Below, piece after piece: positions 1 to 64,000 of a stretch of DNA of 64,000 nucleotides. Under the pieces are notes generated by a model that saw only the letters and a program-made list of their open reading frames with translations, had not been told where the DNA came from and made no database searches. Numbering within the stretch: the first letter of the stretch is position 1; each line of letters starts with the position of its first letter. The translations under genes were made by a program, and so were the position numbers. The stretch is from Lentimicrobiaceae bacterium (GTDB lineage: Bacteria; Bacteroidota; Bacteroidia; Bacteroidales; UBA4417). The DNA is taken from positions 83,689-147,688 of the forward strand of contig JAVBOY010000012.1 in NCBI GenBank assembly GCA_031550085.1, in the 5' to 3' direction.

Positions 1-510
1 TTACATGCTGAATGGAAATACGATTCAGACAAGAAATTGATAGAATCGGTTTCGTATACAACTGAAAACCGGATTCATACAAAACGGAATTATTTTTACG
101 ATACCCAACAACGGCTGGTCAGACAAATCGATTCCACCGGCTGGTATATTACGACGATCAAACCTTATTGTGAATTGATCACTACTTTTGACTATTCGGA
201 CACCGGAAAAATTGTCACGAAAATCAGTAATACCGGAGAAAGATCGGCTTCTTCAATTCCTAAAATCGTTTCCTATTATGACACCGAAGACCGGCTTATT
301 AAACGATGTTATAACGATGAGAAAACGGAGGATTGCACAACCCATTCATTTTTTTACGACAACAAAAAATTGATCAAAGAAGAAACTACGCTGAGTAATG
401 GCGATGTTCTTCTTACAGAATACGACTATAATCAAAGAGGACTCTTGAAAGAAGAAAGAATAAGGAGAAATCAAAAGTTAACACGGCTAATACGCTACTA
501 TTATAAATAA
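1..510 (+). CDS. YD/RHS-repeat-like protein, C-terminal part (5' end outside window)
   Basis: Frame 1 is open from base 1 (LHAEWKYDSDKK...) into the listed ORF. Repeated Y-D-x-x-x-R-L/I units (FYDTQQRLV, YSDTGKIV, YYDTEDRLI, FYDNKKLI, YDYNQRGLL) are present. The protein ends inside repeats with no recognisable toxin tip. Confidence 0.6.
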   Translation, partial: LHAEWKYDSDKKLIESVSYTTENRIHTKRNYFYDTQQRLVRQIDSTGWYITTIKPYCELITTFDYSDTGKIVTKISNTGERSASSIPKIVSYYDTEDRLIKRCYNDEKTEDCTTHSFFYDNKKLIKEETTLSNGDVLLTEYDYNQRGLLKEERIRRNQKLTRLIRYYYK

Positions 511-625
511 AAACTTATTCTGCTACCAAACGGGCTGAAGTAGTTAATTATAGCTCGTTAGTTGAATCGCAAGCCGCCTCAGGCGCGTTGACAGTAATTA
601 GCCGAAGCGGAAGTGATGAAAGAAA

Positions 626-1141
626 TTGAAGAAATACATGAAAAATCAAAATGCTACGGACAGGGTGGAAATTTTAGACAAAGCGGACAAGTTGATTTCA
701 CAAGCGGAAAAACTCATCCCGAAAATACTTGAACCGGATTTACCGCCGGCAAAGTTGAATCCGGATGTACCCGATTGGCATGACTTTGAGCATAAAATAT
801 GGAGATTCGGCAACGACCTTCGGCTATTGATTAAGGAAAATCCGACACTAAAAAAGGAAGACGGACTTTTTCAGCGCATTTTGAAAATCTGCACAAATAG
901 AAATGCCAAGCGTGGAAGACAATCATTTATGATGCTTTTCGAGTCGAAACAATATTCAAAGTTTGCGGCAGAATTGATCACTCAACTTGATGACGAGTTT
1001 GTGGATGGACATGTCATTTGTGCGATACAGAAAATGCACGCGGCAGGATTTGACTGTGAGATAAAGCCGTTTACGGAACATAAGCACGCTTGGATTAGAA
1101 ATGCGGCTAAAAAATATTTGAGTCAGAAAAACGATCATTAG
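626..1141 (+). CDS. hypothetical protein (no domain recognised); first ATG at 638
   Basis: 171-codon ORF directly downstream of the YD-repeat gene. The listed start is TTG 626, and an in-frame ATG lies at 638. No signal peptide and no motif that I recognise. Confidence 0.5.
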   Translation: MKKYMKNQNATDRVEILDKADKLISQAEKLIPKILEPDLPPAKLNPDVPDWHDFEHKIWRFGNDLRLLIKENPTLKKEDGLFQRILKICTNRNAKRGRQSFMMLFESKQYSKFAAELITQLDDEFVDGHVICAIQKMHAAGFDCEIKPFTEHKHAWIRNAAKKYLSQKNDH

Positions 1142-1154
1142 ATATCGATAAATT

Positions 1155-1493
1155 ATGGCAAAGTCCGGCACAATCCGTGTATCCAATACGGAAATTACCG
1201 TAATTCAATAGAACAACGAAGATTATATCTGCCTGACCGATATGGCGAAGGCGAAAGAAAGCGAGGCCTGTGCGGCGGATATCATCAAGAATTGGATACG
1301 GACCCGTACCCGTACCACTCTTGAATTCCTGGGGACTTGGGAAGAAATGTATAATCCGGATTTTAACGTGGTCGAATTTGACCACGTTAGAATGAAAGCC
1401 GGTCTGCCAAGTTTTGTATTAAGTGCAGGACAATGGGTTGAAAAAACCAATGCTGTTGATAAAACCACAGGGTGGTGGCATTTTTATTGTTAG
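1155..1493 (+). pseudogene. KilA-N domain protein remnant (in-frame stop plus 3' truncation)
   Basis: ATG 1155 gives MAKSGTIRVSNTEITVIQ, then TAG at 1209-1211. The same frame continues NNEDYICLTDMAKAKE..IKNWIRTR..TLEFLGTWEEMYNPDFNVVEFD..AGLPSFVLSAGQWVEKTNA, which matches the N-terminal half of Bacteroides KilA-N proteins. Similarity is lost at about 1455, where a repeat element begins. Confidence 0.7.
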
Positions 1494-1635
1494 CCTCCCC
1501 CTCCAAAGGTTAGATTTCGCAGCTACGCTGCTTTGGGATCATAAGATTGGCCTTTTACAAAGATTCCGCGGCTACGCCGCTAAAAAGCAGATTGTAACAG
1601 AAGCCGGAGGTAGCAGAAGTGAAACAAACAATAAA
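1458..1635 (+). repeat. direct repeat copy 1 (about 175 bp unit, 273 bp period)
   Basis: gataaaaccacagggtggtggcattttt...cctccaaaggttagatttcgcagctacgctgc...gtagcagaagtgaaacaaacaa recurs at 1731-1905 with about nine in ten positions identical by eye. Confidence 0.85.
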
Positions 1636-1730
1636 CCAATCGCCTTGTGGCGATATCTTGGTAGCAAAAAATGAAGTAAGCCGATAGAGCCACATCGTGG
1701 CGACATCTTTGTGAAGAAATAATTTAAATC

Positions 1731-1905
1731 GATAAAACCTCAGGGTGGTGACATTTTTTATTGTTTGCCTCCCCTCCAAAGGTTAGATTTCGCAGCTACG
1801 CTGCTTGGGGATTACAAGATCGGACTTTTACAAAGATATCGCGGCTACACCGCTAAAAACAGATTGTAACAGAAGCCGAAGGTAGCAGAAGTAAAACAAA
1901 CAACG
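1731..1905 (+). repeat. direct repeat copy 2, followed by an (aacaaacaacgaata)n-like A/C-rich tail to about 1955
   Basis: Aligns by eye with 1458-1635. The tail aaacaaacaacgaataacaaacaacgaataacgaataacaaacaacaaataaacaac is the sense-strand form of module C of the intergenic repeat family. Confidence 0.85.
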
Positions 1906-1966
1906 AATAACAAACAACGAATAACGAATAACAAACAACAAATAAACAACGGCCGGGCATACAATG

Positions 1967-2002
1967 AAACACCCCCTTACCGGAAAGGAAGAGGGTGTTT
2001 TT
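1967..2002. terminator. hairpin with T-run, downstream of the small RHH gene
   Basis: aaacaccc (1967-1974) pairs with gggtgttt (1993-2000), with partial inner pairing. It is followed by tt on the + strand and by ttt on the - strand. Confidence 0.45.
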
Positions 2003-2009
2003 GCAGGGG

Positions 2010-2177
2010 TTACTTTTCTTTCGGCGTCGCCTTATACCGGCCCGCTTTCTTCAGGCTTTCGCTCAGCATCCATTCAATCTGTCCGTTTACGCTGCGGAAT
2101 TCGTCGGCAGCCCATTTCTCAAGGGCCTCATACATGCTTTTATTTAAGCGCAGCGGAAAAACTTTCTTCTCGTCCAT
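2010..2177 (-). CDS. Arc/ribbon-helix-helix family small DNA-binding protein (55 aa, below the ORF-track cutoff)
   Basis: The reverse strand reads MDEKKVFPLRLNKSMYEALEKWAADEFRSVNGQIEWMLSESLKKAGRYKATPKEK, with ATG at 2177 and TAA at 2012-2010. The LEKWAADEFRSxNGQIE motif is typical of Arc-family proteins. The gene sits 9 nt downstream of the SPFH gene. Confidence 0.7.
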   Translation of the reverse strand: MDEKKVFPLRLNKSMYEALEKWAADEFRSVNGQIEWMLSESLKKAGRYKATPKEK

Positions 2178-2186
2178 AAAAAAATA

Positions 2187-3098
2187 CTATTGATGCAGTG
2201 TTCCTGCATTAATCACCGGTTTGGCTGCATGGTCGGAGCAAAGCACCACCAAGAGGTTGCTCACCATGGCCGCTTTTTTCTCTTCGTCCAGGTGTACGAT
2301 TTCCCGTTTCGACAATTTATCCAGGGCCATTTCCACCATGCCCACGGCGCCGTCCACAATTTTGGTGCGGGCCGAAATAACCGCTTGCGCTTGTTGGCGT
2401 TGCAGCATGGCGCTGGCGATTTCGGGTGCATAGGAAAGGTTCGATAACCGCGCTTCCTGAATGTCGATGCCGGCAATGATAAGGCGTTCGCGGATTTCTT
2501 CTTCCAGCGCCTTGTTGATTTCGTCCACACCCGACCGCAGGCAAATGGTGGATTCGTGCTCGTCGAAATCGTCGTAAGGGTAGGAGTGGGCCAGTTTCCG
2601 CAAAGCCGCTTCCACCTGGATTTTTACAAAACGCTCGAAAGCTTTGCTCGTGTACATGGGCAAACCCGTTTTCGGATTGGTTTCGCTCGAGTTTTCGATC
2701 ACAAAAGCCGCCTTGTAGGTGTCGATCACTTTCCACACCACAATGGCGCTGATGATAATGGGATTCCCCAGCAAATCGTTTACTTTGATAAAATCCGTTT
2801 CGAGGTTGTGCACCCGCAACGAAATTTTCCGTTTCACATAAAACGGATTCACCCAGAAAAATCCGTTTTCCTTTACCGTGCCTTTGTATTTACCGAACAA
2901 GGTCAGCACGCGCGATTGGTTGGGATTGATAACCATCAGTCCGGCAAACCAGAAAATGGAAAGCAAAAAAAGGATGCCGGTGCAGATGCCCAGCGCCAGA
3001 ATAGGAAACCAGAATAAAAGAAGCGGCGACAACAACATGATGATCGCCAGGAATAAATGTGCGTAGCCGTTTTGCGGGAGTTTAATAACTTTTTCCAT
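2187..3098 (-). CDS. SPFH/band-7 domain membrane protein
   Basis: Two N-terminal TM helices are followed by a band-7 core (VINPNQSRVLTLFGKYKGTV..GFFWVNPF..LRVHNLE) and a coiled C-terminal part (QRQQAQAVISAR). Confidence 0.9.
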   Translation of the reverse strand: MEKVIKLPQNGYAHLFLAIIMLLSPLLLFWFPILALGICTGILFLLSIFWFAGLMVINPNQSRVLTLFGKYKGTVKENGFFWVNPFYVKRKISLRVHNLETDFIKVNDLLGNPIIISAIVVWKVIDTYKAAFVIENSSETNPKTGLPMYTSKAFERFVKIQVEAALRKLAHSYPYDDFDEHESTICLRSGVDEINKALEEEIRERLIIAGIDIQEARLSNLSYAPEIASAMLQRQQAQAVISARTKIVDGAVGMVEMALDKLSKREIVHLDEEKKAAMVSNLLVVLCSDHAAKPVINAGTLHQ

Positions 3099-3140
3099 CT
3101 TGTTTTTGTTTTTAATTTGATATTAAAATAATATCGCAAA

Positions 3141-3193
3141 AATATAAAAAAACGGAATGAAAAACCTTTTTTTGGAAAAAAATTTTCATTCCG
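3141..3193 (-). terminator. rho-independent terminator after the XRE gene
   Basis: Perfect 11-bp arms cggaatgaaaa (3153-3163) and ttttcattccg (3183-3193). The - strand continues with tttttttatatttt. Confidence 0.6.
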
Positions 3194-3215
3194 CATAAAA
3201 AAGCTTGGCCGGAAC

Positions 3216-3416
3216 CTAATCGTCCTCTTCCAGCAAAAAAAGTGCTTCCACCGGTTTCCCGAAAATCCGTGCAATTTTTAAAGCCAATACCGTGGAGGGC
3301 ACGTATTTGTTCGCTTCCATGGCATTGATGGTTTGGCGGCTTACGCCGGCGAGTTTTGCCAGCTCTTCCTGGGTCAGGTTTTTGATTGCCCGTTGGACTT
3401 TCAACGTGTTTTTCAT
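3216..3416 (-). CDS. XRE-family helix-turn-helix transcriptional regulator (YozG-like, 66 aa)
   Basis: MKNTLKVQRAIKNLTQEELAKLAGVSRQTINAMEANKYVPSTVLALKIARIFGKPVEALF. Only the last 66 codons of the listed 268-aa ORF belong to this gene. An ATGA overlap links it to the upstream membrane gene. Confidence 0.9.
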   Translation of the reverse strand: MKNTLKVQRAIKNLTQEELAKLAGVSRQTINAMEANKYVPSTVLALKIARIFGKPVEALFLLEEDD

Positions 3417-3910
3417 ACGGCTTTCTCCTTTTTGCTTCGGTACATGATAAAATGGAACCGGATGATAAATACCCAAAGGAAGGTGCACATATTGAGCGAC
3501 AAAACGGTTAAGAACGGCAATCCGTAAACCAGCCAGATACTCAACAGCAGAAAACCGTAATTGATGTAAGTCGCCCAGAACAGCGATTCCAAACGGATTT
3601 TTGCGATAAACTCGTCTTCCGTTTTTTCTTTGGAAAAGCCCACCAAAATTCCCGACACTATCGCCAGCGTCATCAGGATTTCGTTGGTCAGGTTGTTTTT
3701 TACCAAACAAAAGTACGTAGTCCCGAATGTGCCGTCGGCCAATGCAAAAACGGTGGCATTCAGAAACGGATACTCGGGATAACCCGATAGCGGATAAACC
3801 ACCAGCAGCAACAAGGTGGAAACAATCAGCCCGGCCCAGGCATAAGGCTTGCAGGCATGCGGAAATAAATAGCGTGTTTTCATAAAGGGAAAGTTTAACA
3901 TGAAATGCAA
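3413..3910 (-). CDS. multi-pass membrane protein (DUF2975-like partner of YozG-type regulators); start possibly at 3883
   Basis: 4-5 hydrophobic helices. Its stop codon overlaps the ATG of the XRE gene, which suggests translational coupling. Confidence 0.7.
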   Translation of the reverse strand: MHFMLNFPFMKTRYLFPHACKPYAWAGLIVSTLLLLVVYPLSGYPEYPFLNATVFALADGTFGTTYFCLVKNNLTNEILMTLAIVSGILVGFSKEKTEDEFIAKIRLESLFWATYINYGFLLLSIWLVYGLPFLTVLSLNMCTFLWVFIIRFHFIMYRSKKEKAV

Positions 3911-4238
3911 AAGTAAAATAATTAGTACATAATGTAAAAAATATTTTACATTTCAAATGAATTTTATTCTGGGTAAACTTGCAAACCGTCAATTCGTATT
4001 GAATCGCTTCGCGATGATCCAAGCCTTTAAAAAAGCCGGATACAAAATAAGATGTTCAAAAAACGGCACTACCGGAAGCATAAAGAATTTCGCCCCAAGG
4101 GCACCCGGATCGAATCCATATACGAACACGTTTGCTTTTCCGGCTTATTAATTTCTAGTTTACTAGTCTACTCGTTTACTACTTTACGAAATGATTCGTA
4201 TCTTTTTTTGAAGAAGTCCGATACGTTGTGTTTGGGGC

Positions 4239-4267
4239 AAAAAAAAAGTCCATCGCAAGGATGGACT
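4239..4267 (-). terminator. rho-independent terminator of hup
   Basis: agtccatc/gatggact stem (4247-4267) with a gcaag loop, followed on the - strand by nine T (A-run 4239-4247). Confidence 0.8.
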
Positions 4268-4290
4268 CAGGATTGTTTGCGTTCAATTAC

Positions 4291-4566
4291 TTATTTAACG
4301 CTTTTTACGAGGTCAGCACCAGCTTTAAATTTCACCACTTTTTTAGCAGCGATTTTAATTTCCTTGCCGGTTTGGGGATTACGGCCTTTACGAGCTGCAC
4401 GTTTTGCAACCGAGAAAGAACCAAATCCTACTAAAGCTACGCGATCGCCTTCTTTCTTAAGACTTTTTTGAGTAACTTTAACGAAAGCATCAATAGCTCT
4501 CTTGGAATCAGCTTTGGTTAAGCCTGATTCTGCTGCCATAGCATCAATTAATTCAGCTTTGTTCAT
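4291..4566 (-). CDS. hup: HU family DNA-binding protein
   Basis: [29 protein letters not shown]...[41 protein letters not shown] is a canonical HU sequence. Confidence 0.95.
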
Positions 4567-4612
4567 TTTCTAATCGATTTTAATTAATTAATAATTTTGT
4601 GAAAATGTTATG

Positions 4613-4620
4613 CAAAGATA
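4613..4620 (-). promoter_or_regulatory. -7 box TATCTTTG (TAnnTTTG) for hup
   Basis: + strand text caaagata, 47 nt upstream of ATG 4566. Confidence 0.45.
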
Positions 4621-4747
4621 CAACAAATACCATGCAAATGTAGCGTTTCAAGAAAAAAAAACCGTAGGTTCACCATGAAACCAAGAATTTTGGAAAAAAA
4701 AACCTGATTTTAGCAGTTTTTGGAGTTATTTTTTGACAAAAAAACGA

Positions 4748-5716
4748 TTAAGACAGCAGTTTCCAGTCGTCGATTTTTGCAAAGCCCCGCAGGAAATCGC
4801 TTGTCAGCATTCGTTTTTTGCCTTCGAGTTGAAGTTCGTCGATTAAAATGGAACCGTCAGATGTTAAAATTTCTAAAAAAGTGCTGCAATCCGTTTGAAT
4901 GTCACCCGGAAGACCGTTTTTTTTGTCTTTTTGAGGCCTTGTTTTAAAGATTTTCAGGTTCAAAACCTTCCCTTCGGACGAAATCAAGGAGGTAAATGCT
5001 CCCGGAACGGGATTTAACCCTCTCACCAAATTGTGAATTTGCTCCGAAGTCGTGTTCCAGTTGATTTCACAGTCGTTTTTAAAGATTTTGGGCGCCGTTT
5101 TCAACGAGATTTCACTCGAATAAAATTGATGTTGATCCAGCGGGGAAATCGTTCCGTTTTCGATCGATTTCAGCGTTTTTACGACGAGTTCGCTTCCTGA
5201 GTGCATCAATTTGACGTAAAGAATTTCCAGGTTATCCTGAGGCAGGATTTGGACTTTTTCCTGCAAGATGATTTTTCCCGTATCGATTTTCTCATCCAGG
5301 AAAAATGTGGTGACGCCGGTTTCCGTTTCCCCGTTGATAATCGCCCAATTGATGGGCGCCGCGCCGCGGTACTGCGGCAGGAGCGAAGCATGCAGGTTGA
5401 ATGTGCCCAACGGCGGCATACTCCAAATCACTTGAGGCAGCATACGGAAAGCGACTACCACCTGCAAATTGGCATCGAACGATTGCAACTGCTCGATAAA
5501 TCCGGGCGATTTCAGGTTTTCGGGTTGCAAAACGGGCAGTCCTTTTTCGAGGGCGTATTTCTTTACCGCCGATTGGTGCAGGGTTTGTCCGCGTCCGGCA
5601 GGTTTATCGGGAACCGTCACCACAGCGGCCACTTTGTAGCCGCTTTCCAAGATGGCTTGCAGCGGCGCCACGGCAAATCCGGGCGTTCCCATATAGATAA
5701 TTCGTAAATCAGGCAC
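4748..5716 (-). CDS. fmt: methionyl-tRNA formyltransferase
   Basis: LRIIYMGTPGFAVAPL..VVTVPDKPAGRGQ..NLHASLLPQYRGAAPINWAIINGE. The start is GTG at 5716. Confidence 0.95.
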   Translation of the reverse strand: MPDLRIIYMGTPGFAVAPLQAILESGYKVAAVVTVPDKPAGRGQTLHQSAVKKYALEKGLPVLQPENLKSPGFIEQLQSFDANLQVVVAFRMLPQVIWSMPPLGTFNLHASLLPQYRGAAPINWAIINGETETGVTTFFLDEKIDTGKIILQEKVQILPQDNLEILYVKLMHSGSELVVKTLKSIENGTISPLDQHQFYSSEISLKTAPKIFKNDCEINWNTTSEQIHNLVRGLNPVPGAFTSLISSEGKVLNLKIFKTRPQKDKKNGLPGDIQTDCSTFLEILTSDGSILIDELQLEGKKRMLTSDFLRGFAKIDDWKLLS

Positions 5717-5931
5717 CGGGCAAAAGTAGCGATTTGGAATGGAACAACAAAGAAACTGCAGTTCCCATAGAGTTAGCCCATAAAAAAATAAAAAATACGG
5801 GAATTGTCAATAATTTCTTTTTAAAAATTAATATTAATCATTTAATTTTCATTGTAATGTATACAATTCGATTTGTTGATTCGCTGATATGATAAAAATA
5901 TAAGATTGGACAATTTATTTTGGCGCTTTTT

Positions 5932-5962
5932 TTTGGTTGTCAATTTTTTTGCGTTATTTTTG
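5932..5962 (+). promoter_or_regulatory. Bacteroidota-type promoter (TTTG-N19-TATTTTTG) for the adhesin gene
   Basis: TTTG at 5932-5935, a 19-nt spacer, and TATTTTTG at 5955-5962, 71 nt upstream of ATG 6033. Confidence 0.5.
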
Positions 5963-6032
5963 TCTGTACTAATTTCAATATTAGCTAAAATAAACGAATG
6001 GTTGAATCCTATTATTTAAGCCCTACATTGTG

Positions 6033-9000
6033 ATGAAACAAAAATCAGCCGGTATTGTATGCAGGTTTGTTATACCCGTTTGGATTGGTTTGCTTGGTGT
6101 TAACGCTGTTTATGCGCAGACAGGCAGCCCTGCTTTGGAGGCGAGAATCGATAGCCTCAAACAAGTGTATGTTGACAAGGGAGTCGTGGACAGCATTGCG
6201 GAGAAACGGGCGCGAATGATTGTTGAATCTGAATGGTTTAAGGGCAAGGCGCCGGCCGATAAAATTCTGGATACTCCCGATGGCTCTATCATGGTGAACA
6301 GAGATCCAACTTACGCGTCCTATACGCCAACGCAATTAGTTGAAAATATTTTTGTGAAATCGGGAGCATGTTCAAGTGTCAGCAATGTCGTGCTTAAGTC
6401 GCACGGTTGGAATGGTACCATATGGACTCATCCTGATAGCCGCGGGTTGGGATATTTTTCGAAAAACAATTCAAATTTTGAAATGTCGGAAGGCTTGGTG
6501 CTTTCAACGGGTGCATTGCTTTCGATAGAGGGACCGAATGCTTCCTCAGACGGAGTTGGTGACCCGCTTGGTACTGCTCCTATGGGAGACCCCGATTTGA
6601 AATTATTAGCAAAAGATGTAAGAAATTATTCGGCATTGGAATTCGATTTTGTGCCGACTGCCAGCGAAATAACGTTTCGGTATGTGTTCGCCTCGGAAGA
6701 ATACTTGCAATATGCGAATACGGAATTTAATGATGTATTCGGTTTTTTTATTTATGAGCTGAGTAACCCTTCCGGAAAACAGAATATTGCACAGCTACCA
6801 ACTTCGTCAACCGGAAACTATGACGTTTCGATTAACAATGTTAACTGGGGAAATGTAGATTATCCTGTTCACAATACAGCAACTCCACTCACAGCCGGTG
6901 CTAAAAACCCGGGGTATTATAAAAACATTCCCGGATCGTTTGCACCTCCACCTCCATTTGGAGGCGCCAGTTATGACAGTCTGAAAAAAAGCATGCAGTT
7001 TAATGGGCGTACGGTAGTGCTTACTGCAACCTATCAAGTGAATCCCTGTTCATCATATCACCTGAAATTGGCAGTAGGAAATTGTAGTGATAAGAATGTC
7101 CAGTCGGGCGTATTTTTGGAGGCTCACAGTTTAGATCTTGGAGAATTATTGAAAAATTCCGGAAGCATGAACGACGGGCAGGAATACGTTTACAGGGGGT
7201 GTGCGGTTAACAAGTTTACCGTATTCCGTTTGCAAGCCGATCCCACTCCCCTGGTTGTTTATCTCACTTACGGAGGTACTGCATTGAGCGATATTGCATT
7301 GCCGGGGGGAGGGGCGCTTCCCGCTACTGTAACCATTCCTGCCAACGAGTTGTCGGTGGATGTTTTCTATGAGGTTAAAACACTAAATCTAGGAACCGGG
7401 CATGGTACTTTTACGATTACAACCACATGTCCATGCGGAGGAGGAGGTTTGGGATTTACGAAAACAATTGACATATACGACCCGTCGGACCCGGACGATT
7501 TTCAGGCTGTCGCTACGCCGGCATGTCTGGGAACAAACAACGGAACAATAACTGTCAGCTGCGGCACAGGCGGTTCGGGCACTTACGAAAGTTCGATTGA
7601 CGGAGGCATAACATGGCAGTCATTTACCTTGGATTACAAATACACCGAATTAGCATCCGCCGATTATTCTGTATTTATCCGTGATATGGGAGGTTGCACT
7701 TACGAAACACGTAATGTATCTACGTTTTTTTCTACGTTTCTTGCTCCGACTATTTCCGGCACTTTCGATATTTGCGCACCGGCCAGCAGTACAACACTTA
7801 CAGCATCTGCCGGAGGCGATTCCTGTCAGTGGTATAAAGATGGCTCGCCCATAGCGGGTGCTACATCCTTTGTGTACACCGCTACGGCTTCAGGCAATTA
7901 TTATGTGATCGCGTTTGCAGGAGGCTGTAATTCGGATTTCAGTGATACCGTCACCGTTCGAATACATGGTATTGTTCCTGATGCGGCGGTTACAAACCTC
8001 GCCCTTACCTACTGGCAGTACGAAACAGCTCCAAGTTTGTTATCGGCAACGGGAGCAACAGCAATTACCGATCATACGCTCAAATGGTATCAAAGCGACG
8101 GAACAACTCTTTATACCAATGCCGCAAATCCAATTAATACGGCTGTTGCCGGAGTGTATGATTATTATGTAAGTCAAATAAACGATGCGGCAAGTTGCGA
8201 AAGCAATAAAATTTTGGTTAGCGTCATTGTTGCCAAACCGCAGGTTTTGAACTATATTGCTTGTCCTGATGCCGTGGTAACTTTGGGCCTGGATGCGATA
8301 CCGGGAGTATCTTTTTATTGGTATTCGGCTCAAAGCGGAGGAACACTTTTAACGGCTACTTCCTCGGATACTTATATGGTAACAAAAGATGCCGCAACGC
8401 TGCAAACATTTTGGATCGAACCCCGAACAAGTGTAACAACTTATACCCGCATACCTGTTAACCTGAGTTTAAGCGAAAGCTGCGGCGGCGCGCCGGTAAC
8501 TTGCACTCAAACAGGAACGCTCTTATTTAGAGAAGATTTTGGCGGAAACAGCCCAAGCGACCCCAATCCAAAACCAACCGGAATACCGCAAATGGATCCG
8601 ATCTATACCTATACCACACTCCCGGCAGGCATGACGAATGAAAGATATTACACAATTAACAAATCTAGTTTCCCTCACGTTGGCAGCGGGGATTGGTACG
8701 AAATAGACGACCATACTTACTCCGGCGATGCCACAAGAGGGTATATGCTTCAAGTAAATGCCAGTGCAGAAAAGGGACAATTTTATGAGCATCGGCTGGA
8801 CGGGCTGTGTCCCGGAACCAAATTATATTTTTCGGCATGGTTGGTAAGTCTGATGAATCAGAGTCTTTCTGATAAAGTCAATCAAATTTTTACGCTGGAA
8901 GACAATTCCGGAAGAATTATTGTCCAATACACTTCAGGCGCCTTGCCCGATATCAGCCCTACATGGAAACAGTATGGTTTTGAATTTACCGTGCCGCCGG

Positions 9001-10655
9001 GTCTCACTGCCTTAACCCTGCGTGTTATCAACAACAGTACGGGGTCGATGGGGAATGACTTTGCTATGGATGATATTGAAGTACATTTTTGTACTCCGCC
9101 GGTAGCCATAAATTCTTCGGTGGATTTGACCAACTCCGTATGTTTGGACACGCCAATTACGCTGACCGGTACCTATGCCGACGACGGTACTTTTGGCAGC
9201 TCGCTCGACTACCGCTGGGAGTACAGCCTCACGGGAAATATCAACAATCCGGCAGAGTGGACGGTACTGACTGCCTCCTCGGGCGCAAGCCCATTGGACA
9301 TAGACTTCAACATCCCTGTGCCAACTGCTGCCGGTACAGTTTTTTACCGCTTGGTTATTGCCGATGCAGCCAATATGGATAATCCCATGTGCCGCGCTGC
9401 TTCCAACATATTGTCAGTTAACTTCCAAAATAGACCTTCATTCAGTACCATTGCTGCAGCCACCTGTTCCGATGCCCTCAATTTATATGCCTATGTGGAA
9501 AATTTACAAAATACGGTTTCCGACAGCCTCAAATTTAGCACCGAAAACAGCTTCACTACAGGAGTTATCACCAATCCGGAAAATTACATTTTCACGGGCA
9601 TTACCACCATTTATGTAGTAGCAACAAATGGCGGATGCTCTTCGCCCGTGCAAACCATGACCATACAACCGGGCGTTTTGGGACTAAGCGCTCCCAATGA
9701 AAAGCTGAAAAATGTATCTTGTTTTGGAGGAAGTGATGGCTCGGCTTTAGCTCGGCCTTTAAATGGGTCAGCTCCATATACATACGCTTGGAACACTTCG
9801 CCTCCGCAAAGCGATAGCATTGCGCTCAATTTATCGAAAGGGACTTACAGTTGTACGGTTTCGGATGTTGTGGGCTGTACAGGAACGATTAATGTTACCC
9901 TTACAGAGCCACCGCTCCTGAGCATTCAAGGAATCACAACTACAAATACTTACTGCAACGAAGCATTTGGAGCATGCGAAATTCAGGTAACAGGCGGAAC
10001 TCCACCCTATACATACTCATTAGATGGAGGTGTTGTTTATCATACGACAAATAACCACTCCAACTTGTTACCCGGCAATTATCCGGTGGTGGTAAAGGAT
10101 AACAACGATTGTGAAACAGTACCCAGCGATATGACCATAACGAGTCAGCCGTTACAGATTTCAATTTCAACAACAAACACCATTTGCAAAATAGAAGGAA
10201 TGATTTTGGATCCTGGTTCCTTCCCTTTGCCTTATCTGTGGCACGACGGAAGCACTTCACAAACCTGCCAGGTGCGGGATACGGGCTGGTATTGGGTAAA
10301 AGTTGCGCAATCGCCCACTTGCGAAGCCTACGATTCGGTGTATATTGAAAGCTGCGACGTGAATTTGCTGATTCCCAATGCCTTTACACCCAATAGCGAT
10401 GGGCTGAATGATACTTTTCATGTGGTTTGCAATGAAAAAGCGCGGAGTCTCATTCCGGAAAACGGTTTTCATCTTCAGATTTTTAACAAATCCGGGCAGA
10501 TGATATTCCGGTCGAGCAACTTGGATGTACATTGGGATGGAAAATACATGGGAAAAGTGTGTCCCAAGGGAGTTTACAGTTATGTCATAAAGTACGTTGA
10601 TTCGTTTTCAGGACAATCAAAAACGATTCGAGGTACAGTTTTATTGCTGGACTAG
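6033..10655 (+). CDS. large secreted adhesin: choice-of-anchor L domain, SprB-type repeats, T9SS type B (gliding-motility) C-terminal domain
   Basis: Signal peptide (VWIGLLGVNAVYAQ). The choice-of-anchor L signature is GLVLSTG..GDPDL..ALEFDFVPTASEITFRYVFASEEYLQY..FNDVFGFF. SprB repeats are CFGGSDGSA..GSAPYTYAWN and GGTPPYTYSLDGG. The C-terminus reads IPNAFTPNSDGLNDTF. Confidence 0.9.
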   Translation: MKQKSAGIVCRFVIPVWIGLLGVNAVYAQTGSPALEARIDSLKQVYVDKGVVDSIAEKRARMIVESEWFKGKAPADKILDTPDGSIMVNRDPTYASYTPTQLVENIFVKSGACSSVSNVVLKSHGWNGTIWTHPDSRGLGYFSKNNSNFEMSEGLVLSTGALLSIEGPNASSDGVGDPLGTAPMGDPDLKLLAKDVRNYSALEFDFVPTASEITFRYVFASEEYLQYANTEFNDVFGFFIYELSNPSGKQNIAQLPTSSTGNYDVSINNVNWGNVDYPVHNTATPLTAGAKNPGYYKNIPGSFAPPPPFGGASYDSLKKSMQFNGRTVVLTATYQVNPCSSYHLKLAVGNCSDKNVQSGVFLEAHSLDLGELLKNSGSMNDGQEYVYRGCAVNKFTVFRLQADPTPLVVYLTYGGTALSDIALPGGGALPATVTIPANELSVDVFYEVKTLNLGTGHGTFTITTTCPCGGGGLGFTKTIDIYDPSDPDDFQAVATPACLGTNNGTITVSCGTGGSGTYESSIDGGITWQSFTLDYKYTELASADYSVFIRDMGGCTYETRNVSTFFSTFLAPTISGTFDICAPASSTTLTASAGGDSCQWYKDGSPIAGATSFVYTATASGNYYVIAFAGGCNSDFSDTVTVRIHGIVPDAAVTNLALTYWQYETAPSLLSATGATAITDHTLKWYQSDGTTLYTNAANPINTAVAGVYDYYVSQINDAASCESNKILVSVIVAKPQVLNYIACPDAVVTLGLDAIPGVSFYWYSAQSGGTLLTATSSDTYMVTKDAATLQTFWIEPRTSVTTYTRIPVNLSLSESCGGAPVTCTQTGTLLFREDFGGNSPSDPNPKPTGIPQMDPIYTYTTLPAGMTNERYYTINKSSFPHVGSGDWYEIDDHTYSGDATRGYMLQVNASAEKGQFYEHRLDGLCPGTKLYFSAWLVSLMNQSLSDKVNQIFTLEDNSGRIIVQYTSGALPDISPTWKQYGFEFTVPPGLTALTLRVINNSTGSMGNDFAMDDIEVHFCTPPVAINSSVDLTNSVCLDTPITLTGTYADDGTFGSSLDYRWEYSLTGNINNPAEWTVLTASSGASPLDIDFNIPVPTAAGTVFYRLVIADAANMDNPMCRAASNILSVNFQNRPSFSTIAAATCSDALNLYAYVENLQNTVSDSLKFSTENSFTTGVITNPENYIFTGITTIYVVATNGGCSSPVQTMTIQPGVLGLSAPNEKLKNVSCFGGSDGSALARPLNGSAPYTYAWNTSPPQSDSIALNLSKGTYSCTVSDVVGCTGTINVTLTEPPLLSIQGITTTNTYCNEAFGACEIQVTGGTPPYTYSLDGGVVYHTTNNHSNLLPGNYPVVVKDNNDCETVPSDMTITSQPLQISISTTNTICKIEGMILDPGSFPLPYLWHDGSTSQTCQVRDTGWYWVKVAQSPTCEAYDSVYIESCDVNLLIPNAFTPNSDGLNDTFHVVCNEKARSLIPENGFHLQIFNKSGQMIFRSSNLDVHWDGKYMGKVCPKGVYSYVIKYVDSFSGQSKTIRGTVLLLD

Positions 10656-10703
10656 GCGTTGTGTAGAAAATACAAATCCTATTTAAAGGGATGAAACGAA
10701 TAG

Positions 10704-11540
10704 TTAAATTTCTTTTTTCAATTTCCGCCTTGTTCCCAAAAACCTTATCAAATGTGCCAATGCAAACAGCATCACAAACACAAAAATAATGGTGGCTCCC
10801 GAGGGAATATTGAGGTAATACGAAATCAACAAACCGCTGAACGAACCCAAAAAGCTGATTAAAACAGAAAGGTAAATCATTTTTTTTAAATCGTTTACAA
10901 ACAGGTTGGCAGTTACTTGCGGAATGGTTAAAAAAGAAATCACCAAAATAATGCCCACCACGCGGATATGCAACACAATGGCCAATGCTACCAGGGTGAG
11001 CAGCAAATAATTGAACCATTCCACGGCCACACGGTGCGAGCGGGCGTATTCCTCGTCGAACGAAATAAACAGGATTTTATGGTAAAAAAATCCGAAAACA
11101 AGAATGGTTATTATCGCCAACAGCAGCATCAATTGCAGGTCGAGTGTGGTGACGGTTAAAATACTTCCGAATAAAAACGCCATCAGGTTGGGTGCATAAC
11201 CCGGAGTCAGGAATATAAAAATAATCCCCAGCGCCATTCCCAGCGACCACCAGATGCCGATGGCCGAATCTTCGCGCAGGTTGGTTTGCTGGGACGAAAT
11301 GCGGATTCCCAAAGCCGCCAGTACGCTAAATACCACGGCTCCGGCCACCGGATTGATTCCCAGAAAATAACCCAAGCCGATGCCACCGAACGAAGCGTGC
11401 GTAATGCCGCCGCTGATAAAAACCATGCGTCGCGCCACAATGTATGAACCGATAATTCCGCACGAAATGCTTGCCAGCAAAGCCGCCTCGACCGAATGGC
11501 GGAAAAAATCGTAGGAAAAAAGGTGTAAAAAATTATTCAT
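10704..11540 (-). CDS. znuB: metal (Zn/Mn) ABC transporter permease, ABC-3 family
   Basis: MNNFLHLFSYDFFRH start at 11540, 8-9 TM helices and a GGITHASFGGIGLG motif. The start was chosen to limit overlap with the upstream ATPase gene. Confidence 0.9.
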   Translation of the reverse strand: MNNFLHLFSYDFFRHSVEAALLASISCGIIGSYIVARRMVFISGGITHASFGGIGLGYFLGINPVAGAVVFSVLAALGIRISSQQTNLREDSAIGIWWSLGMALGIIFIFLTPGYAPNLMAFLFGSILTVTTLDLQLMLLLAIITILVFGFFYHKILFISFDEEYARSHRVAVEWFNYLLLTLVALAIVLHIRVVGIILVISFLTIPQVTANLFVNDLKKMIYLSVLISFLGSFSGLLISYYLNIPSGATIIFVFVMLFALAHLIRFLGTRRKLKKEI

Positions 11541-12309
11541 GGCTGTGCGGGTGTTGGTGCGAGTGGTCATGCGATTTCAAAACCGTATGCGGTACATTGC
11601 CGTGCGTAATGATTTGAAGCGGGCAGTTGTAAGCGGCTAGCTGTTCTTCGCTGATGATGTTCGACGGATGGTAATGCAGTTGCGTATTGACACAGGCAAT
11701 GGTTTTTACAAAATAGGAAATGGTTCCCACATCGTGCGACACCATGAGGATGGCCATGTGCTCGTTCATTTTGGCGAGGATTTTGTACAAATCGCTTTCG
11801 AACTGGTTGTCGACAAAGGTGCTGGGCTCGTCCAAAATAAGTAGTTGCGGATCGGAAATCAAGGCGCGGGCAATGAAAACACGCTGCATTTGTCCGCCAG
11901 AAAGGGCGCCGATGGACCGTTTAGCCAATGCTCCGATTCCTAATTCGGTTAACAAAGCATGCGCTTTTTCATAATCTTTTTGGGAATACCGGAGAAACCA
12001 GCCTTTTTGCGAAAGCAAACCGGACAACACCACATCAATAACGGTAATCGGGAATTTCTTGTCGATTTGGGAGGTTTGGGGCAAATAACCGATAAATCCC
12101 TTGCCGCTGCTTTCGTTGAAACGTTGCACATGGCCTTTGATGGGTTTTAACAAGCCCAGCAGCACTTTGATCAGCGTGGTTTTTCCGCCGCCGTTCGGAC
12201 CAATCACGCCGATATAGTCGTTTTTGCGGATGGTCAACGATACATCGCGCAAAACCACATGGCTTCCGTAGCCGGCCGTGACGTTATTGATTTCGAGTAG
12301 CTTGTCCAT
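11533..12309 (-). CDS. znuC: metal ABC transporter ATP-binding protein with His-rich C-terminal tail
   Basis: Walker A GPNGGGKTT, signature LSGGQMQR and Walker B LLILDEP. The tail is HDHSHQHPHSHE. ATG 12309 is preferred over TTG 12330. Confidence 0.9.
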   Translation of the reverse strand: MDKLLEINNVTAGYGSHVVLRDVSLTIRKNDYIGVIGPNGGGKTTLIKVLLGLLKPIKGHVQRFNESSGKGFIGYLPQTSQIDKKFPITVIDVVLSGLLSQKGWFLRYSQKDYEKAHALLTELGIGALAKRSIGALSGGQMQRVFIARALISDPQLLILDEPSTFVDNQFESDLYKILAKMNEHMAILMVSHDVGTISYFVKTIACVNTQLHYHPSNIISEEQLAAYNCPLQIITHGNVPHTVLKSHDHSHQHPHSHE

Positions 12310-12319
12310 TTTGCAGTTT

Positions 12320-13195
12320 TTAATCGGCAATCAGTTCTGCAAATTTCAACAAATTTTGTTGCCAGTCGGCATACATGGGATCAAATTCGACGATTTTGGC
12401 GCCGATTTCTTTGGCAATGGTTTCGGCGTTTTTGGTATCGAATTCTTTGGAAATAAACACCGTCCGGATTTGTTTTTGCCTTCCCAGATCGATCAATTGG
12501 CGTACATGAGCCGGAGAAGGTTCTTTGCCTTCGTCTTCGATACAAATTTGGGTTAAACCGTAATCGCGAGCAAAATAGCCCAAGGCCGGATGATAAATCA
12601 TAAAGCTTTTTCCTTCCTGTCCTTTTAACTTCCCGATTATGAGGGCATGGATGGAATCGGCCAGATGGTTGAATTTTTCCAGATTGCTTTTGTAAAAACC
12701 GGCATTTACCGAATCCAAAACACAGAGGCTGTGGCAAATGTTTGCCGCTTGTTGCTTGAGGCAGGTGGTCGACATCCAAATATGCGGATCGATGCTTTCG
12801 TGGGTGTGACCTTCGTGTTGGTGCAGGTGCCCGCTGAGCGGAGGGATGCCGGAATTGGTGTAAATAACATCCATTTTTGGGTTGGAGGATACCACACGCG
12901 GCAGCAGAGCTTGTTCAAAATCGAGCCAACCGATGGCAGCATACACACCGGCCTGCGAAATTTTTTCCATGTCGCGGGGAGTGGGTTCATAAGTTTCGTG
13001 ATTGCTTCCGGGCGGAAGCAGCACTTCTATCTGGAAGTTGTTTCCTGCAATCTGCTCAAACACTTGTTTTTGCGGTAAAATACTAACGACCGCAATTTTC
13101 TTTCCGGAATCCTTTGGAGGGGCTGGTTTGCAAGCGGTAAATAATGCAAAGCTTGCAACGACAGGCAGTAGGATGTTTTTGATAGGAGGTTTCAT
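12320..13195 (-). CDS. znuA: metal ABC transporter substrate-binding lipoprotein (ZnuA/TroA family)
   Basis: Lipobox LFTAC and a His-rich loop GHLHQHEGHTHESIDPHIW, which is typical of zinc-specific ZnuA. Confidence 0.9.
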   Translation of the reverse strand: MKPPIKNILLPVVASFALFTACKPAPPKDSGKKIAVVSILPQKQVFEQIAGNNFQIEVLLPPGSNHETYEPTPRDMEKISQAGVYAAIGWLDFEQALLPRVVSSNPKMDVIYTNSGIPPLSGHLHQHEGHTHESIDPHIWMSTTCLKQQAANICHSLCVLDSVNAGFYKSNLEKFNHLADSIHALIIGKLKGQEGKSFMIYHPALGYFARDYGLTQICIEDEGKEPSPAHVRQLIDLGRQKQIRTVFISKEFDTKNAETIAKEIGAKIVEFDPMYADWQQNLLKFAELIAD

Positions 13196-13595
13196 GAGGT
13201 GTTGAAGTGTTTAAGTGTTGAACTGTTGAATCGTTTAACTGTTGAGCTGTTATTTGTTGTTCGTTATTTGTTGAAACGTTTATTTGTTGAAACGTTTATT
13301 TGGTGAAATGTGAAATGGGGGGAACGGGAAGTGCTTGCTCGATTGATTTTAATACGATAATAGAATCTAATAATGTGTTATTTTAATTGCATAAAGTGAA
13401 ATGGCTGTTTAACTGTTTAATTGTTTATTTGTATCATCCCCCTTTCTGCTTTTTTCCTTTCTACATGACCACTCGTTACCCGTCACTTGAAAAACTCATT
13501 TGTAATTCCTTCTGCTATCTCCTTTCTGCTAAAAAAGTTTATCATTCATCATTAAAATACACATTTTCAATTTTTAACTTTCCATTTTCAATTAA
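13196..13595 (-). repeat. mosaic intergenic repeat, modules A-B-C (copy R2)
   Basis: Shares exact k-mers with 15435-15874: gtttatttggtgaaatgtgaa (13294-13314 and 15517-15537) and tttccattttcaattaat. Also carries the ctgcttttttcctttct module. Confidence 0.85.
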
Positions 13596-14858
13596 TTAAA
13601 GTCTTTCATCCACCTGTTTTTGGTCCCAAAACGCTTTGATATCGTATACGACGGATTTTTCTGCTTTTAGTTTATTGAAATTAAAATCCCGGAATTCATC
13701 GTGGGCTACCGCCAATATAATGGCGCTGTATTTCCCGGTTTCGGCCGATAGATTATTTTTCAAGGGAATCTGGTATTCTTGCGCCACTTCTCCGGCATTT
13801 GCGCGCGGATCGTATACATCCACGTGGCAGCCGAAGTCGGCCAATTCGCCGATCAAGTCGATTACCCGTGAATTGCGGATGTCGGAACAGTTTTCCTTGA
13901 AGGTAATTCCCAACACCAATACATGCGCGCCGGCAACGTCAATCCCCTTTTTTATCATCAGTTTGATGACCCGTTTGGCAACATAAAAGCCCATGTTGTC
14001 GTTCAGGCGGCGTCCGGCCAGGATAATTTCAGGATTGTAGCCCAGTTCATGCGCTTTGTGTGTAAGGTAGTACGGATCGACCCCAATGCAATGTCCGCCG
14101 ACCAAGCCGGGCGTGAACTTCATAAAATTCCATTTGGTGCCGGCTGCTTCGAGCACTTCGTGGGTGTCGATTTGCATTTCATTGAAAATCAACGCCAATT
14201 CATTCACAAAGGCAATGTTGAGGTCGCGCTGCGAATTTTCGATTACTTTGGCGGCTTCCGCTACTTTGATGCTCGAAACCAGATGGGTTCCTACTTTTAC
14301 AATGTTTTGATACAGTGCATCCACTTTTTTCCCGGTTTCGGGCGTGGAACCGCTGGTAATCTTTTTTACGTTGCTGAGCGTGTGTACTTTGTCTCCGGGA
14401 TTGATGCGTTCAGGTGAGTAGCCGCAAAAAAAATCGCGGTTGAATCGCAACCCGCTGGTTTTTTCCAGCACGGGAACACAATCTTCTTCGGTCGCGCCCG
14501 GATACACGGTACTTTCGTAAATAACAACATCATTGGGCTTCAAAACCCTGCCGACCGTTTCGGAAGCGCTCAACAAAGGCGTTAAATCGGGATGCTTGTT
14601 TTTATCGACCGGAGTGGGAACCGTGATAATAAAATAAGTACAGGCCTTTAAATCTTCTGGTTGGGTTGTAAAGCTTAGTTTTCCGGCGGCCGCAAGTTCC
14701 TCGTCTGCGGTTTCGCCGGATGTATCTTTTCCGTTTTTCAATTCGGCAATGCGTTCGGGTTTGATGTCGAAGCCGACGGTTGGAAACAGTTTTCCAAATT
14801 CAACGGCCAATGGCAAACCCACGTAACCCAATCCGATGATTCCTATTTTTGGTTCCAT
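13596..14858 (-). CDS. nucleotide-sugar dehydrogenase (UDP-glucose/GDP-mannose dehydrogenase family, TviB/WbpO-like)
   Basis: N-terminal Rossmann motif IGIIGLGYVGLPLA, catalytic region GLVGGHCIGVDPYY, about 420 aa. Confidence 0.9.
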   Translation of the reverse strand: MEPKIGIIGLGYVGLPLAVEFGKLFPTVGFDIKPERIAELKNGKDTSGETADEELAAAGKLSFTTQPEDLKACTYFIITVPTPVDKNKHPDLTPLLSASETVGRVLKPNDVVIYESTVYPGATEEDCVPVLEKTSGLRFNRDFFCGYSPERINPGDKVHTLSNVKKITSGSTPETGKKVDALYQNIVKVGTHLVSSIKVAEAAKVIENSQRDLNIAFVNELALIFNEMQIDTHEVLEAAGTKWNFMKFTPGLVGGHCIGVDPYYLTHKAHELGYNPEIILAGRRLNDNMGFYVAKRVIKLMIKKGIDVAGAHVLVLGITFKENCSDIRNSRVIDLIGELADFGCHVDVYDPRANAGEVAQEYQIPLKNNLSAETGKYSAIILAVAHDEFRDFNFNKLKAEKSVVYDIKAFWDQKQVDERL

Positions 14859-15434
14859 TTACGTAGTAACTTGTTGGCGGTTTTGCTCGCTCAGGTTAAA
14901 ATTTTCGGGGTGGCAGGCGGTTTTTTGTCTATAAAAATTTTCAATAATCTTAAAATCCATTTCGTAGTTTCCGGTGGTTTCCAGCAACGGCCCAATGCCC
15001 ACATGTTTGTTTTTATAATCCACGAATCCCAGCAAAATGGGTACGTGCGCTTGGTGTGCAATAAAATAAAATCCCTTTTTCCAGTTTTTGACCAGATTCC
15101 TGGACCCTTCGGGCGTAATGGTGATGATGAGTTCATCCTCTTTTAAAAGCATATCCACTACCTGATTGGTGGCATTGGCTCCTTTGCTGCGGTCTACCGG
15201 AATGCCGCCGCAACTTCTTAAAATCCCACCGAATGGGAAACGAAAGAATTCCTTCTTGATCAAATACTTAGCCCGGATGCCCAATCCCATGTAGCCGAAA
15301 AATCCGATGATAAAATCCCAAATGGATGTGTGCGGCGCGACAATAATAACCGCTTTCTTGATTTCGTCGGGTTTTTCGGTGGTAACATGCCAACCGAAAA
15401 GGCTTAAGATAAAACGTCCGGTTCGGGCTCTCAT
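14859..15434 (-). CDS. lysophospholipid (1-acyl-sn-glycerol-3-phosphate) acyltransferase family protein
   Basis: The HxxxxD motif appears as APHTSIWDF, and a PEGSR motif is present. The stop codon TAA directly abuts the ATG of the next gene. Confidence 0.8.
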   Translation of the reverse strand: MRARTGRFILSLFGWHVTTEKPDEIKKAVIIVAPHTSIWDFIIGFFGYMGLGIRAKYLIKKEFFRFPFGGILRSCGGIPVDRSKGANATNQVVDMLLKEDELIITITPEGSRNLVKNWKKGFYFIAHQAHVPILLGFVDYKNKHVGIGPLLETTGNYEMDFKIIENFYRQKTACHPENFNLSEQNRQQVTT

Positions 15435-15874
15435 TCGTTGTTGAATTGTTTATTTGTTGAATTGTTTATTGGGAGAAAATAGGGGAATGAGTGTTGAATT
15501 GTTGAGTTGTTGAACTGTTTATTTGGTGAAATGTGAACCGTGAAGTGGGTGTTGAAGTGTTGAGGTGTTGGACTGTTTATTGGTGTAGGGTATAAACTTG
15601 TTACCTATAACCTGTTAACTGAACGACACCCCCGCCCTTACGGGCACCCCCGCAAGCGGGGGATAGTTTTCTGCCTTCTGCTTTTTCCTTTCTGCTTTCT
15701 GCAATTAAAACTTGTTTACGCGTTACCCGTTACAAAACCTATTTTCAATTCTCAATTTTCCATTTTCAATTAATAAGCAGATTTCTTCCTTTCGCTTCGC
15801 TCCAGTCGAAATGACCTGTAATTCATCGTTAAACACTCATTTTTAATTCTTCATTTTTAATTTTTAATTAAAAC
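15435..15874 (-). repeat. mosaic intergenic repeat, modules A-B-hairpins-C (copy R3)
   Basis: Same modules as 13196-13595 and 46445-47013 (for example gccttctgctttttcctttc). Contains GC hairpins at 15627-15662. Confidence 0.85.
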
Positions 15875-17623
15875 TTACTCAATCCCCAAATCCAGTTGAT
15901 CGCGCAACACGCTTACGTTGGGATTCTCGGAGTTGAGTTGTTCGTAACGTTCCCGGTCGGTATAAGGCCTGCGGGTTTCATCCTGCGGCTTTTCAACCAA
16001 TACCGTTTCGATGATTATCTGGTCATTTTGCAGTTTGTTGCGCAAAAGTTCCAGCAGATCGGGCAAATAGTTTTTGACTTCCCGTTCCAAAACCGCACCT
16101 TCCAGCTTTAGAACGATGGTTGTTTCCTTTTCCAAAACGGGTTTGTATTGGGTCAATGCCGTGTAAATCAAAGTGGATTCCGATTGTTTGCTTTGGGCAA
16201 AATCGTTCCAATGCGATTCCAATTGTTCGAAAGTAAAGGGCTGTATGCGGGGCTGGCTTTTGGCGGCTTCTTCGGATGCGTTAGCCGTTTTTTTTTCAAG
16301 GTCTTTTAAGGAAACACCCGAAGCCGAAGGCATCATCGGATGGTTGATGATGGATTGCGGCGATGGATTCGATTGTGGTACGACGGCCGGTTGCGCGGAT
16401 GCCATAGCTTGCTGCGGCCTTTCCGTTGGTTGAACTGGTTGCGTGTCAGCTTGTGGTGGAACGGCGGTTGTTGTTTGTTGCTTGGACGGTTGTGCCGGAA
16501 CTATCGGTTGATTGGATGCAACCGGTTGATTTTCATTCAACTGAGTTAGTCGCATCAAGGTGATTTCCAGCGACAACCGTTTGTTGTTCGCCGCACGGTA
16601 ACCGGCATCGCATTTGTTTACCAGTTCGAGCCCTTTGACCAGAAACAAAAGCGAGCATTTTTGCGCTTGCGCTACGTATTTTTGGCGGATGCTGTCGGCA
16701 ATTTCGATCAAAATCACGGTGGACGGATCTTTGGCCATCATCAGATTGCGCAAATGGTCGCCCAAGCCGGTGATAAAATGCTGTCCGTCGAAACCCTTGG
16801 TGATAACATCGTTTAGCAGCAACATCGCTTGCTGGATATCGGCTGAAAGCAAATGATCGATCAGCCGGAAATAATAATCGTAATCCAGCACGTTTAAATT
16901 CTCGATTACCAGCGGATAGGTAATGTTGCGGTTCCCCAGGTTCGCCATTTGGTCGAAAATGGAAAGCGAATCGCGCATGGCTCCGTCGGCTTTTTGGGCG
17001 ATAATGTCCAAGGCAGCGCGTTCGGCTGTAATCTGTTCGCTTTGAGCTACCCAAGCCAGGTGTTCGGCAATATCCTGAACGGTAATCCGCTTGAAATCAA
17101 ATATCTGGCAACGTGATAATATCGTCGGAATAATTTTGTGTTTTTCGGTGGTAGCCAAAATAAATTTGGCATAAGCCGGAGGTTCTTCCAGGGTTTTCAA
17201 AAAAGCGTTGAACGCCTGCAACGACAGCATATGAACCTCGTCGATGATATACACCTTGTAAGCGCCCATTTGCGGCGGAATGCGCACCTGGTCGACCAAA
17301 CTGCGGATGTCGTCGACCCCGTTGTTGGAGGCGGCGTCCAGTTCGTGCACGTTAAACGAGGATGATTCGTTGAAGGCGCGGCAGGAAGTACATTCGTTGC
17401 AAGGTTCGATATTTTCGGTCGGGTGCTCGCAGTTGATGGTTTTGGCAAAAATACGGGCACAAGTGGTTTTTCCCACGCCCCGAGGGCCGCAAAACAAAAA
17501 AGCCTGGGCCAATTGGTTGTTGCGGATGGCGTTTTTAAGCGTATTGGTGATATGTTGCTGGCCTACAACGGTATTGAATGTCGAGGGGCGGTATTTCCGT
17601 GCCGAAACAATAAAATTTTCCAT
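15875..17623 (-). CDS. dnaX: DNA polymerase III subunit gamma/tau
   Basis: MENFIVSARKYRPSTF..GQQHIT, Walker A GPRGVGKTT, zinc module CNECTSC and Walker B IIDEVHML. A P/Q-rich linker precedes the C-terminal domain. ATG 17623 is preferred over the listed 17683. Confidence 0.95.
   Translation of the reverse strand: MENFIVSARKYRPSTFNTVVGQQHITNTLKNAIRNNQLAQAFLFCGPRGVGKTTCARIFAKTINCEHPTENIEPCNECTSCRAFNESSSFNVHELDAASNNGVDDIRSLVDQVRIPPQMGAYKVYIIDEVHMLSLQAFNAFLKTLEEPPAYAKFILATTEKHKIIPTILSRCQIFDFKRITVQDIAEHLAWVAQSEQITAERAALDIIAQKADGAMRDSLSIFDQMANLGNRNITYPLVIENLNVLDYDYYFRLIDHLLSADIQQAMLLLNDVITKGFDGQHFITGLGDHLRNLMMAKDPSTVILIEIADSIRQKYVAQAQKCSLLFLVKGLELVNKCDAGYRAANNKRLSLEITLMRLTQLNENQPVASNQPIVPAQPSKQQTTTAVPPQADTQPVQPTERPQQAMASAQPAVVPQSNPSPQSIINHPMMPSASGVSLKDLEKKTANASEEAAKSQPRIQPFTFEQLESHWNDFAQSKQSESTLIYTALTQYKPVLEKETTIVLKLEGAVLEREVKNYLPDLLELLRNKLQNDQIIIETVLVEKPQDETRRPYTDRERYEQLNSENPNVSVLRDQLDLGIE
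16288..16296 (-). other. A9 slippery run (A AAA AAA in phase) inside dnaX; candidate gamma-producing recoding site
   Basis: The sense strand reads CTT GAA AAA AAA ACG GCT AAC. A -1 shift, or one extra A in the transcript, reads AAC GGC TAA. Confidence 0.4.
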
Positions 17624-17651
17624 TTCCAAATTCGTTCTTCTGCTATCATGC

Positions 17652-17659
17652 AAAAGTAG
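17652..17659 (-). promoter_or_regulatory. -7 box TACTTTTG for dnaX
   Basis: + strand text caaaagta, 29 nt upstream of ATG 17623. Confidence 0.4.
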
Positions 17660-17728
17660 CATTAAGTCATGAATAATCGACAATTAAATAATTAACAATC
17701 GACGCTTCGGACAAGCCGGTAAATGAGT

Positions 17729-19282
17729 TTACTTGGCTTTCAGGTAAGCCACCGGAATCATCACTTCTTCCATCGAAATGCCTCCGTGCTGGAAGGTATT
17801 GCGGTAGTACGTCACGTAATAATTGTAATTGTTCGGGTAAGCAAAAAAATCGTTGCTCCGGCAAAAAACAAAACTGGAACTGACGTTGGTTTTGGGTAAA
17901 AACGCATCGTGCGGATTTTTTACTTCAAAAACTTCGCGTTTGTCGTAATTGAGACTTTTTCCGATTTTGTAACGCAGGTTGGTGTTGGTGTTCTTGTCGC
18001 CCACGATTTTTACCGGCGAATTTACGCGGATGGAGCCGTGGTCGGTGGTGAAAATAAGGGGAATTTTCTTTTCGGCCAGATACTTGATCATTTCCAGCAG
18101 GGGCGAATGCTCGAACCACGAAACAGTAAGCGAACGGTAAGCCGCTTCGTCGTCGGCCAGTTCACGGATCACTTCCATTTCGGTGCGGGCATGCGAAAGC
18201 ATGTCTACAAAATTGTAAACAATCACATTGAACTTGTTTTTAAGCAAATTGGGCAAACTTTCGAGCAGCTTCCGGCCGGCAGTGTAATTCAACACCTTGT
18301 TATAGGAATACGAAATATCTTTTCCGTGCCGTTTCAGGTTTTCGCCCAGCAATTCGCCTTCAAACTGGTTTTTCGAACCTTCATCGTCTTCGTTAAGCCA
18401 GTATTTGGGATATTTTTTCTCGATTTCCGAAGGCATCAATCCGCTGAACAAGGCGTTGCGGGCATATTGTGTAACAGTCGGCAAAATGGAATAGTAGATT
18501 TCATCGCGTTCGACGCGGTAATATTCTTCCAGGATGGGTTGCAGCGCTTTCCATTGGTCGTAACGCAAGTTGTCGACCAGGATCATGAAAAGGCAGTTGT
18601 TTTCGGCCAGTGCCGGAAAAACCTTTTCGCGGATCAGCGTTTGCGACTGAACGGGCTTTACGGCAGATTTTCCGTTTGCCCAATCCAAATAATTTTGTTC
18701 AAAAAATTTGGAAAATACCTGGTTAGCTTCGTTTTTTTGCATTTCCAGAATATCCAGCACACCGCTGTCCTGCGATTTCGAAAGCTCCAATTCCCAATAC
18801 ACCAGTTTCTGATAAATTTCGGCCCATGCATCGGGGCTCAATTTGTTGGAAAATTCCATGCTCAGGCTGCGGAATTCCTGTTGGTAGGCATGTGTGGTTT
18901 TTTCGCTGATCAGCCGCTTGTTTTCCAGATTCTTTTTCAGGCTCAGCAAAATTTGTTTCGGATTTACCGGTTTAATCAGGTAATCGGCAATGCTGCTGCC
19001 GATGGCATTTTCCATAATCAGTTCCTCTTCGCTTTTGGTAATCATGACCACAGGAAGATTGGGATAGATGGTTTTGATGCGTTCGAGCGTTTCGATGCCC
19101 GAAAGCCCCGGCATGTTTTCATCCAAAAAAACAATATCAAACGGGCGGGTTTTTAAAATATCCAAGGCCTCATCGCCGTTGGTCGAAGTGAATACTTCAT
19201 AGCCTTTCTCACGAAGGAATAGAATGTGCGGTTTTAATAAGTCAATTTCGTCGTCAGCCCAAAGAATTACGGCATTTTCCAT
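17729..19282 (-). CDS. porX: PorX-type response regulator (CheY receiver plus PglZ/alkaline-phosphatase-like domain)
   Basis: Receiver domain ILWADDEIDLLKPHILFLREKGYEV..DIVFLDENMPGLSG. It is followed by about 380 aa with PglZ-type motifs (VDNLRYDQW, FTTDHGS). ATG 19282 is preferred over the listed start. Confidence 0.85.
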   Translation of the reverse strand: MENAVILWADDEIDLLKPHILFLREKGYEVFTSTNGDEALDILKTRPFDIVFLDENMPGLSGIETLERIKTIYPNLPVVMITKSEEELIMENAIGSSIADYLIKPVNPKQILLSLKKNLENKRLISEKTTHAYQQEFRSLSMEFSNKLSPDAWAEIYQKLVYWELELSKSQDSGVLDILEMQKNEANQVFSKFFEQNYLDWANGKSAVKPVQSQTLIREKVFPALAENNCLFMILVDNLRYDQWKALQPILEEYYRVERDEIYYSILPTVTQYARNALFSGLMPSEIEKKYPKYWLNEDDEGSKNQFEGELLGENLKRHGKDISYSYNKVLNYTAGRKLLESLPNLLKNKFNVIVYNFVDMLSHARTEMEVIRELADDEAAYRSLTVSWFEHSPLLEMIKYLAEKKIPLIFTTDHGSIRVNSPVKIVGDKNTNTNLRYKIGKSLNYDKREVFEVKNPHDAFLPKTNVSSSFVFCRSNDFFAYPNNYNYYVTYYRNTFQHGGISMEEVMIPVAYLKAK

Positions 19283-19471
19283 ATATTTTTTTATTAAGTT
19301 ACTTGTTTTGAAAACGGTGAAGTGATTATCTTTGTTCAATAAAATAACCACAGGCATCTTATAGAATGCAAAAAGAAACGATTTTATTGTATTCGCAAAC
19401 TATTAATTGGAAGTCGTGTGTAGTATATTTCCAATAATTATTTGACAATCAAAATTCTATATAAACCCAAA

Positions 19472-20707
19472 ATGAGCTTTTACACTCCCAATAAACGCAA
19501 AATTATAAACGATCCGTTGCACGGGTTTATTACGATTCCCAACGAATTGGTTTACGATATTATCGAAACGCCTTGTTTTCAGCGCTTGCGGCGGATTAAA
19601 CAAGCCGGCTTGACCGGATTGGTGTATCCCGGCGCTTTACACACCCGTTTTCAGCATGCTCTGGGAGCCATGCATCTGACACAACAGGCTGTTGAAACCT
19701 TGAAACACAAAGGATTTGAGATTTCCGACAACGAAACCTTAGGGGTTACTTTGGCCATTTTGTTGCACGATATCGGACACGGGCCTTTTTCGCATGCCTT
19801 GGAAAATTGTATTGTGCCGCTGGATCACGAACAGATTTCACTTTTGTTTTTTGAAAAATTGAACAAACAATTCAATAACCAGCTAGACACGGCCATAAAA
19901 ATTTTTACCAACCAATATCCCCAAAAATTCTTGCACCAACTAGTATCCAGTCAACTGGATATGGACCGCTTGGACTACCTGATGCGCGACAGCTTTTTTG
20001 CCGGAGTAAGCGAGGGGGTGGTCAATATCGACCGCATTTTGAAAATGTTGACCATCGTCAACGACGAGTTGGCGGTGGAAGAAAAAGGGATTTATTCGAT
20101 CGAAAACTTTATTGTAGCCCGCCGCCTGATGTACTGGCAGGTTTATTTTCATAAAACCGTGCTGGCTGCCGAAAGTATGTTGGCCAGCCTGATCAAGCGG
20201 GCCAAGGAATTGATTCAATCGGGTGTTGATCTTCCGGCCAGCCCGCCCTTGCTTTATTTTCTGAAAAACAACAATTCGGTGTTCGATATGGACGAATTGC
20301 TGGATCATTTCCAACTGCTGGACGATGACGATGTGGTGGCGGCCACCAAAAACTGGATGTATGCGTCCGATCCCATTTTAAAACAATTGAGTTCGGCCTT
20401 GGTATACCGCCATTTGTTTGCCCTTGAAATTCAAAACGAACCGTTTGATGTAGATTACAAGCAACAAATCCGGCAAGCCATCGCCCGGAAAATGAACCTT
20501 CCGGAAGCGGAGGTTTCTTATTTGTTTCTGGAAGGAACCATTACCAACAAAGCCTATACGGCCGGCGACGATAAAATCGGGATTGCAGATAAAAAGGGAA
20601 ACCTTACCGATATTTCGCAGGTAGCCGATATGTTGAATATTTCGGTACTGGCACATCCCATAACCAAATATTATATTGCGTATCCCAAGGAGTTTCGTGC
20701 TACATAG
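19472..20707 (+). CDS. HD-domain phosphohydrolase (SAMHD1/dNTPase-like, COG1078 type)
   Basis: INDPLHGFI..FQRLRRIKQ..HTRFQHALGAMHL..LLHDIGHGPFSH..QLDMDRLDYLMRDS. Confidence 0.9.
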   Translation: MSFYTPNKRKIINDPLHGFITIPNELVYDIIETPCFQRLRRIKQAGLTGLVYPGALHTRFQHALGAMHLTQQAVETLKHKGFEISDNETLGVTLAILLHDIGHGPFSHALENCIVPLDHEQISLLFFEKLNKQFNNQLDTAIKIFTNQYPQKFLHQLVSSQLDMDRLDYLMRDSFFAGVSEGVVNIDRILKMLTIVNDELAVEEKGIYSIENFIVARRLMYWQVYFHKTVLAAESMLASLIKRAKELIQSGVDLPASPPLLYFLKNNNSVFDMDELLDHFQLLDDDDVVAATKNWMYASDPILKQLSSALVYRHLFALEIQNEPFDVDYKQQIRQAIARKMNLPEAEVSYLFLEGTITNKAYTAGDDKIGIADKKGNLTDISQVADMLNISVLAHPITKYYIAYPKEFRAT

Positions 20708-20760
20708 GGAAACGTCAATGATCAGAACAAGAAAGTTTGAGTTAAAAGGATCACTTTCAG

Positions 20761-22029
20761 TTACGAAACAATCTTCGCCACGGCATTGTGAATGTCGATT
20801 CCGCTCGGGCTCTGGAATACCCGCAGGTCGAATTCGGGAACAATGGCCAAAATATGGTCAAAAATATCGCTTTGTACTTTTTCGTACCGCGCCCACTTGA
20901 CTTCGGTGGTAAATGCATAAATCTCGATGGGAATGCCGTTTGCCGTGGGTTGCAACTGGCGAACCAGCAAATCCAGGTCCTGGCGTATCAATTCGTTGTT
21001 CCGTAAATAAATTTCCAGGTAAGCACGGAAAATGCCGATATTCGTTTGGCGTTTGCCGTTTACCAGAATAGATTCGTCGATTTTGTTGGCGCTGTTGTAT
21101 TCGTCCAGTTCTTGCTCCGTTTGGTCGATATAGTCTTTCAAAATGCTGATTCTGCGAAAGTTGTTGAGCATTTTTTTATCACAAAAACGTACGCTGGCCA
21201 TATCAATGTTGATAAAGCGTTTCATGCGGCGGGCGCCCGACTCTTGCATGCCGCGATAGTTTTGGAACGAATCGGTGATCAGTGAATAGGTAGGCAGGGT
21301 GGTGATGGTATTATCCCAATTCTGAACTTTTACCGTGGTCAGCGAAATTTCCTGAACCGTTCCGTCGGCATTGTATTTGGGCATATTAATCCAGTCGCCC
21401 AGTCGCACCATATCATTGGCCGAGATTTGGATTCCACCCACAAACCCCAAAATGCTGTCCCTGAAAATCAACAGTAAAACGGCAGAAAATGTTCCCAGGC
21501 CGATCAATACGGAGCCTGCGGATTTGTTGAGTAAAAACGATAAAATGACAATGATACCCAGCATTACCACAAAGGTCTTCCCAACCTGGATAAAGCCTTT
21601 GATCGGGTGATTCCGGGAGGTGGCCTTCTTTTCGAAAATGGCTTCAATGGAATTTAAAAAGGAAAATCCGATCAAGATAACGACGATAACCAGATAGATG
21701 CTGGTAAGCAACAAAAATAGGCTGGTAAGTTTCGGGAATTCGGAGAGCGTGGCCGGAATGCTGTTGTAAACAAGCAAGCCCGGTATTAATAATGCGATTC
21801 GCTGGAATACCTTTTTCGTTATCAGCACATCATCCCATTCGGTTCTGGTGCGGGCAACGATGCGCCGGACAATTTTGTTGATTAAAAATTTGGAAACATG
21901 ATACAAGGCATAGCCTAGCAGTAGGATCAGGATAAAATCGCTTAAATGGATGATTTTTTCGGCAATATGAGTGGATATTCCGATGTCAATCAGCCATTTA
22001 TGTATAATCGTTTTAATGTTTTCAGGCAT
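20761..22029 (-). CDS. mechanosensitive ion channel family protein (MscS-like)
   Basis: Several N-terminal TM helices are followed by the MscS beta domain (FRDSILGFVGGIQISANDMVRLGDWI..GTVQEISLTTVKVQNWDNT). Confidence 0.9.
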   Translation of the reverse strand: MPENIKTIIHKWLIDIGISTHIAEKIIHLSDFILILLLGYALYHVSKFLINKIVRRIVARTRTEWDDVLITKKVFQRIALLIPGLLVYNSIPATLSEFPKLTSLFLLLTSIYLVIVVILIGFSFLNSIEAIFEKKATSRNHPIKGFIQVGKTFVVMLGIIVILSFLLNKSAGSVLIGLGTFSAVLLLIFRDSILGFVGGIQISANDMVRLGDWINMPKYNADGTVQEISLTTVKVQNWDNTITTLPTYSLITDSFQNYRGMQESGARRMKRFINIDMASVRFCDKKMLNNFRRISILKDYIDQTEQELDEYNSANKIDESILVNGKRQTNIGIFRAYLEIYLRNNELIRQDLDLLVRQLQPTANGIPIEIYAFTTEVKWARYEKVQSDIFDHILAIVPEFDLRVFQSPSGIDIHNAVAKIVS

Positions 22030-22232
22030 CTCTATCTAAGGGTAAAATAAGACGAATCTTAGGAAAAACGTACTTCTCAGTAGAAAATCATAATCAAAAA
22101 CAAAGTTAAAGGTTTTTCTGAAAAAGCAAAATAACCGGAACCTTGATTGCAAGGCGCCAGTTATTTTGGGTAACTAAGAAAAAACATCACACTTCCGAAG
22201 GTCAGGCTGTTTGTGTTTAAGCCGGGCTTCGG

Positions 22233-22943
22233 TTATTTTTTAGCCAGAGCAGTTTTGTAACGGCTTTCGACGGTTTTCCAATCTACCAGATTCCAAAATG
22301 CATCCACATATTCGGGCCGGCGATTTTGGTATTTCAAATAATAGGCGTGTTCCCATACATCCAATGCCAACAAGGGAATTCCATTTTCTTCTACAACATC
22401 CATCAGCGGGTTGTCTTGATTGGAAGTGGTCGTGATTTTCAACTCATGATTCTTCGTAAGGATCAGCCAAGCCCATCCGCTTCCGAATTTTCCTTTGGCG
22501 GCATTCGAAAATTGTTCCTTAAACTTATCGAAACTTCCGAATTGTTTCTCGATCACTTTCATAAGGTCTGCGCTGGGTTGTCCACCGGCGTTGGGTTTCA
22601 TATTTTCCCAGTACAAAGTGTGGTTGTAAAATCCTCCGGCATTGTTCCGCACATCGACGGAACGTTTGCTGATGGTTGCAAAAATTGTTTCCATCGGCAT
22701 GGTTTCCATATCGGTTCCTTTGATGGCCGCAACAAATTTGGTGTAATAGCCCCGGTGGTGCTTGTCGTAGTGGAGTTCGACGGTTGCTTTGTCAATATAA
22801 GGCTCCAGGGCGTCGTACGAATAAGGCAAAGCCGGAAATACAAAACTTTGGGCGGCTGCTTGCGCTGGTTTATTTTGCGCTGACAAACGGCCTCCGGTTA
22901 AAAAGGCAAACCCGCATAAGGTAAAAAGCAATAAATGTTTCAT
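22233..22943 (-). CDS. Fe/Mn superoxide dismutase with N-terminal signal peptide (exported form)
   Basis: MKHLLLFTLCGFAFLTGGRLSAQ is followed by [39 protein letters not shown] 22943 was chosen as the start. Confidence 0.9.
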   Translation of the reverse strand: MKHLLLFTLCGFAFLTGGRLSAQNKPAQAAAQSFVFPALPYSYDALEPYIDKATVELHYDKHHRGYYTKFVAAIKGTDMETMPMETIFATISKRSVDVRNNAGGFYNHTLYWENMKPNAGGQPSADLMKVIEKQFGSFDKFKEQFSNAAKGKFGSGWAWLILTKNHELKITTTSNQDNPLMDVVEENGIPLLALDVWEHAYYLKYQNRRPEYVDAFWNLVDWKTVESRYKTALAKK

Positions 22944-23088
22944 GATTTTAGATATAAAAGTTAGAATGAAAGAATTAAAAAATAGTCTAATACCAAAGGT
23001 GGCGATTAACAAGAGATATAATCTTTTCGTGAAAATAAATTCGAATAATTAATAGGGTCTCCGAAAGCTGGCAATAAGCGATCTAAAG

Positions 23089-23703
23089 TTAGTTATTTTG
23101 ATGCCTTTTGTAAAAATCATTTACTTTTTCCCAATTCACGAGATTCCAAAAAGCGTTGATGTAGTCGGGACGCCGGTTTTGGTATTTTAAATAGTAAGCA
23201 TGTTCCCACACGTCCAAACAAAGGATCGGTTTGCCGTGACAATCATGGATATCCATCAACGGATTGTCTTGATTGGCGCTGGAACAAATGCACAACTCGC
23301 CGTTTTCTTTTACGCTCAGCCACACCCAACCGCTGCCAAATCGATTTGTTGCCGCTTCTGTAAATTTGGTTTTGAAATTTTCGAACGAGCCGAATTGTTT
23401 GGTAATCGCTTCGCCGATTTCATTTTTGGGTTCACCGCCTCCGTTTGGCGAAAGAATTTCCCAAAACAGTTTGTGATTGTAATATCCGCCGCTATTGTTC
23501 CGGACGGCAACCGGCAGTTTGCTGATGTTGGCAAAAATTTCTTTCAAAGGCTTGCCTGCATATTCAGTTTCGGCGATAGCCGCCACAAATTTATCAAAAT
23601 AAGCTTTGTGGTGCTTCGTATGGTGGATTTCCATGGTCATGCGGTCGATATGAGGCTCCAATGCGTCATATGCGTAAGGAAGTTCGGGGAATTTATAGTC
23701 CAT
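23089..23703 (-). CDS. sod: Fe/Mn superoxide dismutase (cytoplasmic form)
   Basis: [44 protein letters not shown]. Confidence 0.95.
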
Positions 23704-24110
23704 TGTTTTCTAAATTTATGGGTTGATAGTAAAAAAGTAATAACGAATCATAAACACTAAATGATGCAAAAAAGTTCACGATTACCTTATTTTTAAAGCA
23801 CTAAAAATAAATAATATACGAAAATGGACCCTCTAAATCAATGATCTAAAGCGGATGAGCTGTGTAAAATGAATGGTTTTGGCACTTAATTTGCTTGTAA
23901 ATATTGGAAAATTTGAGTAAAAAATACTGCTTTTCTATGAAAAAGAAGTATTTTTGTTCTCTATTTTTAACAATTAGGACTTGGAATAGGTAATGGTGTA
24001 GTTTTTTTTGTTTGAAAGAGTATCCAAGAAACAGGCAAAAAAGAAGGAAAGTAAAAATTATTCCCCTATTACTTTTTTTGATTTAAAGATTTAACATAAC
24101 AAGAAAGTAT

Positions 24111-25430
24111 ATGAAGAAAGTACTGTTTTTTTTCGTGCTTTTGGTTGCTGCCAATGGTTTAGTCATAGCACAAGACGCTACTCTTACAAAGGAGCAGTTA
24201 TTTGCGCTTTTCAATCAGGCAGGCCAGGCTGAGAAAGAAGGGCGTGATCAGGATGCCATCAACAATTATTTGACCATTGTCAAACATGCGCCGCAAATCC
24301 CGGAAACATACTATCGGTTGGGGAACTTGTTAGGGAAAAAAGAGGATCGAACTTCCATCGAAATGGCCATTACTTATTACACCAATTACTTGACTTTATT
24401 ACCGAATGCCGACAATGCCGATGAAGTGCGGGAAGAAATATTACGTTTGCAGCGTAAACTCCGCGGATTGCCAGCAACCGCCACAGCACAGGTAAAACCT
24501 GGGGATAAATCGCCTGCCGATACAACTGTAAAGAAACTGACCGCCAGCGATTACATGAGGATTGGGAATAACTATTTCGATAAAAAGCAATACAAACCAG
24601 CCATTGAAAATTTTGAAAAAGCGAAAGACCTGAATGAAACGGATGAGCAATACTACTACTTGTGTTTGTCCTATGTAGGTTTGAAAGATAAGGATAACGC
24701 AGAACTTGCGTTGAAGAATTACGAGCGGTTGTCTCCGGACGGGGCATTTAAGAAGGAGTTGAAGCAAGCGATCAAGAAGATGAATGAAGAACAGTACGAC
24801 CGCGTATCAGGGCTGGATTTGATGAAATTTTACCTCGGAATCAATTACCGCTATTCTCTCAATATGGGAATAAAGTATGAGGGGACTTCATACAAATCGA
24901 ATCCTTTGCAGGGAGGAAGCATTCAATTTATTTCCGGGTCGGAGCGGCAGCTGAAATTCGGTGTCGACCTCGCTTACAACTGGATCAAGATTTCAAAATC
25001 GATGGATTCCACAGGAATATTTACCTATCCTTGGGGCGATCAGCGCGATAACATTATGAATGTGGATTTGAGGTTTAAAGGAATATTTGTTCCCGAAAAA
25101 CCGCTATTCAGTTTGGGAGAGAAAAATGTTGCACGCTTTATCGGTTCATTTGGCGCCGGATTGGGCTATTTGACGACCACAGGAAATCCCTGGTTCTTTT
25201 ATCCGGATCAAGGAGAAGAACCGGATCCAACCTCCAAGGTACTTTCGGGATTCTTGAATTACTTAAGCTATGAAGCAACCGTTGGTATACTGTTCTCGCA
25301 GAGGAGTACTTTGCGGGGTTTGAAGATCGAATTGGTTGGAGCTGGATATTGGCAGTTTGATACCGAATACCGTTTTCAACCGTATGCTGCGCTTCAGGTG
25401 GGCTGGGTGTTTGGATTTTCGCGGCACTAA
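24111..25430 (+). CDS. secreted TPR-like protein with beta-rich Gly/aromatic C-terminal domain (possible outer-membrane barrel)
   Basis: Signal peptide LLVAANGLVIAQ. TPR-like helices span about residues 30-230. The C-terminal ~200 aa show alternating aromatic/Gly strands and end in GWVFGFSRH. Confidence 0.75.
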   Translation: MKKVLFFFVLLVAANGLVIAQDATLTKEQLFALFNQAGQAEKEGRDQDAINNYLTIVKHAPQIPETYYRLGNLLGKKEDRTSIEMAITYYTNYLTLLPNADNADEVREEILRLQRKLRGLPATATAQVKPGDKSPADTTVKKLTASDYMRIGNNYFDKKQYKPAIENFEKAKDLNETDEQYYYLCLSYVGLKDKDNAELALKNYERLSPDGAFKKELKQAIKKMNEEQYDRVSGLDLMKFYLGINYRYSLNMGIKYEGTSYKSNPLQGGSIQFISGSERQLKFGVDLAYNWIKISKSMDSTGIFTYPWGDQRDNIMNVDLRFKGIFVPEKPLFSLGEKNVARFIGSFGAGLGYLTTTGNPWFFYPDQGEEPDPTSKVLSGFLNYLSYEATVGILFSQRSTLRGLKIELVGAGYWQFDTEYRFQPYAALQVGWVFGFSRH

Positions 25431-25478
25431 TTAAAATAAAACCACTTTGCCGGATTCCGGTCTGGCAAAAAATACTTG

Positions 25479-26624
25479 ATGAGACAACTGGTAATTTGTT
25501 TTTACTTGTTTTGTGCTTGTACTACTTTTACACTTCATGCACAATCTTTTTCTACGAGGAAATTGGCGGAGTTGGGTGGGTGCATATCCAAAACGAGTTT
25601 ACCAAAAAAAGATAGTATTTTTAAATGTGCTCAAGTAAAAGGACAACTAGTTCGAATTGAGTATAATTACAAGAAAGAAGTTACCCATTTGGGAATTGCT
25701 GTTTTTAGCCAAGGTACAAAAGAAAAATATGGAACACCGGTTTGTAATTTCATCGAACGGCTGATGCTTGAGTTGGCATTGCAAGGGAATAATCCGAACG
25801 AGATTAACAAGAAATTGAAAGAATACAAGATCAGTATGGAAGACCGGACCGGGTGGCGCAGCAGCAGTATTCTTTTACCCGACATCACGGTCGGGGCAAT
25901 TTTGAATCGTATGAAAGGAACAGCACAATTTTCGTTGAAACAGTGGGGGAATTATTATGCAGCTTCCTGGGCTTTGGGCAACAACAAGTTTTTTGTTTCG
26001 ATTCCTGCTTCGCGTGAGTTGATTTTCGGAACCAATAAAAAAGAATCCGATGAAATCCTGAACAAGCTGATACAGGAAAACCGTTGCCATACATACTATC
26101 GCGACAACGAAGAAAATGAGAGTTACGACAATTTGGTCGATACGGTGGTTGACAATCAAAATGTTTTTGTAAAGAAAGGTAGTTCGTTCGTATTGACAAA
26201 AATAAATTCGGACATTTACATGTCGAAAGATGTGGTCGAACGGTATTATCCGCTCAACGACCGGAATTATCCTTCGTTTTCGTTGAAGAATTTGTTACTG
26301 ACTCCGAATTTAAACCCGACCATACAACTTCATTTAAAACACTCGATGTATGGAAACCGCAATTCGGAATGTGATATCCGGTGGACAGACTTTGTTTGTT
26401 TTTTTAAACAGGGATTTGATATGTATTGTTATGTGGAAGACTCGAAATCCCCTACATTAAAAGCTACCGTGATTTTGCACAGCACCAAATACAACTACAT
26501 TCATTTGTTGTCGATAACGGCGGATGCCGATACCATTTTTCAAAAAGACGGACAACTCTATGCGGAGTTATATTCCAACATACCCCAAAATAACATTAAA
26601 AGCTTGTTTCAAACTAATCTTTAA
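25479..26624 (+). CDS. secreted hypothetical protein
   Basis: Signal peptide ICFYLFCACTTFTLHAQ. No recognisable domain. Lies 48 nt after the previous gene. Confidence 0.7.
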   Translation: MRQLVICFYLFCACTTFTLHAQSFSTRKLAELGGCISKTSLPKKDSIFKCAQVKGQLVRIEYNYKKEVTHLGIAVFSQGTKEKYGTPVCNFIERLMLELALQGNNPNEINKKLKEYKISMEDRTGWRSSSILLPDITVGAILNRMKGTAQFSLKQWGNYYAASWALGNNKFFVSIPASRELIFGTNKKESDEILNKLIQENRCHTYYRDNEENESYDNLVDTVVDNQNVFVKKGSSFVLTKINSDIYMSKDVVERYYPLNDRNYPSFSLKNLLLTPNLNPTIQLHLKHSMYGNRNSECDIRWTDFVCFFKQGFDMYCYVEDSKSPTLKATVILHSTKYNYIHLLSITADADTIFQKDGQLYAELYSNIPQNNIKSLFQTNL

Positions 26625-26635
26625 ATAAGAAGAAA

Positions 26636-27628
26636 ATGCGTACAATCACTTTTTTTATCCTGTTCTCTTTGACGTTTTTGTTAGGTAAGGATGTATATGC
26701 GCAATTAGAAAAGACTGATTTGCAAATTATTGACGGGATCAGCGATGCAGGTGTGAAAGCAAAAATTGAATTGAATACATCCGCATTGTTAACTGCTTTT
26801 GGAAAAGCCGTTATAGACGGGACTATGCCCAAACTGACCCAAATGGATATTTCTTCTGAGGCTGTAAATACATTGAATACGATCTGGGAAACAAGCGCCA
26901 TGGCCTGCCCGGTATCGGTAATCCGCGAAAGATGCTTGACGCGTCCTCAAGGAGGATACCAAGTACGGAATATTCCTATAACCATGTTTTCAGCACCCAA
27001 AGCCGACCAAGAGCAGGATTTGGTGATTAACTTCACGTCAACCGGAAGGATTGATGCGATTAATATTGCGATTGCAGAAAACCAATACACCCAGATACTT
27101 CATCAAAACATTTCGGTTCAGGATTTTGTGAGAAGGCAACGGATCATCGATTTGGTTGAACAGTTCCGGACGGCCTACAACGAAAAAGACATGCCTTTTA
27201 TGCAACATATTTTCAGTGATAATGCATTGATTATCACCGGGAAGGTTATCAGGGAAAAACCGAATTCCAGCGAAATGATGAACCGCCTGAATACAGAGAA
27301 GATTGTCTATTTCCAACAAACCAAGGCGCAATATTTGACGAAATTGAAAACCGTTTTTCAAGCCAATAAGTATATTAATGTCGTATTTGATGACATTGAA
27401 GTCATGGCGCATCCCAAATATCCTGAAGTTTACGGGGTTACGTTAAAGCAAACATGGAATTCTTCAAGTTATAACGATGAAGGATTCTTGTTTTTACTGG
27501 TTGATTTCCGGAATGAGGACGAACCGCTTGTCCATATACGTACCTGGCAGCCGAACATGTACAATGGGCGGGAGTTGACGCGTGAAGAGCGGTTTAACTT
27601 AGGGTCTATTCCTCCGTTAACCCGTTAA
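26636..27628 (+). CDS. secreted hypothetical protein, C-terminal NTF2/SnoaL-like region suspected
   Basis: Signal peptide FILFSLTFLLGKDVYAQ. The C-terminal half (VEQFRTAYNEKDMPFMQHIFSDNALIITG...YGVTLKQTWNSS..FLFLLVDF) looks like a cone-shaped alpha+beta fold. Lies 11 nt after the previous gene. Confidence 0.7.
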   Translation: MRTITFFILFSLTFLLGKDVYAQLEKTDLQIIDGISDAGVKAKIELNTSALLTAFGKAVIDGTMPKLTQMDISSEAVNTLNTIWETSAMACPVSVIRERCLTRPQGGYQVRNIPITMFSAPKADQEQDLVINFTSTGRIDAINIAIAENQYTQILHQNISVQDFVRRQRIIDLVEQFRTAYNEKDMPFMQHIFSDNALIITGKVIREKPNSSEMMNRLNTEKIVYFQQTKAQYLTKLKTVFQANKYINVVFDDIEVMAHPKYPEVYGVTLKQTWNSSSYNDEGFLFLLVDFRNEDEPLVHIRTWQPNMYNGRELTREERFNLGSIPPLTR

Positions 27629-27666
27629 CGTTTTTACGATATATAACTATTATTTTGATAAGGCTG

Positions 27667-28977
27667 ATGAAAAGAAAGTTTGGCTATTGTATTGTAATTC
27701 TTTTTGTCCTTTGTTTTGTTGACTTCCGCCTGATGGCGCAAACCATGACCGTAGAACGAGACACCACTGCCACCGAATCATTATGTACCGTGGGAGAGTC
27801 GGATGCCTGTGTCACGATTACAGCGCCTAAATCGCTACAACTCACCTTCGAGTCCTCGATGGATGCTGTTGTAAAAATTGTTTCACGTCGCGATGTGGGT
27901 TTCAATACCATTTATCTGTTGAGTTTTCCTACGGGCTATATTTATGCAAACCGGTTTCTTGAAATACGGGCGGCTCAATACCAGCAACCGGTTGAAATCC
28001 ACCTGAATTTGTCGCCCAAAGAATCGAGAAAGTACTACATAAAGATTCCGGAATGCTATCCATCCTTGTTTAGCGGGGCTCAAGAATTGGCTCGAAAGGG
28101 CTTTTATACGGCGGCTTCCGAAAAATACAAAGAAGCCCAGCGCTGCTCGGATGCTCCCTTCGGAAATGATATAAAGGCCCGTTTAAAGCAATTGGATACC
28201 ATTATTGCAGCCAAAAGGATTGCCGACGAAAGTTTTGACCTGTTGGATTATGCCAAAGCGGCTGATAACTATAAGAAGATCGTATCCTTTAATTCGGAGG
28301 ACGAAACGGCAAGCAGGAGGTATGCCGAATCGGTATTGAAAAGAAACCAAACCTGTTTCAAATATCTGGATAAAGCCGAAGAATTTTTTAAAGAAAAAGA
28401 TTTTGATAAAGCTACGGAGCTTTACCTACGTGCCCTTGCCAATGGCTGCGAACAAGTTGAAAACGGCAACCTTATCAGAGCGCGAATCGAATACATGCGA
28501 AATTATAAGGAAAAAAAGGCCGAACGGGAGTGGGTCATTTCCTATCAATATGCCTCTAATACACCGATTGGTGTATCATTTGGAGGATATAAACAGTACA
28601 AGCCTTTTCTTTATGCTTCCATCCGGACCAATCCAGACTTTTTCGAATCTTTGCGTTCCAATTATGAAAAAGCAGATAAACCGGAGTTCAATTTTTCGGC
28701 GGGCGCCACATTTCGGTTGACGCAAGCCATTCCGTTGTGGATGAATGCTGGAGTAGGGTATACAGGAGTAGGGGAGTACATCTATGATCCGGTAGATCCG
28801 GCAAAAGAACCTGATTTGAAAAACTATAGCGCCCTATCGCCGGAACTGGGTTTACTAGGAAAAATCGGGCCGATAGCGCTCAGTTATACTTTTCAATACC
28901 GTTTTGCTTTTGATGCCGATAAGCAAAGCTACATCAAACCGGCCAAGCATATCTTCGGGATCGGCTTCTGTTTTTAG
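27667..28977 (+). CDS. secreted TPR-like protein with beta-rich C-terminal domain ending in Phe (architecture similar to the 24111 gene)
   Basis: Signal peptide VILFVLCFVDFRLMAQ, an N-terminal ~100 aa beta region and TPR-like helices. The C-terminal Gly/aromatic strands end in FGIGFCF. Confidence 0.75.
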   Translation: MKRKFGYCIVILFVLCFVDFRLMAQTMTVERDTTATESLCTVGESDACVTITAPKSLQLTFESSMDAVVKIVSRRDVGFNTIYLLSFPTGYIYANRFLEIRAAQYQQPVEIHLNLSPKESRKYYIKIPECYPSLFSGAQELARKGFYTAASEKYKEAQRCSDAPFGNDIKARLKQLDTIIAAKRIADESFDLLDYAKAADNYKKIVSFNSEDETASRRYAESVLKRNQTCFKYLDKAEEFFKEKDFDKATELYLRALANGCEQVENGNLIRARIEYMRNYKEKKAEREWVISYQYASNTPIGVSFGGYKQYKPFLYASIRTNPDFFESLRSNYEKADKPEFNFSAGATFRLTQAIPLWMNAGVGYTGVGEYIYDPVDPAKEPDLKNYSALSPELGLLGKIGPIALSYTFQYRFAFDADKQSYIKPAKHIFGIGFCF

Positions 28978-29007
28978 TTCGCATCGTTTTTCAAAACCGG
29001 TTTTAGA

Positions 29008-31548
29008 TTAAAATTCGGCAATGAGCTTTATGTTCAATTGACGGGAAGTTAAATAATTAGGGACTCCGTACTGCCTGCCTTGAAAATCCTTGACCCAGTT
29101 GTAGGAAGCAACATTCCGGAAGCCAAACAGATTCAGAACTTCTCCGGTGATCCAAAGCGCTTTGAAATGCTTCAACACACGGTTCGACGATTTGGTCGGT
29201 TCGTAACCTACGATTTGTTTTGACATTCCGACATCTACCCTCCGGTACCACGGAAAGCGTACAGGATCGCTGGTTTTGGGAAAATTTGGCGCATAGATAG
29301 GCTGTCCGCTTCCGAAATATAAACCCATGTTCACTTTCCAACTGGGATTTCCGGGCAGATAATCCTGGAAAAAGATTCCCAGCGTAAAGAATTGGTCATT
29401 CGGACGAGGCACTGCTCCCGGCGTAACATAAGTACTGTCGATCAGGCCGTTGTTGGGAAGGACAGGCGGCAAATAAGGCTGGTTTCCGGGTTGATAGGTG
29501 TAGTTGGTATAGTGATCGTCGTAAATATTTTCACCGGTACGCATAAACGAAAGGCTTATCCAGGATTCAGAGCCCGGAACAAATTCCCCGTTAAGTTTCA
29601 AGTCGATTCCGGCGGCATATCCATTGGAGTTGTTCCGCCCGGAATAGAGTATTTGTACATTATCAATCGTATAGGGAATCAGATGGGAAAAATCTTTGTA
29701 ATAAATTTCCGTTACAAATTTGAACGGTCGGCTCAACAATTTGAAGTTCAAGTCGCTACCGGCTACAAAGTGGATGGATTCTTGCGCTTTTATATCCGAA
29801 TTCAGGCTTCCGTCGGGCAACCGCAATTCTCGGTAAAAAGGAGGCTGGAAATAATGCCCTGCTGAAAACCGGAACAAGATATCGGTTTTCCAAGAAGGTT
29901 TGTAAGAAATGGCCGCCCTGGGGCTGAACAAAAGCTGTTGCGTATAATCCCAATATTGGACACGTCCGCCCACCGTCAGTGAAAAATTTGCCGAATTAGC
30001 CGTTTCGAAATTCCAGGTATTTTGGGCAAATGCACTGTACCGGTTCGAGTTCAGTTTGATTTTTGAATTGAGATAATAGGCCAGCTCTAGGTTACTGATA
30101 TTCCCAGAATCTCCCGGTATCCCTGTATGGTTGGGAAGCACATAACCGGCAGAGTCAAACAAATACCATTCATTTATTTTATCGTCAATCCGTTCATGCT
30201 GGTATTTAATTCCCCATTGGGCAAACGAATGATTTCCCCAGCTATAATTATACCGGTTCTCGATATTCGAAACATTCATTTCCAGATTATTCCGGGCATG
30301 GCGCAAATAGGATCCGACACCCAGTGTTTCCCAAAGATCTTTCGGCACATCCTCAAGAACAGCCTGGAGAATATAATCTCCTTGGATGTCGTATGAAACG
30401 CTTTCGGTGGCAGCGTAGGAAGATACGATCCATTTTATTTGAAGATTTTCACTGGCTTTTTGAGTCAATGTCAATGCCCCCAATTGTCCGTTGTAACAGT
30501 CTTTCTCACCCCCTTCAAAAAAAATGGTCAGGTTTAGCGGGTTCGTATTCGTGCCGAAGGTGGTGTTTTGAACAGAAGGCGTCAAATTATAGGAATTCCG
30601 CGCCAGGTAGCCCAAAAAGGAAATATCCAGTTTGTCATTGATTTTATAAGAAAGCAGGGTTTGAAAATCAAAAAAGTTGGGTTTGTAATCCCCCTCCACA
30701 TCAAACGTTTTTACAAGATATGCATTGGTTTTGTACCGGGCTCCGGCTAAATAGCTGAAACGACCGTTGTTGGGTCTGTCCTCGACATGTACCGAAGCTC
30801 CCAGCAAGCTGGCAGAGGCCGATGCGGCAAATTCTTGCGGTTGTTTATATTTGATATCCAAGACACTAGCCATTTTATCTCCAAATTTTGCATCAAAACC
30901 TCCGGCCGAAAAGTTTACCAGCGATGCCAGGTCGCTGTTGACAAAACTCAATCCTTCCTGTTGTCCCGAACTGACCAAAAAGGGACGGAATATTTCGATG
31001 TCATTTACATACACCAGATTCTCATCAAAGCTTCCCCCACGAACTGAAAACTGGGAACTTAATTCATTGTTGGCGACTACGCCACCTTGCAATTTCAACA
31101 GGCTTTCGATTCCTCCGGCCGCAGACGGCAGACTGGTTGCAAATTTCGGATTGATCCGGTAAATACCGCTTTCGCGTTGCCGAATGTCTTCAACCACAAT
31201 GGTCGGCAACTCGGTGCTTGACGACAGAAGGGCTATTTTTACATCCCGGGTTTCGCTGGGTTTCATTGATAATCGTAACGAATCGGCTTTGTAATTCAGG
31301 TGAGAAAAAATGAGTATAATTTCCTGAGAGGCTGGAATTTGAATCCTGAAATTCCCGGATTTATCCGTTACGGTACCCAAGGATGAGTTGGCTACAATCA
31401 CATTCACGCTTTCGATGCTTTGAGACGTTTTGGAGTCGGTAATCTTTCCCCTAACAGTTCCGGTATTTTGGCAAAAAGCGCCGACATGGAATGCTGCGAA
31501 TAGAAAACAAGAAATGAACTTTATGGAAAAAAGAGGCGTTTGCTTCAA
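29008..31548 (-). CDS. TonB-dependent receptor with N-terminal carboxypeptidase-regulatory-like domain
   Basis: GTVRGKITDSKT..SVNVIV is the CarbopepD_reg part. The plug motif is FSVRGGSFDENLVYVNDIEI. A long barrel ends in LNIKLIAEF. The start codon is TTG. Confidence 0.9.
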   Translation of the reverse strand: MKQTPLFSIKFISCFLFAAFHVGAFCQNTGTVRGKITDSKTSQSIESVNVIVANSSLGTVTDKSGNFRIQIPASQEIILIFSHLNYKADSLRLSMKPSETRDVKIALLSSSTELPTIVVEDIRQRESGIYRINPKFATSLPSAAGGIESLLKLQGGVVANNELSSQFSVRGGSFDENLVYVNDIEIFRPFLVSSGQQEGLSFVNSDLASLVNFSAGGFDAKFGDKMASVLDIKYKQPQEFAASASASLLGASVHVEDRPNNGRFSYLAGARYKTNAYLVKTFDVEGDYKPNFFDFQTLLSYKINDKLDISFLGYLARNSYNLTPSVQNTTFGTNTNPLNLTIFFEGGEKDCYNGQLGALTLTQKASENLQIKWIVSSYAATESVSYDIQGDYILQAVLEDVPKDLWETLGVGSYLRHARNNLEMNVSNIENRYNYSWGNHSFAQWGIKYQHERIDDKINEWYLFDSAGYVLPNHTGIPGDSGNISNLELAYYLNSKIKLNSNRYSAFAQNTWNFETANSANFSLTVGGRVQYWDYTQQLLFSPRAAISYKPSWKTDILFRFSAGHYFQPPFYRELRLPDGSLNSDIKAQESIHFVAGSDLNFKLLSRPFKFVTEIYYKDFSHLIPYTIDNVQILYSGRNNSNGYAAGIDLKLNGEFVPGSESWISLSFMRTGENIYDDHYTNYTYQPGNQPYLPPVLPNNGLIDSTYVTPGAVPRPNDQFFTLGIFFQDYLPGNPSWKVNMGLYFGSGQPIYAPNFPKTSDPVRFPWYRRVDVGMSKQIVGYEPTKSSNRVLKHFKALWITGEVLNLFGFRNVASYNWVKDFQGRQYGVPNYLTSRQLNIKLIAEF

Positions 31549-31602
31549 GGTGAAAACGATAATTTAAAAAGAATTTGCAATCAGATGGCTGTTTTTGAGT
31601 TG

Positions 31603-31610
31603 CAAAGATA
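31603..31610 (-). promoter_or_regulatory. -7 box TATCTTTG for the TonB-dependent receptor
   Basis: + strand text caaagata, 55 nt upstream of start 31548. Confidence 0.4.
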
Positions 31611-31714
31611 AAGATTTAACCGGGCGAAACAGCATACGGAAAAATCAAAAATAACGAAATAGCGGAAAATTGAGTAAAAAAGAAAGACCGTGTTTTTGAG
31701 CTGAAAATAGAAAA

Positions 31715-32380
31715 TCAATCTTTCTGTTTTTTGAAATCACCTCGTTTCCAGGCTTTTATGAATTCAGCCCATGCAAACGGATTGATCAGGGCCGATTGGA
31801 TATTTTGTCCTTGTCCCGCATAATATTGTTTAGCGCTATACTCGCTTATGGCTGTCCGGAAATTCATGGCCCCGTCCATCCCTTCCAAATCGGGATTGTA
31901 TTCCTTGGCTTTGGTACTGCGTTTGGTAATCAGGGCGACGTTTTTTTCAATCGTCCGGATCTCATCATCGGGAACTTGGAGTTTGATAAATTCTTGCCGG
32001 AAATTTTCTTTGCTGGGCCAAGGATATACCGTAGTTCCGGCCAAATGGATGGTATCTGAAGTCATTACCTGGACGATGGAATACCGGTTTGCCGTTAAGG
32101 TGTCCGGAACACGGTAAGAAGCTCTTTTATAACCCACGGCAGAAAATATCAACACTTCGCCCGGCTTGACAACCATCGAGAAAAAACCCGAATAATTTGC
32201 CGTAGCTGCTGCACGGGAATTTCGAGCATAAATATTGGCAAATGAAACCGGATTTAGGCTATCGCTTGAAACAATAACTCCTGAGAACTGGATTAAATGC
32301 TCGCTTTTTTCTTGCGCCCTTGCCGGGATACTAAGAAAAAAAGAGGCAACAAAAAATGATATGATCATTTTAATTCTCAT
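31715..32380 (-). CDS. carboxypeptidase-regulatory-like domain protein (secreted)
   Basis: A signal peptide is followed by IQFSGVIVSSDSLNPVSFANIYARNSRAAATANYSGFFSMVVKPGEVLIFSAVGYK. Confidence 0.75.
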   Translation of the reverse strand: MRIKMIISFFVASFFLSIPARAQEKSEHLIQFSGVIVSSDSLNPVSFANIYARNSRAAATANYSGFFSMVVKPGEVLIFSAVGYKRASYRVPDTLTANRYSIVQVMTSDTIHLAGTTVYPWPSKENFRQEFIKLQVPDDEIRTIEKNVALITKRSTKAKEYNPDLEGMDGAMNFRTAISEYSAKQYYAGQGQNIQSALINPFAWAEFIKAWKRGDFKKQKD

Positions 32381-32445
32381 CGCAGCAAAAATAATTGAGT
32401 TTTTGAATCAGTAATACAAATAGTTGTTAAAAAAACAATTACCCC

Positions 32446-32478
32446 AAATAAAAAAGGCTGTTGCTAAATACAACAGCC
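32446..32478 (-). terminator. rho-independent terminator of rpmB
   Basis: ggctgttg (32456-32463) pairs with caacagcc (32471-32478). The - strand continues with ttttttattt. Confidence 0.75.
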
Positions 32479-32504
32479 AAAATACACTTTTGATCATAAA
32501 GATT

Positions 32505-32744
32505 TTACACGTAGAAATACCCGCGATCGCTCACATCTTTCAACACTGCGGTAATCCCTTTTTTATTGATGGTGCGAAGCACCGATGCCGAAACTTTCAG
32601 TACAATCCAACGATCTTCTTCGGGAATGTAGAATTTCTTTTGCTGCAAATTGGGATAAAACCGGCGTTTGGTTTTAATATTTGAGTGCGAAACGTGGTTT
32701 CCCACAATCATCTTTTTTCCGGAAATGTTACAAACTCTCGACAT
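32505..32744 (-). CDS. rpmB: 50S ribosomal protein L28
   Basis: [34 protein letters not shown]... Confidence 0.95.
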
Positions 32745-32862
32745 GCTCTAAATTTCTTTAATGTTTTTTCAAAGAGGAGTGCAAAGGTCAGTATAATTTT
32801 TGAAACAACCAAACGATCCGCACTTTTTTTTCGAAAAACCATTTTGGCTCAGCCGGTCCTTT

Positions 32863-33351
32863 TTAGGGCAAAAGATATTTTTCGTTTCCGCCATCGTCAA
32901 GGTCATCGGGAACAACTTTCAGCAAAGTTCCATCTGCCAGGTACTGCAAATCAAACTCCTGCTCTGATTTTTCGATTTCCAGTACATAAAGCGTTTTTTT
33001 GTCTTTCAATTCGATCATGTCGATGTCGTCGATTCGCCACGAATGGTACTCGCTTGCTGCAAAAGCGGTTTTTACGGCTTCCGGGAGTGACTTGTAGGGC
33101 AAATCGATTTCTGTAAGCCACCACACGCCTTCTTGATCAAACCAGGCTTCGTGTTCCATGGAATTTTTGTAAAAATCTACCACCCAATACTTTCCTTCTT
33201 TTTCCCACTCGACACGTGTAACATCCGGATATTTACTTTGGAACGTTTGTTCCACCTTTGGGTTTCCGGACTGGCGCAAACCATCGTTTTCGCAGGATTG
33301 GGCAGTGAATGCGCCGAATAACAATGCAAAAATAAAATACGATTTTTTCAT
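32863..33351 (-). CDS. PepSY-like (BLIP-like, DUF2874) domain lipoprotein
   Basis: Lipobox FTAQSC and two repeats of the PepSY-like pattern (FQSKYPDVTRVEWEKEG..YWVVDF; VKTAFAASEYHSWRIDDIDMIE). Confidence 0.8.
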   Translation of the reverse strand: MKKSYFIFALLFGAFTAQSCENDGLRQSGNPKVEQTFQSKYPDVTRVEWEKEGKYWVVDFYKNSMEHEAWFDQEGVWWLTEIDLPYKSLPEAVKTAFAASEYHSWRIDDIDMIELKDKKTLYVLEIEKSEQEFDLQYLADGTLLKVVPDDLDDGGNEKYLLP

Positions 33352-33363
33352 GATATAGAAAAT

Positions 33364-33816
33364 TTAGTGATCAATTTTAATAAAGTTAAACTTTAAATCA
33401 AAAACAAGTTCCAAATCGTTATCTAGTGTTACCTCATAACTATGGCTGTTACGGTCAATTTCCAATATCCTCGGATTTTTAAAGCGCATGACAAGGTACT
33501 GTTTGATTTTTTCCGGAACGATGCCGGAAGGAACTTGGGTAAATTTGCAATCAACACTGGTCCAATTACCGCTCCGGTCAAAATCAACGCTGCTTCCATC
33601 CGTAAAAATGACTTCGTATGTTTTGACGAAATGATCAATTTCCATTTTTGCAAACGAGATGCTTTTATTTGGGAAATGTTTTTTTATAAATTGCTGTGCT
33701 GTACTGGGGAGTTCTTTCATTGTAACCGGCTTGTCTTTATCGGCAGATACCCGAAAGGCCATGCACATAAATGCGGCAAATAGAAGGGAAACAGGACGAT
33801 TCATAAATAGTCTCAA
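33364..33816 (-). CDS. PepSY-like domain protein
   Basis: A signal peptide is followed by LPSTAQQFIKKHFPNKSISFAKME...YEVIFTDGSSVDFDRSGNW..IPEKIKQYL. Confidence 0.8.
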   Translation of the reverse strand: MRLFMNRPVSLLFAAFMCMAFRVSADKDKPVTMKELPSTAQQFIKKHFPNKSISFAKMEIDHFVKTYEVIFTDGSSVDFDRSGNWTSVDCKFTQVPSGIVPEKIKQYLVMRFKNPRILEIDRNSHSYEVTLDNDLELVFDLKFNFIKIDH

Positions 33817-33867
33817 TTTTGTCTCGAGACAAAGGTCGGTTCTAAAACTAAAATAAAGTTGAAATTG

Positions 33868-35142
33868 CTAAAAGAAAAGCGTAAAAACATGCATTTCGTT
33901 CAGGTAGTCGTACCGAATGTTGATTTGATAGCGTTTGCAGATGGATTGGCATAAAGTCAAACCAAGTCCGGAGGAACCTCTTTTTTTACTTCGATGATAA
34001 AAATGGTTGAACATTGAGGAAGTATCCAACGGTTCGCTTTCTTCTCCTGTGTTTGAGATTGAAATATATTGCGGCATCACTTGGATGCCAATTTTTCCTT
34101 TGTCGCGATTGTGGAGAAACGCGTTTTTAATCAAGTTCCCGAACAGTACTCTGGCCAGCGTTTCGTTCATATCGATAGTTCGGACGGCACTTTCGGTTAC
34201 CGTTACCTTGATTTTTTTATTGGCATACATTTCCGAATAATCTGCAATCATTTTTTTTATTAACTCGTTCAATACGATTTCCGTTTTATCGGGAAATTGG
34301 TTGTTTTCGATTTTTGTGAGCAACAACAGCAGTTTATTCAACTTTATAAGATGTTGGATGCTTTGCTTGGTCTTGATAATTTCACTTAACTGGTTTTCGC
34401 TTAAAAAAGTATCTTCCGAAAGCATTTCCAACCGATTGAGACAGACAGCCAAAGGTGTTTGAATTTCGTGCGAAGCATGGCCGATGAATAATTTTTGTTG
34501 TTCATACATTTTAACGCTACGGCGGATACTTCGAATCGCGGCTTCATTCAGTTTTTGGAATTCGGGGATATTGGTTCGAATATCGGGTTCTGTGCGTGTT
34601 TTTTCAACACGGAACTCTTCCAGCCAGTGTAAAAAGTTGTACAATGGCTTAAAACTGTGCTTTAATATCCAGAAATTGATACAGACAATGGCAATCAACA
34701 ATGCCACATAAAGGAAAACAATCCATTGAAGGATGGTTCTCTGTAAATCGGCTTTTTCGATGGTAGGAACAGATACTGCCAATTCATAATAGTTGTTTAA
34801 CGAATCGCGGAAAATAGTTTTTAAAATACGGGCAGGCTCGGTTTCTCTTTTGTTTTTGATGTAGATCATTTCGTCGGAATAGCGGAGTGTCGGCGTTTGG
34901 GCGACATAATCGGGCGTTACTTCGTGGATATAGTAACTATTGTTGGTTCCACTATTCTGAGCAGGAAGACTTTCTCCGGCTAACGAGCTGGTAATAATAT
35001 TTTCGGAATAATCTTCGAGGAAATCATCGGTTTCATCGTTGATTTCATCTATGATTAAAAAATAAAACAACGATGACCATGTTGCTACCAGTACAAGCAA
35101 TGCCAACGAAGTTTGCCAGGTAATCCGGTAGGATAATTTCAT
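33868..35142 (-). CDS. sensor histidine kinase
   Basis: Two TM helices, an H-box FIGHASHEIQTPLA, an N-box LIKNAFLHN and a G-box GSSGLGLTL. Confidence 0.9.
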   Translation of the reverse strand: MKLSYRITWQTSLALLVLVATWSSLFYFLIIDEINDETDDFLEDYSENIITSSLAGESLPAQNSGTNNSYYIHEVTPDYVAQTPTLRYSDEMIYIKNKRETEPARILKTIFRDSLNNYYELAVSVPTIEKADLQRTILQWIVFLYVALLIAIVCINFWILKHSFKPLYNFLHWLEEFRVEKTRTEPDIRTNIPEFQKLNEAAIRSIRRSVKMYEQQKLFIGHASHEIQTPLAVCLNRLEMLSEDTFLSENQLSEIIKTKQSIQHLIKLNKLLLLLTKIENNQFPDKTEIVLNELIKKMIADYSEMYANKKIKVTVTESAVRTIDMNETLARVLFGNLIKNAFLHNRDKGKIGIQVMPQYISISNTGEESEPLDTSSMFNHFYHRSKKRGSSGLGLTLCQSICKRYQINIRYDYLNEMHVFTLFF

Positions 35143-35822
35143 GATTTTTTAAGGATCATTTTGTAACCGAATTTGTATACCGCTTTTATTTCAAGGGTTG
35201 ATTTGGCGTCGTTCAGCTTCTTGCGCAAATTTCTCATTTGCACATAAATAAAATCGAAGTTGTCAACCTGATCAATATGATCGCCCCAAACAGCTTCGGC
35301 TAAATTATTTTTCTCGATCAGGCGGTTCGGGCGTGCCATAAAATAATTCAAAATATCGTATTCCTTCCGGTTTAATTCCAATGGTTTTTTATTGACAAAT
35401 ATCTCGTAAGTGTCGGGGAACAACTTCACATTGCCCAACTCAACAAATGTTTCGCCTTGATGCAGGTTACGACGGATCAGGCTTTTGATGCGGGCGCTCA
35501 GTTCGGCTAAATGGAACGGTTTGGTCAGATAATCGTCGGCGCCCAATTCCAGACCGGCCACTTTGTCGTCGACCGAGTCTTTTGCCGAAATAATAATCAC
35601 GTTTTCTTGTTTCCGTAATTTTTTCAGTTCTTCCAAGATGGCCAACCCATTACCGTCGGGCAACATAATGTCGAGCAAAATGCATTCGTACTCGTAAAGC
35701 GACACTTTCTCCATGGCATCTCCAAAGGTTTCTACAGCTTCGACGACATAGCGTTCTTTTTTGAGAAAGCTTTGCAGAACCTCCCGCATCGACGGGTCAT
35801 CTTCTATGATCAAGATTTTCAT
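35139..35822 (-). CDS. OmpR-family response regulator
   Basis: Receiver MKILIIEDD..LLDIMLPDGNG..KPF and a winged-helix output domain (RKEYDILNYF..GYKM). A 4-nt overlap links it to the kinase gene. Confidence 0.95.
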   Translation of the reverse strand: MKILIIEDDPSMREVLQSFLKKERYVVEAVETFGDAMEKVSLYEYECILLDIMLPDGNGLAILEELKKLRKQENVIIISAKDSVDDKVAGLELGADDYLTKPFHLAELSARIKSLIRRNLHQGETFVELGNVKLFPDTYEIFVNKKPLELNRKEYDILNYFMARPNRLIEKNNLAEAVWGDHIDQVDNFDFIYVQMRNLRKKLNDAKSTLEIKAVYKFGYKMILKKS

Positions 35823-35890
35823 TTATCCTTGTTGTTCAGATTTAAGCAAGTAACGACGAAATTCTAAAAAAAAACTAAAATCTGATTTTG

Positions 35891-36418
35891 TTATTCTTCT
35901 TCGATGTTTTTGAAAACTTCCATATGCAGCAATTGCTGGGCAATAAGCAATCGCGGCCCCCAATGAGTTTTGAAAAGTTTTTTTATTTCGTAAATAGCAT
36001 TGGTTTGCGCTTTCAGCGTCGGTTTGCTGACTAAAAGTGAAAAGTCCTTCAAATCCTGGTACACATCGGCAAACAACTCGGCCAAACTGCCGGTAATGGG
36101 TTCTTTTGCACGAGCTTTGTAATCGATAAATGTAATTTTATCCAACTTTCCCCATTTCGACCGCAGCATTTGAAACACCTTTTCCCATTCTTCTTCCGTT
36201 ACAAAACGTTCGTTGCCCTCGTCGTCCGGCATTTCCGTTTCGGGGAAAAGAGCGCCTTTGGCATAAAGCACCGGTGAAATGGTATAGAGGAACTCCTGGA
36301 TTTGTGGCACCTCAAAGTTTTCAGCATTTTCCAAAAAATGGAAATATTTGCTGGACAGTTTTACGAAATCTAAAACAATTTGGTCGATGGGATCCGGGGC
36401 ATTATTTTCAGCATTCAT
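35891..36418 (-). CDS. DUF5063-like protein
   Basis: 175 aa, acidic and helical. Resembles Bacteroidota DUF5063 proteins from memory (FVKLSSKYFHFLEN...WGPRLL). Confidence 0.6.
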   Translation of the reverse strand: MNAENNAPDPIDQIVLDFVKLSSKYFHFLENAENFEVPQIQEFLYTISPVLYAKGALFPETEMPDDEGNERFVTEEEWEKVFQMLRSKWGKLDKITFIDYKARAKEPITGSLAELFADVYQDLKDFSLLVSKPTLKAQTNAIYEIKKLFKTHWGPRLLIAQQLLHMEVFKNIEEE

Positions 36419-36443
36419 TTTACGGGAATTTAATTTGTAAAAA

Positions 36444-36478
36444 TAAAAAAAGGCTGCCGTTTTTTTTTACGGCAGCCT
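36444..36478 (-). terminator. rho-independent terminator of rplS
   Basis: Perfect 10-bp stem aggctgccgt/acggcagcct (36451-36478), followed on the - strand by seven T. Confidence 0.8.
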
Positions 36479-36499
36479 GAATATTTTTGGTGAGAAAAA

Positions 36500-36856
36500 T
36501 TACATGCGTTTTTCTTTGATACGGGCTTTCTTTCCTTTCAACTCTCTGAGGTAGAAAATGCGTGCCCGGCGAACCGCACCCCGTTTGTTGACTTCAATCT
36601 TATCGATAAAAGGCGAGCAAATCGGAATAATACGTTCTACACCCACAGTCCCGGACATTTTGCGAATGGTAAAGGTTGCTGTAACACCTTCGCCCGAACG
36701 TTGCAGTACCACGCCTTGGAATTGCTGAACGCGTTCTTTATCACCTTCTTTAATTTTATAGTGAACGGTGATCGTATCTCCGGCTTTGAAAGAGGGTAAT
36801 TCGTTTTTGGTAACGAAATTTTCTTCAACGTACTGTATCAAAGTCTTCTTGCTCAT
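36500..36856 (-). CDS. rplS: 50S ribosomal protein L19
   Basis: [58 protein letters not shown]. Confidence 0.95.
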
Positions 36857-36902
36857 TACTTTAGGATATTATGCAGATGTTTAATTCGTGAAAAATGGAG
36901 TG

Positions 36903-36910
36903 CAAAGGTA
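36903..36910 (-). promoter_or_regulatory. -7 box TACCTTTG for rplS (possible -33 TTTG at 36929-36932, 18-nt spacer)
   Basis: + strand text caaaggta, 47 nt upstream of ATG 36856. Confidence 0.45.
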
Positions 36911-37038
36911 TGAATTTTTTTTATTTCCCAAATAGTTACCCGCTATTTTCTTCCTTTTTTCTAAAAAACGTTTGTGATGATCATGATTCGTTACGAGTCT
37001 CCCCAATTATGCTCATGCTTCTGTTTTCTTTTTCATCT

Positions 37039-38421
37039 TTAAAGTAATCGATGCGTCAAGAACATAGCCGCTACCGAAAAATAAATAATCAATCCGGTTA
37101 CATCCACGAGGGTCGCAACGAAGGGGGCGGAAGCCGTGGCCGGATCCAGTCCGAAGCGTTTCAGAATAAAAGGAATCATGGAACCGGATAAGGTGCCCCA
37201 CAGCACGACAAAAACCAGAGAGGTGGTAATGCTGATACCGATCCAAACCCAGTAGATGCCGTAATCGTAAATCCCGGTTTTTTGCCAGATAAAAATGCGG
37301 ATAAATCCGATTATGCCTAATATGGATCCTAAGAACAAACCCGAAAGGATTTCTTTTTTCATCACGTACCACCAGTTTTTCAGCTTTAGTTCATCCAAAG
37401 CCAGCGACCGGATGATCAAACTGGCCGCTTGTGAACCGGAATTTCCGCCGCTTGAAATAATTAGCGGAACAAATAAGGCCAGCACCACAGCTTTGGATAT
37501 TTCTCCATCGAAATAACCCATAGCCGAAGCCGTAAGCATTTCGCTTAAAAACAGGATGATCAGCCAGCCAGCGCGTTTTTTCACCAGTTCGAACAGCGAG
37601 GTTTTGGTGTACGATAGATCCAATCCTTCTGTTCCGCCGAATTTTTGAAAGTCTTCGGTGTTTTCTTCTTCCACCACATCCATCACATCGTCGACCGTTA
37701 CAATGCCCACCAAGGTTCCGTCGCGGTCGATAACCGGTAGTGCCACACGGTCGTGGTCTTGAAACACTTTTCCGGCTATTTCCTGGTCGTCGTAAGCATT
37801 TAAGGCAAGAAACCGGTTGTTGCTGATATCGGAAATGATTTGGTGGGGCGACGCCAGGATGATTTCTTTGATCCGGATGTCGTCGATCAATTTCCATTGA
37901 TCATCCACAATGTAAATAACATTCAGCGTTTCCGAATCGCGCCCGAATTGGCGGATGTGCTCCAATGCCTGTTCAACCGTAAAATAGGGTTTAATGGCCA
38001 CATATTCGGGTGTCATCAAACGTCCGATACTTTCTTTGGGGTACGCCAGTAAACGGGTGGCAATTTCCCGCTCTTTGGCCGAAAGCATTTGAACCAACCG
38101 CTGGCTCACTTCTTCGGGCAAATCTTCGAAGAATGCTGTACGGTCATCCGGCTCCAAGTCGTTGAGCAAACTGGTCAACTTGGAACTGTTGGTATCAAGC
38201 GCTTCAATAATGACTTCCTGCTGGTCGTGCGAAAGATGCTGGAAGGTTTCTTTGGCGATGGTATTGGGCAAAAGCCGGAACAAGATGATTTGTTCTGCCT
38301 TATCCAGTGAATCGACAAGTGCTGCGATTTGAATTGCCGAAAGTTTGTTTAGCTCGATTTTGAGTTGTTTCCAAAGCCGGTTTTCAATAAGCTGTTGGAA
38401 CTGAATTTTGATTTCATCCAT
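37039..38421 (-). CDS. mgtE: magnesium transporter MgtE
   Basis: N-domain, tandem CBS domains (ALPVIDRDGTLVGIVTVDDVMDV) and a 5-TM MgtE domain (SSGGNSGSQA...PFVATLVDVTGLIIYF). Confidence 0.95.
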   Translation of the reverse strand: MDEIKIQFQQLIENRLWKQLKIELNKLSAIQIAALVDSLDKAEQIILFRLLPNTIAKETFQHLSHDQQEVIIEALDTNSSKLTSLLNDLEPDDRTAFFEDLPEEVSQRLVQMLSAKEREIATRLLAYPKESIGRLMTPEYVAIKPYFTVEQALEHIRQFGRDSETLNVIYIVDDQWKLIDDIRIKEIILASPHQIISDISNNRFLALNAYDDQEIAGKVFQDHDRVALPVIDRDGTLVGIVTVDDVMDVVEEENTEDFQKFGGTEGLDLSYTKTSLFELVKKRAGWLIILFLSEMLTASAMGYFDGEISKAVVLALFVPLIISSGGNSGSQAASLIIRSLALDELKLKNWWYVMKKEILSGLFLGSILGIIGFIRIFIWQKTGIYDYGIYWVWIGISITTSLVFVVLWGTLSGSMIPFILKRFGLDPATASAPFVATLVDVTGLIIYFSVAAMFLTHRLL

Positions 38422-38446
38422 TTAATTAGGCCTCCTTACAAATTAA

Positions 38447-38478
38447 CTCTGCAAAGGGCCTGCCGGACCTTTACAGAG
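38447..38478 (-). promoter_or_regulatory. leader hairpin in the mgtE 5' UTR (terminator- or sequester-like)
   Basis: On the sense strand ctctgtaaagg and cctttgcagag pair at 10 of 11 positions around a 10-nt loop, followed by ttaatttgtaaggagg. An alternative pairing exists between ggacctt (38518-38512) and aaggtcc. Confidence 0.3.
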
Positions 38479-38553
38479 AAGTGGTTATTTCATTTTTCCT
38501 GCAACTAGGATAAGGTCCGTCGTCCATGATGGTGATTTTTAGAATTGAGGTCG

Positions 38554-38561
38554 CAAAAGTA
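38554..38561 (-). promoter_or_regulatory. -7 box TACTTTTG for mgtE
   Basis: + strand text caaaagta, 133 nt upstream of ATG 38421. This places the hairpins inside the leader. Confidence 0.4.
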
Positions 38562-38665
38562 CTATTTTCAAATAAAAACTAAACCTGCAAAGAGTGTTTT
38601 TTTTGTAAAAAATAGTTGGTGATTAAACCTTGAATCTGGTTGAATTGTTTGAAACGGTTTTTGCG

Positions 38666-39343
38666 TCATTCCTCCAATAATCCCGGCCGTCGTTGGCGGG
38701 TACGTTCCAGCGCTTTTTCGTGTTGCCACAGGCGGATTTCTTTTTCGTTTCCGGAAAGCAGTACCGGAGGGACTTCCCAGCCGTTGTAAACCGCCGGGCG
38801 TGTATAAACCGGAGGCGAGAGCAGGTTGTCTTGAAACGAATCGGATAAGGCCGACGTTTCATCGTTTAAAACACCCGGTAGTAAACGGATTACCGCATCG
38901 GAAACTACCGCCGCTGCCAATTCTCCGCCGGATAGCACATAATCGCCGATTGAAATTTCGGCAGTCATGTAATGTTCGCGCAAACGCTCGTCGATTCCTT
39001 TGTAATGTCCGCAGAGTAGAATCAGATTTCCTTTGAGCGACAAACGGTTTGCCACGTTTTGATTGAGCAATTCGCCGTCGGGCGTGAGGAAAATGATTTC
39101 GTCGTACCTGCGTTCCGAACGCAATTTGTCGATACAACTTGCAATGGGCTGAATCATCATGACCATGCCGGCACCGCCCCCGAATTGATAATCGTCGACC
39201 GAGCGATGTTTGTTTTCGGCATAATCGCGGATGTTATGTAAATGAATCTCTGCCAACCCTTTGTTTTGGGCTCTTTTTAAAATGGAATGCTCGAAAACGC
39301 CGGCAAACATCTCAGGGAATATGGTTAGAATGTCGATACGCAT
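38666..39343 (-). CDS. trmD: tRNA (guanine37-N1)-methyltransferase
   Basis: [56 protein letters not shown]. Confidence 0.95.
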
Positions 39344-39359
39344 ACAAAATTGTTTGCAG

Positions 39360-39367
39360 CAAAATTA
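39360..39367 (-). promoter_or_regulatory. -7 box TAATTTTG for trmD
   Basis: + strand text caaaatta, 17 nt upstream of ATG 39343. Confidence 0.35.
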
Positions 39368-39434
39368 GGAAGAAACCGGGAAAGTTATTTTTTCGAAGAA
39401 AACTTCATTTCGCTTTGCATTTTGCAAAAAACTT

Positions 39435-39442
39435 TACCTTTG
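39435..39442 (+). promoter_or_regulatory. -7 box TACCTTTG for the nucleoside permease gene
   Basis: 63 nt upstream of ATG 39505. A TTTG lies at 39414-39417 (17-nt spacer). Confidence 0.4.
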
Positions 39443-39504
39443 GCTTATTCAAAGCCTATTTTAGTTGATTTATTTTATTGAATAGTAATAAAATCCAAAT
39501 TTTT

Positions 39505-40758
39505 ATGAATATCAAGTTTCGCCTGACAGTCATGAATTTCTTCCAATTTTTTATTTGGGGGGCCTGGTTAATCACCATCGGAGGTTTTTGGTTTCAAACC
39601 AAGCAGTGGTCGGGAACCGAATTCGGGGCTATTTTTTCAACCATGGGGATCGCATCCTTGTTTATGCCCGCCTTGATGGGCATTGTGGCCGACCGTTGGA
39701 TTAATGCCGAAAAATTGTTGGGGATGCTTCATATTCTGGGAGCTGTGTTCTTGTTTTTGCTTCCGCAAATGCAAACGCCCACCGAAATGTTTTGGCTGAT
39801 GCTGGTCAACATGATGTGTTATATGCCGACCATTGCTTTGGCGAATTCGGTTTCGTATTCCGTGATGACCAAAGCCAATATGGATGTGGTGAAAAGCTTT
39901 CCGCCCATTCGCGTTTTCGGAACCATTGGATTTATTGTTGCCATGTGGACGGTCAGTTTATTGAGAATTGAAACATCGGCAGCTCAATTTTATGTGGCAT
40001 CAGGGGCTTCGTTGTTTTTGGGACTTTATGCGTTTACGCTCCCCAAATGTGATATTAATAAAAATGCTGAAAAGAAATCGTGGGTCGATTCGTTGGGATT
40101 GCGTGCTTTTGCGTTGTTCAAAAACACAAAAATGGCTTTATTTTTTGTCTTTTCCATGTTTTTGGGCGCTGCTTTGCAACTGACCAATGCCTACGGTGAT
40201 ACTTTTTTGCACGATTTTGCCAAGATTGATATTTACAAAGATTTAATCGCTGTAAAATATCCCGCCATCGTAATGTCTATTTCGCAAATGTCGGAAACCT
40301 TGTTTATTTTGGCCATTCCGTTTTTCCTGCGCAAGTTTGGAATCAAAAACGTGATGCTATTCAGCATGCTGGCTTGGGTATTGCGCTTTGGCTTGTTAGG
40401 TATCGGAAATCCTGCCGAAGGCCTGATTTGGATTATCCTTTCGTGTATTATTTACGGCATGGCATTTGATTTTTTCAATATTTCCGGATCGCTGTATATC
40501 GAAACACAAACCGACTCGTCGATCCGCGCCAGCGCTCAAGGCGTGTTTATGATGATGACCAATGGGGTAGGAGCCGTGCTGGGCAGTTGGAGCAGCGGTT
40601 TGATGATCGACCACTTTTTTAAAGATGCAAACGGAACGTTCCAGTGGCAAGGTATTTGGTTTACTTTCGCTGCGTATGCCTTAGTGGTAGCTATTGCGTT
40701 TGCCCTCGTGTTTAAGCACAAACACAATCCCGGCGAATTCCGACGAGTTCAACACTGA
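39505..40758 (+). CDS. nucleoside permease (NupG/XapB-type MFS)
   Basis: MNIKFRLTVMNFFQFFIWGAWLITIG..MGIVADRW, 12 TM helices. Confidence 0.9.
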   Translation: MNIKFRLTVMNFFQFFIWGAWLITIGGFWFQTKQWSGTEFGAIFSTMGIASLFMPALMGIVADRWINAEKLLGMLHILGAVFLFLLPQMQTPTEMFWLMLVNMMCYMPTIALANSVSYSVMTKANMDVVKSFPPIRVFGTIGFIVAMWTVSLLRIETSAAQFYVASGASLFLGLYAFTLPKCDINKNAEKKSWVDSLGLRAFALFKNTKMALFFVFSMFLGAALQLTNAYGDTFLHDFAKIDIYKDLIAVKYPAIVMSISQMSETLFILAIPFFLRKFGIKNVMLFSMLAWVLRFGLLGIGNPAEGLIWIILSCIIYGMAFDFFNISGSLYIETQTDSSIRASAQGVFMMMTNGVGAVLGSWSSGLMIDHFFKDANGTFQWQGIWFTFAAYALVVAIAFALVFKHKHNPGEFRRVQH

Positions 40759-40775
40759 AAACCATACAAACAACC

Positions 40776-41492
40776 ATGAAAACAACAACAAAACCCGTTC
40801 TTTTTTTATTTATTGTTTCGATTACATTCCTAAGCAGTTGCAGTGTTTACCAACCCCGCATGGTTGATATTCCGTTGATCAACAAGAAAAACGAGGTGCG
40901 CGCAGATGTTGCACTTTCTTTTCTGCCACCGGCGGCCAATGCAACAATTTCGTACGGAGTAACGGATAATATAGCCGTACAAGCATACGGAAATATTCAC
41001 GATGCTGATAATTACTTTTTTCACGGTGCTGTGGGTTATTATAAAAACCTGGGAAATAGCACTGTAATGGAAATGTATGGTGGCTTTGGGTATGGATATA
41101 CGGATGTTTGGACTTTGGATTTTAGATCAAGCAGCAGTTTTTTCGGCAACCACCAACAATATTTTGTCCAATTCAATTATGGAAAAACCAATTGCAAATT
41201 TGCCCATGCCGATTTTGGATTGGCGCTGAAGACAGGATTTGTACATTCGGAAATGAGCAATGAGAACTATTTTGGCCCCCGTGTAAGATATCAAGAAGGG
41301 GATGAATTTCCCATTTTGCGTGATAACCTCTTTTTTATGGAACCGCAAGGATTTGTTCGTATTGGTGGAGAACATGTGAAATTTTGTGCTAAAATAGGAG
41401 TCTGCGGAGCAATTTATAAGTTTACCAACACACACTATCGGACATCTTATCATCCGGTTGATTTTGGAATTGGCGTGAATGTTAAGTTTTGA
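40776..41492 (+). CDS. lipoprotein / putative small outer-membrane beta-barrel protein
   Basis: Lipobox FLSSCS, alternating aromatic/Gly strands and a C-terminal GIGVNVKF. Confidence 0.65.
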   Translation: MKTTTKPVLFLFIVSITFLSSCSVYQPRMVDIPLINKKNEVRADVALSFLPPAANATISYGVTDNIAVQAYGNIHDADNYFFHGAVGYYKNLGNSTVMEMYGGFGYGYTDVWTLDFRSSSSFFGNHQQYFVQFNYGKTNCKFAHADFGLALKTGFVHSEMSNENYFGPRVRYQEGDEFPILRDNLFFMEPQGFVRIGGEHVKFCAKIGVCGAIYKFTNTHYRTSYHPVDFGIGVNVKF

Positions 41493-41507
41493 ACGAAAAG
41501 CTGATTC

Positions 41508-41984
41508 TTACAAATCTGTTGGTTTATGTCCGAACATTTTCCCCGAAAAACGTTCCACATTGACTTTCATGCAACAAACATTGCGTACCGAAGGCTCGTT
41601 GTACTGAAATTCCTTTTTGGTATACATCGCCATGACATGATTCAGGAGGGTGATTTTTTCGTCGTAATCTTCCACGAACTCTACTTTTCCGAATGCCTGT
41701 ACCGAGCGGTAATGCATGGAATAACTGCATGCCATTTCTTCACTTTGCTTGTTCAACGCGTGATCGGTGCTGAATACAATGCAAACATTGGGATTATTCT
41801 TTAAAATATCAATCTTTTTGCCTTCCTGGGCGCCATGCAAAAAGATGGTGCCGTCGAAATAACCGAAATTGAACGGCAACACATAAGGCATCCCGTTTTC
41901 GTCGGTCATCCCCACATAGCAAACTTGGCAACGTTTGATAACTGAATCGATTTCAGACTGTTCGGTAAAAAAATGAGTTCGCAT
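41508..41984 (-). CDS. pyridoxamine 5'-phosphate oxidase family (split-barrel flavin-binding, Nim-like fold) protein
   Basis: CYVGMTDENGMPYVLPFNFGYFDGTIFLHGAQEGKKIDILKNNPNVCIVF. Confidence 0.8.
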   Translation of the reverse strand: MRTHFFTEQSEIDSVIKRCQVCYVGMTDENGMPYVLPFNFGYFDGTIFLHGAQEGKKIDILKNNPNVCIVFSTDHALNKQSEEMACSYSMHYRSVQAFGKVEFVEDYDEKITLLNHVMAMYTKKEFQYNEPSVRNVCCMKVNVERFSGKMFGHKPTDL

Positions 41985-42007
41985 GGTATTGAAATGAGTT
42001 GAAGGTT

Positions 42008-42015
42008 CAAAAGTA
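42008..42015 (-). promoter_or_regulatory. -7 box TACTTTTG
   Basis: + strand text caaaagta, 24 nt upstream of ATG 41984. Confidence 0.35.
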
Positions 42016-42151
42016 AAGATTTTGCCGATACATCCGCTTTGTTGAAACTTTTCATTTCATTTTTCTGTTGTCATACGCATACCGGTCACTTTCCGGGGAA
42101 ATAAATGGAACTATTTCCGGACGAAAGCACTACCTTCGCGCACTTTTTATC

Positions 42152-43090
42152 ATGAAAAATTCCCTTTCTTCTCAAAATACTTACAAAAGCGGATTGATGT
42201 ACGGTTTGGCGGCCTACACCGCCTGGGGCATGTTTCCTTTGTTCTGGAAACTGGTTTCCTCGGTTCCTGCCGAACAAATTTTGGCTCACCGCATCATTTG
42301 GTCCCTGGTGTTTGTATTTGCTTTGATGCTGTTTCAACGAGACAAAACCTATATTTCATATCTGAAAAACTTTAAAATACTTGGCTTGCTGACAGTTACG
42401 GGACTTTTAATTGGCGGAAATTGGTACATTTACATTTATGCGGTAAACACCAATCGTATATTGGATACCAGTTTGGGATATTACATCAGTCCGATCGCAA
42501 ATGTGTTTTTGGGCATTGTGTTTTTAAAAGAACGGTTAACCAAAATTCAGTACGTGGCTGTGGGATTTGCGTTGGCAGGAATTATTTGGTTGGCAATTCA
42601 GCACGGAAGCTTGCCTTGGATTTCCCTTAGCCTGCCGTTAAGTTTTTCGCTGTATGGTTTTTTACGTAAAAAAGCCAATCTCGAAGCATTTCCCAGCCTG
42701 CTTGTCGAAACCATTATTCTGACACCTATTGCCCTTCTTTTTTTGATTTATGCCGAAAGCCGGCATGTGGGCGTGTTTTTACACCAGGGATGGTTTATCG
42801 ATGTTATGTTGATTCTGGGAGGAGTAATTACTGCCATTCCGTTGCTTTGGTTTGGATTGGCCGCCGTTCGCATTCCCTTGTCTACCATTGGCTTCTTGCA
42901 ATACATTTCTCCCACCTTGCAATTGATAACGGGTGTTTTCGTATTTGGCGAATCGTTCGGGCACGAACGCTTTGTAAGTTTTATTTTGGTATGGATTGGG
43001 TTGGGGATTTATACGTATTCCCTGATTCATAAACTTCGCCTTAGCGCTAAGGCTGTACCTGCAAGTCCCGAAAGAGGGGGAAGAAATTAA
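42152..43090 (+). CDS. rarD: EamA-family transporter RarD
   Basis: GLMYGLAAYTAWGMFPLFWK.., 10 TM helices. ATG 42152 is preferred over the listed 42068. Confidence 0.9.
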   Translation: MKNSLSSQNTYKSGLMYGLAAYTAWGMFPLFWKLVSSVPAEQILAHRIIWSLVFVFALMLFQRDKTYISYLKNFKILGLLTVTGLLIGGNWYIYIYAVNTNRILDTSLGYYISPIANVFLGIVFLKERLTKIQYVAVGFALAGIIWLAIQHGSLPWISLSLPLSFSLYGFLRKKANLEAFPSLLVETIILTPIALLFLIYAESRHVGVFLHQGWFIDVMLILGGVITAIPLLWFGLAAVRIPLSTIGFLQYISPTLQLITGVFVFGESFGHERFVSFILVWIGLGIYTYSLIHKLRLSAKAVPASPERGGRN

Positions 43091-43386
43091 AAATTACGAA
43101 TAAGTTTCTGCAGTTAACGAGTTTACAGCTGATCTCAGCGAATCTCAGTGAACCCTCAGTGGCTCTCAGCGTAGCTTTTTAGCAGAAAGAAAAAAGCAGA
43201 AAGCAGACCGAGGAAACAAACAACAAAAAACAAACAACAATCTTTGAGCGTTGCACCATTTCAGCCTTCACATTTCACCAAACAAACAATTCAGCAACTT
43301 GTTAATATTCATGTAAAAAAGTAGGTTTTCGCAATTTTGGAATATTTTTTGAGTTTCCCCAGCATAAGCCAACAGCACTTCAAAAT
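43091..43386 (+). repeat. mosaic intergenic repeat in plus orientation (copy R4)
   Basis: Contains reverse complements of modules B and C as written at the other loci (agcagaaagaaaaaagcagaaagcag; ttcacatttcaccaaacaaacaattcagcaac). Shares the exact 28-mer aacaacaaaaaacaaacaacaatctttg (43219-43246) with the reverse strand of 46733-46760. Confidence 0.85.
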
Positions 43387-44187
43387 ATGAGCCGTTTTTT
43401 TGTTTTTACGATCCTTTGTTTCTTCGCTGTAATTCAGTCATCTGCCCAGCAGTACCGCAAAATGACAAATACTGCCTTTAGGCGGGGCGAAAAATTGGAA
43501 TACCGTATTGCCTTTCACTCGGCTTTAACGGGAAACCTTACGGCAGCCAGGGCTACCATGGAAGTAACCCAGGATAAAAAAGCGTTCAACAACCGGAATA
43601 CCTATCATGTCGTGCTGGACGGACACACCTCGGGCTTGATTGAAGTTTTTTACAAGGTAAGCGAGCATTTTGAAAGCTATATCGATGAAGAAGCCTTGAT
43701 TCCATTTGAATTTATCCGCAAAACGCGGGAAAACAATTACCGGAAAAATGAAACCGTGAAATTCGACCACAAATACAAATTGGCTGTAAGCAACAATGCG
43801 GTAACAAAAGTTCCTGAAAATGTGCACGATATGGTTTCGATTTTGTATTGCGCCCGCAATCTGGATTTGACCAATGCCAAAAAAGGCACCGTGTTTACGT
43901 TGCCCTTTTTATTGGACGATTCGGTTTATTATTCGAAAATTATCTATGAGGGGAAAGAAACCATCAAAAGCAAGTTGGGGAAAGTCGATTGCATCAAAAT
44001 CAAACCCATGGTTGCCACCGGTGACGTGTTTAAAGATCCCTTTCCGGCTACTTTGTGGATTTCGGACGATAAAAACCGGATTCCCATCCGCATTGAAAGT
44101 GCACTGACTGTGGGAAGCGTTCGCGTAGATATCACCGCTTACTCCGGATTGGCAAATTCATTCACTTCCTTAATCAAGCCCAAGTAA
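43387..44187 (+). CDS. DUF3108-like secreted protein
   Basis: A signal peptide is followed by GEKLEYRIAF..ARATMEV, the pattern of DUF3108 from memory. Confidence 0.65.
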   Translation: MSRFFVFTILCFFAVIQSSAQQYRKMTNTAFRRGEKLEYRIAFHSALTGNLTAARATMEVTQDKKAFNNRNTYHVVLDGHTSGLIEVFYKVSEHFESYIDEEALIPFEFIRKTRENNYRKNETVKFDHKYKLAVSNNAVTKVPENVHDMVSILYCARNLDLTNAKKGTVFTLPFLLDDSVYYSKIIYEGKETIKSKLGKVDCIKIKPMVATGDVFKDPFPATLWISDDKNRIPIRIESALTVGSVRVDITAYSGLANSFTSLIKPK

Positions 44188-44271
44188 AGATTATTTCACG
44201 CTATTCCTGTGCCGGATGATCAATTCAAGTTTGAACTTGGTGATTCGTTCCATGCAAACGCGTTATCTTTT

Positions 44272-45684
44272 TTAACAATGTCCTTGCTTTTTTTCGGACG
44301 TTGAACAATGCAACACACATTGTTCGCAGTATGAAAGTTCGCCGCGCAGGCGTTTTTTAACCATATCATCCATTTGCAGACGCAATTCTGGAAGCTTGAT
44401 TTTTTGCACGATTTCGGCAGCAAAAGCGTACATCAGCAATATTTTGGCATTGCTTTCCGAAATACCCCGCGAGCGGATGTAAAACAAGGCTTCATTGTCC
44501 AGTTGCCCGACGGTCGCTCCGTGCGAGCATTTTACATCGTCGGCATAAATTTCTAAAAACGGTTTGCTGTCGATGGTCGCCTTGTCGGTGAGCAGAATAT
44601 TTTTGTTCGATTGGAATGCATTGGTTTTTTGCGCATCGCGATTTACCAGCACATGGCCGCTGAAAACGCCACTCGCCTGATCGTCCAGAATACCTTTGAA
44701 CAGTTGATTGCTCAAACAATTGGGTGCAGCATGCTCGATAAACAGTTGATTGTCGATGTGTTGCATTTTGTCCATTAGATACAGCCCCGAAACATCGGTT
44801 TCGGCATATTCCCCGGCCAGTTTGATATGCAGGTTGTTGCGGATGATGCCGCCGTTCAAGCTGATGGCATGGGTGTTAAAACGGCTGTTTTTTTCCTGGT
44901 TTACAAACAAAGAGTTTACCAACGTTGACTTGCTGTCTTTGTTTTGCAGCTTGTAATGATCGAGCGTTGCACCGGCATCGATAAAGATTTCCGACACCAC
45001 ATTGATAAAGGTTTGCGCATGTTTTTTAGTTTCGTCGCAATGCACGAGGCGCAAATGCGAATTTTTACCCAGCACAATCAAATTGCGGATGTTGAGGAAC
45101 AAATTTTCCTCGCAATCCACAATATTTACAATCTGGATCGGTTGCTTTACCGTCACCTGATCGGGTACATAAATAAAAAATCCGTCGTTGGCAACAGCCG
45201 TGTTCAAGGCAATCAAACCATCTTCACGGGTAACCTGTTTTTGGTAATACTTTTCAAAAAGTTCAGGGAAGCGGACAGCCGCTGCAGCAATACTCCCGAC
45301 AATCACGCCGTTTTCGAGTTGCTGGATTTTTTGTTGGTTGTAAATAAACGAACCGTTTAGCAACGCGATGGGGAAGGTGTTGAAATTGGGTACGTCGCAA
45401 CGGAAGACTTCATTTAAATCAATATTGTGGGTCATTGATTCAAAACCAAAGTTGTAAATTTTGTCTTCCAGGACCGGTTTCAAATCGGTTCCGCGCCAAT
45501 TCTCCATTTGGGCATGCGGAAAACCCATCGTACGAAAACGTTCCCATGCCCTTTCGCGTTCCGCTTTCAAGGCGCCCGATTTATCTGAAAATAAAGTCTC
45601 TTTATTTTTTAAATAATGATTTTCAACTATCTGGTCAATTTCCTGAAGGCTCATTGTTTCTAAAATACGTTGTTGAGTTTGCAT
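44272..45684 (-). CDS. sufD: Fe-S cluster assembly protein SufD (with Cys-rich C-terminal tail)
   Basis: SufBD beta-helix region (LVHCDE..HYKLQN..NNLHIKLAGE..VKCSHGATVGQLD..LFYIRSRGI). Lies downstream of sufC. Confidence 0.9.
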   Translation of the reverse strand: MQTQQRILETMSLQEIDQIVENHYLKNKETLFSDKSGALKAERERAWERFRTMGFPHAQMENWRGTDLKPVLEDKIYNFGFESMTHNIDLNEVFRCDVPNFNTFPIALLNGSFIYNQQKIQQLENGVIVGSIAAAAVRFPELFEKYYQKQVTREDGLIALNTAVANDGFFIYVPDQVTVKQPIQIVNIVDCEENLFLNIRNLIVLGKNSHLRLVHCDETKKHAQTFINVVSEIFIDAGATLDHYKLQNKDSKSTLVNSLFVNQEKNSRFNTHAISLNGGIIRNNLHIKLAGEYAETDVSGLYLMDKMQHIDNQLFIEHAAPNCLSNQLFKGILDDQASGVFSGHVLVNRDAQKTNAFQSNKNILLTDKATIDSKPFLEIYADDVKCSHGATVGQLDNEALFYIRSRGISESNAKILLMYAFAAEIVQKIKLPELRLQMDDMVKKRLRGELSYCEQCVLHCSTSEKKQGHC

Positions 45685-45703
45685 GCCGGAATAAAATGTT
45701 TAG

Positions 45704-46444
45704 TTATGCTTTGAGCCATTCGTACCCTTTTTCTTCAAGTTCGATCGCCAGTTCTTTTCCTCCTGTTTTCACAATTTTGCCTTCGAAAAGTACATGCACC
45801 ACATCGGGGATAATGTGTTCGAGCAGCCGCTGATAGTGTGTAATAATCAGAGCGGCATTGTCGGGACGGCGCAATTTGTTTACACCCGAAGCTACCACAC
45901 GCAACGCATCAATATCCAATCCCGAATCGGTTTCGTCCAGAATGGCCAGTTTGGGCTCGAGCATGGCCATTTGAAAAATTTCGTTTTTCTTTTTTTCACC
46001 GCCCGAAAACCCTTCGTTTACCGAACGTCCGGTCAATTTTTCGTTCAACTCCAACAGCTTGCGTTTTTCTTCCATTTTTACCATAAATTCACCGGCAGGA
46101 ATGGGATCCATGCCACGGTATTTCCGCTGCTCGTTAATAGCCGTACGCAGGAAATTAATAATGCTCACGCCCGGAATTTCAACCGGATACTGGAAACCCA
46201 GAAAAATACCTTCACAAGCACGCTCTTCGGTAGAAAGCTCCAACAAGTTTTTTCCATTGAACCAAATTTCGCCCTCCGTTACATCATATCCCTCTTTCCC
46301 GGAAATCACATACGAAAGCGTACTCTTTCCCGTTCCGTTCGGCCCCATAATGGCATGTACTTCACCTGTCTTGATTTCAAGGTTAACGCCTTTTAAGATT
46401 TCTTTTCCGTTGATGGATGCGTGTAGGTTCTTTATTTTTAGCAT
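45704..46444 (-). CDS. sufC: Fe-S cluster assembly ATPase SufC
   Basis: MLKIKNLHASINGKEILKG, Walker A GPNGTGKST, FSGGEKKKNEI and Walker B ILDETDSGLDIDAL. Confidence 0.95.
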   Translation of the reverse strand: MLKIKNLHASINGKEILKGVNLEIKTGEVHAIMGPNGTGKSTLSYVISGKEGYDVTEGEIWFNGKNLLELSTEERACEGIFLGFQYPVEIPGVSIINFLRTAINEQRKYRGMDPIPAGEFMVKMEEKRKLLELNEKLTGRSVNEGFSGGEKKKNEIFQMAMLEPKLAILDETDSGLDIDALRVVASGVNKLRRPDNAALIITHYQRLLEHIIPDVVHVLFEGKIVKTGGKELAIELEEKGYEWLKA

Positions 46445-47013
46445 GATATTTTATTTCTTGTTTAATTGTTGTTGAAGTGTTGAATCGTTGAGTTGTTGAA
46501 CTGTTTAATTGTTTATTTGTGAAGCGTGAACGGGTTCAAGGTACACGGTGAAAGGTGAACGGTTAAGGGTGAGTTGCCTGTTTAATTGTTTAACTGTTTA
46601 TGCAGTGAAATGGAAAACTGGTTGGTATCCTTGGTTTTATCAATTGGGATAATTTAATTTACTATTATTCTATTTTAATCGCATACTGTGAAATGTGAAC
46701 GGTTAAGGGTGAAAGGTTCAGGACACACGGTGCAAAGATTGTTGTTTGTTTTTTGTTGTTCATTTACTTGCCATAAAAAATCCACTTTCAATTCTCCATT
46801 TTCAATTGAAATGCCTTCTGCTTTTTCCTTTCAGCATTAAAAACCAGTCTACTCGCCAACTTGTTTACCTGTATCAAAAAGGACACCCATTTTCAATTTT
46901 CAATTCTCCATTTTCAATTGAAATGCCTTCTGCCTTTTCCTTTCTGCATTAAAAACTAGTCTACTCGTCAACTTGTTTCCTTGTATTTAAAAAATCTCAT
47001 TTTCAATTTTCCA
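46445..47013 (-). repeat. mosaic intergenic repeat (copy R5) with an internal 112-bp tandem duplication at 46789-47012
   Basis: caattctccattttcaattgaaatgccttctgc... starts at both 46789 and 46901. C-module words occupy 46470-46760. Confidence 0.9.
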
Positions 47014-48462
47014 CTAACCCACGCTTCCTTCCAGGCTGATAGCCAGCAATTTCTGAGCTTCGATGGCAAATTCCATGGGCAGATGCTGCAACACCTGCTT
47101 GGCATAGCCGTTCACAATCAAACCGATGGCTTGTTCTGTTCCGATGCCACGTTGCTGGCAGTAGAAAAGTTGATCTTCCGAAATTTTACTGGTCGTAGCT
47201 TCATGTTCCACAATGGACGATGAATTTTCGGTATGGATGTAAGGCCAGGTATGCGCCCCGCATTTATCGCCCAGCAACAAACTGTCGCATTGGGAGAAAT
47301 TTCGGGCGTTTTCAGCCCGTTTGATGATTTTGACCAAGCCCCGGTACGAATTGTTGCTTTTTCCGGCCGAAATTCCCTTGGAAATAATGGTGGAACGCGT
47401 ATTTTTACCCAAATGAATCATTTTGGTTCCCGTATCGGCCTGTTGGTAGTTGTTGGTAACCGCAACCGAATAAAACTCGCCGATGCTGTGGTCGCCCATT
47501 AAGATCACACTGGGATATTTCCAGGTGATGGCGGCGCCGGTTTCCACCTGTGTCCATGAAATTTTCGAATGGGAGCCTTTGCAGATCCCGCGTTTGGTTA
47601 CAAAATTGTAAATACCGCCTTTGCCTTCTTTATCGCCCGGGTACCAGTTCTGAACCGTCGAATATTTTACTTCGGCATCTTTCATCGCCACAATTTCGAC
47701 GATAGCTGCATGCAGTTGGTTCTCATCGCGTTGCGGAGCGGTACAGCCTTCCATATAACTGACATAAGCGCCTTCGTCGGCTACAATCAATGTGCGTTCG
47801 AACTGTCCGGTATTGGCTGCATTGATGCGGAAATAAGTAGACAGTTCAATGGGGCAACGCACGCCCTTGGGAATGTAGCAAAACGAACCGTCGCTAAACA
47901 CCGCGGAATTTAATGCGGCAAAGTAATTGTCGGTTGGCGGAACCACCGATCCCATGTATTGGCGCACCAAATCGGGATGTTTTTGGACCGCTTCGCTGAA
48001 CGAGCAGAAAATGATGCCGTCTTTTTCCAACGTTTCTGTAAACGTGGTTTTGACCGAAACCGAATCGATAACCGCATCAACGGCCACACCGCTCAATTTT
48101 TTCTGCTCCTCGAGACTGATTCCCAATTTGTTAAACGTTTCTATTAATTCCGGATCCACTTCGTCCAAACTGGCCAATTCCTTTTTGGGTTTGGGTGCAG
48201 CATAGTAAATAATATCCTGATAATCAATTTCGTCGTGGTGTAAATGAGCCCAATGAGGTTCTTTGAGTGTGAGCCAGTGGCGATAGGCATTTAAGCGGAA
48301 TTCTAACAACCATTCCGGTTCGTTTTTCTTTGCCGAGATAAAACGGATTACATCTTCGTTCAGGCCGCGAGGAGCCGTTTCCATTTCAATATCGGTAAAA
48401 AAACCATACTTGTAATCGGAATTGGTTACTTCGCCTATGATATCGTTATTTTCTTTTTCCAT
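47014..48462 (-). CDS. sufB: Fe-S cluster assembly protein SufB
   Basis: YKYGF.TDIE...[24 protein letters not shown]...CTAP...GDKCGAHT.P...[24 protein letters not shown] 48462 was chosen as the start. Confidence 0.95.
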
Positions 48463-48510
48463 AATTTCAGGGGCGTTTGGTACTTCGGTTTTGGTGGGTC
48501 GCCTAGGATG

Positions 48511-48518
48511 CAAAGGTA
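48511..48518 (-). promoter_or_regulatory. -7 box TACCTTTG for sufB
   Basis: + strand text caaaggta, 49 nt upstream of ATG 48462. Confidence 0.45.
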
Positions 48519-48621
48519 CTGCTTTTCGGCAATTTAAGAATATATTTACTTAAATTATTCCCGTTCTTGAAGCGAAATTCGTGATTTTTAGATTTTGTTC
48601 GGTTATGAAATGGGAGTCTGT

Positions 48622-49647
48622 TCAACCGGAAATGTTGAAACAAAATTGATGTTTTGTAAATAAACTATTTTCAACGAAATGTACTTCTTTAAAATACTTG
48701 GCTAATTCCTTTTTATTTTCTGCCCGAAAACCGATGGCAGCCGTGCGTTGCCGGGTTGCTGTTTGAATGGTCAGCGTTTTATTTTTAAAAATCTGATATT
48801 TAAAAAGTTGTAAAAGTTCTTTTTCGAAACGCTTGCCCCAATATTTGCTTTCCACCAATTGCCCGAATGCCGGATGAAAAGGTCCCGCCAGCAGATTGTC
48901 GCCATTCAACAGGCCTTCCGAAGGATGCAAGCCGATTCGCAATACCTTCACTGAAGCTGTCTCAAAAATTGGCAACAATTCAACAACCCAGTCTATTGCT
49001 TGGTTCAAAGACAATGGCTCATAGTTCCCGTTTCGATACAAATCGGCAAGCAGGGCATCGGTAATCACCAGAGTAGGGTAGATGCGGGTGTTTTTTGCGC
49101 CAAGCGAAACGATCTTTTTAGCGGTATCAACGGATTTTTCAAATGTATCCAGCGGAAGCCCGATCATCATTTGCAAGCCCAATTCAAAACCATGGTTTTG
49201 GATTAAGTCCGAAGCTCGTTCCACATCTTCTACCGAATGCCCGCGTCCGGAGGCTTGCAGCACTTCATGATCCAGCGATTGTGCACCCAATTCAATGCAG
49301 GAAACGCGATATTTCTTTAATAAATCAAGTTTTTTATTATCAATATAATCAGGACGGGTGGAGAGTTTAATTTCTTGAATTTGATTGGTTTGCAAATACT
49401 GCTGAACCGATTGCAAATAACGTTCCTGTACTTCGGCAGAAATACCGGTAAAATTGCCTCCGAAAAAACCTATGTCAATGTGTGAATCATTTTTGGGCAA
49501 GGTTTTCAGATGTGCCTGGATGATTTTATGAACTTCATCAACAGTGGGTTGCGTCAACTTCCCTGAAATTTTTTGCTGGTTGCAAAACACGCAACGATTG
49601 GGGCAGGCCAATTCCGGAATAAAAATAGGAATCGTGAAATGACGCAT
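48622..49647 (-). CDS. radical SAM protein (ELP3-like subfamily)
   Basis: IPIFIPELACPNRCVFCNQ contains the CxxxCxxC cluster motif. ATG 49647 removes the overlap with the upstream gene. Confidence 0.85.
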   Translation of the reverse strand: MRHFTIPIFIPELACPNRCVFCNQQKISGKLTQPTVDEVHKIIQAHLKTLPKNDSHIDIGFFGGNFTGISAEVQERYLQSVQQYLQTNQIQEIKLSTRPDYIDNKKLDLLKKYRVSCIELGAQSLDHEVLQASGRGHSVEDVERASDLIQNHGFELGLQMMIGLPLDTFEKSVDTAKKIVSLGAKNTRIYPTLVITDALLADLYRNGNYEPLSLNQAIDWVVELLPIFETASVKVLRIGLHPSEGLLNGDNLLAGPFHPAFGQLVESKYWGKRFEKELLQLFKYQIFKNKTLTIQTATRQRTAAIGFRAENKKELAKYFKEVHFVENSLFTKHQFCFNISG

Positions 49648-49666
49648 TACAATGAGAAGTAAGGCT

Positions 49667-50911
49667 TTAGTCGGTATTTTCCACCACTTTATATACTTTG
49701 TCGCCGCGACGTACCAACTGCGTAACCGGAATAGTAGGGTCTTCGCCTTTTTCGGCAAATTCGCAGGTTTGGTCGTTTTTTACCATCGACGGAATAACCG
49801 CCTGATACACACCTGTGGTAGGGCCGCTAACAATAATTTCGTCGCCCACTTTTAAATCCTGTGTGTTGATGTGAATGTGAGCGATTTGCAGATTGGAAAA
49901 ATAATTGGCAACCGTTCCGACAAATATTTTCTTGTGCGTCGCTACCGATCCGTGTACATTTGACCATTCGCCCAACGTTTTGCCCATGTAATATCCTTCC
50001 CAAAATCCGCGATTGTAAACCGATGCCAACCGCTTGTCCCAAACATCGATTTTTTCTTGAGTAAAATCTTGTTCAAAATACGATTTCACGGCTTCCTGGT
50101 AGCATTCGGTAACGGTTTTTACGTATTCGGCAGAGCGTCCGCGCCCTTCGATTTTGAGCACGCTTACGCCGGCATCCAGAATCTGATCCAAAAATGGAAT
50201 GGTTTTCAAATCTTTGGGCGACATAATGTATTCGTTTTCAATGGCAAGTTCCACTTGATTGTCCAGATCTTTCACCAAATAACCGCGCCGGCAATCTTGA
50301 AAACAGGAACCGCGGTTTGCCGAATGGTTGTGGTTGTGCAGGCTCAAATAACATTTTCCTGAAACCGCCATACACAAGGCGCCGTGTACAAAAATTTCGA
50401 TTTTTACCAGTTCGTTTTTTGGGCCCCGGATGTTTTGCTCTTTAATTTGCCGGCAGATGTTTTTGACTTGTTCCAATGAAAGTTCGCGTGAAGTCACCAT
50501 CACATCCGCATAGCGTGAAAAAAACTTTACCGCTTCCAGGTTGGTAATGTTGCATTGGGTGCTGATATGCGTTTCCATACCCGTTTGTCTGCAATATTCC
50601 AATACGCTCAAATCGGAGGCGATGATGGCCGTGACGCCGTGTTGTTTTGCTGCATCCACCAGCTGCTTCATGGCTTCGATTTCTTCATCAAACACAACGG
50701 TATTGAGCGTCAAATAAGATTTTATATGGTGCTGACGACAAATAGCCGTGATTTCAGCCAAATCGTCCAAGGTAAAGTTGACGCTCGAACGTGCCCGCAT
50801 GTTCATTTTTCCCACGCCAAAGTATACCGAATTGGCGCCCGCCTGAATGGCAGCCCTTAACGATTCGTACGAACCCACCGGCGACATGATTTCTATTTCA
50901 CGTTGCTTCAT
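49667..50911 (-). CDS. peptidase U32 family protein
   Basis: EIMSPVGSYESLRAAIQAGANSVYFG...HGALCMAVSGKCYLS..NRGSCFQDCRR. ATG 50911 was chosen as the start. Confidence 0.9.
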   Translation of the reverse strand: MKQREIEIMSPVGSYESLRAAIQAGANSVYFGVGKMNMRARSSVNFTLDDLAEITAICRQHHIKSYLTLNTVVFDEEIEAMKQLVDAAKQHGVTAIIASDLSVLEYCRQTGMETHISTQCNITNLEAVKFFSRYADVMVTSRELSLEQVKNICRQIKEQNIRGPKNELVKIEIFVHGALCMAVSGKCYLSLHNHNHSANRGSCFQDCRRGYLVKDLDNQVELAIENEYIMSPKDLKTIPFLDQILDAGVSVLKIEGRGRSAEYVKTVTECYQEAVKSYFEQDFTQEKIDVWDKRLASVYNRGFWEGYYMGKTLGEWSNVHGSVATHKKIFVGTVANYFSNLQIAHIHINTQDLKVGDEIIVSGPTTGVYQAVIPSMVKNDQTCEFAEKGEDPTIPVTQLVRRGDKVYKVVENTD

Positions 50912-50932
50912 TTTCAATTTAACTAGCGGGTG

Positions 50933-50940
50933 CAAAATTA
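50933..50940 (-). promoter_or_regulatory. -7 box TAATTTTG for the U32 / radical SAM pair
   Basis: + strand text caaaatta, 22 nt upstream of ATG 50911. Confidence 0.4.
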
Positions 50941-51381
50941 CGGAAGTATAGTTAGATGAATCGTGAATAATTGGTAAAAATTAGTTTCCCTTGGGTGGTA
51001 AAAGAATGACTGTCAAATTAATTTGAGAGAGCGGATTGCTTTTTTTATTGATACCTGGATCTAAATTTTACCGTTGTTTTGTTGTAAAATGTGTTGTAAG
51101 TAGCTAAAAATAAAAACGTTAATTTTTTTTTAAATAAACAAAGCTTTTAGTCTCAGAGTGAGATGGGTGTACCACTATTTTAGAAGTTTTACTCGAAAAA
51201 TTTGTGAAATCACTGCACACATAAGGTTATTTCCTATTTTTGTCAAAGCATTTTTGATAAAGAATGTTGGAGAGCGATAAAGTCTTGTATTTTGGAGAAT
51301 GATAAAGTTGGGGAATAGAAATTGAAAATGATATAAATAGTAATAGCATAAAAAATGTACCAGCATTAAACTAGCGATAAA

Positions 51382-51924
51382 ATGAAAAAAAACATAAGTA
51401 AAAAATGGATACTGGGCAGAAGTTTTGTGTGTGCATTAGTATTCCTTCTTTGTGCTTGTGCAGGGACAATAAAAACGGTGAGATATTCTAATCAGAGTAT
51501 CGTAAGCTACAAAAAAGCATTTATTGTTTCTGCGGAAAACTCGCAATATGTAAAATTTAAAATGGGAGTGATAACACCATTTGCTTATGTGGTTTTACCA
51601 GATGATCCAGCTCGAAAGCATGAGGTGATCGGGAATACAGATGTTATTATAAAAAATGAACTTGAAAAGTATGGCATTTCTGCCGAAATTGGTAAAAAAG
51701 GAGATGAACCGGAAGATTTTGATTTGATAATTCAATACAAAGATACATGGAGGTGGGATTTTAAAAAGATTCTTGAAAAATTAGAGATTGTTTTCATTGC
51801 ACCAACAGGAGATAGTATTATGGCGAGATCAACGTATGATATCTATAGAAACAAAGAACTTCATAATTATCCATTTCCTGAAAAAGAAGTGCCAAAAATG
51901 ATCAAAGAGTTACTCAATAAATAA
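51382..51924 (+). CDS. hypothetical lipoprotein (AT-rich gene)
   Basis: Lipobox LLCACAG. No domain recognised. The composition is visibly more AT-rich than the neighbouring genes. Confidence 0.65.
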   Translation: MKKNISKKWILGRSFVCALVFLLCACAGTIKTVRYSNQSIVSYKKAFIVSAENSQYVKFKMGVITPFAYVVLPDDPARKHEVIGNTDVIIKNELEKYGISAEIGKKGDEPEDFDLIIQYKDTWRWDFKKILEKLEIVFIAPTGDSIMARSTYDIYRNKELHNYPFPEKEVPKMIKELLNK

Positions 51925-51935
51925 AGAAATACGAG

Positions 51936-52580
51936 ATGAATAAAGTTATTTCTCTTCAAGAAGCCGTCGGCAAAGTAAAAGACGGTATGACCCTGATGAT
52001 CGGCGGTTTTCTGGCGAACGGAACGCCGCACCGTATCATTGAAATGTTGGTGAAATCGGGTGTGAAAAACCTGACCATTATTTGCAACGATACCGGAATG
52101 CCTGACCGGGGTATTGGTTTGCTGGTAGTAAACCATCAAGTTAAAAAAGTAATTACTTCGCATATCGGAACCAATCCGGTAACCGGCGACCAAATGAATG
52201 CCGGGGAACTGGAAGTGGAATTTTCGCCTCAAGGTACCTTAGCTGAGCGCGTACGGACCGGAGGAGCCGGTTTGGGCGGCGTTTTAACGCCCACAGGTTT
52301 GGGAACTACGGTAGCCGAAGGGAAACAAGTATTGTCTATCGACGGCAAAGACTTTTTACTGGAAAAACCTTTGCGTGCCGATGTGGCTTTGATCGCAGCC
52401 AATCTTGCCGACCAAAGCGGGAACCTGTTTTACAAGGGAACTACGCAAAATTTTAATCCGTTAATGGCAACTGCTGCGGATCTGGTAATTGCCGAAGTGG
52501 CCGAACTGGTCGAAATAGGAAAAATCGAACCGGAACAAGTACATACGCCGGGAATTTTTGTGGATCATCTTGTAAAGTGA
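51936..52580 (+). CDS. 3-oxoacid/acetoacetate CoA-transferase subunit A (AtoD/ScoA family)
   Basis: Collinear with E. coli AtoD: DGMTLMIGGF..GTP..NLTIICNDTG..SHIGTNP..QGTLAERVRTGGAGLGGVLTPTG. Confidence 0.9.
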   Translation: MNKVISLQEAVGKVKDGMTLMIGGFLANGTPHRIIEMLVKSGVKNLTIICNDTGMPDRGIGLLVVNHQVKKVITSHIGTNPVTGDQMNAGELEVEFSPQGTLAERVRTGGAGLGGVLTPTGLGTTVAEGKQVLSIDGKDFLLEKPLRADVALIAANLADQSGNLFYKGTTQNFNPLMATAADLVIAEVAELVEIGKIEPEQVHTPGIFVDHLVK

Positions 52581-52706
52581 GAATCTGGGAATCATTTTAA
52601 ATAAACTTTTTGGAACTTATTTTAAAAAATAAAAAACAAGTAGAAAGTGAAAATCGAGGGTGTATTTTTCCTCTCACAATTCATTTTTTACCATTCACGA
52701 AAACTT

Positions 52707-53099
52707 ATGAAAATATCATCAATGATCCGGGTGCGTATGAATTCGCACGATGCCCATTACGGCGGCAATTTGGTTGACGGCGCTAAAATGCTTCAATTGT
52801 TTGGCGATGTCGCTACCGAACTGTTAATTATTAACGACGGCGATGAGGGTCTGTTTTGTGCCTACGATAGCGTGGAGTTTTTAGCTCCCGTTTATGCGGG
52901 CGACTACATTGAAGCCATAGGCGAAATTACCCATATCGGAAATTCGTCGCGCAAAATGACGTTTGAAGCACGGAAGGTCATTGTGCCTCGCGCCGATATT
53001 TCGGCTTCGGCTGCTGACGTGTTGGAAGAGCCTGTTGTTGTTTGCCGTGCCAGCGGTACTTGTGTCGTGCCCAAAAATTGCCAGCGGAAAACATCGTAA
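52707..53099 (+). CDS. kal: hotdog-fold protein, likely 3-aminobutyryl-CoA ammonia-lyase (Kal)
   Basis: 130 aa: [39 protein letters not shown].. The size and the neighbours (CoA-transferase, kce) fit lysine-fermentation Kal. Called from memory and context. Confidence 0.65.
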
Positions 53100-53124
53100 A
53101 CGATAAAAAATAATGTAACTTTGC

Positions 53125-53174
53125 ATTCAACCGATTGGTATTATACCTTTTGGTATAATACCAATCGGTTGAAT
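53125..53174. promoter_or_regulatory. perfect 23-bp inverted repeat (hairpin, terminator or operator) between kal and the ATPase gene
   Basis: attcaaccgattggtattatacc (53125-53147), loop tttt, then ggtataataccaatcggttgaat (53152-53174). Confidence 0.6.
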
Positions 53175-53190
53175 TTGTAAAAATATCATT

Positions 53191-54363
53191 ATGAAAGTGT
53201 TAGATGATGATTTATCTCCTTTTTTGTTCGGAAAAACAGTTGCGGAAAACAACTTTTTAAACCGGACAAAGGATATTGACCGGTTGTGGCTCAACTTGCG
53301 AAGCGGTATCAATACCATGCTTATATCGCCAAGGCGTTGGGGTAAATCATCTTTGGTGGAGTATACGGCATATTTGAAGGCGAATGAAAAACAAGTCAAG
53401 TGGTGTTTCCTGGATATGTTTGCCATCCGGGACGAAGTGGATTTTTATGAGCGGTTAAGCCGGGAACTTTTGAAAGCAACGTCTTCCAAATGGGAAGATT
53501 GGGTGAAATCGGCCAAAATCTTATTTAAGCAAATTATCCCCAAAATCCATATCGGAAGCGAGCCGGCATACGATTTTTCCGTCCGTTTCGAATGGGCAGA
53601 GTTAGAAAAACACAAAGACGAAATCCTGAATCTGCCGCAACGGATTGCCGAGAAACATGGAATTCAATTGATTGTGTGTTTGGATGAGTTTCAAAACATC
53701 CATACGTTTTCCGATGCCGAGAATTTTGAAAAACTTTTGCGGTCGCATTGGCAACATCATCAAAATGTGAGTTATTGCCTGTATGGCAGCAAGCGGACGC
53801 TGATGACGGATATTTTCAATAAAAAGAACCGCGCATTCTATCGTTTTGGCGATGTGATGATGCTGGATAAAATAGCTGCTGAGCACTGGGTTCCGTTTAT
53901 TACCGAAAAGTTTCAGCAGACCGGAAAACAGATCCCGCCATTATTAGCTGAAAAGATTGCCTCTTTGATGAAAAACCATCCTTACTATGTGCAGCAACTA
54001 TCGCATTATGTCTGGTCGGAAACCGTCAAAGAAGTAACCGTCGATCTGCTCCAAAGTGCTACGTTGCGGATGCTGGAAGTGAATCAGGCCCTGTACCAGT
54101 ACGAGGTCGAAAGTTTAAGCAATACACAAATCAATTTGTTGAAAGCCATTGTGAATGGGGAGACTCAGTTTACATCCTTGAGAATTATGCAAGAATACCA
54201 CATCGGGACTCCCCAAAATGTGAGTAAAAATATGAAAATGCTTGAAAAGCGCGATTTTATCGAACGGATCCATAAAAAGGCAGAATTGCTGGATCCGGCG
54301 TTTGAGCTTTGGTTCAGGAAGTATTATATGCAGAAGAATATTGATGCTATTTTTAATCAATAG
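53191..54363 (+). CDS. ATP-binding protein (Arch_ATPase/PF01637-like P-loop NTPase with C-terminal winged-helix, DUF234-type)
   Basis: FLNRTKDIDRLWLNL, Walker A SPRRWGKSSLV and Walker B LIVCLDEFQNI. The C-terminus (LLKAIVNGE..SKNMKMLEKRDFIE) resembles a wHTH. Confidence 0.8.
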   Translation: MKVLDDDLSPFLFGKTVAENNFLNRTKDIDRLWLNLRSGINTMLISPRRWGKSSLVEYTAYLKANEKQVKWCFLDMFAIRDEVDFYERLSRELLKATSSKWEDWVKSAKILFKQIIPKIHIGSEPAYDFSVRFEWAELEKHKDEILNLPQRIAEKHGIQLIVCLDEFQNIHTFSDAENFEKLLRSHWQHHQNVSYCLYGSKRTLMTDIFNKKNRAFYRFGDVMMLDKIAAEHWVPFITEKFQQTGKQIPPLLAEKIASLMKNHPYYVQQLSHYVWSETVKEVTVDLLQSATLRMLEVNQALYQYEVESLSNTQINLLKAIVNGETQFTSLRIMQEYHIGTPQNVSKNMKMLEKRDFIERIHKKAELLDPAFELWFRKYYMQKNIDAIFNQ

Positions 54364-54368
54364 TTTTG
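54361..54368 (+). promoter_or_regulatory. -7 box TAGTTTTG for kce
   Basis: Overlaps the ATPase stop codon and lies 44 nt upstream of ATG 54412. Confidence 0.35.
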
Positions 54369-54411
54369 CATTTCATTTTTGTAAAGTAATATGTATTAAA
54401 AATAAAGGATT

Positions 54412-55233
54412 ATGGAAAAATTAATTATTACGGCGGCTATTTGCGGCGCCGAAGTTCTAAAAGAACACAATCCTGCGGTTCCTTATACGGTGGCCGAGTG
54501 TGTTCGCGAGGCCAAATCGGCTTATGAAGCGGGAGCCAGCATTATTCATCTCCATGTGCGTTATGACGACGGCACCCCGACACAAGACAAAGCGCGCTTT
54601 AAGGAAGTGATCGATGCAATCAAAAAAGAAATTCCCGACGTGATTATCCAGCCTTCCACCGGAGGCGCTGTAGGAATGACCGACGACGAACGTTTGCAAC
54701 CGACCGAACTGAAACCCGAAATGGCTACCTTGGATTGCGGAACCTGCAATTTTGGCGGCGACGAAGTGTTTACCAATACCGAAAACACGATTAAATATTT
54801 CGGCAAACGCATGATCGAGTTGGGCATTAAACCGGAATTGGAGTGCTTTGACAAAAGCATGATTGAAATGGCCTTGCGCCTGCAAAAGAAAGGCTTTATC
54901 GGGCTGCCCATGCATTTTGATTTTGTGATGGGTGTGAATGGCGGTATTGGCGGCGATTTGCGCGATTTTATTTTTATGCGCGGCAGCATCCCGCCGGATG
55001 CAACCTATACCGTAGCCGGAATCGGGCGTTACGAATTTCCGCTGGCGATGGCGGCTATTATCGATGGCGGCCATGTGCGCGTGGGATTCGAAGACAATGT
55101 TTATTTGTCGAAAGGCGTATTGGCAAAATCAAACGGTGAGTTGGTGGCTAAAGTAGTCCGCATGGCGAAAGAATTGGGACGCGAAATTGCCACTCCCGAT
55201 GAAGCCCGGAGAATATTGGGACTGAAAAAGTAG
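54412..55233 (+). CDS. kce: 3-keto-5-aminohexanoate cleavage enzyme (BKACE/DUF849 family)
   Basis: MEKLIITAAICGAEV..NPAVPYT..ASIIHLHVR.DDGTPTQD..IIQPSTGGAVGMT..GHVRVGFEDNVY..GELV closely follows characterised Kce from memory. Confidence 0.9.
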   Translation: MEKLIITAAICGAEVLKEHNPAVPYTVAECVREAKSAYEAGASIIHLHVRYDDGTPTQDKARFKEVIDAIKKEIPDVIIQPSTGGAVGMTDDERLQPTELKPEMATLDCGTCNFGGDEVFTNTENTIKYFGKRMIELGIKPELECFDKSMIEMALRLQKKGFIGLPMHFDFVMGVNGGIGGDLRDFIFMRGSIPPDATYTVAGIGRYEFPLAMAAIIDGGHVRVGFEDNVYLSKGVLAKSNGELVAKVVRMAKELGREIATPDEARRILGLKK

Positions 55234-55323
55234 CCTAAGCCTTTCTTGAAGCGCTGCAACAAAAGCCTCAAAAGTTTGTTTTTTTTGTGAGATTCAGTAT
55301 CCGGGTGTATATTGATATTGTTT

Positions 55324-55331
55324 TAATTTTG
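55324..55331 (+). promoter_or_regulatory. -7 box TAATTTTG for the S41 peptidase gene
   Basis: 25 nt upstream of ATG 55356. Confidence 0.35.
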
Positions 55332-55355
55332 TATCCTTTTACCAAAATACTTTAT

Positions 55356-56963
55356 ATGACTATTTTCCGGAAGGCTTTTATTATAGCTGTTTTTTTGTTT
55401 GCTAACGGTTTTGCATTCTCTCAACGGTTACCGCAAGACCAAAGGGCGACTACTACCAAGTTTGCAACTTTGATGCAACTTATAGGTTATTATTATGTTG
55501 AAGATGCCGACCAACCGAAACTGGTCGAGGATGCTGTTATTGCCGTTTTAAAAGATTTGGATCCACACTCGGTTTACATCCCTAAAAAAGAAGTGGAGCG
55601 TATCAATGAACCGTTGCAAGGCAATTTTGACGGGATCGGCGTTTCTTTTCAACTGTATCACGATACCATTATGGTGGTTTCACCCATTGTAGGCGGCCCA
55701 TCAGAAAAACTAGGTATTCGTGCGGGTGACCGGATTATTAGAATTAACGGGGAAGAGGCTACCGGCCCTAAAATCAACAACCAGTTTGTGACCGACCGTT
55801 TGCGCGGACCCAGAGGCAGCGTGGTCGAGGTGAGCATTCATCGTGCCGGAGTAAACGGTTTGTTGGATTATTCGATTACACGGGATAAAATTCCGATCAA
55901 CAGCATTGATGCGATATACATGGTTGACAACGAAATCGGTTATATAAAACTCTCTCGTTTTGCACGCACTTCCATTGAAGAATTTACGGATGCAATTGCC
56001 CAGTTGAAAAAAGAGGGAATGAAAAGCTTGGTACTGGATTTGCGTGACAATGGAGGCGGTTATTTGGATGTGGCTTTTGAATTGGCCGACCAGTTTTTGT
56101 CGGCTGATAAATTGATCGTTTATACTTCGGGACTTAAAAGCCCGCGCCAGGATTACCGGTCTACATCTAAAGGCGTTTTTGAGAAAGGGAAGTTGGTAGT
56201 TATGATTGACGATGGTTCGGCTTCGGCCTCCGAAATCGTTTCGGGCGCCATACAGGATTGGGACCGCGGTTTAATCGTCGGTCGCCGTTCGTTTGGAAAA
56301 GGATTGGTGCAACGGCCTTTTATGTTACCGGATAGTTCGATGGTGCGCCTTACCACGGCAAAGTATTATACGCCTTCGGGACGTTGTATTCAAAAGCCTT
56401 ATGAAAAGGGCGCTGGAGACGATTACCGGAAGGACCTCTATAACCGTTATAAAGACGGTGAATTATTCCACGCCGACAGCATTAAATTGCCGGATTCGTT
56501 GAAATATCAAACAAGCAACAAGCGTACGGTTTACGGCGGAGGCGGTATTTTGCCCGATGTTTTTATTCCGTTGGACACTTCGTTTGCATCCAAATATTAC
56601 ATTGATATCCAACGCAAAGGACTTTTCAACGATTATGCCATGCAGTATGTGGATAAATCGCGTACGGAACTGCTTAAAAAGTATCCGGATGTAAAAACCT
56701 ATGTTGCGAAGTTTACGGATGATCAAAAATTGCTGAACGACTTTTTGGATTTTGTACAAACAAAAGGAATTGAACGGAATGAAGAGGGGATAAAAACGTC
56801 AGGCTCCTATATGACAACCGTATTGAAAGCCATGATCGCCCGCAATTTGTATAGTATCAATGCGTATTTTCAGGTTATTGAAAAAGAAGATACCGATTTG
56901 CAGCAGACGCTTAAGATCTTGAAAAACGACGCTGCATTTAGCAAGCTTACGTTTGTAAAATAA
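55356..56963 (+). CDS. S41 family C-terminal processing peptidase
   Basis: Signal peptide, PDZ domain (GIGVSF..SPIVGGPSEKLGIRAGDRIIRINGE) and catalytic region LVLDLRDNGGGYL..DDGSASASEIVSGA..GRRSFGKGLVQ. Confidence 0.9.
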   Translation: MTIFRKAFIIAVFLFANGFAFSQRLPQDQRATTTKFATLMQLIGYYYVEDADQPKLVEDAVIAVLKDLDPHSVYIPKKEVERINEPLQGNFDGIGVSFQLYHDTIMVVSPIVGGPSEKLGIRAGDRIIRINGEEATGPKINNQFVTDRLRGPRGSVVEVSIHRAGVNGLLDYSITRDKIPINSIDAIYMVDNEIGYIKLSRFARTSIEEFTDAIAQLKKEGMKSLVLDLRDNGGGYLDVAFELADQFLSADKLIVYTSGLKSPRQDYRSTSKGVFEKGKLVVMIDDGSASASEIVSGAIQDWDRGLIVGRRSFGKGLVQRPFMLPDSSMVRLTTAKYYTPSGRCIQKPYEKGAGDDYRKDLYNRYKDGELFHADSIKLPDSLKYQTSNKRTVYGGGGILPDVFIPLDTSFASKYYIDIQRKGLFNDYAMQYVDKSRTELLKKYPDVKTYVAKFTDDQKLLNDFLDFVQTKGIERNEEGIKTSGSYMTTVLKAMIARNLYSINAYFQVIEKEDTDLQQTLKILKNDAAFSKLTFVK

Positions 56964-57030
56964 TCCTTTGCAATTGGCAGGACATGCTGATGGAAACACT
57001 AACCATTCCGGACTTTTTTGTATTTCGTGG

Positions 57031-58023
57031 ATGAAAAAGATACTGCTTATCCAAACGGCCTCGATTGGGGATGTTATTTTAGCTACTCCCATTCTTGAAA
57101 AGTTACACGAATTTTATCCTGAAGCGGTGTTGGATATTTTTGTAAAAAAAGGGAACGAGGTTTTGTTTGAATCGCACCCTTTTTTACGCAAGGTGTATGT
57201 CTGGGACAAGCGCAGCCAGAAGTACAAGAACTGGCGAATTTTGCTTGGATCTGTGCGAAAGGAACGCTATGATCTCGTGGTAAATGTCCAGCGTTTTTTG
57301 ATGACGGGTTTGTTAACGGTGTTTTCCAAAGCCGGGCAAACGGTAGGATTCTCGAAAAATCCGCTTTCGGTTTTTTTCTCCAAACGGTTTCCACATCACA
57401 TTGCTTGCCGAAAAGGAGATCCGGTGGTGCACGAAGTAGACCGCAATCTCTCGTTGATCCGGCATTTGACCGATTCGATAAGTGTCCGTCCTCAATTGTA
57501 TCCGACTCCCGAGCAGTATGCAAAGGTTTCGCAGTTTAAAAGTAAAAAATACATTTGTATTGCGCCTACTTCTTTGTGGGCAACCAAGCAGTTTCCTAAG
57601 GAAAAATGGATCGAACTGATTCAAAAACTGGGTCCGGAAATCTCAATTTACTATCTTGGCGCTCCGGTTGATGCAGCGGTTTGCGACCAGATTATGGAAC
57701 ATACGCGCACTTCGAATGCCTGGAATCTTGCCGGAAAACTGAGCTTGCTCGAATCGGCGGCATTGATGCGCGATTCGGTAATGAATTTTGTCAACGATTC
57801 ATCGCCCATGCATTTGGCTTCGGCAGTCAATGCCAAGACGACAGCCATATTTTGTTCCACCATTCCCGAGTTTGGGTTCGGACCTTTGTCGGATGATCAT
57901 CAGGTGATTGAAATCACAGAAGACCTGTCTTGCCGACCCTGTGGATTGCATGGCTATAAGCAATGTCCTGAAAAGCATTTTAAATGCGCTTATCAAATTG
58001 ATGTGGACCGGATGTTGCTGTGA
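57031..58023 (+). CDS. glycosyltransferase family 9 (heptosyltransferase-like)
   Basis: MKKILLIQTASIGDVILATPILEKL...NDSSPMHLASA. Confidence 0.85.
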   Translation: MKKILLIQTASIGDVILATPILEKLHEFYPEAVLDIFVKKGNEVLFESHPFLRKVYVWDKRSQKYKNWRILLGSVRKERYDLVVNVQRFLMTGLLTVFSKAGQTVGFSKNPLSVFFSKRFPHHIACRKGDPVVHEVDRNLSLIRHLTDSISVRPQLYPTPEQYAKVSQFKSKKYICIAPTSLWATKQFPKEKWIELIQKLGPEISIYYLGAPVDAAVCDQIMEHTRTSNAWNLAGKLSLLESAALMRDSVMNFVNDSSPMHLASAVNAKTTAIFCSTIPEFGFGPLSDDHQVIEITEDLSCRPCGLHGYKQCPEKHFKCAYQIDVDRMLL

Positions 58024-58052
58024 TCCCCATTTGTTCAAGAAATATCTATTCT

Positions 58053-58086
58053 ATAAAAGAAAACTGCCGGACATCCATCCGGCAGT
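58053..58086 (-). terminator. rho-independent terminator of ppdK
   Basis: 9-bp stem actgccgga/tccggcagt (58063-58086). The - strand continues with tttcttttat. Confidence 0.7.
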
Positions 58087-58104
58087 CTTCGTAATAAAAC
58101 AGGC

Positions 58105-60843
58105 TTACTTATTTTTCTTTTCGGCTTTGATCGACGATTGTGCTGCTGCCAAGCGTGCGATGGGAACGCGGAAAGGCGAGCAGGAAACGTAGTTTAAGCC
58201 TGATTTAAAGCAGAATTCAACCGAAGCCGGATCGCCGCCTTGTTCGCCACAAATACCCACTTTCAGTTTCGATTTGGTTTTACGTCCTTTATCCACAGCC
58301 ATTTCAATCAATTGGCCTACGCCGTTTTGGTCGATGGTTTGGAACGGATCGGCAGGGATCAGTTTTTTGTCGGTATAATCATGTAAGAAGGCGCTGGCAT
58401 CGTCGCGGCTGAAACCAAAGGTCATTTGGGTCAAGTCGTTGGTTCCGAACGAGAAGAAATCGGCTGTTTCGGCCATTTTGTCTGCCAACAAGCAAGCTCG
58501 CGGAATTTCGATCATGGTTCCGTACAAATAGTCGATTTTTTTCACTTTCTTTGCTTTGCAAACTTCGGCGTAAACGCGATCCACGATTTTCTTGGTGAAA
58601 TCCAATTCCGAAACATCACAAGTAACGGGTACCATAATTTCGGGCATCGGTTTTTTGCCTTCTTCAAGCAATTCTGCCGTTGCTTCGAAAATAGCGCGGA
58701 TTTGCATTTCGCTAACTTCGGGATAGGTAACGCCCAAGCGAACGCCACGGTGTCCCATCATGGGATTGGTTTCGTGCAATTCTTCGCCGCGTTTTTGAAC
58801 ATCTTTCAATTTAATTCCCATCGCATCAGCCAACTCTTGTTGTTTGGCTTTTTCGGTAGGAACAAATTCGTGCAAAGGCGGGTCTAACAAACGGAAGGTT
58901 ACCGGAAGGCCGTTCATGACTTCCAAGGTGGCTTTCATATCGCGCTTCACGAATGTGAACAGGTCTTTCAATGCTTTGCGGCGATCGGCTTCGGTTTCAC
59001 TCAAAATCATTTTACGCAAGTGGAACAAAGGTTTTTCGGAGCCTTTCCCGTAGAACATATGCTCGGTGCGGAACAAACCGATACCTTCTGCACCATATTC
59101 ACGAGCAGTTTTAGCATCTTCTGCTGTTTCAGCATTGGTGCGGACACCCATCACACGGTATTTGTCCACCATTTTCATGAAAGCCTGGAAACGCGGATTT
59201 TCAGAAGCATCCATCAAATCCAGGGTTCCGTTGTAAACATAGCCTTTGGTTCCGTTTAATGTCAATACATCGCCTTCTTTGATAACAATGTTCGTGTCTT
59301 TGATTTTGGCTACTTTTTTGGTTTCGTCTACTTCCAAAGCACCGGCGCCGACAATGCAGCATTTTCCCCAACCACGGGCAACCAAAGCTGCGTGCGAGGT
59401 CATTCCGCCCAGAGCCGTCAACAAACCATCGGCAGCGCGCATACCGTCAACATCTTCAGGATTGGTTTCTTTGCGAAGCAAAATTACTTTTTTGCCTTTG
59501 CGGCTCCAGGCAACGGCATCTTCGGCGGTAAACACCACCTGACCGACCGAAGCTCCGGGTCCTGCAGGCAAACCTTTTACAATCACTTTTGCTTTCTTTT
59601 CAGCATTGGGATGCACAATGGGGTGCAACAATTCGTCCAATTGAGCGGGTTCTACGCGCATGACAGCAGTTTTTTCGTCAATCAGTTTTTCCTTCAGCAT
59701 GTCCATGGCCATGTTCAAAGCAGCGGTTCCGGTGCGTTTCCCTACTCGGCATTGCAACATATAAAGTGTTCCGTCTTGAATGGTGAACTCGATATCCAGC
59801 ATGTCTTTGTAGTTTTTCTCCAAAATATCGCGGATGTCGCACAATTCTTTATAGGTTTTTTTCATCATTTCTTGCATCGAAGGCAAGTGTTTGTTTTGCT
59901 CGTTTTTGGTGTCGTTGTTCAACGGGCTGGGAGTACGGATCCCGGCAACGACGTCTTCGCCTTGTGCATTTACCAACCATTCGCCGTAGAATTGGTTTTC
60001 GCCGGTAGCAGGGTTGCGGGTAAAAGCAACGCCGGTGGCAGAAGTATCGCCCATGTTTCCGAATACCATGGCTTGTACGTTAACAGCCGTTCCCCAATTA
60101 TCGGGAATGCTTTCGATACGGCGGTATGAAATCGCTTTTTTACCATTCCAACTCTTGAAAACGGCTTTAATACCGCCCATTAATTGTTCTTTCGCATCGT
60201 CGGGAAATTCCTTTTTCAATACTTTCTTAATGGTTTTTTTGAACGTGTCCGCCAACGATTGCAAATCTTCGGTTGTGAGGTCGGTGTCGGATTGGTATTT
60301 CTTTTTGTGTTTGTATTCATCCAGTATTTCATCCAACATTTTGCGGATGCCTTTTCCTTCTGCGGGTTCAAGATCTTCTGCCTTTTCCATTACCACGTCG
60401 GCATACATCATGATCAAGCGGCGGTAGGAGTCGTAAACAAAACGCGGGTTGTTGGTTTTTTTGATCAATCCGGGAATGGTAGCCGAACACAAGCCGATGT
60501 TGAGAACGGTATCCATCATGCCGGGCATCGAAGCACGGGCGCCGGAACGGCAAGACATCAAGAGCGGATTTTCTTTATCGCCGTATTTCATGCCCATGGC
60601 TTTCTCCACTTTTTTCATGCCTTCCCACACTTCGTCCATCAAGCCTTTGGGTAATTCGCATTTGTTGGCGTAATAAGCCATACAACATTCGGTTGTAATG
60701 GTCAATCCAGCCGGAACCGGTAATCCTAATAAACACATTTCAGCAAGGTTTGCGCCTTTTCCGCCCAACAGGTTTTTCATGTCGGCTTTCCCTTCGGCTG
60801 ATTTCCCGCCAAAATAGTATACATACTTTTCTTGTGTTGCCAT
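58105..60843 (-). CDS. ppdK: pyruvate, phosphate dikinase
   Basis: 912 aa. MATQEKYVYYFGG..GKADMKNLLGGKGANLAEM. The phosphohistidine region is GGMTSHAALVARGWGK, and the PEP-utilising C-terminal domain has GICGE. Confidence 0.97.
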   Translation of the reverse strand: MATQEKYVYYFGGKSAEGKADMKNLLGGKGANLAEMCLLGLPVPAGLTITTECCMAYYANKCELPKGLMDEVWEGMKKVEKAMGMKYGDKENPLLMSCRSGARASMPGMMDTVLNIGLCSATIPGLIKKTNNPRFVYDSYRRLIMMYADVVMEKAEDLEPAEGKGIRKMLDEILDEYKHKKKYQSDTDLTTEDLQSLADTFKKTIKKVLKKEFPDDAKEQLMGGIKAVFKSWNGKKAISYRRIESIPDNWGTAVNVQAMVFGNMGDTSATGVAFTRNPATGENQFYGEWLVNAQGEDVVAGIRTPSPLNNDTKNEQNKHLPSMQEMMKKTYKELCDIRDILEKNYKDMLDIEFTIQDGTLYMLQCRVGKRTGTAALNMAMDMLKEKLIDEKTAVMRVEPAQLDELLHPIVHPNAEKKAKVIVKGLPAGPGASVGQVVFTAEDAVAWSRKGKKVILLRKETNPEDVDGMRAADGLLTALGGMTSHAALVARGWGKCCIVGAGALEVDETKKVAKIKDTNIVIKEGDVLTLNGTKGYVYNGTLDLMDASENPRFQAFMKMVDKYRVMGVRTNAETAEDAKTAREYGAEGIGLFRTEHMFYGKGSEKPLFHLRKMILSETEADRRKALKDLFTFVKRDMKATLEVMNGLPVTFRLLDPPLHEFVPTEKAKQQELADAMGIKLKDVQKRGEELHETNPMMGHRGVRLGVTYPEVSEMQIRAIFEATAELLEEGKKPMPEIMVPVTCDVSELDFTKKIVDRVYAEVCKAKKVKKIDYLYGTMIEIPRACLLADKMAETADFFSFGTNDLTQMTFGFSRDDASAFLHDYTDKKLIPADPFQTIDQNGVGQLIEMAVDKGRKTKSKLKVGICGEQGGDPASVEFCFKSGLNYVSCSPFRVPIARLAAAQSSIKAEKKNK

Positions 60844-60900
60844 AATTCTTTTTGTTTTTGATATTTTAATAAAATAAAATAGTTTTCTTTAAAAAGCGCA

Positions 60901-60908
60901 CAAAATTA
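60901..60908 (-). promoter_or_regulatory. -7 box TAATTTTG for ppdK
   Basis: + strand text caaaatta, 58 nt upstream of ATG 60843. Confidence 0.4.
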
Positions 60909-61021
60909 CAATAATGTGATGAGAAAACCATAAGAATTGTTTCTTAATTATTGCTCAAAACCAAATTTAAACGGCCTATTTTGGGCTTTGTCCGGCGGGG
61001 ATGAGAAATTTTGGAAAGTGT

Positions 61022-61029
61022 TATCTTTG
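61022..61029 (+). promoter_or_regulatory. -7 box TATCTTTG for the GH25 gene
   Basis: 20 nt upstream of ATG 61049. Confidence 0.4.
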
Positions 61030-61048
61030 CACCAAGTTTTTGATTTTT

Positions 61049-61837
61049 ATGCCAAAAAAACCGGCCAAAATACTGGGTGTTACCTTTGCGCTGATTGGGA
61101 TTTTGTTTTTTGTCCTCTGGTTTGTTACCGTCGGATTCGACTGGATTCAAGATCGAATTTTATACGGGCGCCCCGTATATGAAAAACACGCTTCGTTCGG
61201 CATTTCCATACCGGCGCAGTATTCGATCAATGGTATCGACGTATCGCACCATCAGGGGAAGATCGATTGGAAACAGGTGGCTACCATGCGTTCAAACGGC
61301 AAGCAGATCTCTTTTGTATTTATCAAAGCGACGGAGGGAATTTCGCGCCAGGACCGCCATTTTGACCGGAACTGGAAAGGGGCGAAAAATAACAAACTGA
61401 TCCGGGGTGCTTATCATTTCTATTATCCGTCGCGTGATCCGGTAAAACAAGCCCAGAATTTCATTGAAAATGTAACGCTTTCTCCGGGTGATTTGCCGCC
61501 GGTTTGCGATATCGAAAAAACCAACGGGCGGTCGCGCAAACAGATTCAGGAGGATTTGAAGGTGTTTTTGAAAGAACTTGAAAATCAATATAAGAAGAAG
61601 CCCATCATTTACACTGGGGCAGATTATTACGAAAAATATTTGTCCGGTGCCTTTGATGAGTATCCGCTTTGGTTGGCTTACTACGCCAATGAGGAAAAAT
61701 TAATTGAAAATTACAACCACGAATGGCACTTTTGGCAACACAGCGAAAGCGGTTTTGTGGACGGAATTACCGGGAAGGTTGATTTTAATGTCTTTAAAGG
61801 CGGGACCAATCAGCTGAAACGCCTGTGCCTTCAATAA
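61049..61837 (+). CDS. glycoside hydrolase family 25 muramidase with N-terminal membrane anchor
   Basis: TM helix ILGVTFALIGILFFVLWFV is followed by GIDVSHHQGKIDW..FVFIKATEG..DRHFDRNW..GAYHFY. Confidence 0.85.
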   Translation: MPKKPAKILGVTFALIGILFFVLWFVTVGFDWIQDRILYGRPVYEKHASFGISIPAQYSINGIDVSHHQGKIDWKQVATMRSNGKQISFVFIKATEGISRQDRHFDRNWKGAKNNKLIRGAYHFYYPSRDPVKQAQNFIENVTLSPGDLPPVCDIEKTNGRSRKQIQEDLKVFLKELENQYKKKPIIYTGADYYEKYLSGAFDEYPLWLAYYANEEKLIENYNHEWHFWQHSESGFVDGITGKVDFNVFKGGTNQLKRLCLQ

Positions 61838-61838
61838 T

Positions 61839-62417
61839 TTATTTGCGGATAATGTCGTAATTCCCGTCTTCGTAAAGGCGGACCATGGTGGAGGTTTTTA
61901 CTTGTATCAGCATGTCTTGTTTGTACTCCACAATGTAATCAACATGGCTTTTTATTTCTTCCGAAATTTGGCTGAATGTGATGGCGGTCGGCTCTCCCGA
62001 GATATTTGCCGAGGTCGACACCAACGGTTTATCTAATTTCCTGAGTAGCTGTTGGCAAAAATCGTCTTTGGGAATCCGGATGGCGATGGTCCGGTCGGCA
62101 GCATGCAGGTTGGGCGGCAGATTCCGCACATTCGAATAGATGACGGTGGTGGGCGTCGTCATGTTCGACAGCAGGTCGGCTGCAATATCGGGTACTTTTT
62201 CGATGTACCGGTAAATTTTTTCGAAGGAATCGAGCAAAATAATCAGGCTTTTCGACTCGACGCGTTGCTTGATTTGGAAGACGCGGTTAATGGCGGCTTC
62301 ATTGGTGGCATCGCAACCGATTCCCCAAACGGTATCGGTCGGATACAAGATTACGCCGCCTTCTTGGATGACAGCGTATGCTTTTTCGATGTCCGCTTGA
62401 AAAGGATCATTAGCCAT
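61839..62417 (-). CDS. tsaC: L-threonylcarbamoyladenylate synthase (TsaC/YrdC family)
   Basis: GGVILYPTDTVWGIGCDATNEAAINRVFQIKQR..PLVSTSANISGEP. ATG 62417 was chosen as the start. Confidence 0.9.
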   Translation of the reverse strand: MANDPFQADIEKAYAVIQEGGVILYPTDTVWGIGCDATNEAAINRVFQIKQRVESKSLIILLDSFEKIYRYIEKVPDIAADLLSNMTTPTTVIYSNVRNLPPNLHAADRTIAIRIPKDDFCQQLLRKLDKPLVSTSANISGEPTAITFSQISEEIKSHVDYIVEYKQDMLIQVKTSTMVRLYEDGNYDIIRK

Positions 62418-62445
62418 GGGTCGATTTTTAATGAATGCTTGTTGA

Positions 62446-63261
62446 TTAAACAGCCACGTTGTATTCACGTAAGGCTTCGTTGAGCGATGTTTTCAAATTG
62501 GTGGATTCTTTCCGTTGACCGATAATCAAAGCGCAAGGTACCTGAAAGTCGCCGGCGGGAAATTTTTTGGTATAACTTCCAGGAATTACGACCGAACGTT
62601 CGGGTACCAAACCTTTGTATTCTTGTGGCGTTGCTCCGGTTACGTCGATAATTTTGGTGGAACCGGTAATCACAACATTGGCGCCCAGAACCGCACCTTT
62701 GCATATACGGGCTCCTTCGACGACAATGCAGCGCGAACCCAAAAAGCAATCGTCTTCTACAATAACCGGCGAAGCTTGAACAGGTTCCAGCACACCGCCA
62801 ATTCCCACGCCGCCACTCAAATGGACGTTTGCTCCGATTTGTGCGCAGGAACCTACCGTAGCCCAGGTGTCAACCATGGTTCCGGAGCCCACCCACGCGC
62901 CGATATTTACATAGGATGGCATCAAAATAACGCCTTCGGACAGATAGGATCCGTAACGCGCCACCGCATGCGGCACCACACGGACGCCCTGCTGGTTGTA
63001 ATTGGTTTTCAGCGGAATCTTGTCATGAAATTCGAACGGCTTGCATTCGATGGTTTCCATTTTTTGAATGGGGAAATACAGAATAATGGCTTTTTTAACC
63101 CATTCATGAATTTGCCAATCGCTACCCTGAGGTTCTGCCACACGGAGTTCTCCTTTATCCAACCGATCGATCACAGTCCGGATCATGTTTTGAACTTCCG
63201 GTTTTTGCAGCAATGCCCGGTCATTCCAAGCGTCGTTAACGATGTTTTTTACCTGTTCCAC
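62446..63261 (-). CDS. dapD: 2,3,4,5-tetrahydropyridine-2,6-dicarboxylate N-succinyltransferase
   Basis: AWNDRALL..VIDRLDKGELRVAEP...hexapeptide repeats (GANVHLSGGVGIGGVLEP). The start is uncertain: GTG 63261 gives MEQVKN.., and the listed TTG is at 63294. Confidence 0.9.
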   Translation of the reverse strand: MEQVKNIVNDAWNDRALLQKPEVQNMIRTVIDRLDKGELRVAEPQGSDWQIHEWVKKAIILYFPIQKMETIECKPFEFHDKIPLKTNYNQQGVRVVPHAVARYGSYLSEGVILMPSYVNIGAWVGSGTMVDTWATVGSCAQIGANVHLSGGVGIGGVLEPVQASPVIVEDDCFLGSRCIVVEGARICKGAVLGANVVITGSTKIIDVTGATPQEYKGLVPERSVVIPGSYTKKFPAGDFQVPCALIIGQRKESTNLKTSLNEALREYNVAV

Positions 63262-63408
63262 AAATATTCCTGATTTGACGTTCAAAAATAACAATATTCT
63301 GTGGATGAGTTCCGGATTTTTTTGAAAAAATGATTTTCAAAATGTATTCAATTCTTTTCGAATTCGGCGATTGGTTTCTTTTCCCTAAGATTGATTTCAG
63401 CGTAACCA

Positions 63409-63439
63409 AAAAAAATAACGGCGGTGATTGCCGCCGTTG
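63409..63439 (-). terminator. rho-independent terminator
   Basis: 8-bp GC-rich stem aacggcgg/ccgccgtt (63418-63439), followed on the - strand by eight T. Confidence 0.75.
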
Positions 63440-63460
63440 CTAATAAAAAAAAATCCGTGT

Positions 63461-63871
63461 TTACTTGTTTTGAACGATGATTTTAAACGTTTTCTTCAAC
63501 GATTGGTTTTCGTAGATACTTAAAAAATAACAGCCCGATTGGACGTTGCCGATATCCAGCTTGTAATGGATCTCGTCGCCAATGCTTCCTTGCAACAATA
63601 CGTTACCTGTTATATCCCGGAGCATATACGGGCACCGGACGGCATTGGAAATATATATAAAATCCTGCACCGGATTCGGATAAACAAGTACCGGAGGTGT
63701 TTGTATTTGCAAGGCCAATGTTTCAAGGGCTTTTGTTTCCGGTTTTTGAGCCATTGCAGGGGGAAGGGGAACGGCTTTTTTTCCGGAAGTTATCCAACTA
63801 TAATCGCCCCAAGGTCTCCCGACGGGGTTAAACCATTTATTTTTACGAACTGATATACAGGATATTACCAC
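63461..63871 (-). CDS. small ORF consisting almost only of a T9SS type A C-terminal sorting domain (orphan or remnant)
   Basis: C-terminal VYPNPVQDFIYIS...GNVLLQG...LDIGNVQSGCYFLSI....KTFKIIV is a Por secretion CTD. There is no signal peptide at the listed start. Confidence 0.55.
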   Translation of the reverse strand: MVISCISVRKNKWFNPVGRPWGDYSWITSGKKAVPLPPAMAQKPETKALETLALQIQTPPVLVYPNPVQDFIYISNAVRCPYMLRDITGNVLLQGSIGDEIHYKLDIGNVQSGCYFLSIYENQSLKKTFKIIVQNK

Positions 63872-63936
63872 TTCTTGATTTGAGGTGCTAACGGTTATCT
63901 AACGATTCTCATTCAATTAGTTTCACCATTCATATG

Positions 63937-63944
63937 CAAAGATA
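63937..63944 (-). promoter_or_regulatory. -7 box TATCTTTG upstream of the CTD-only ORF
   Basis: + strand text caaagata, 66 nt upstream of ATG 63871. Confidence 0.35.
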
Positions 63945-64000
63945 CGCATTAAAAAATTCAAGGAAATGAAATTTTTACGCAAGTGAACTTGTCTGTAAAA

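Follow-up and report, generated by a model that had tools for sequence, protein, structure and literature searches.

Enterobacterial BIME/REP elements and the BOX elements of Streptococcus pneumoniae consist of palindromic units that form stable stem-loops, and REPs are linked to RAYT transposases. Another kind of intergenic repeat, the TAACTGA-type heptamers and their "assemblages", was described in Beggiatoaceae, cyanobacteria, and five Bacteroidetes (MacGregor 2015, PMC4679880). These repeats are strongly biased in orientation relative to the adjacent ORF, often end a few nucleotides from a start codon, and the stop-codon content of one orientation was invoked to account for where copies are tolerated (PMC4679880). 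Mosaics of multiple heptamers were also reported in nearly identical spacers of Elizabethkingia, Gramella, and Aequorivita (PMC4679880). The passages of PMC4692102 that deal with over-represented heptameric simple sequence repeats (SSRs) name the cyanobacterial STRR and the Xanthomonas GGGAATC repeats (Mrazek 2007, Mazel 1990). Within Bacteroidota, BrickBuilt of Porphyromonas gingivalis is a minisatellite inside a MITE (PMC4596501), and the translation start regions of Bacteroidetes are AUG-depleted and tuned by their lack of structure (Baez 2019, PMC6847099).

In the window, i.e., the whole stretch of 64,000 nucleotides that was analyzed, the spacer at 13196-13595 represents one copy of a mosaic, specific to this genome, that is assembled from degenerate tandem arrays of short words. 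We examined five copies, all within the window, whose parts are the following.

13560-13595, minus strand: type copy, module A, a C-poor array of TGAAAAT-type heptamers (TRF period 7 at 13563-13593; match at 13570-13593)
13438-13530, minus strand: type copy, module B, purine-rich C-poor arrays AGCAGAA/GAAAGGA at 13508-13530 and 13438-13462 (match at 13508-13526; repeat families D6 and I11)
13406-13432, minus strand: type copy, inner G-poor 8-nt array, the reference copy of repeat family D2
13324-13432, minus strand: type copy, inner part including module D, an AT-rich non-repeat block after the 8-nt array (ccatttcacNNtatgcRattaaaata...)
13196-13323, minus strand: type copy, module C, G-poor 8/16-nt words TTCAACAN, AAATAAACGTTTCAAC, and CATTTCA (TRF periods 8, 16, and 24)
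15435-15874, minus strand: second copy, spacer between dnaX and the acyltransferase gene
15839-15872 and 15741-15774, minus strand: second copy, A arrays, then B at 15668-15702
15630-15665, minus strand: second copy, GC-rich double hairpin with CUUG and GUAA loops, between the B and C arrays
15435-15600, minus strand: second copy, C arrays, extending to the acyltransferase ATG at 15434
43176-43299, plus strand: plus-strand copy, with an EamA-family gene on one side and a DUF3108 gene on the other (families I1, I2, I4, I8, and I11)
43176-43207, 43211-43246, and 43256-43299, plus strand: plus-strand copy, module B, AACAAAC array, and module C, respectively
46445-47013, minus strand: largest copy, within the suf operon between sufB and sufC (families D8 and D9)
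46781-46992, minus strand: largest copy, two 112-nt A+B units (TRF period 112, 2 copies, 88%)
46733-46768, minus strand: largest copy, AACAAAC array
46531-46726, minus strand: largest copy, GGTGAAC-type words around a D-like insert
46445-46530, minus strand: largest copy, C arrays, extending to the sufC ATG
1583-1953, plus strand: fifth, partial copy, with B-like words at 1583-1631 and 1855-1903 (families D11, D16, I13, and I19)
1894-1953, plus strand: fifth copy, AACAAAC/AACGAAT heptamer array (TRF periods 7, 14, and 21)

Module A of the type copy begins 3 nt past the TAA (13596-13598) of a UDP-glucose/GDP-mannose dehydrogenase-family gene, and stop codons in all three frames follow that TAA within 51 nt. 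The gggtaacgagtgg words sit between the two module B arrays, and module C reaches the ATG of znuA (13195). Module D is echoed in the largest copy, where spacer positions 319-343 match positions 193-217 of the type spacer at 88%. A D-like block also lies at 46573-46684, and this 112-nt block has 26-nt direct repeats on both sides, within 46545-46712. The plus-strand spacer (43091-43386) has no module A. The fifth copy lies 3' of a KilA-N pseudogene (KilA-N E = 9e-7), precedes a terminator-like hairpin (1968-2003) and not a start codon, and matches 13196-13595, 15435-15874, and 43091-43386 in the same sense by BLAST.

The five spacers (1583-1953, 13196-13595, 15435-15874, 43091-43386, and 46445-47013) share modules far above chance. 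Two exact copies of the word TTCACATTTCACCAAATAAAC lie on the minus strand (13294-13314 and 15517-15537), and a third, with one mismatch, lies on the plus strand (43267-43287); the expected count in shuffles is 0. Using dinucleotide-preserving shuffles of the whole window, the module A consensus (at most 3 mismatches) has 6 matches for 0.01 expected, module B has 5 for 0.03, and the TTCAACA 8-nt word pair has 15 for 0.68, with 13 of the 15 in the spacers. All pattern matches but two weak ones are confined to the spacers, where the words on the sense strand are TTCAACA, CAGTTAAA, AATAAAC, TGAAAAT, and AGCAGAA. Distant copies share 21 nt exactly, 28 nt at 100%, and 32 nt at 97% identity. The words quoted in the preliminary description are present in the sequence, and its modular family is borne out by these matches in five spacers. 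Its account of the arrangement needs more nuance. BLAST shows a module order that is roughly collinear among spacers, with module number, order, and internal tandem duplication varying from copy to copy. The order A, B, C on the sense strand, given as fixed, is only approximate, since 46445-47013 has A and B in alternation, within two tandem units of 112 nt. Module C does abut the next ATG in 13196-13595, 15435-15874, and 46445-47013, but stops 87 nt short of it in 43091-43386. Finally, what had been called an exact reverse complement in this last spacer turns out to be 84-93% identity over 27-44 nt.

The modules are all degenerate tandem arrays whose units measure 7, 8, 14, or 16 nt, and TRF finds these periods throughout all five spacers (24, 53, and 112 are multiples or super-units). 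The spacers are therefore heptamer-type intergenic simple-sequence repeats, of which they represent a local and extreme form. The arrays are head-to-tail direct repeats of a unit of about 7 nt, they are confined to intergenic DNA and enriched in it, and their orientation relative to the neighboring ORF is non-random. The intergenic DNA of the window totals 8.8 kb and contains 21 such arrays, a density of 2.4 per kb as against 0.7-1.3 per kb in 160 other loci; across 2.2 Mb of loci not chosen for repeats, 7 is the commonest period of intergenic tandem repeats. It had been stated that the family resembles none that is known; yet heptamer-type repeats with a bias in orientation toward start codons were already described (PMC4679880; PMC4692102). 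We agree on the absence of Rfam, CRISPR, inverted-repeat, and REP-like signatures, which scans of the spacers and the window confirmed. The Rfam covariance models gave 0 matches at the gathering score over the whole window and, up to E = 5, only eukaryotic noise below threshold. In the spacers, inverted repeats are short and weak rather than stem-loop palindromes, and terminal inverted repeats are absent from every one of them, their ends being a stop codon and a start codon. The units are contiguous, degenerate, and 7-16 nt long, as opposed to the identical repeats of 24-48 nt and unique spacers of CRISPR. The spacers also fall outside the strict TAACTGA family, because a TAACTG-like word is found on the antisense strand only.

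We compared the window with Logan assemblies of two runs (SRR23967709 and SRR23967707). They are identical to it over 13383-15468, 4343-13339, and 5989-13293, and differ by one base over 43303-45992, so the spacer sequence is not an assembly artefact. The Logan contigs end in the modules or at their edge (13293, 13339, 13383, 15468, and 43303), with the ends at 13339 and 13383 bracketing module D, and exact-protein look-ups along the source contig likewise retrieved short Logan contigs that stop at repeats. Since the contigs break within or beside modules, the genome probably has multiple copies of the words.

Exact and degenerate searches with module C words gave no match in GTDB representative genomes, and those with module C and D words gave none in JGI metagenomes. 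The closest other ZnuA homologue is only 57% identical, which leaves no close genome for comparison, and no Lentimicrobiaceae were among the DnaX loci retrieved to see whether the two-gene block 13596-15434 might have entered a single ancestral spacer as a cassette. The orthologous sufB-sufC spacers of relatives have other words, and not an empty site. As a generic (TTGAAAA)n array, module A is present in more than 118 stretches of other genomes; (TTGAAAA)n adjoins stop codons in more than 100 genomes, and in Saprospiraceae it is an arm of a clear inverted-repeat element. Some matches fall in coding sequence, where they are read as IENGKLKIEN (secretion-signal domains and superoxide dismutase). 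We considered whether module A is a conserved or horizontally moving element and rejected this as a general reading, given that there are 98 distinct heptamers in 127 arrays and that (AAAATTG)n is absent among the recurring heptamers of loci not chosen for repeats. The independent origin of a simple word is sufficient to account for the cross-phylum matches.

The strict strand lock that had been claimed is upheld. All spacer matches lie on the strand of the flanking genes, and BLAST between the five spacers in mRNA sense gives 65 same-sense HSPs for 1 opposite, although the agreement in orientation is weak by itself when whole spacers are the unit (n=5, P ~0.06). On the mRNA strand, the spacers are bipartite: a C-poor and stop-rich part follows the upstream stop codon, and a G-poor part then runs to the next ATG. 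The 5' halves have 44-64 G for 17-27 C (44 and 17 in the type copy), and the 3' halves 50-72 C for 14-29 G; in places, the G-poor part has only 1-4 G per 100 nt. There are 1-6 start codons in the 3' halves in sense and 24-29 in antisense. The run free of ATG, GTG, and TTG before the ATG is 194 nt in 13196-13595, 192 nt in 15435-15874, and 92 nt in 46445-47013, for a median of 24 nt in the window and a 99th percentile of 125 nt among 563 co-directional Bacteroidota spacers. The leaders of sufC and znuA are the least foldable of the 54 gene starts (-5.9 and -7.3 kcal/mol, median -22.9; MFE computed for -120..+30 in the case of znuA). The fold z-scores are +2.28 for 13196-13595, -0.23 for 15435-15874, and +2.25 for 46445-47013: the first and last fold worse than 100 of 100 shuffles, and the second no better than average. 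The long start-free runs and poorly foldable leaders fit the earlier suggestion of an unstructured translation leader. Two spacers fit such a leader poorly: 1583-1953 precedes no gene, and in 43091-43386, 87 nt separate module C from the ATG.

The bipartite design recurs with unrelated words in other Bacteroidota (loci L308 5749-6005, L032 3878-4134, and L054 7246-7557), and G-poor arrays reach an ATG in L082 (5384-5603) and L130 (8650-8854). In a 3-Mb set of loci selected without regard to repeats, C-less arrays outnumber G-less ones in the 30 nt that follow a stop codon (49 vs 22, p = 0.002), and G-less arrays modestly outnumber C-less ones in the 30 nt that precede a start codon (42 vs 27, p = 0.09). 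The C-less bias after stops persists between convergent genes of the unselected loci (11 vs 0), and thus the avoidance of decoy starts cannot explain it. A clade-wide switch from G to C skew in long spacers was rejected, as it was seen in only 3 of the window's 12 long spacers, in none of 159 such spacers from the sufB loci, and in 2 of 105 from the dehydrogenase loci.

Bacteroidota -7 boxes (TAnnTTTG) occur 29 times in the intergenic DNA of the window, and are absent from the sense strand of all four spacers, as previously noted. In 13196-13595 there is none even when one mismatch is allowed. The 87 nt that follow module C in 43091-43386 carry near-matches, with one-mismatch sites 36-57 nt from the ATG; a candidate box there, TATTTTTTG, was rejected by the scan for having one T too many. 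Scans for sigma-70 promoters and hairpin terminators gave counts at the shuffle expectation. Judging from the sequence, the three long spacers are probably transcribed together with their flanking genes, because neither a Bacteroidota -7 promoter box nor a terminator was found in them. The position of one of them within sufB-sufC is consistent with co-transcription. The proposed roles of transcription insulator and RNA processing element found no computed support.

We favor the reading, at a probability of about 0.5, that these are slippage-born arrays that spread between spacers and were retained solely in the orientation favorable to Shine-Dalgarno-independent translation. The arrays would arise and change through slipped-strand expansion, and blocks of them would be copied from spacer to spacer by recombination or gene conversion; no mobilizing enzyme or terminal structure is visible. 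Carried in the mRNA of the flanking genes, the long spacers would be compatible with its translation in one orientation alone. The C-poor arrays behind the stop codon would supply stops in every frame. The G-poor arrays, devoid of AUG, GUG, and UUG and unable to form G-C or G-U pairs, would offer a long, single-stranded, and decoy-free stretch for the loading of the Shine-Dalgarno-blind ribosomes of Bacteroidia and their choice of the start. We infer that the strand lock results from selection on the mRNA and not from an oriented insertion mechanism, because only one orientation would be compatible with translation and an inversion would put some 25 spurious start codons ahead of each gene. 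In a broader and rather unlikely version, the spacers would exemplify a Bacteroidota class of convergently evolving intercistronic elements made of tandem words, with C-free, stop-rich "release" and G-free, start-free "landing" halves. These would replace Shine-Dalgarno-based coupling by clean termination and reloading over hundreds of nucleotides inside operons, and L308, L032, and L054 would be the versions of other lineages.

Rut sites, on which Rho loads, are C-rich, G-poor, and unstructured. The 3' halves of the spacers have this composition over at least the ~80 nt expected of such sites, together with a very low folding energy, and the TTCAACAC arrays present a pyrimidine-C dimer every 8 nt when read from sequence. 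The main rival of our reading, unlikely in our view, is that Rho binds this C-rich, G-poor, unstructured 3' part of 130-250 nt and terminates transcription ahead of the next gene or within it when ribosomes are slow to load, the C-poor 5' part keeping it off until then. Such an attenuator would insulate unrelated neighbors, like the dehydrogenase gene and znuACB, or tune sufC against sufB. It would fit the lack of an intrinsic terminator between unrelated genes, when the dehydrogenase gene of relatives ends with a classic hairpin terminator. However, termination within sufB-sufC would cut an operon of jointly acting products, and the downstream genes would be left silent, since three of the four spacers have no promoter box beyond the supposed terminator. 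Composition cannot tell a rut site from a ribosome landing pad, and both can coexist. It is more doubtful that the spacers are non-autonomous mobile or mosaic elements of the BOX, BIME, or MITE kind, inserted in one direction, with the compositional polarity as a by-product. The high identity of distant copies, their roughly collinear modules, the 26-nt direct repeats around the D-like block, the contigs of independent assemblies that break at modules, and the inverted-repeat element of Saprospiraceae all speak for mobility. Yet the four spacers lack terminal inverted repeats, target duplications, and hairpins, and the folding of two of them is poorer than that of any of 100 shuffles. We saw no transposase or RAYT-like gene next to them, and the number, order, and internal tandem duplication of the modules change from copy to copy. 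Moreover, the sufB-sufC spacers of relatives hold different words instead of an empty site.

We give little credence to the idea that each 7-8-nt word is one binding site, for a single-strand RNA-binding protein (ribosomal protein S1, a cold-shock or RRM protein) or a DNA-binding protein, with a post-transcriptional or architectural role in regulation. Near-identical words at a regular spacing of 7-8 nt and the strand specificity would accord with it, the same was proposed for the TAACTGA repeats by MacGregor (PMC4679880), and a contact of S1 with A-rich positions of leaders has been suggested for Flavobacterium (PMC6847099). But the words differ between modules, spacers, and related genomes (again, 98 distinct heptamers in 127 arrays), and this diversity is a poor fit to a single sequence-specific protein: composition is conserved, not sequence. 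A structured non-coding RNA or riboswitch-like leader is close to refuted. The long, conserved-looking leaders before znuA and sufC and the single GC-rich double hairpin at 15630-15665 would be in its favor, against which stand the lack of Rfam matches at the gathering score, the fold z-scores given above, and the lack of homologous copies found outside the source genome.

The spacers bear on how the ribosomes of Bacteroidia choose start codons in the absence of Shine-Dalgarno pairing. They are natural extremes, with up to 194 nt that are start-free and nearly structureless, and they lie immediately upstream of essential genes (sufC) and within operons. Being such extreme leaders, with a mirror strand full of decoy starts, they provide ready-made pieces for reporter and ribosome-profiling tests. 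The selection on mRNA that we propose offers an explanation for the long-noted excess and orientation bias of intergenic heptamer repeats in bacteria. If they are only neutral products of slippage filtered by selection, they make a tidy example of a known phenomenon and no new system.

Among known systems, the modular repeats of the BIME/REP and BOX kinds are also intergenic, within transcription units, of variable module number, and often just past stop codons, whereas the window spacers are free of palindromes and show no more folding than shuffled sequence does. BrickBuilt is similarly an intergenic repeat with internal tandem units in a member of Bacteroidota, but its MITE class has terminal inverted repeats, and the window spacers have no inverted termini. 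Rut sites share with them a C-rich, G-poor, unstructured RNA of more than ~80 nt; here, in contrast, the G-poor region adjoins a start codon inside an operon. The known effect at the initiation regions of Bacteroidia spans ~20 nt, when that of the window spans 92-194 nt and is built of repeats. The heptameric SSRs, as far as PMC4692102 presents them, have in common with the spacers a unit of ~7 nt, an intergenic location, a copy number that varies widely among relatives, inverted array pairs, and a proposed origin by slippage; as presented there they are mostly single-word, unlike the composites of several words with a fixed polarity to genes found here. The TAACTGA-type repeats share the tandem 7-nt intergenic words, the orientation related to ORFs, the lack of predicted RNA structure, and the contigs that break in repeats. 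The words of the window are nevertheless different, and many of its units are of 8 or 16 nt. Its start-facing strand is stop-poor and G-poor, approximately the reverse of TAACTGA, with TTTAACTG on the antisense strand. Lastly, the two-part design, C-poor then G-poor, and the position inside operons were not described for the TAACTGA-type repeats and set the spacers of this genome apart from them.

The modules shared by the spacers are real, with word counts above chance, same-strand placement and agreement between independent assemblies. The five spacers holding them are listed below together with the neighbouring genes, which were assigned with Pfam.

Spacers and neighbouring genes
1583-1953, plus strand: spacer with a fifth, partial copy
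12320-13195: ZnuA, then an ABC ATPase and a permease
13196-13595, minus strand: spacer before znuA (type copy)
13596-14858: UDPG/MGDP dehydrogenase
14859-15434: acyltransferase
15435-15874, minus strand: spacer before the acyltransferase gene
15875-17662: DnaX
42152-43090: EamA-family protein
43091-43386, plus strand: spacer
43387-44187: DUF3108 protein
44272-45684: SufD
45704-46444: ABC ATPase in the SufC position
46445-47013, minus strand: spacer before sufC
47014-48462: SufB

The 21-mer TTCACATTTCACCAAATAAAC has two exact minus-strand copies, at 13294-13314 and 15517-15537 (0 expected by chance), and a plus-strand copy with a single mismatch, at 43267-43287. The consensus of module A has 6 matches for 0.01 expected, that of module B has 5 for 0.03, and the TTCAACA word pair has 15 for 0.68. 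Every spacer match lies on the strand of the flanking genes, which upholds the orientation lock proposed in the preliminary description. BLAST among the five spacers in mRNA sense gave 65 same-sense matches against 1 in the opposite sense, while the agreement in orientation of these five spacers, the copies open to view, gives only P ~0.06 when the unit is the whole spacer. The copy at 1583-1953 was missing from the earlier list. In Logan assemblies from two sequencing runs, the stretches 13383-15468, 4343-13339, and 5989-13293 match the window base for base, and 43303-45992 has a single difference; an assembly artefact is thereby excluded. The Logan contigs end within modules or at a module edge, which suggests multiple copies of the words in the genome. 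The plus-strand copy at 43091-43386, described as an exact reverse complement, is 84-93% identical instead, and the fixed module plan holds only in part: this copy lacks module A and its module C ends 87 nt short of the ATG, and in 46445-47013 modules A and B alternate, in two 112-nt tandem units, rather than following the order A-B-C.

Tandem Repeats Finder resolves every module into a degenerate head-to-tail array.

Repeat words of the modules (mRNA sense)
Module A: TGAAAAT, period 7
Module B: AGCAGAA / GAAAGGA, period 7
Linker: AACAAAC, period 7 and 14
Module C: TTCAACAN, AAATAAACGTTTCAAC, CATTTCA, period 8, 16, and 7

In mRNA sense, the long spacers are C-poor (G 44-64, C 17-27) in the half that follows the upstream stop codon and G-poor (C 50-72, G 14-29) in the half that precedes the next ATG, with as few as 1-4 G in some 100-nt windows. 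The 5' part of the three long spacers, those before znuA, the acyltransferase gene, and sufC, has a stop codon in all three frames by 15-51 nt. Their 3' part holds 1-6 start codons in sense and 24-29 in antisense. Just before znuA, the acyltransferase gene, and sufC, the runs free of ATG, GTG, and TTG span 194, 192, and 92 nt, respectively, compared with a window median of 24 nt and a 99th percentile of 125 nt among 563 co-directional spacers of other Bacteroidota. Two smaller arrays lie elsewhere. At 38620-38660 (minus strand), right behind the stop of gene 38666-39343, a short module-C-like array (ttcaaacaattcaaccagattcaagg) forms a small sixth site, with G-poor words in gene sense and a normal TActTTTG promoter box downstream. 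At 4155-4187 (plus strand), an 8-nt tandem array (CTAGTTTA / ACTAGTCTACTCGTTTAC) is related to the ctactcg/cttgtttac words of 46843-46978. It sits in a 139-aa ORF (4052-4471), near a Logan contig end at 4343; this ORF lacks a Pfam match and therefore may not be a gene.

The intergenic DNA of the window holds 29 copies of the Bacteroidota -7 box, TAnnTTTG, with about 20 well placed before genes. In line with the preliminary description, the sense strand of the last four spacers has 0; the type copy has none even at one mismatch. Terminator-like and sigma-70-like sites show no excess over shuffle expectation. Folding of the region from -120 to +30 gave -5.9 kcal/mol for sufC and -7.3 for znuA, the two weakest of 54 gene starts (median -22.9). 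A GC-rich double hairpin (cccccgCUUGcggggg-u-gcccGUAAgggc-ggggg) lies at 15630-15665 (minus strand), in the second copy; it has stable tetraloops on the gene-sense strand alone, and its plus strand reads as a terminator-like hairpin with a T-rich tract behind it. Closely similar hairpins adjoin (TTGAAAA)n arrays in three Tidjanibacter loci (L169, L170, L273).

We propose that the spacers are transcribed together with their genes and that selection would retain the one orientation that is stop-rich after the stop codon, and start-free and single-stranded before the start codon. The arrays would be born by slippage and spread by recombination. The preliminary description stands as an observation, and its interpretation, which included an unstructured translation-initiation leader, is partly supported. 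The main rival is that the 3' part of the spacers is a Rho loading site, which fits the same C-rich, G-poor composition; this role and that of a translation leader may coexist. A structured RNA is less likely: folding of whole spacers is no stronger than that of dinucleotide shuffles (sense z = +2.28, -0.23, and +2.25; type copy antisense, +1.90), and Rfam gave 0 matches at the gathering score and noise alone at E up to 5. The spacers showed neither terminal inverted repeats nor notable hairpins, and a mobile element is also less likely, as is a protein-binding array. For Shine-Dalgarno-independent initiation, the mosaic spacers offer unusually clean natural test pieces.

Arrays were also counted in loci fetched from other genomes by protein similarity. 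The commonest period of intergenic tandem repeats in 2.2 Mb of these is 7 (127 arrays; period 8 has 67 and period 6 has 9). Considering only periods that are not a multiple of three in 3.0 Mb, arrays within 30 nt after a stop codon are more often C-less than G-less (49 vs 22, p = 0.002; 11 vs 0 between convergent genes), and those within 30 nt before a start codon are more often G-less (42 vs 27, p = 0.09). Start-free runs are longer, and C is more abundant, in spacers that lack a -7 box than in those that carry it.

The module A pattern TTGAAAATGGANANTTNANAATTGAAAA has more than 118 matches in other genomes, mostly of Bacteroidota but also of Oscillospiraceae, Patescibacteria, and others, and part of them are coding (IENGKLKIEN). 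The upstream gene is on the same strand in 57 of 91 intergenic matches, and in 36 of these 57 the array starts no more than 7 nt from the stop codon of that gene. In 20 cases a complementary TTTTCAA array lies up to 220 nt downstream, and in 0 cases upstream; an A-rich / hairpin / U-rich terminator has this polarity. Heptamer words are highly diverse (98 distinct in 127 arrays), and (AAAATTG)n is absent from the recurring ones in loci not chosen for repeats. We therefore rejected module A as a conserved or horizontally transferred element and read it as a common simple word. In loci L162-L279, from many phyla, (TTGAAAA)n begins at or inside the upstream stop codon (e.g., L214 1186-1260, L205 565-636, and L185 7800-7880), frequently with the downstream (TTTTCAA)n arm. 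The pair belongs to a larger inverted-repeat element (atgttcgccaaaTTGAAAATGG...) in Saprospiraceae and flanks a 200-nt palindromic element in Oscillospiraceae.

Searches elsewhere did not find the exact family: words of module C gave 0 matches in GTDB representative genomes and JGI metagenomes, and those of the AT-rich non-repeat block, module D, gave 0 in JGI metagenomes. ZnuA has its closest homologue at 57% identity. SufB shares 83-88% identity with proteins of Lentimicrobium and Lentimicrobiaceae metagenome-assembled genomes, which places the window in a Lentimicrobiaceae-like bacterium of the Bacteroidota. Orthologous sufB-sufC spacers in Lentimicrobiaceae range from 35 to 800 nt and bear different short-period words (such as CTTCAAAC, GGATTCAA, AATTAGAA, and CATTTCA). 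Judging from these sequences, the spacer turns over fast while its style persists. G-poor arrays reach the ATG in the closest relative (L082 5384-5603) and at L130 8650-8854. The full bipartite design, in unrelated words, recurs at L308 5749-6005, L032 3878-4134, and L054 7246-7557, and is rare (3 of the 12 long co-directional spacers of the window, 2 of 264 elsewhere). These last three spacers, and L032 4531-4776 with them, are from unrelated Bacteroidota; their post-stop tandem words are G-rich and C-free, with C-rich, G-free counterparts reaching the ATG, and one stretch has a single G in 246 nt.

Same-sense copies lie on either side of the acyltransferase-dehydrogenase pair (13596-15434), in 13196-13595 and 15435-15874. 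Its neighbours, dnaX and znuACB, are functionally unrelated, and this gene order is absent in relatives, where the dehydrogenase gene closes with an ordinary hairpin terminator and does not adjoin znuA. The pair could be a cassette inserted within one ancestral spacer. The window (43% G+C) has further repeats. Downstream of a KilA-N domain pseudogene (1155-1475, plus strand; Pfam E = 9e-7; in-frame stop at codon 19) is a 273-nt tandem duplication (1439-1586 / 1712-1859, 81% identical) with small GC hairpins (gcagcTACgctgc, gcggcTACgccgc). Its minus strand also carries a perfect -7 box (TATCTTTG, 1831-1838). An inverted repeat with two perfect 23-nt arms set 4 nt apart (ATTCAACCGATTGGTATTATACC / GGTATAATACCAATCGGTTGAAT, 53125-53174), between a gene ending at 53099 and one starting at 53191, could be an operator or terminator. 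A 91-nt stretch (22274-22364 / 23127-23217, 78% identical) suggests that the adjacent minus-strand genes 22233-23012 and 23089-23703 are tandem paralogues.

The family had been said to resemble no known one. Heptameric repeats are reported to be over-represented among bacterial simple-sequence repeats, with slippage as the suggested cause, and there are cyanobacterial and Xanthomonas examples (PMC4692102 and references cited there). MacGregor described TAACTGA repeats in Beggiatoaceae, cyanobacteria, and five Bacteroidetes (PMC4679880). They are mostly intergenic, face the start codon, often end 1 nt before it, and lack predicted structure; where they can sit was attributed mainly to the stop-codon content of one strand. 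The same study found larger multi-heptamer assemblages in near-identical spacers of Elizabethkingia, Gramella, and Aequorivita. Hence, the mosaic belongs with the known heptamer-type intergenic repeats. As shown by Baez et al. (PMC6847099), additional AUGs are depleted from the translation start regions of Bacteroidetes, and these regions are tuned through their lack of structure. Relative to these systems, what is new is a composite of several words copied between spacers, its fixed polarity, C-poor then G-poor, its site in promoter-less spacers, one of them within sufB-sufC, and the extreme length of the start-free, structure-free leader.

Follow-up and report, generated by a model that had tools for sequence, protein, structure and literature searches.

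To our knowledge, the existence of a separate gamma clamp-loader subunit outside Enterobacteria and Thermus, and the route by which it would be made, are poorly charted. In E. coli, dnaX employs −1 programmed ribosomal frameshifting at the heptamer A AAA AAG, with an upstream Shine–Dalgarno (SD) element and a downstream stem-loop; the AAG codon of this heptamer is weakly paired by a single tRNA-Lys. In Thermus thermophilus, dnaX yields gamma via transcriptional slippage at a run of nine A residues, A9 (Larsen et al. 2000, summarised in PMC1088944 and PMC5009743). For Caulobacter crescentus, gamma is attributed to proteolysis of tau (cited in PMC5009743), and stem-loop-mediated transcriptional slippage is reported for the IS630 of Roseiflexus (Penno et al. 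2015, described in PMC5009743). Closest in taxonomy is the work of Antonov et al. 2013, who predicted transcriptional realignment at A10 in the two-ORF dnaX of Flavobacterium, Cytophaga and Capnocytophaga, and whose two-ORF A10 dnaX genes come from Bacteroidetes, Chlorobi and Coraliomargarita (PMC3711429, Fig. S3). The initial annotation of the locus presented below was aware of no such description for Bacteroidota, a statement that this 2013 prediction partly overturns.

The locus lies in the window, that is, the whole stretch of 64,000 nucleotides analysed, and its source organism, which is uncultured, belongs to the metagenome of an invertebrate gut. Its dnaX gene carries an A9 run closely followed by a −1 stop, a candidate transcriptional slippage site located away from the position at which most Bacteroidota dnaX genes carry such a run.

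The dnaX gene and the reading frames around its A9 run

[quoted passage not shown] Besides the ORF list, the assignment draws on a match of the 582-aa protein to NCBIfam PRK14971 (dnaX; 779 bits, cutoff 685) and on the Pfam families DNA_pol3_delta2, DNAX_ATPase_lid and DNA_pol3_gamma3. Domain III of the clamp-loader core (residues ~246-363, 16535..16888, minus strand; Pfam PF12169 at 246-363) is followed by a P/Q-rich linker (residues ~364-441, 16302..16534, minus strand), apparent in the translation and lacking conservation in the alignment. Alignments with homologues delimit a conserved tau-specific C-terminal domain (residues ~460-582, 15878..16246, minus strand), which starts with FTFEQLESHW and which is represented in precomputed Pfam annotation of dnaX homologues by PF28557.

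The A9 homopolymer, a putative transcriptional slippage site, is found at 16288..16296 on the minus strand, between the clamp-loader core (domain III end ~363) and the C-terminal block (start ~460). Codons 442-446 read CTT GAA AAA AAA ACG, so that the nine A's (16296-16288) fall in codons E443, K444 and K445 and extend to the initial base of T446. Within them, A AAA AAA (16295-16289) has X XXY YYZ phasing, and no other in-phase heptamer occurs between domain III and the C-terminal domain. Past the run, the −1 frame reads AAC GGC TAA, its stop at 16281..16283 (minus strand) being only two codons away; the first stop in the +1 frame, a TGA at 16168..16170 (minus strand), lies 39 codons on. The predicted product of an A10 mRNA, or of a −1 ribosomal slip, has 447 aa, ends in LEKKNG and is devoid of the C-terminal block. 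Predicted products of A8 and A11 mRNAs are 484 and 485 aa long, both with an out-of-frame tail of 39-40 aa, and an A12 mRNA would encode 583 aa. In these respects the initial annotation was accurate: the gene, the A9 run, their coordinates and the heptamer phase agree with the sequence, the ORF list and the profile matches; the stop in AAC GGC TAA and the product of 447 aa ending in LEKKNG, against 582 aa for the full protein, follow from the sequence; and the location between domain III and the tau-specific domain is corroborated by Pfam and alignments.

A poly-A cassette in most Bacteroidota dnaX genes

A survey of 80 Bacteroidota dnaX loci provides the background against which this run can be viewed. 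In 59 of them, a run of A9-A13, mostly exactly A10, is present at codons 345-387, at the end of domain III, hereafter the canonical site. When the segment between codons 331 and 480 is considered, runs of at least nine A's occur in 60/80 loci (53 A10, 4 A9, 2 A11 and 1 A13), and none occurs in codons 1-330 of any of the 80 genes (26,400 codons in total). The window's dnaX has CTAACTCAGTTGAATGAAAATCAACCG just past domain III, with no A run at this conserved A10 position, and its A9 run lies 78 codons downstream of it.

The canonical runs are embedded in a recurrent arrangement of stops and RNA structure. At all 49 single-ORF canonical sites a −1 stop is found within 4 codons of the run (2 codons in the window) and a +1 stop within 15 codons (39 in the window), and at 45 of these 49 sites stops occur within 7 codons in both alternative frames, for a background of 0.15. 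Hairpins of 5 kcal/mol or more end within 3 nt of the run at 26 of the 59 canonical sites (44% vs 14% background, p=3e-8); enrichment of downstream structure was not found at the canonical Bacteroidota dnaX sites. Eleven of the dnaX genes consist of two ORFs, tau itself needing the shift; nine of these continue in the −1 frame and two in the +1 frame. Two-ORF loci of the type predicted by Antonov et al. are represented in the survey by L021, L039, L044, L049, L051, L069, L071 and L072.

This phylum-wide pattern favours transcriptional slippage over frameshifting of the E. coli type because of the stops in both frames, the genes that need a +1 shift, the exactness of the run length and the lengths seen in RNA, described below. 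Canonical runs occur in all three codon phases, but this spread was discarded as an argument against ribosomal frameshifting, since any A10 holds an in-phase heptamer in every phase. The single-ORF combination of hairpin, A10 and double stop in most Bacteroidota dnaX genes was found here, and we met no description of it in the literature searched.

The position of the site in dnaX has been described as not perfectly conserved (PMC4066793). One surveyed locus, L015, has no canonical run; its A10 is located at codon 454, immediately ahead of the C-terminal domain, and stops follow after 1 and 4 codons. As far as its sequence tells, it is a second case of a displaced, putative slippage site. Separately, some gut Bacteroidales dnaX genes contain an in-frame UAG with conserved 3' context. 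A scan with a loose TAG-context pattern returned mostly chance matches in unrelated phyla, and only the five matches inside dnaX count.

A displaced slippage site or a fortuitous run

The reading developed here is that the window's A9 run is a used, displaced transcriptional slippage site, and we put its chances at about even. RNA polymerase on the T9 template would occasionally realign, generating A10 mRNAs together with A8, A11 and others. Ordinary translation of the A10 mRNA would stop at the TAA two codons on and yield a 447-aa gamma-like DnaX made of the clamp-loader core and the linker, without the C-terminal tau domain, and the unslipped A9 mRNA would yield the 582-aa tau. The site would then be peculiar to this lineage, a displaced equivalent, not yet polished, of the hairpin–A10–double-stop cassette. 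The sequence features, the cassette across the phylum, the differing RNA and DNA lengths at one canonical cassette and the scarcity of such runs elsewhere in this genome are observations; slippage at this run, its rate and the use of the short protein are what we infer. The gene, the position of the run within it and the −1 stop fit this reading, and a length of nine is within the natural range, as four canonical sites and Thermus thermophilus have A9. Points that speak against use are the location off the conserved position, the lack of conservation, the +1 stop 39 codons away and the weak hairpin.

Alternatively, the run may be fortuitous, an E-K-K-T peptide in a fast-evolving linker that happens to be written in the preferred codons GAA AAA AAA ACG. 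Any slippage would then be incidental noise, the −1 stop would be there by coincidence and, as in the run-less relatives, the lineage would not depend on gamma made in this way. This explanation is one that we hold somewhat doubtful, and the nearest relatives speak for it. The best 119 homologues of the window's protein (73-78% identity in the N-terminal core, 52-60% overall) have a lysine run neither at codon ~365 nor at the window's position; in the nearest relatives the window's EKK is aligned to MSQ, ITQ, MQQ or INK. Of the 119, P0113 alone has a linker run, an A8. A peptide capable of being encoded by A9 after residue 330 is present in 3/120 homologues, the window's own protein counted, and one A9-bearing gene per ~120 run-less relatives is about the chance expectation. 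In the databases searched, the protein search gave no relative closer than 58-60% identity (55-60% for the nearest relatives), leaving the window's protein a singleton, and a search of genome contigs with the window's linker and C-terminal part returned no confirmed close-relative locus. Conservation therefore gives no support to this particular site. The initial annotation had proposed an A run and a nearby −1 stop in orthologues as the test of its claim: the outcome is divided, both being present in most Bacteroidota at codon ~365 and not at the window's codon 443, whereas the nearest relatives have neither.

Codon usage adds to the case for chance. With AAA accounting for 78% of Lys and GAA for 82% of Glu codons, 49% of synonymous shuffles of dnaX retain a run of at least nine A's, given the peptide EKKT. 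The probability of a −1 stop within 2 codons is 0.11, unremarkable on its own; the +1 stop at 39 codons lies outside the range of every canonical site, and the window's hairpin is not significant by itself. The one RNA-labelled contig covering the run, whose coverage is DNA-like, has A9 only.

What speaks against a fortuitous origin is the behavior of the surrounding genome. Runs of A7 are common in the window, and the dnaX A9 is its only run of at least nine A's in a genuine coding sequence. Another A9, at 4239-4247, was rejected as a coding run, being the T-run of the terminator of a minus-strand HU-like gene, as was the ORF that contains it (4052-4471), which is antisense to that gene. The other 50 genes of the window (17,319 codons) hold no run of at least nine A's vs 2.9 expected (P(0)=0.008), and four of at least eight vs 12.7 expected, the expectations coming from synonymous-codon shuffles of the window's genes. 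The genome represented by the window avoids runs of eight or nine and more A's inside genes, and dnaX is the sole exception for nine or more. This exception falls in the one family with phylum-conserved slippage runs, in an interdomain segment of about 100 codons, and its −1 stop is no farther away than at canonical sites, a coincidence with a rough joint chance of 0.05-0.2% per dnaX gene. L015, moreover, indicates that displaced sites exist.

Local RNA structure and ribosomal frameshifting as a possible rival

The initial annotation had offered two mechanisms, −1 ribosomal frameshifting and transcriptional slippage; the latter is by far the better supported, and the former finds no SD element, 3' structure or AAG to lean on. 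Under E. coli-type programmed frameshifting, two tRNA-Lys would slip on A AAA AAA of the unaltered A9 mRNA and the ribosome would terminate at the TAA. The phase of the heptamer and the stop two codons on are those that this mechanism calls for, and its product would be the same as that of an A10 mRNA. Nevertheless, we regard it as very improbable. A weak cggct/agccg pairing (16264..16287, minus strand) begins right after the run with zero spacer, and the 80 nt downstream, at −8.4 kcal/mol (z = +2.25), fold less stably than any of 200 shuffles; because this stretch is so little structured, the pairing is not a frameshift stimulator. The absence of a strong downstream hairpin, already remarked upon in the initial annotation, is thereby upheld. 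No AGGAGG- or AGGGAG-like SD element was found within ~20 nt upstream of the heptamer (...GGTGTTTCCTTAAAAGACCTTG), and it may be added that Bacteroidota rely little on SD pairing. The heptamer ends in AAA, the A AAA AAG of the E. coli type not being present, and no tRNA genes occur within the window. In E. coli, A AAA AAA is far less shift-prone than A AAA AAG (PMC5009743). Across the phylum, too, a −1 slip on the ribosome would leave unexplained why the runs have 10 A's and not 7, why stops occur in both frames and why two genes need a +1 shift, and the canonical sites show no enrichment of structure on the downstream side.

On the upstream side, a weak RNA hairpin, GGGUGUUUCCUUAAAAGACCU (16299..16319, minus strand; −4.1 kcal/mol), ends 2 nt before the A9 run in a geometry like that of the hairpins at canonical sites. 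The 80-nt fold has z = −2.8, but a run-abutting hairpin as weak as this one is found at 22-25% of random positions and is not significant alone.

Run lengths in RNA and DNA

Run lengths in RNA were compared with those in DNA for L049, a canonical A10 locus. Six of the seven RNA contigs that span its run, from six metatranscriptomes, have A11, A12 or A13, and further RNA contigs break at the run, whereas all eight DNA runs give A10 without a break (RNA vs DNA, Fisher p=0.0014). Reverse-transcriptase slippage is stimulated by 5' structure (PMC5737552) and could have inflated the insertions seen in L049 RNA. For L067, a single-ORF A10 gene of a lake Chitinophagaceae, the one run containing the gene had no coverage of the A run, and the gene was absent from three other freshwater metatranscriptomes. 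The Flavobacterium johnsoniae dnaX sequence printed in Fig. S3 of Antonov et al. gave no exact match.

The window's organism is contained in a single RNA-labelled run, X2, which yields one unbroken contig with A9 and no indel variant. Coverage of X2 is flat, 10-37x (56-63x in DNA) across 20 kb, intergenic DNA included, and minority variants go unseen in contigs; because of this flat, DNA-like coverage the A9 contig is uninformative rather than negative with respect to slippage. In DNA, A9 is the true length of the window's run. Homopolymers are generally error-prone, but an assembly or sequencing error concealing another length has a negligible probability, as an independent DNA run gives an identical A9 in a 4.1-kb contig with a depth of ~60 and no differences from the window, and the ORF is intact and full-length.

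Evolutionary turnover and significance

A broader scenario, which is conceivable though rather unlikely, is that Bacteroidota dnaX undergoes turnover among several recoding solutions, including the hairpin–A10–double-stop cassette, a run past the linker and an in-frame UAG, with the window as a recent re-invention. The ancestral cassette would be ancient and exist in single-ORF and two-ORF forms, the displaced run beyond the linker would be represented by L015 and the window, and the in-frame UAG with conserved 3' context by some gut Bacteroidales. The window's site would have been re-invented independently after its clade lost the cassette, and would be seen before a +1 stop and a strong hairpin arose.

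Should use of the displaced site prove true, a slippage site can be lost and then re-created elsewhere in the same linker, and selection would act on possessing a short DnaX, not on a particular sequence. Regardless of the window, a conserved poly-A cassette is present in the majority of Bacteroidota dnaX genes, and annotation pipelines call it plain coding sequence or a frameshifted pseudogene; gene calls of an essential gene of replication are thereby affected throughout a major phylum. The cassette is also a natural system in which hairpin-assisted RNA polymerase slippage can be studied.

Comparison with known systems

Among the known systems, Thermus thermophilus dnaX resembles the window in having a single ORF with nine sense-strand A's after the clamp-loader core and a nearby stop leading to a shorter gamma, ribosomal stimulators being unnecessary. 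Thermus differs in having close stops in both non-zero frames, whereas in the window only the −1 frame has one; it belongs to another phylum, and the run positions are not homologous. Slippage and both proteins have been demonstrated experimentally in Thermus, whereas the window is known from sequence.

The two-ORF dnaX genes of Antonov et al. share with the window the phylum and a poly-A run at the gamma/tau boundary, but their zero frame stops just past the run, so that tau needs the slip, whereas in the single ORF of the window it is gamma that would need it. Their A10 adjoins the end of domain III at codon ~365; the A9 of the window is at codon 443, past the linker. The single-ORF Bacteroidota cassette has the logic proposed for the window, unslipped mRNA being predicted to give tau and slipped mRNA gamma, with a −1 stop no more than 4 codons away. 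It differs in its conserved position, exact A10 (53/60), +1 stop within 15 codons and strong abutting hairpin (44%), none of which is found in the window.

E. coli dnaX produces a gamma without the C-terminal domains of tau, the outcome proposed for the window, from a similarly placed site ~60-80 residues beyond domain III, where a lysine heptamer is in phase and the −1 stop is 1-2 codons away. The stimulators that define it, namely A AAA AAG, the upstream SD element and the downstream stem-loop, are all missing from the window. Proteolysis as in Caulobacter likewise gives a shorter DnaX and may be the route taken by the window's run-less relatives; it is post-translational and requires no nucleic-acid signal. 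Finally, the Roseiflexus IS630 element resembles the canonical Bacteroidota sites in that a hairpin of the nascent RNA lies immediately 5' of a run prone to slippage, a terminator-like geometry, and differs from them in being an insertion sequence transposase with a short, hairpin-dependent motif of the U5C4 type; unlike that motif, the window's run is long enough to slip unaided, and the hairpin beside it is weak.

The dnaX gene of the window and its A9 run

According to the ORF list and profile matches, dnaX is a minus-strand gene that starts at ATG 17623, stops at 15875-15877 and encodes a protein of 582 aa, which scores 779 bits against the NCBIfam dnaX equivalog PRK14971 (cutoff 685) and in which Pfam recognises the clamp-loader ATPase, the lid and, up to residue 363, domain III. 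Both a mechanically called ORF and the 595-aa database protein start upstream of this ATG (window 17623-17683); the 582-aa start is likely the right one, because homologues all start at MENF/MDNF. Codons 442-446 read CTT GAA AAA AAA ACG and contain nine consecutive A (16296-16288, minus strand), within which the heptamer A AAA AAA (16295-16289, minus strand) is phased as X XXY YYZ; in the -1 frame the reading is AAC GGC TAA. In simulation, an A10 mRNA or a -1 ribosomal slip yields 447 aa ending in LEKKNG, A8 and A11 mRNAs yield 484 and 485 aa, each with a 39-40-residue out-of-frame tail, and an A12 mRNA yields 583 aa. The factual statements of the initial annotation on this gene, namely its identity, the A9, its phase, the -1 stop and the 447-aa product, are all borne out.

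A probable slippage cassette in Bacteroidota dnaX

Eighty Bacteroidota dnaX loci were scanned for A runs and alternative-frame stops. A run of at least nine A at codons 331-480 is present in 60 of the 80 (A10 in 53, A9 in four, A11 in two, A13 in one), and 59 of these runs fall at codons 345-387, immediately past domain III, hereafter the canonical site; upstream of codon 331 no run of this length occurs in any of the 80 genes (26,400 codons). Every one of the 49 single-ORF genes has a -1 stop no more than 4 codons on and a +1 stop no more than 15 codons on, and in 45 of them both alternative frames stop within 7 codons (background 0.15). Eleven further genes are split at the run; in these the zero frame closes in at most 5 codons, and the -1 frame (nine genes) or the +1 frame (two) goes on to encode the C-terminal domain.

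The stretch of 36-40 nt that precedes canonical runs is more structured than same-gene windows (mean percentile 0.29, Wilcoxon p=3e-6). At 26 of 59 sites a hairpin with a stability of at least 5 kcal/mol closes 0-3 nt ahead of the run, compared with a frequency of 14.2% among background windows (binomial p=3e-8) and a shuffle expectation of 11.5 +/- 3 sites, the effective sample being smaller than 59 since the loci are related by descent. The hairpin sequences vary between families; their geometry is terminator-like, but A's follow. The 50 nt downstream of canonical runs show no excess of structure over same-gene windows (percentile 0.50), which counts against frameshifting of the E. coli type.

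Public RNA data are consistent with slippage at the A10 cassette. Locus L049, from a freshwater Flavobacteriia MAG found in many public runs, is a two-ORF gene whose A10 occupies positions 2600-2609. In DNA (8 metagenomes, several studies) every run-crossing contig is A10, without indel or break; in 6 metatranscriptomes the spanning contigs are A11 (four, from three runs), A12, A13 and A10 (one each), and in two of these data sets contig ends fall exactly at the run. Non-templated lengths thus occur in 6/7 RNA contigs vs 0/8 DNA contigs (Fisher p=0.0014, lengths being taken from assembled contigs, not reads), and A11 is the length that brings tau into frame. Reverse transcriptase can add bases at such motifs when structure lies ahead (PMC5737552), a caveat that applies to these insertions because the hairpin here has that orientation.

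Candidate displaced and substituted sites

The window run shares with the canonical sites its location in dnaX, a length of at least nine and a -1 stop no more than 4 codons away. It departs from them in position, in not being exactly A10, in its first +1 stop, 39 codons away rather than within 15, and in lacking a strong hairpin, its upstream hairpin of -4.1 kcal/mol being matched by 22-25% of random positions. It lies 78 codons downstream of the canonical position, past the P/Q-rich linker, with roughly 17 residues separating it from the conserved C-terminal block; the canonical position itself reads CTAACTCAGTTGAATGAAAATCAACCG, without an A run.

The window DnaX is a singleton in a collection of 5.8 billion proteins. 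Its best relatives (52-60% identity overall, 73-78% in the N-terminal core) are single-ORF throughout and have no lysine run at the canonical or the window position, where MSQ, ITQ, MQQ or INK aligns opposite EKK. A peptide past residue 330 that could be encoded by A9 occurs in 3 of 120 homologues, the window protein counted. One of these three is P0113, whose gene (L081:1678-1685, codon 460) resembles the window's layout with a shorter run, A8 vs A9 (CAA AAA AAA TCT in the linker; -1 stop 3 codons on, +1 stop at 28 codons); P0002, the closest relative, has no such run. Since the relatives are without the site at either position, sequence comparison places the window in a large run-less clade, with its A9 as a putative lineage-specific novelty. 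The conservation among orthologues to which the initial annotation had looked is therefore real across the phylum, as A-runs with close stops mostly at codons 345-387, but absent in the window's nearest relatives.

A second displaced slippage site, convincing as a candidate, is found in the GTDB locus L015 (2861-2870), which lacks a canonical run: its A10, at codon 454 just ahead of the C-terminal domain, is followed by a -1 stop after 1 codon and a +1 stop after 4 codons. In the dnaX of five species-level gut Bacteroidales MAGs (loci L085, also L046; L090, also L037; L091, also L025; L111; L125) an in-frame TAG without A-run stands at codons 367-372 (codon 367 in L046), the gamma/tau boundary. 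Its context is conserved (CCA/ACA TAG ATT GCW AGG TCG CC; L090 has GGT CC), and frame 0 runs on, by way of the conserved peptide *IARSPQAEHGK, to the C-terminal domain. Gamma would seem to arise here by termination, and tau by readthrough of the UAG or by a local recoding event; no description of an in-frame UAG in dnaX was found in the literature searched. In L026 the dnaX frame goes to +1 shortly ahead of a frame-0 stop at codon 384, without A-run, the cause being either misassembly or a further recoding signal. Across the comparison set, the slippage site can apparently shift or give way to something else, as with the in-frame UAG of some gut Bacteroidales.

Slippage, chance or frameshifting at the window run

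Transcriptional slippage is the best-supported mechanism in the dnaX family, a reading that extends to the window run. A slipped A10 mRNA would meet TAA two codons on and give a 447-aa gamma-like DnaX; that the A9 is a used slippage site has, in our estimate, about an even chance.

A somewhat smaller but substantial probability goes to a fortuitous run. The peptide EKKT, in the codon usage of this genome (AAA 78%, GAA 82%), retains at least nine A in 49% of synonymous dnaX shuffles, random positions have a -1 stop no more than 2 codons away with a probability of 0.11, the nearest relatives lack the site, and one linker A9 per ~120 genes is near chance expectation. Against it stands the behaviour of the genome. 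A7 runs are common in the window, if anything below shuffle prediction, whereas longer sense-strand runs are scarce relative to synonymous-codon shuffles: at least eight A, 6 observed vs 13.5 expected in a crude set (52 ORFs, 18,055 codons) and 4 vs 12.7 in a refined set (50 genes, 17,319 codons); at least nine A, 0 vs 2.9 in the refined set (P(0)=0.008). The refined set excludes dnaX and a probably spurious ORF (4052-4471, plus strand, antisense to an HU-like gene) that holds an A9 at 4239-4247. The genome therefore avoids slippage-prone runs in genes, with dnaX the sole exception. The A9 at 4239-4247 is one of three inside 460 nt (4239-4702): it is the T-run of the hairpin terminator (GTCCATCCTTGCGATGGAC + T9) of the minus-strand HU-like gene, and the other two, 4653-4661 and 4694-4702, are situated upstream of the same gene.

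Ribosomal -1 frameshifting at A AAA AAA, the other mechanism proposed initially beside slippage, would yield the same 447-aa product as an A10 mRNA, but its stimulators are missing and it is improbable. The initial annotation had rightly seen no strong downstream hairpin, only a weak cggct/agccg pairing: the 80 nt downstream fold worse than 200 of 200 shuffles (z = +2.25), the pairing begins without a spacer after the run, and no SD-like element lies upstream. In E. coli, A AAA AAA is far less shift-prone than A AAA AAG (PMC5009743). Codon phase was rejected as a discriminator of the two mechanisms, as every A10 holds an in-phase heptamer. An assembly error in run length can be virtually dismissed, as an independent DNA run also assembles A9 at a depth of ~60.

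Two runs from an invertebrate gut metagenome sample the organism, X1 from DNA and X2 labelled as RNA. In X2 one 1,619-nt contig spans the A9 with no indel variant; as contigs drop minor variants, this is no more than weak evidence against very efficient slippage. Depth in X2 is 10-37 vs 56-63 in DNA (20 kb, window 6001-26000), or ~0.2-0.6 of DNA depth. The X2 signal is probably largely DNA carry-over, because its near-uniform coverage includes intergenic DNA and breaks nearly where the DNA assembly breaks.

Intergenic DNA flanking the gene block downstream of dnaX (13200-13610 and 15420-15870) carries 8-nt periodic repeats (TGTTGAAN / TGTTTATT) plus a common 60-nt unit. K-mer depth there is 4-18x that of the genome in both X1 and X2, and contigs connect 13426-13435 to 15668-15669; the repeats seem to form an intergenic family present in multiple copies.

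Comparison with known systems

The 5'-abutting hairpins of canonical Bacteroidota dnaX share their geometry with Roseiflexus IS630, where a nascent-RNA stem-loop on the 5' side of the run is described as stimulating slippage (PMC5009743). The single-ORF, two-stop layout is like that of Thermus thermophilus dnaX, for which PMC1088944 and PMC5009743 describe A9 slippage giving gamma, owing to stops near in both other frames. The split genes match the two-ORF A10 dnaX for which Antonov et al. 2013 (PMC3711429) predicted transcriptional realignment in Flavobacterium, Cytophaga, Capnocytophaga, Chlorobi and Coraliomargarita, so the phenomenon, of which the initial annotation knew no description in Bacteroidota, had in part been described. 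Their disrupted-ORF method is blind to the single-ORF form (Sharma et al. 2014, PMC4066793), and no description of a single-ORF A10 cassette was found in the literature searched; this hairpin-A10-double-stop arrangement, present in most Bacteroidota dnaX, is among the more interesting results of the comparison set. Slippage-type dnaX is thus known already, experimentally in Thermus and by prediction in Bacteroidetes two-ORF genes, and the window would be a new member of the type at an unusual position.

Follow-up and report, generated by a model that had tools for sequence, protein, structure and literature searches.

A mosaic of short, oriented repeats fills the 569-nt spacer between sufB and sufC in an uncultured gut Bacteroidales bacterium

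The STRR of cyanobacteria are heptanucleotide repeats, which lie in tandem in non-coding transcribed regions and reach a high genomic copy number; we know of no fixed stop-to-start architecture described for them. The REP units of enterobacteria (BIME/REP) are palindromic stem-loops that stabilize the upstream mRNA, and the palindromic elements of Rickettsia insert in frame in genes. Arrays of the heptamer TAACTGA occur in Beggiatoaceae, cyanobacteria and five Bacteroidetes, and translational or RNA-binding roles have been proposed for them, with slippage as their origin (MacGregor 2015, PMC4679880). The term 'long simple sequence repeats' is that of Mrazek 2007, as cited in PMC4679880. In the order Bacteroidales, the BrickBuilt elements are assembled from 23-nt bricks, with leader and tail subunits having inverted-repeat ends and with bidirectional promoter activity (PMC4596501).

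The window considered here, i.e. the whole stretch of 64,000 nucleotides that was analysed, comes from an uncultured gut Bacteroidales bacterium and carries sufB, sufC and sufD, all on the minus strand. SUF genes specify builders of Fe-S clusters and are usually closely packed; in most Bacteroidales, SUF is, as far as is known, the main or only Fe-S cluster system. The sufB coding sequence (47014-48462) matches the NCBIfam SufB model NF008773 with 909 bits, sufC (45704-46444) matches TIGR01978 with 364 bits and sufD (44272-45684) matches TIGR01981 with 285 bits; all three equivalog matches exceed the model cut-offs, and the genes are adjacent and co-directional, which is the arrangement of a suf operon. 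Inspection of the N-terminus and verification of the codons place the likely start of sufB at ATG 48460-48462 (the mechanical open reading frame reaches further, to a TTG at 48513) and its TAG stop at 47014-47016; for sufC, the proteins of relatives align from residue 1. Measurement of the gaps bears out two statements of the earlier note on this DNA, namely that sufD follows sufC after 19 nt and that sufB and sufC are separated by 569 nt (46445-47013). Its premise that suf genes are normally tightly linked holds in a weaker form, the sufB-sufC junctions of 61 related Bacteroidales being short, if not tight, with a median of 53 nt and an interquartile range of 39-106 nt. The five spacers of at least 271 nt among these relatives all hold open reading frames of at least 50 amino acids, which are unrelated to the suf spacer. 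A remnant of such frames was considered and rejected (tblastn best E 0.01, in a low-complexity stretch), as was a hidden small gene, the longest sense open reading frame having 38 amino acids of low complexity and none being credible.

The spacer is non-coding over its entire length and represents one copy of a mosaic repeat family. That it is made entirely of family modules, as had been claimed, was confirmed by a complete tiling, in which every base could be assigned to a module. On the sense (minus) strand, C-poor, purine-rich heptads run from the sufB stop codon in a 112-nt unit (16 x 7 nt) that is present twice, and are followed by an exact 28-mer, C-rich heptads, a conserved AT-rich core and G-poor C/A octads, the array of which ends 12 nt short of the sufC ATG; the words are TTGAAAA/TGGAGAA, GCAGAAA/GGAAAAA, CCNTTCA and NTTNAACA. 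In the sufB-proximal unit 2 (46901-47012), a linker (46951-46995) joins the short A heptads (46996-47013) to the B heptads (46924-46950), after which a full module A begins. The sufC-proximal unit 1 (46789-46900) comprises module A (46886-46923, overlapping the unit boundary), a linker (46839-46885), B heptads (46812-46838) and a truncated A (46782-46811); both units are supported by Tandem Repeats Finder. The core word of module A, AATTGAAAATGGAGAATTGAAAATTGAAAAT, lies at 46889-46919 and is built of the heptads TTGAAAA/TGGAGAA. The 28-mer, AACAACAAAAAACAAACAACAATCTTTG, occupies 46733-46760 and ends in AAtcTTTGca, one mismatch from a -7 promoter box. A first block of C-rich heptads (46688-46732; cctttca/cccttaa/ccgttca/catttca, lag-7 autocorrelation 0.57) leads into the AT-rich core (46614-46695), which includes the conserved block CATTTCACAGTATGCGATTAAAATA at 46671-46695 and is single-copy at the 31-mer level; a second block of C-rich heptads with interspersed octads, recognized from the repeat families, follows at 46519-46613. 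The earlier description of this part as about 290 nt of module-C words is therefore too coarse, because the stretch includes the single-copy core of about 75 nt. The G-poor, C/A-rich octad array (NTTNAACA), a proposed unstructured leader, fills 46445-46518, with periods of 8 and 24 in Tandem Repeats Finder and a lag-8 autocorrelation of 0.52; over 46468-46572 the same program reports arrays with periods of 8, 14 and 24.

Autocorrelation peaks across the spacer reach 0.41-0.57 at lag 7 and 0.52 at lag 8, as against 0.28-0.31 expected, and periodicity is also seen at lag 112. The arrays consist of tandem units within the 5-11-nt range and are longer than chance, which is what defines long simple sequence repeats. 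In the sense orientation, C makes up 8% of the 5' half and G makes up 8% of the 3' half (the wider C-rich part, 46445-46605); this C-rich, G-poor part (C 27%, G 8%) is unstructured and untranslated, and its composition resembles that of a Rho loading site.

The modules recur elsewhere in the window with their order and their orientation relative to transcription unchanged. Sister copies on the minus strand lie at 13196-13595, between a UDP-GlcNAc dehydrogenase gene and a ZnuA-like gene, and at 15435-15874, between dnaX and an acyltransferase gene, the latter with GC-rich hairpins in place of the AT-rich core; a partial copy (B, 28-mer and C words) lies on the opposite, plus strand at 43091-43386 and has the same orientation relative to its own flanking genes as the other copies. 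The 28-mer, which had been listed as a family module, is indeed repeated without mismatch at 43219-43246 on the plus strand, where none is expected by chance. Matches to the C words and octads lie at 13198-13337 and 15421-15602, and the AT-rich middle has a homologue at 13290-13440, with which it shares a 25-nt block that is identical save for three degenerate (N/R) positions. In these three copies the octad arrays are intergenic, in forward orientation, and adjoin the downstream start codons: the distance from array to ATG is 12 nt for sufC, 2 nt for the gene at 13195 and 3 nt for the gene at 15434. The only public runs are two, one of DNA and one of RNA (a metatranscriptome); in the DNA run, the 31-mer depth of the modules is 2-84 times that of single-copy sequence, and that of module A is 53-84 times. 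As a separate observation, these repeats break short-read assemblies of such genomes about every 10 kb.

Among relatives, for which the best SufC identity is 81% in a scan of GTDB genomes and 86% in a protein search, the closest shows octads ahead of sufC; its sufC and sufD genes are separated by 417 nt of word mosaic, with three tandem units of about 110 nt and a folding z of +1.6. The architecture of the spacer thus recurs in this relative between sufC and sufD, with another set of words. Exact look-up of the SufC and SufD proteins led only to two short Logan unitig contigs from the same study. When compared by BLAST with 2.1 Mb of loci, the spacer had nothing but module A in common with them, and words other than module A differ completely between close relatives. 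The module A word is present in more than 120 metagenome contigs and is spread across Bacteroidales, where it is also found in frame within genes, as IENGELKIEN in T9SS sorting domains, Cas1, DegT and GuaA. In 1.3 Mb from 80 relatives, short-period arrays that abut stop codons number 33 in all; with one G/C tie left out, the sense strand has more G than C in 27 of 32 (p = 1e-4). The suf spacer is an extreme case of this strand-specific kind of repeat, which follows stop codons across Bacteroidales. A literature search with the sequence words of the spacer matched no paper.

The TAnnTTTG -7 motif of Bacteroidetes is already in the literature, and 25 of the 73 such boxes in the window fall in the 11.6% that is intergenic. 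A pattern scan places one, TACCTTTG (TAccTTTG), upstream of sufB at 48511-48518 on the minus strand; no second box of this type is present from 48518 as far as sufD. The same scan finds none on either strand of 46445-47013, the nearest being AAtcTTTG at 46733-46740 with one mismatch, nor any on either strand of the four family spacers; among the seven other co-directional gaps longer than 150 nt, five have a box in sense orientation and a sixth has one on the opposite strand only. Intrinsic terminators (a GC-rich hairpin plus a T run) number zero on both strands of 46300-47150. The sense RNA of the suf spacer folds worse than shuffled sequence (z = +2.4, with 100 of 100 shuffles folding at least as well), as does that of the sister copy (z = +2.3), while five of six ordinary gaps have z between -0.7 and -3.5. 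The halves of the spacer use approximately three-letter alphabets (A, G, U and then A, C, U) and, therefore, the sense RNA can hardly fold. A structured RNA (riboswitch, attenuator or REP) was rejected because shuffled sequence folds better. Rfam covariance models gave no match at the gathering score in the whole window, the only match below E = 1 being to a eukaryotic lncRNA model (E = 0.68), and searches for tRNA and tmRNA found none.

In the metatranscriptome, depth is 34-40x over sufB, 6.9-12.7x over the unique parts of the spacer and 22-26x over sufCD. The minimum lies in the AT-rich core, which stands at 6.9 in RNA and at 58 in DNA. Spacer RNA is 3-5 times scarcer than either flanking gene; therefore, the transcript is probably processed or only partly read through, rather than being a uniform polycistronic RNA. 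RNA-derived contigs run unbroken over the unique parts of the spacer, and the same run has zero depth in the divergent promoter gaps at 50914-51276 and 41984-42163. The sister copy at 13196 shows a similar dip, with 12.9x in the upstream gene, 6.3x between and 19.3x in the downstream gene. These data are unstranded k-mer contigs with averaged depth, which can show neither one continuous molecule nor its strand; as neighbouring unitigs are common to other copies, the depths are also too coarse to place the 5' end of the RNA. The suggestion that the element is a long internal untranslated region of the suf operon stands as far as the missing -7 box, terminator and credible open reading frame and the continuous RNA contigs are concerned; it is to be amended in that the duplication is perhaps polymorphic or assembly-specific, the spacer RNA is scarcer than its flanks and the family is more than a private repeat.

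On balance, a slight preference is given to the explanation that the spacer is a promoterless, transcribed, non-coding intercistronic element, one copy of a high-copy, orientation-specific mosaic repeat that has grown by slippage and duplication. The periodicities, the tandem unit and the colinear sister copies are observed; growth would have proceeded by slipped-strand or unequal-crossover duplication together with sequence exchange with sister copies, and not by transposition. The genes sufB, sufC and sufD would form one transcription unit from the TAccTTTG box upstream of sufB, with RNA polymerase reading through; that they stay one unit is argued from a spacer that has neither -7 box nor terminator and hardly folds. 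Cleavage or decay would probably strike the untranslated spacer RNA sooner than the translated parts, with the AT-rich core as the most likely site, and this would account for the 3-5-fold lower abundance of the spacer RNA. In Bacteroidia, translation starts without Shine-Dalgarno pairing, and mRNA structure tunes initiation (PMC6847099, PMC7797042); by these rules, sufC would be initiated de novo, independently of a Shine-Dalgarno sequence, with the single-stranded, G-poor octad leader as the site. As composition and orientation show, solely harmless sequence, i.e. unstructured, promoter-free and terminator-free, is permitted in the spacer.

An assembly error as the source of the spacer, or of its tandem duplication, is scarcely credible. 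The 112-bp tandem reported by the earlier note is present in the assembled sequence (Tandem Repeats Finder gives 46786-47011, period 112, 2.0 copies, 88% matches; 90 of 112 positions agree without gaps between 46789-46900 and 46901-47012), but its sufC-proximal unit is without independent support from the public runs: the unit 1 linker at 46836-46883 has zero depth in both at a likeness of at least 97% (the zero-depth stretch is shorter when 100% identity is required), and none of seven index words from 46815-46905 is found in any run, whereas all five from the sufB-proximal unit are present in both. All unique parts of the spacer other than the sufC-proximal unit are matched at 100% in both runs. 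The DNA unitigs 45968-46498, 46543-46756, 46731-46810 and 46904-47683, the last of which supports the sufB-proximal unit in single copy, are identical to the assembly (100%), have single-copy depth (about 58-63x) and connect into sufC and sufB; the spacer is therefore real, and at least about 457 nt long with one unit. Furthermore, the two units differ at about 12-20% of positions and so are not the product of collapse or expansion errors; one of them may be polymorphic or specific to the present assembly. Transposition into the operon of a MITE-like element, comparable to BrickBuilt of Porphyromonas gingivalis, is very improbable. Such an element is likewise multi-copy, intergenic and species-specific, its interior is also a tandem repeat, and it comes from the same order (PMC4596501), but the suf spacer has no terminal inverted repeats (the best inverted pairs, of 10-20 nt at 70-100%, are internal), and the A heptads at one end are not complementary to the octads at the other. 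The ends are variable, being set exactly by the stop codon on one side and the start codon on the other, and all copies seen are oriented alike relative to transcription. Inspection by eye of three copies, in which the element fills the space from stop to start, showed no evident target-site duplication.

More weight, if still little, falls on the unlikely case of two transcription units, with a factor-dependent stop in the spacer and a restart for sufCD from an unconventional promoter in the AT-rich core or in the C/octad part. The rise in RNA from the core to sufCD, and from the dip in the sister copy to a downstream gene that exceeds the upstream one, would be explained more simply by an internal transcription start than by the differential decay assumed in the preferred reading, against which it counts. 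The conserved 25-nt block in the AT-rich core, common to two copies, a sigma-70-like TTCACA-16-TAAAAT at 46699-46672 and the C-rich, G-poor composition are also in favour of two units. Rho factor prefers long, untranslated, unstructured, C-rich and G-poor RNA; strong polarity on sufCD is therefore expected if the operon is one unit, and that none is seen again counts against the preferred reading. On the other side, no family spacer has a TAnnTTTG box on either strand, though the genome clearly uses this box, and downstream of the dip there is too little G for a TTTG element; the sister copy does not keep the sigma-70-like spacing, and spacer RNA is never zero, unlike that of true promoter-only gaps. 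It is similarly doubtful that the arrays are cis-regulatory platforms for a single-strand RNA-binding protein (a cold-shock-domain protein, S1 or another OB-fold protein) at about one per 7-8 nt; that such a protein would coat the untranslated RNA, guard it against Rho and RNases and set the SufB:SufC ratio is equally doubtful. The strict 7- and 8-nt periods in single-stranded RNA, the orientation relative to transcription that is kept here and in the stop-abutting arrays of the 80 relatives, and the exact module A word kept in many Bacteroidales are in keeping with this; CspB has been reported to bind heptamer direct repeats with one protein per heptamer, and S1, Csp and CsrA have been proposed as binders of the TAACTGA arrays (PMC4679880). 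However, a sequence-specific partner is argued against because the words, module A aside, change completely between close relatives, and polymerase slippage alone yields heptamer periodicity (Mrazek 2007, as cited in PMC4679880).

A wider reading, offered as a speculation that is rather unlikely to hold as a whole, is that Bacteroidales possess an order-wide, hitherto undescribed system of strand-specific short-period RNA elements, C-poor at stops and (in this lineage) G-poor at starts, in which the arrays keep intercistronic RNA single-stranded, perhaps as platforms for an OB-fold or cold-shock coat, module A spreads by templated patching and the suf spacer is hypertrophied. If this were true, the coat protein would shield RNA from Rho and RNases and hand ribosomes to starts without Shine-Dalgarno sequences, the 30-nt module A word would enter protein genes in frame by templated patching, and the hypertrophied suf spacer would uncouple SufB from SufCD expression. 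Under the slightly preferred reading of a promoterless, transcribed element, the suf operon tolerates or uses more than 0.5 kb of untranslated RNA in its middle, as does that of the closest relative at another junction and with another set of words. The rules of the spacer (nearly C-free after the stop, nearly G-free before the start, 7- and 8-nt periods, neither promoter nor hairpin) can be taken as a naturally occurring model of inert spacer RNA for bacteria whose translation does without Shine-Dalgarno pairing; and, if the arrays are more than tolerated slippage, they would offer a handle on the initiation of internal cistrons, the escape of operon RNA from Rho and the binders of single-stranded mRNA in Bacteroidia.

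In comparison with known systems, the suf spacer shares with BIME/REP the oriented, high-copy mosaics with variable numbers of short modules in transcribed intercistronic or 3' regions; it is the opposite of REP in that it folds less than shuffled sequence and has no palindromic stem-loop. As with BrickBuilt, it belongs to Bacteroidales, is always intergenic, multi-copy, strain- or species-specific and transcribed, with a tandem-repeat interior; it differs in the absence of inverted ends and of a -7 promoter box, and in words of 7-8 nt. With STRR it has in common heptamers amplified in tandem in non-coding transcribed DNA, while phylum and words differ. Module A, taken by itself, resembles the Rickettsia palindromic elements as a short repeated word found between genes and in frame inside unrelated genes, but it is of about 30 nt, not palindromic alone, and order-wide rather than confined to one genus. 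In both the TAACTGA arrays and the suf spacer, tandem 7-nt intergenic words lie in forward orientation just upstream of starts, sometimes abutting stops, within larger assemblages of different heptamers, and the corresponding spacers of close relatives are short and repeat-free. The suf spacer, in turn, uses other words, with no TAACTGA unit, and combines two compositional classes, of which the C-poor one always follows the stop and the G-poor one always precedes the start, with a super-unit of 112 nt, a core that is conserved and non-repetitive, and dispersed copies that are colinear, inside an essential operon for which RNA evidence is at hand. It is best read as a new form of the heptamer and simple-sequence arrays already known.

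Three minus-strand genes match the SufB, SufC and SufD equivalog models of NCBIfam (909, 364 and 285 bits, respectively) and, as the earlier note had stated, sufC and sufD lie 19 nt apart, while sufB and sufC are separated by 569 nt of non-coding DNA (46445-47013). The start of sufB is most likely the ATG at 48460-48462, preceded by the canonical Bacteroidetes -7 box TACCTTTG at 48511-48518 (located by pattern scan and verified in the sequence), and a convergent gene follows sufD, so that the unit here is sufB-sufC-sufD.

That the sufB-sufC spacer is made entirely of the modules of a mosaic repeat family is borne out, since every base can be assigned to one of them. From the sufB TAG onwards along the sense (minus) strand, it begins with short A heptads (47013-46996), a first linker (46995-46951), B heptads (46950-46924), a full A (46923-46886), a second linker (46885-46839) and a second B (46838-46812). 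A truncated A (46811-46782) and a tail of 21 nt (46781-46761) then lead to the 28-mer (46760-46733), after which come C-rich heptads (46732-46688), an AT-rich core (46687-46614), a stretch mixing C words with octads (46613-46519), an array of C/A octads (46518-46457) and 12 nt ahead of the sufC ATG (46456-46445). The 28-mer is present where it had been noted and recurs without mismatch at 43219-43246. The autocorrelation has maxima at lags 7, 8 and 112 (112 being 16 x 7), and Tandem Repeats Finder reports arrays with short periods (8, 14 and 24 nt) at 46468-46572. As judged by 31-mers, the AT-rich core is single-copy, yet it is homologous to that of another family copy, at 13196-13595, with which it has in common the block CATTTCACnnTATGCrATTAAAATA.

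Two further full copies of the family in the window keep this module order: one, at 13196-13595, extends from a UDP-GlcNAc dehydrogenase gene to a ZnuA-like gene, and the other, at 15435-15874, from dnaX to an acyltransferase gene. There is also a partial copy at 43091-43386, which lies on the opposite DNA strand but is oriented in the same way with respect to its own genes, and a solitary linker word downstream of a presumed HU gene. Every copy is located between co-directional genes; in the three large ones the A heptads start 0-5 nt past the upstream stop codon, and the last octad ends 2-12 nt from the downstream ATG. In the public DNA run, an invertebrate gut metagenome containing this genome at about 61x, exact module 31-mers occur at 114 to 5132x, i.e. 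in about 2 to 84 copies, and short-read contigs are interrupted at each family copy.

Some features of the surroundings may be recorded here. In the dnaX-acyltransferase copy, GC-rich hairpins (cccccgcttgcggggg, gcccgtaagggcggggg) at 15640-15670 (minus strand) replace the AT-rich core and make its antisense strand unusually structured (folding z = -2.75). At 1439-1903, adjoining a small ribbon-helix-helix-like ORF, a 273-bp unit occurs in two tandem copies (81-94% identity), each with words resembling B and the 28-mer, oriented as on the plus strand, and with a TAtcTTTG/AAtcTTTG box on the minus strand. A putative HU-type DNA-binding protein gene, identified by eye at 4291-4565 (minus strand), carries a TAtcTTTG box of its own (at 4620) and a terminator made of a hairpin and a T run; the longer plus-strand ORF overlapping it (4052-4471) matches no Pfam family and is apparently spurious.

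The two tandem units of 112 nt that the earlier note described next to sufB (46901-47012 and 46789-46900) are present in the assembly, where 46786-47011 has a period of 112 with 2.0 copies and 88% matches, and the units are identical, ungapped, at 90 of 112 positions. The public runs, one of DNA and one of RNA from the same study, do not support the linker of the sufC-proximal unit. All unique parts of the spacer but one match single-copy DNA unitigs at 100%; the exception, 46836-46883, has zero depth in both runs at a likeness of at least 97%, over a shorter stretch at 100% identity. None of seven index words from 46815-46905 was found in any public run, and all five from the sufB-proximal unit were present in both. 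The unitigs (k = 31) are compatible with a one-unit allele. Expansion during assembly is unlikely because the units differ at 12-20% of positions, and copy-number polymorphism of the 112-nt unit would be the simplest reading. Homopolymer runs at 46774 and 46816 differ by single bases in length from contigs of the public runs, which may reflect other family copies or errors in the consensus of the window.

In the sense orientation the A/B half contains only 8% C and the C/octad part only 8% G, so that each is practically a three-letter sequence, which accounts for the poor folding of the sense RNA: none of 100 dinucleotide shuffles folds less well (z = +2.39; recomputed, +2.37, and +2.33 for the copy at 13196). 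Of six ordinary co-directional gaps elsewhere in the window, by comparison, five have more structure than shuffled versions of themselves (z -0.7 to -3.5). Inverted repeats in the spacer are weak and internal only, no terminator-like site was found in it, Rfam and tRNA searches returned nothing, and no sense ORF exceeds 38 aa. The TAnnTTTG motif, documented in published papers as the Bacteroidetes -7 box, is in use by this genome, as 25 of its 73 occurrences, mostly 5-160 nt ahead of a start codon, are intergenic although intergenic DNA makes up 11.6% of the window. A pattern scan of the window found it in none of the four family spacers; among the seven other co-directional gaps above 150 nt, five have it in the sense orientation of the flanking genes and a sixth on the opposite strand only. 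The nearest approach in the suf spacer is AAtcTTTGca, within the 28-mer.

The metatranscriptome contains the suf locus, and its signal is real RNA rather than DNA carry-over, because the genes around the divergent promoter gaps 50914-51276 and 41984-42163 stand at 10-41x, while the depth of the gaps themselves, as implied by bin averages, is zero. RNA contigs cover the unique parts of the spacer (22x at 46400-46506, 6.9x at 46543-46756, 12.7x at 46727-46810 and 34x at 46912-47100), which is therefore transcribed, at a steady-state level 3-5 times below that of sufB (34-40x) or sufCD (22-26x); the copy at 13196 dips likewise, to 6.3x between an upstream level of 12.9x and a downstream level of 19.3x. 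The suggestion of a long internal untranslated region in a co-transcribed operon thus holds as far as the presence of the spacer in RNA is concerned and is qualified by the drop in depth; the signal is continuous over the unique parts, in unstranded contigs of averaged depth that can neither prove a single molecule nor place a 5' end.

The best-supported explanation is that of a promoterless, terminator-less and structure-free intercistronic spacer, read through from the sufB promoter. It would have arisen by slippage, unequal crossing-over and exchange between copies; RNA polymerase would traverse it, and its untranslated RNA probably suffers cleavage or decay more rapidly than the translated parts do, the AT-rich core offering an obvious target. 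SufC synthesis would then be initiated de novo: initiation in Bacteroidia proceeds without Shine-Dalgarno pairing, and leaders free of structure favour it (PMC6847099, PMC7797042); the G-poor octads would supply just such a leader. The main rival, two transcription units created by factor-dependent termination and an unconventional promoter, accounts more directly for the depth profile, but it lacks a promoter motif in the spacer, and RNA coverage there never falls to zero. An attractive candidate function, suggested by the 7-nt period and the conserved orientation, would be the binding of a protein that coats the arrays.

Comparison of the suf locus with that of relatives shows that the architecture recurs in the sub-lineage, at other junctions and with other words. 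Across 61 loci with sufB directly upstream of sufC, the spacer has a median of 53 nt (interquartile range 39-106). Those of 271, 386, 796, 985 and 1329 nt all hold ORFs of at least 50 aa that bear no relation to the present spacer; one of 275 nt and those of 168-256 nt are made of short-period words. The 1329-nt spacer, of an Alistipes MAG (L080 1825-3155), is filled by an SPFH/Band-7 gene with a small ORF after it, a pair also found at 1990-3098 (minus strand) of the window, with a common '...EKWAADEFRSVNGQ...' motif. GTDB species representatives reach at most 81% SufC identity (uncultured Bacteroidales, Lentimicrobium-like MAGs), and a protein search yielded closer relatives, up to 86%. The closest (L203 876-1292 and 1-131; L204) has CGTTCAAA/CGCTCAAA octads ahead of sufC, where its contig breaks, and a sufC-sufD spacer of 417 nt (z = +1.6), in which heptads (ATAGTGA/ACAGTGA) at the stop codon precede three tandem units, each of about 108-116 nt and made up of different words; a super-unit of about 110 nt is common to this spacer and the window, its sequence not. 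Another relative has gaps of 311 and 171 nt, and one at 84% has 62 and 95 nt. Modules other than A are absent from the 2.1 Mb of loci fetched.

In a survey of 1.30 Mb from 80 related genomes for arrays with periods of 7 or 8 or multiples thereof, 33 abut a stop codon, with G exceeding C on the sense strand in 27, the reverse in five and one tie (27/32, binomial p = 1.1e-4); those abutting start codons have no such bias (8 vs 10). C-poor heptads at stop codons are, therefore, an order-wide habit and not a peculiarity of this genome, and the rule looks like an order-wide regularity, undescribed as far as could be found. These arrays, together with the in-frame occurrence of the module A word, have the highest value for follow-up.

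That word, of 31 nt (46889-46919, 15741-15771 and 13563-13593), is far more widespread. Among the matches listed, the pattern AATTGAAAATGGANANTTNANAATTGAAAAT occurs without mismatch in more than 120 contigs of metagenomes from many habitats; the contigs naming a biome are mostly from human gut and one is marine. It is found immediately past stop codons (a groES-groEL spacer among the cases), in long hairpins, of which it forms one arm, and in promoter regions. It also lies in frame (IENG[EK]L[KRTI]IEN) in at least 33 distinct contexts, in ORFs of at least 100 codons. Five of six tested are real genes by Pfam, with a T9SS sorting domain, Cas1, a DegT aminotransferase, a GATase domain (GMP synthase, from PDB matches) and a sugar transferase, and the sixth has no Pfam match; compared with a homologue of known structure (PDB entry 1o61), the DegT protein has it as an insertion of 10 residues. 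Several genes with a T9SS sorting domain (L134, L150, L151) have, about 36-45 nt after module A, a reverse-complement partner word encoding IFN(F/S)Q(F/L)S..., so that a hairpin whose stem measures roughly 30 bp lies within the coding sequence. A literature search by sequence words found no paper containing those of module A.

With respect to known systems, the suf spacer is neither a MITE of the BrickBuilt type (PMC4596501), as it lacks inverted ends, nor a REP/BIME element, as it lacks palindromes. The closest described are long simple sequence repeats generally and intergenic heptamer arrays (TAACTGA and others), known from Beggiatoaceae, cyanobacteria and some Bacteroidetes (PMC4679880), whose defining features it has; it differs from TAACTGA-type arrays in its words and in the two-class organisation that it shows between stop codon and start codon.
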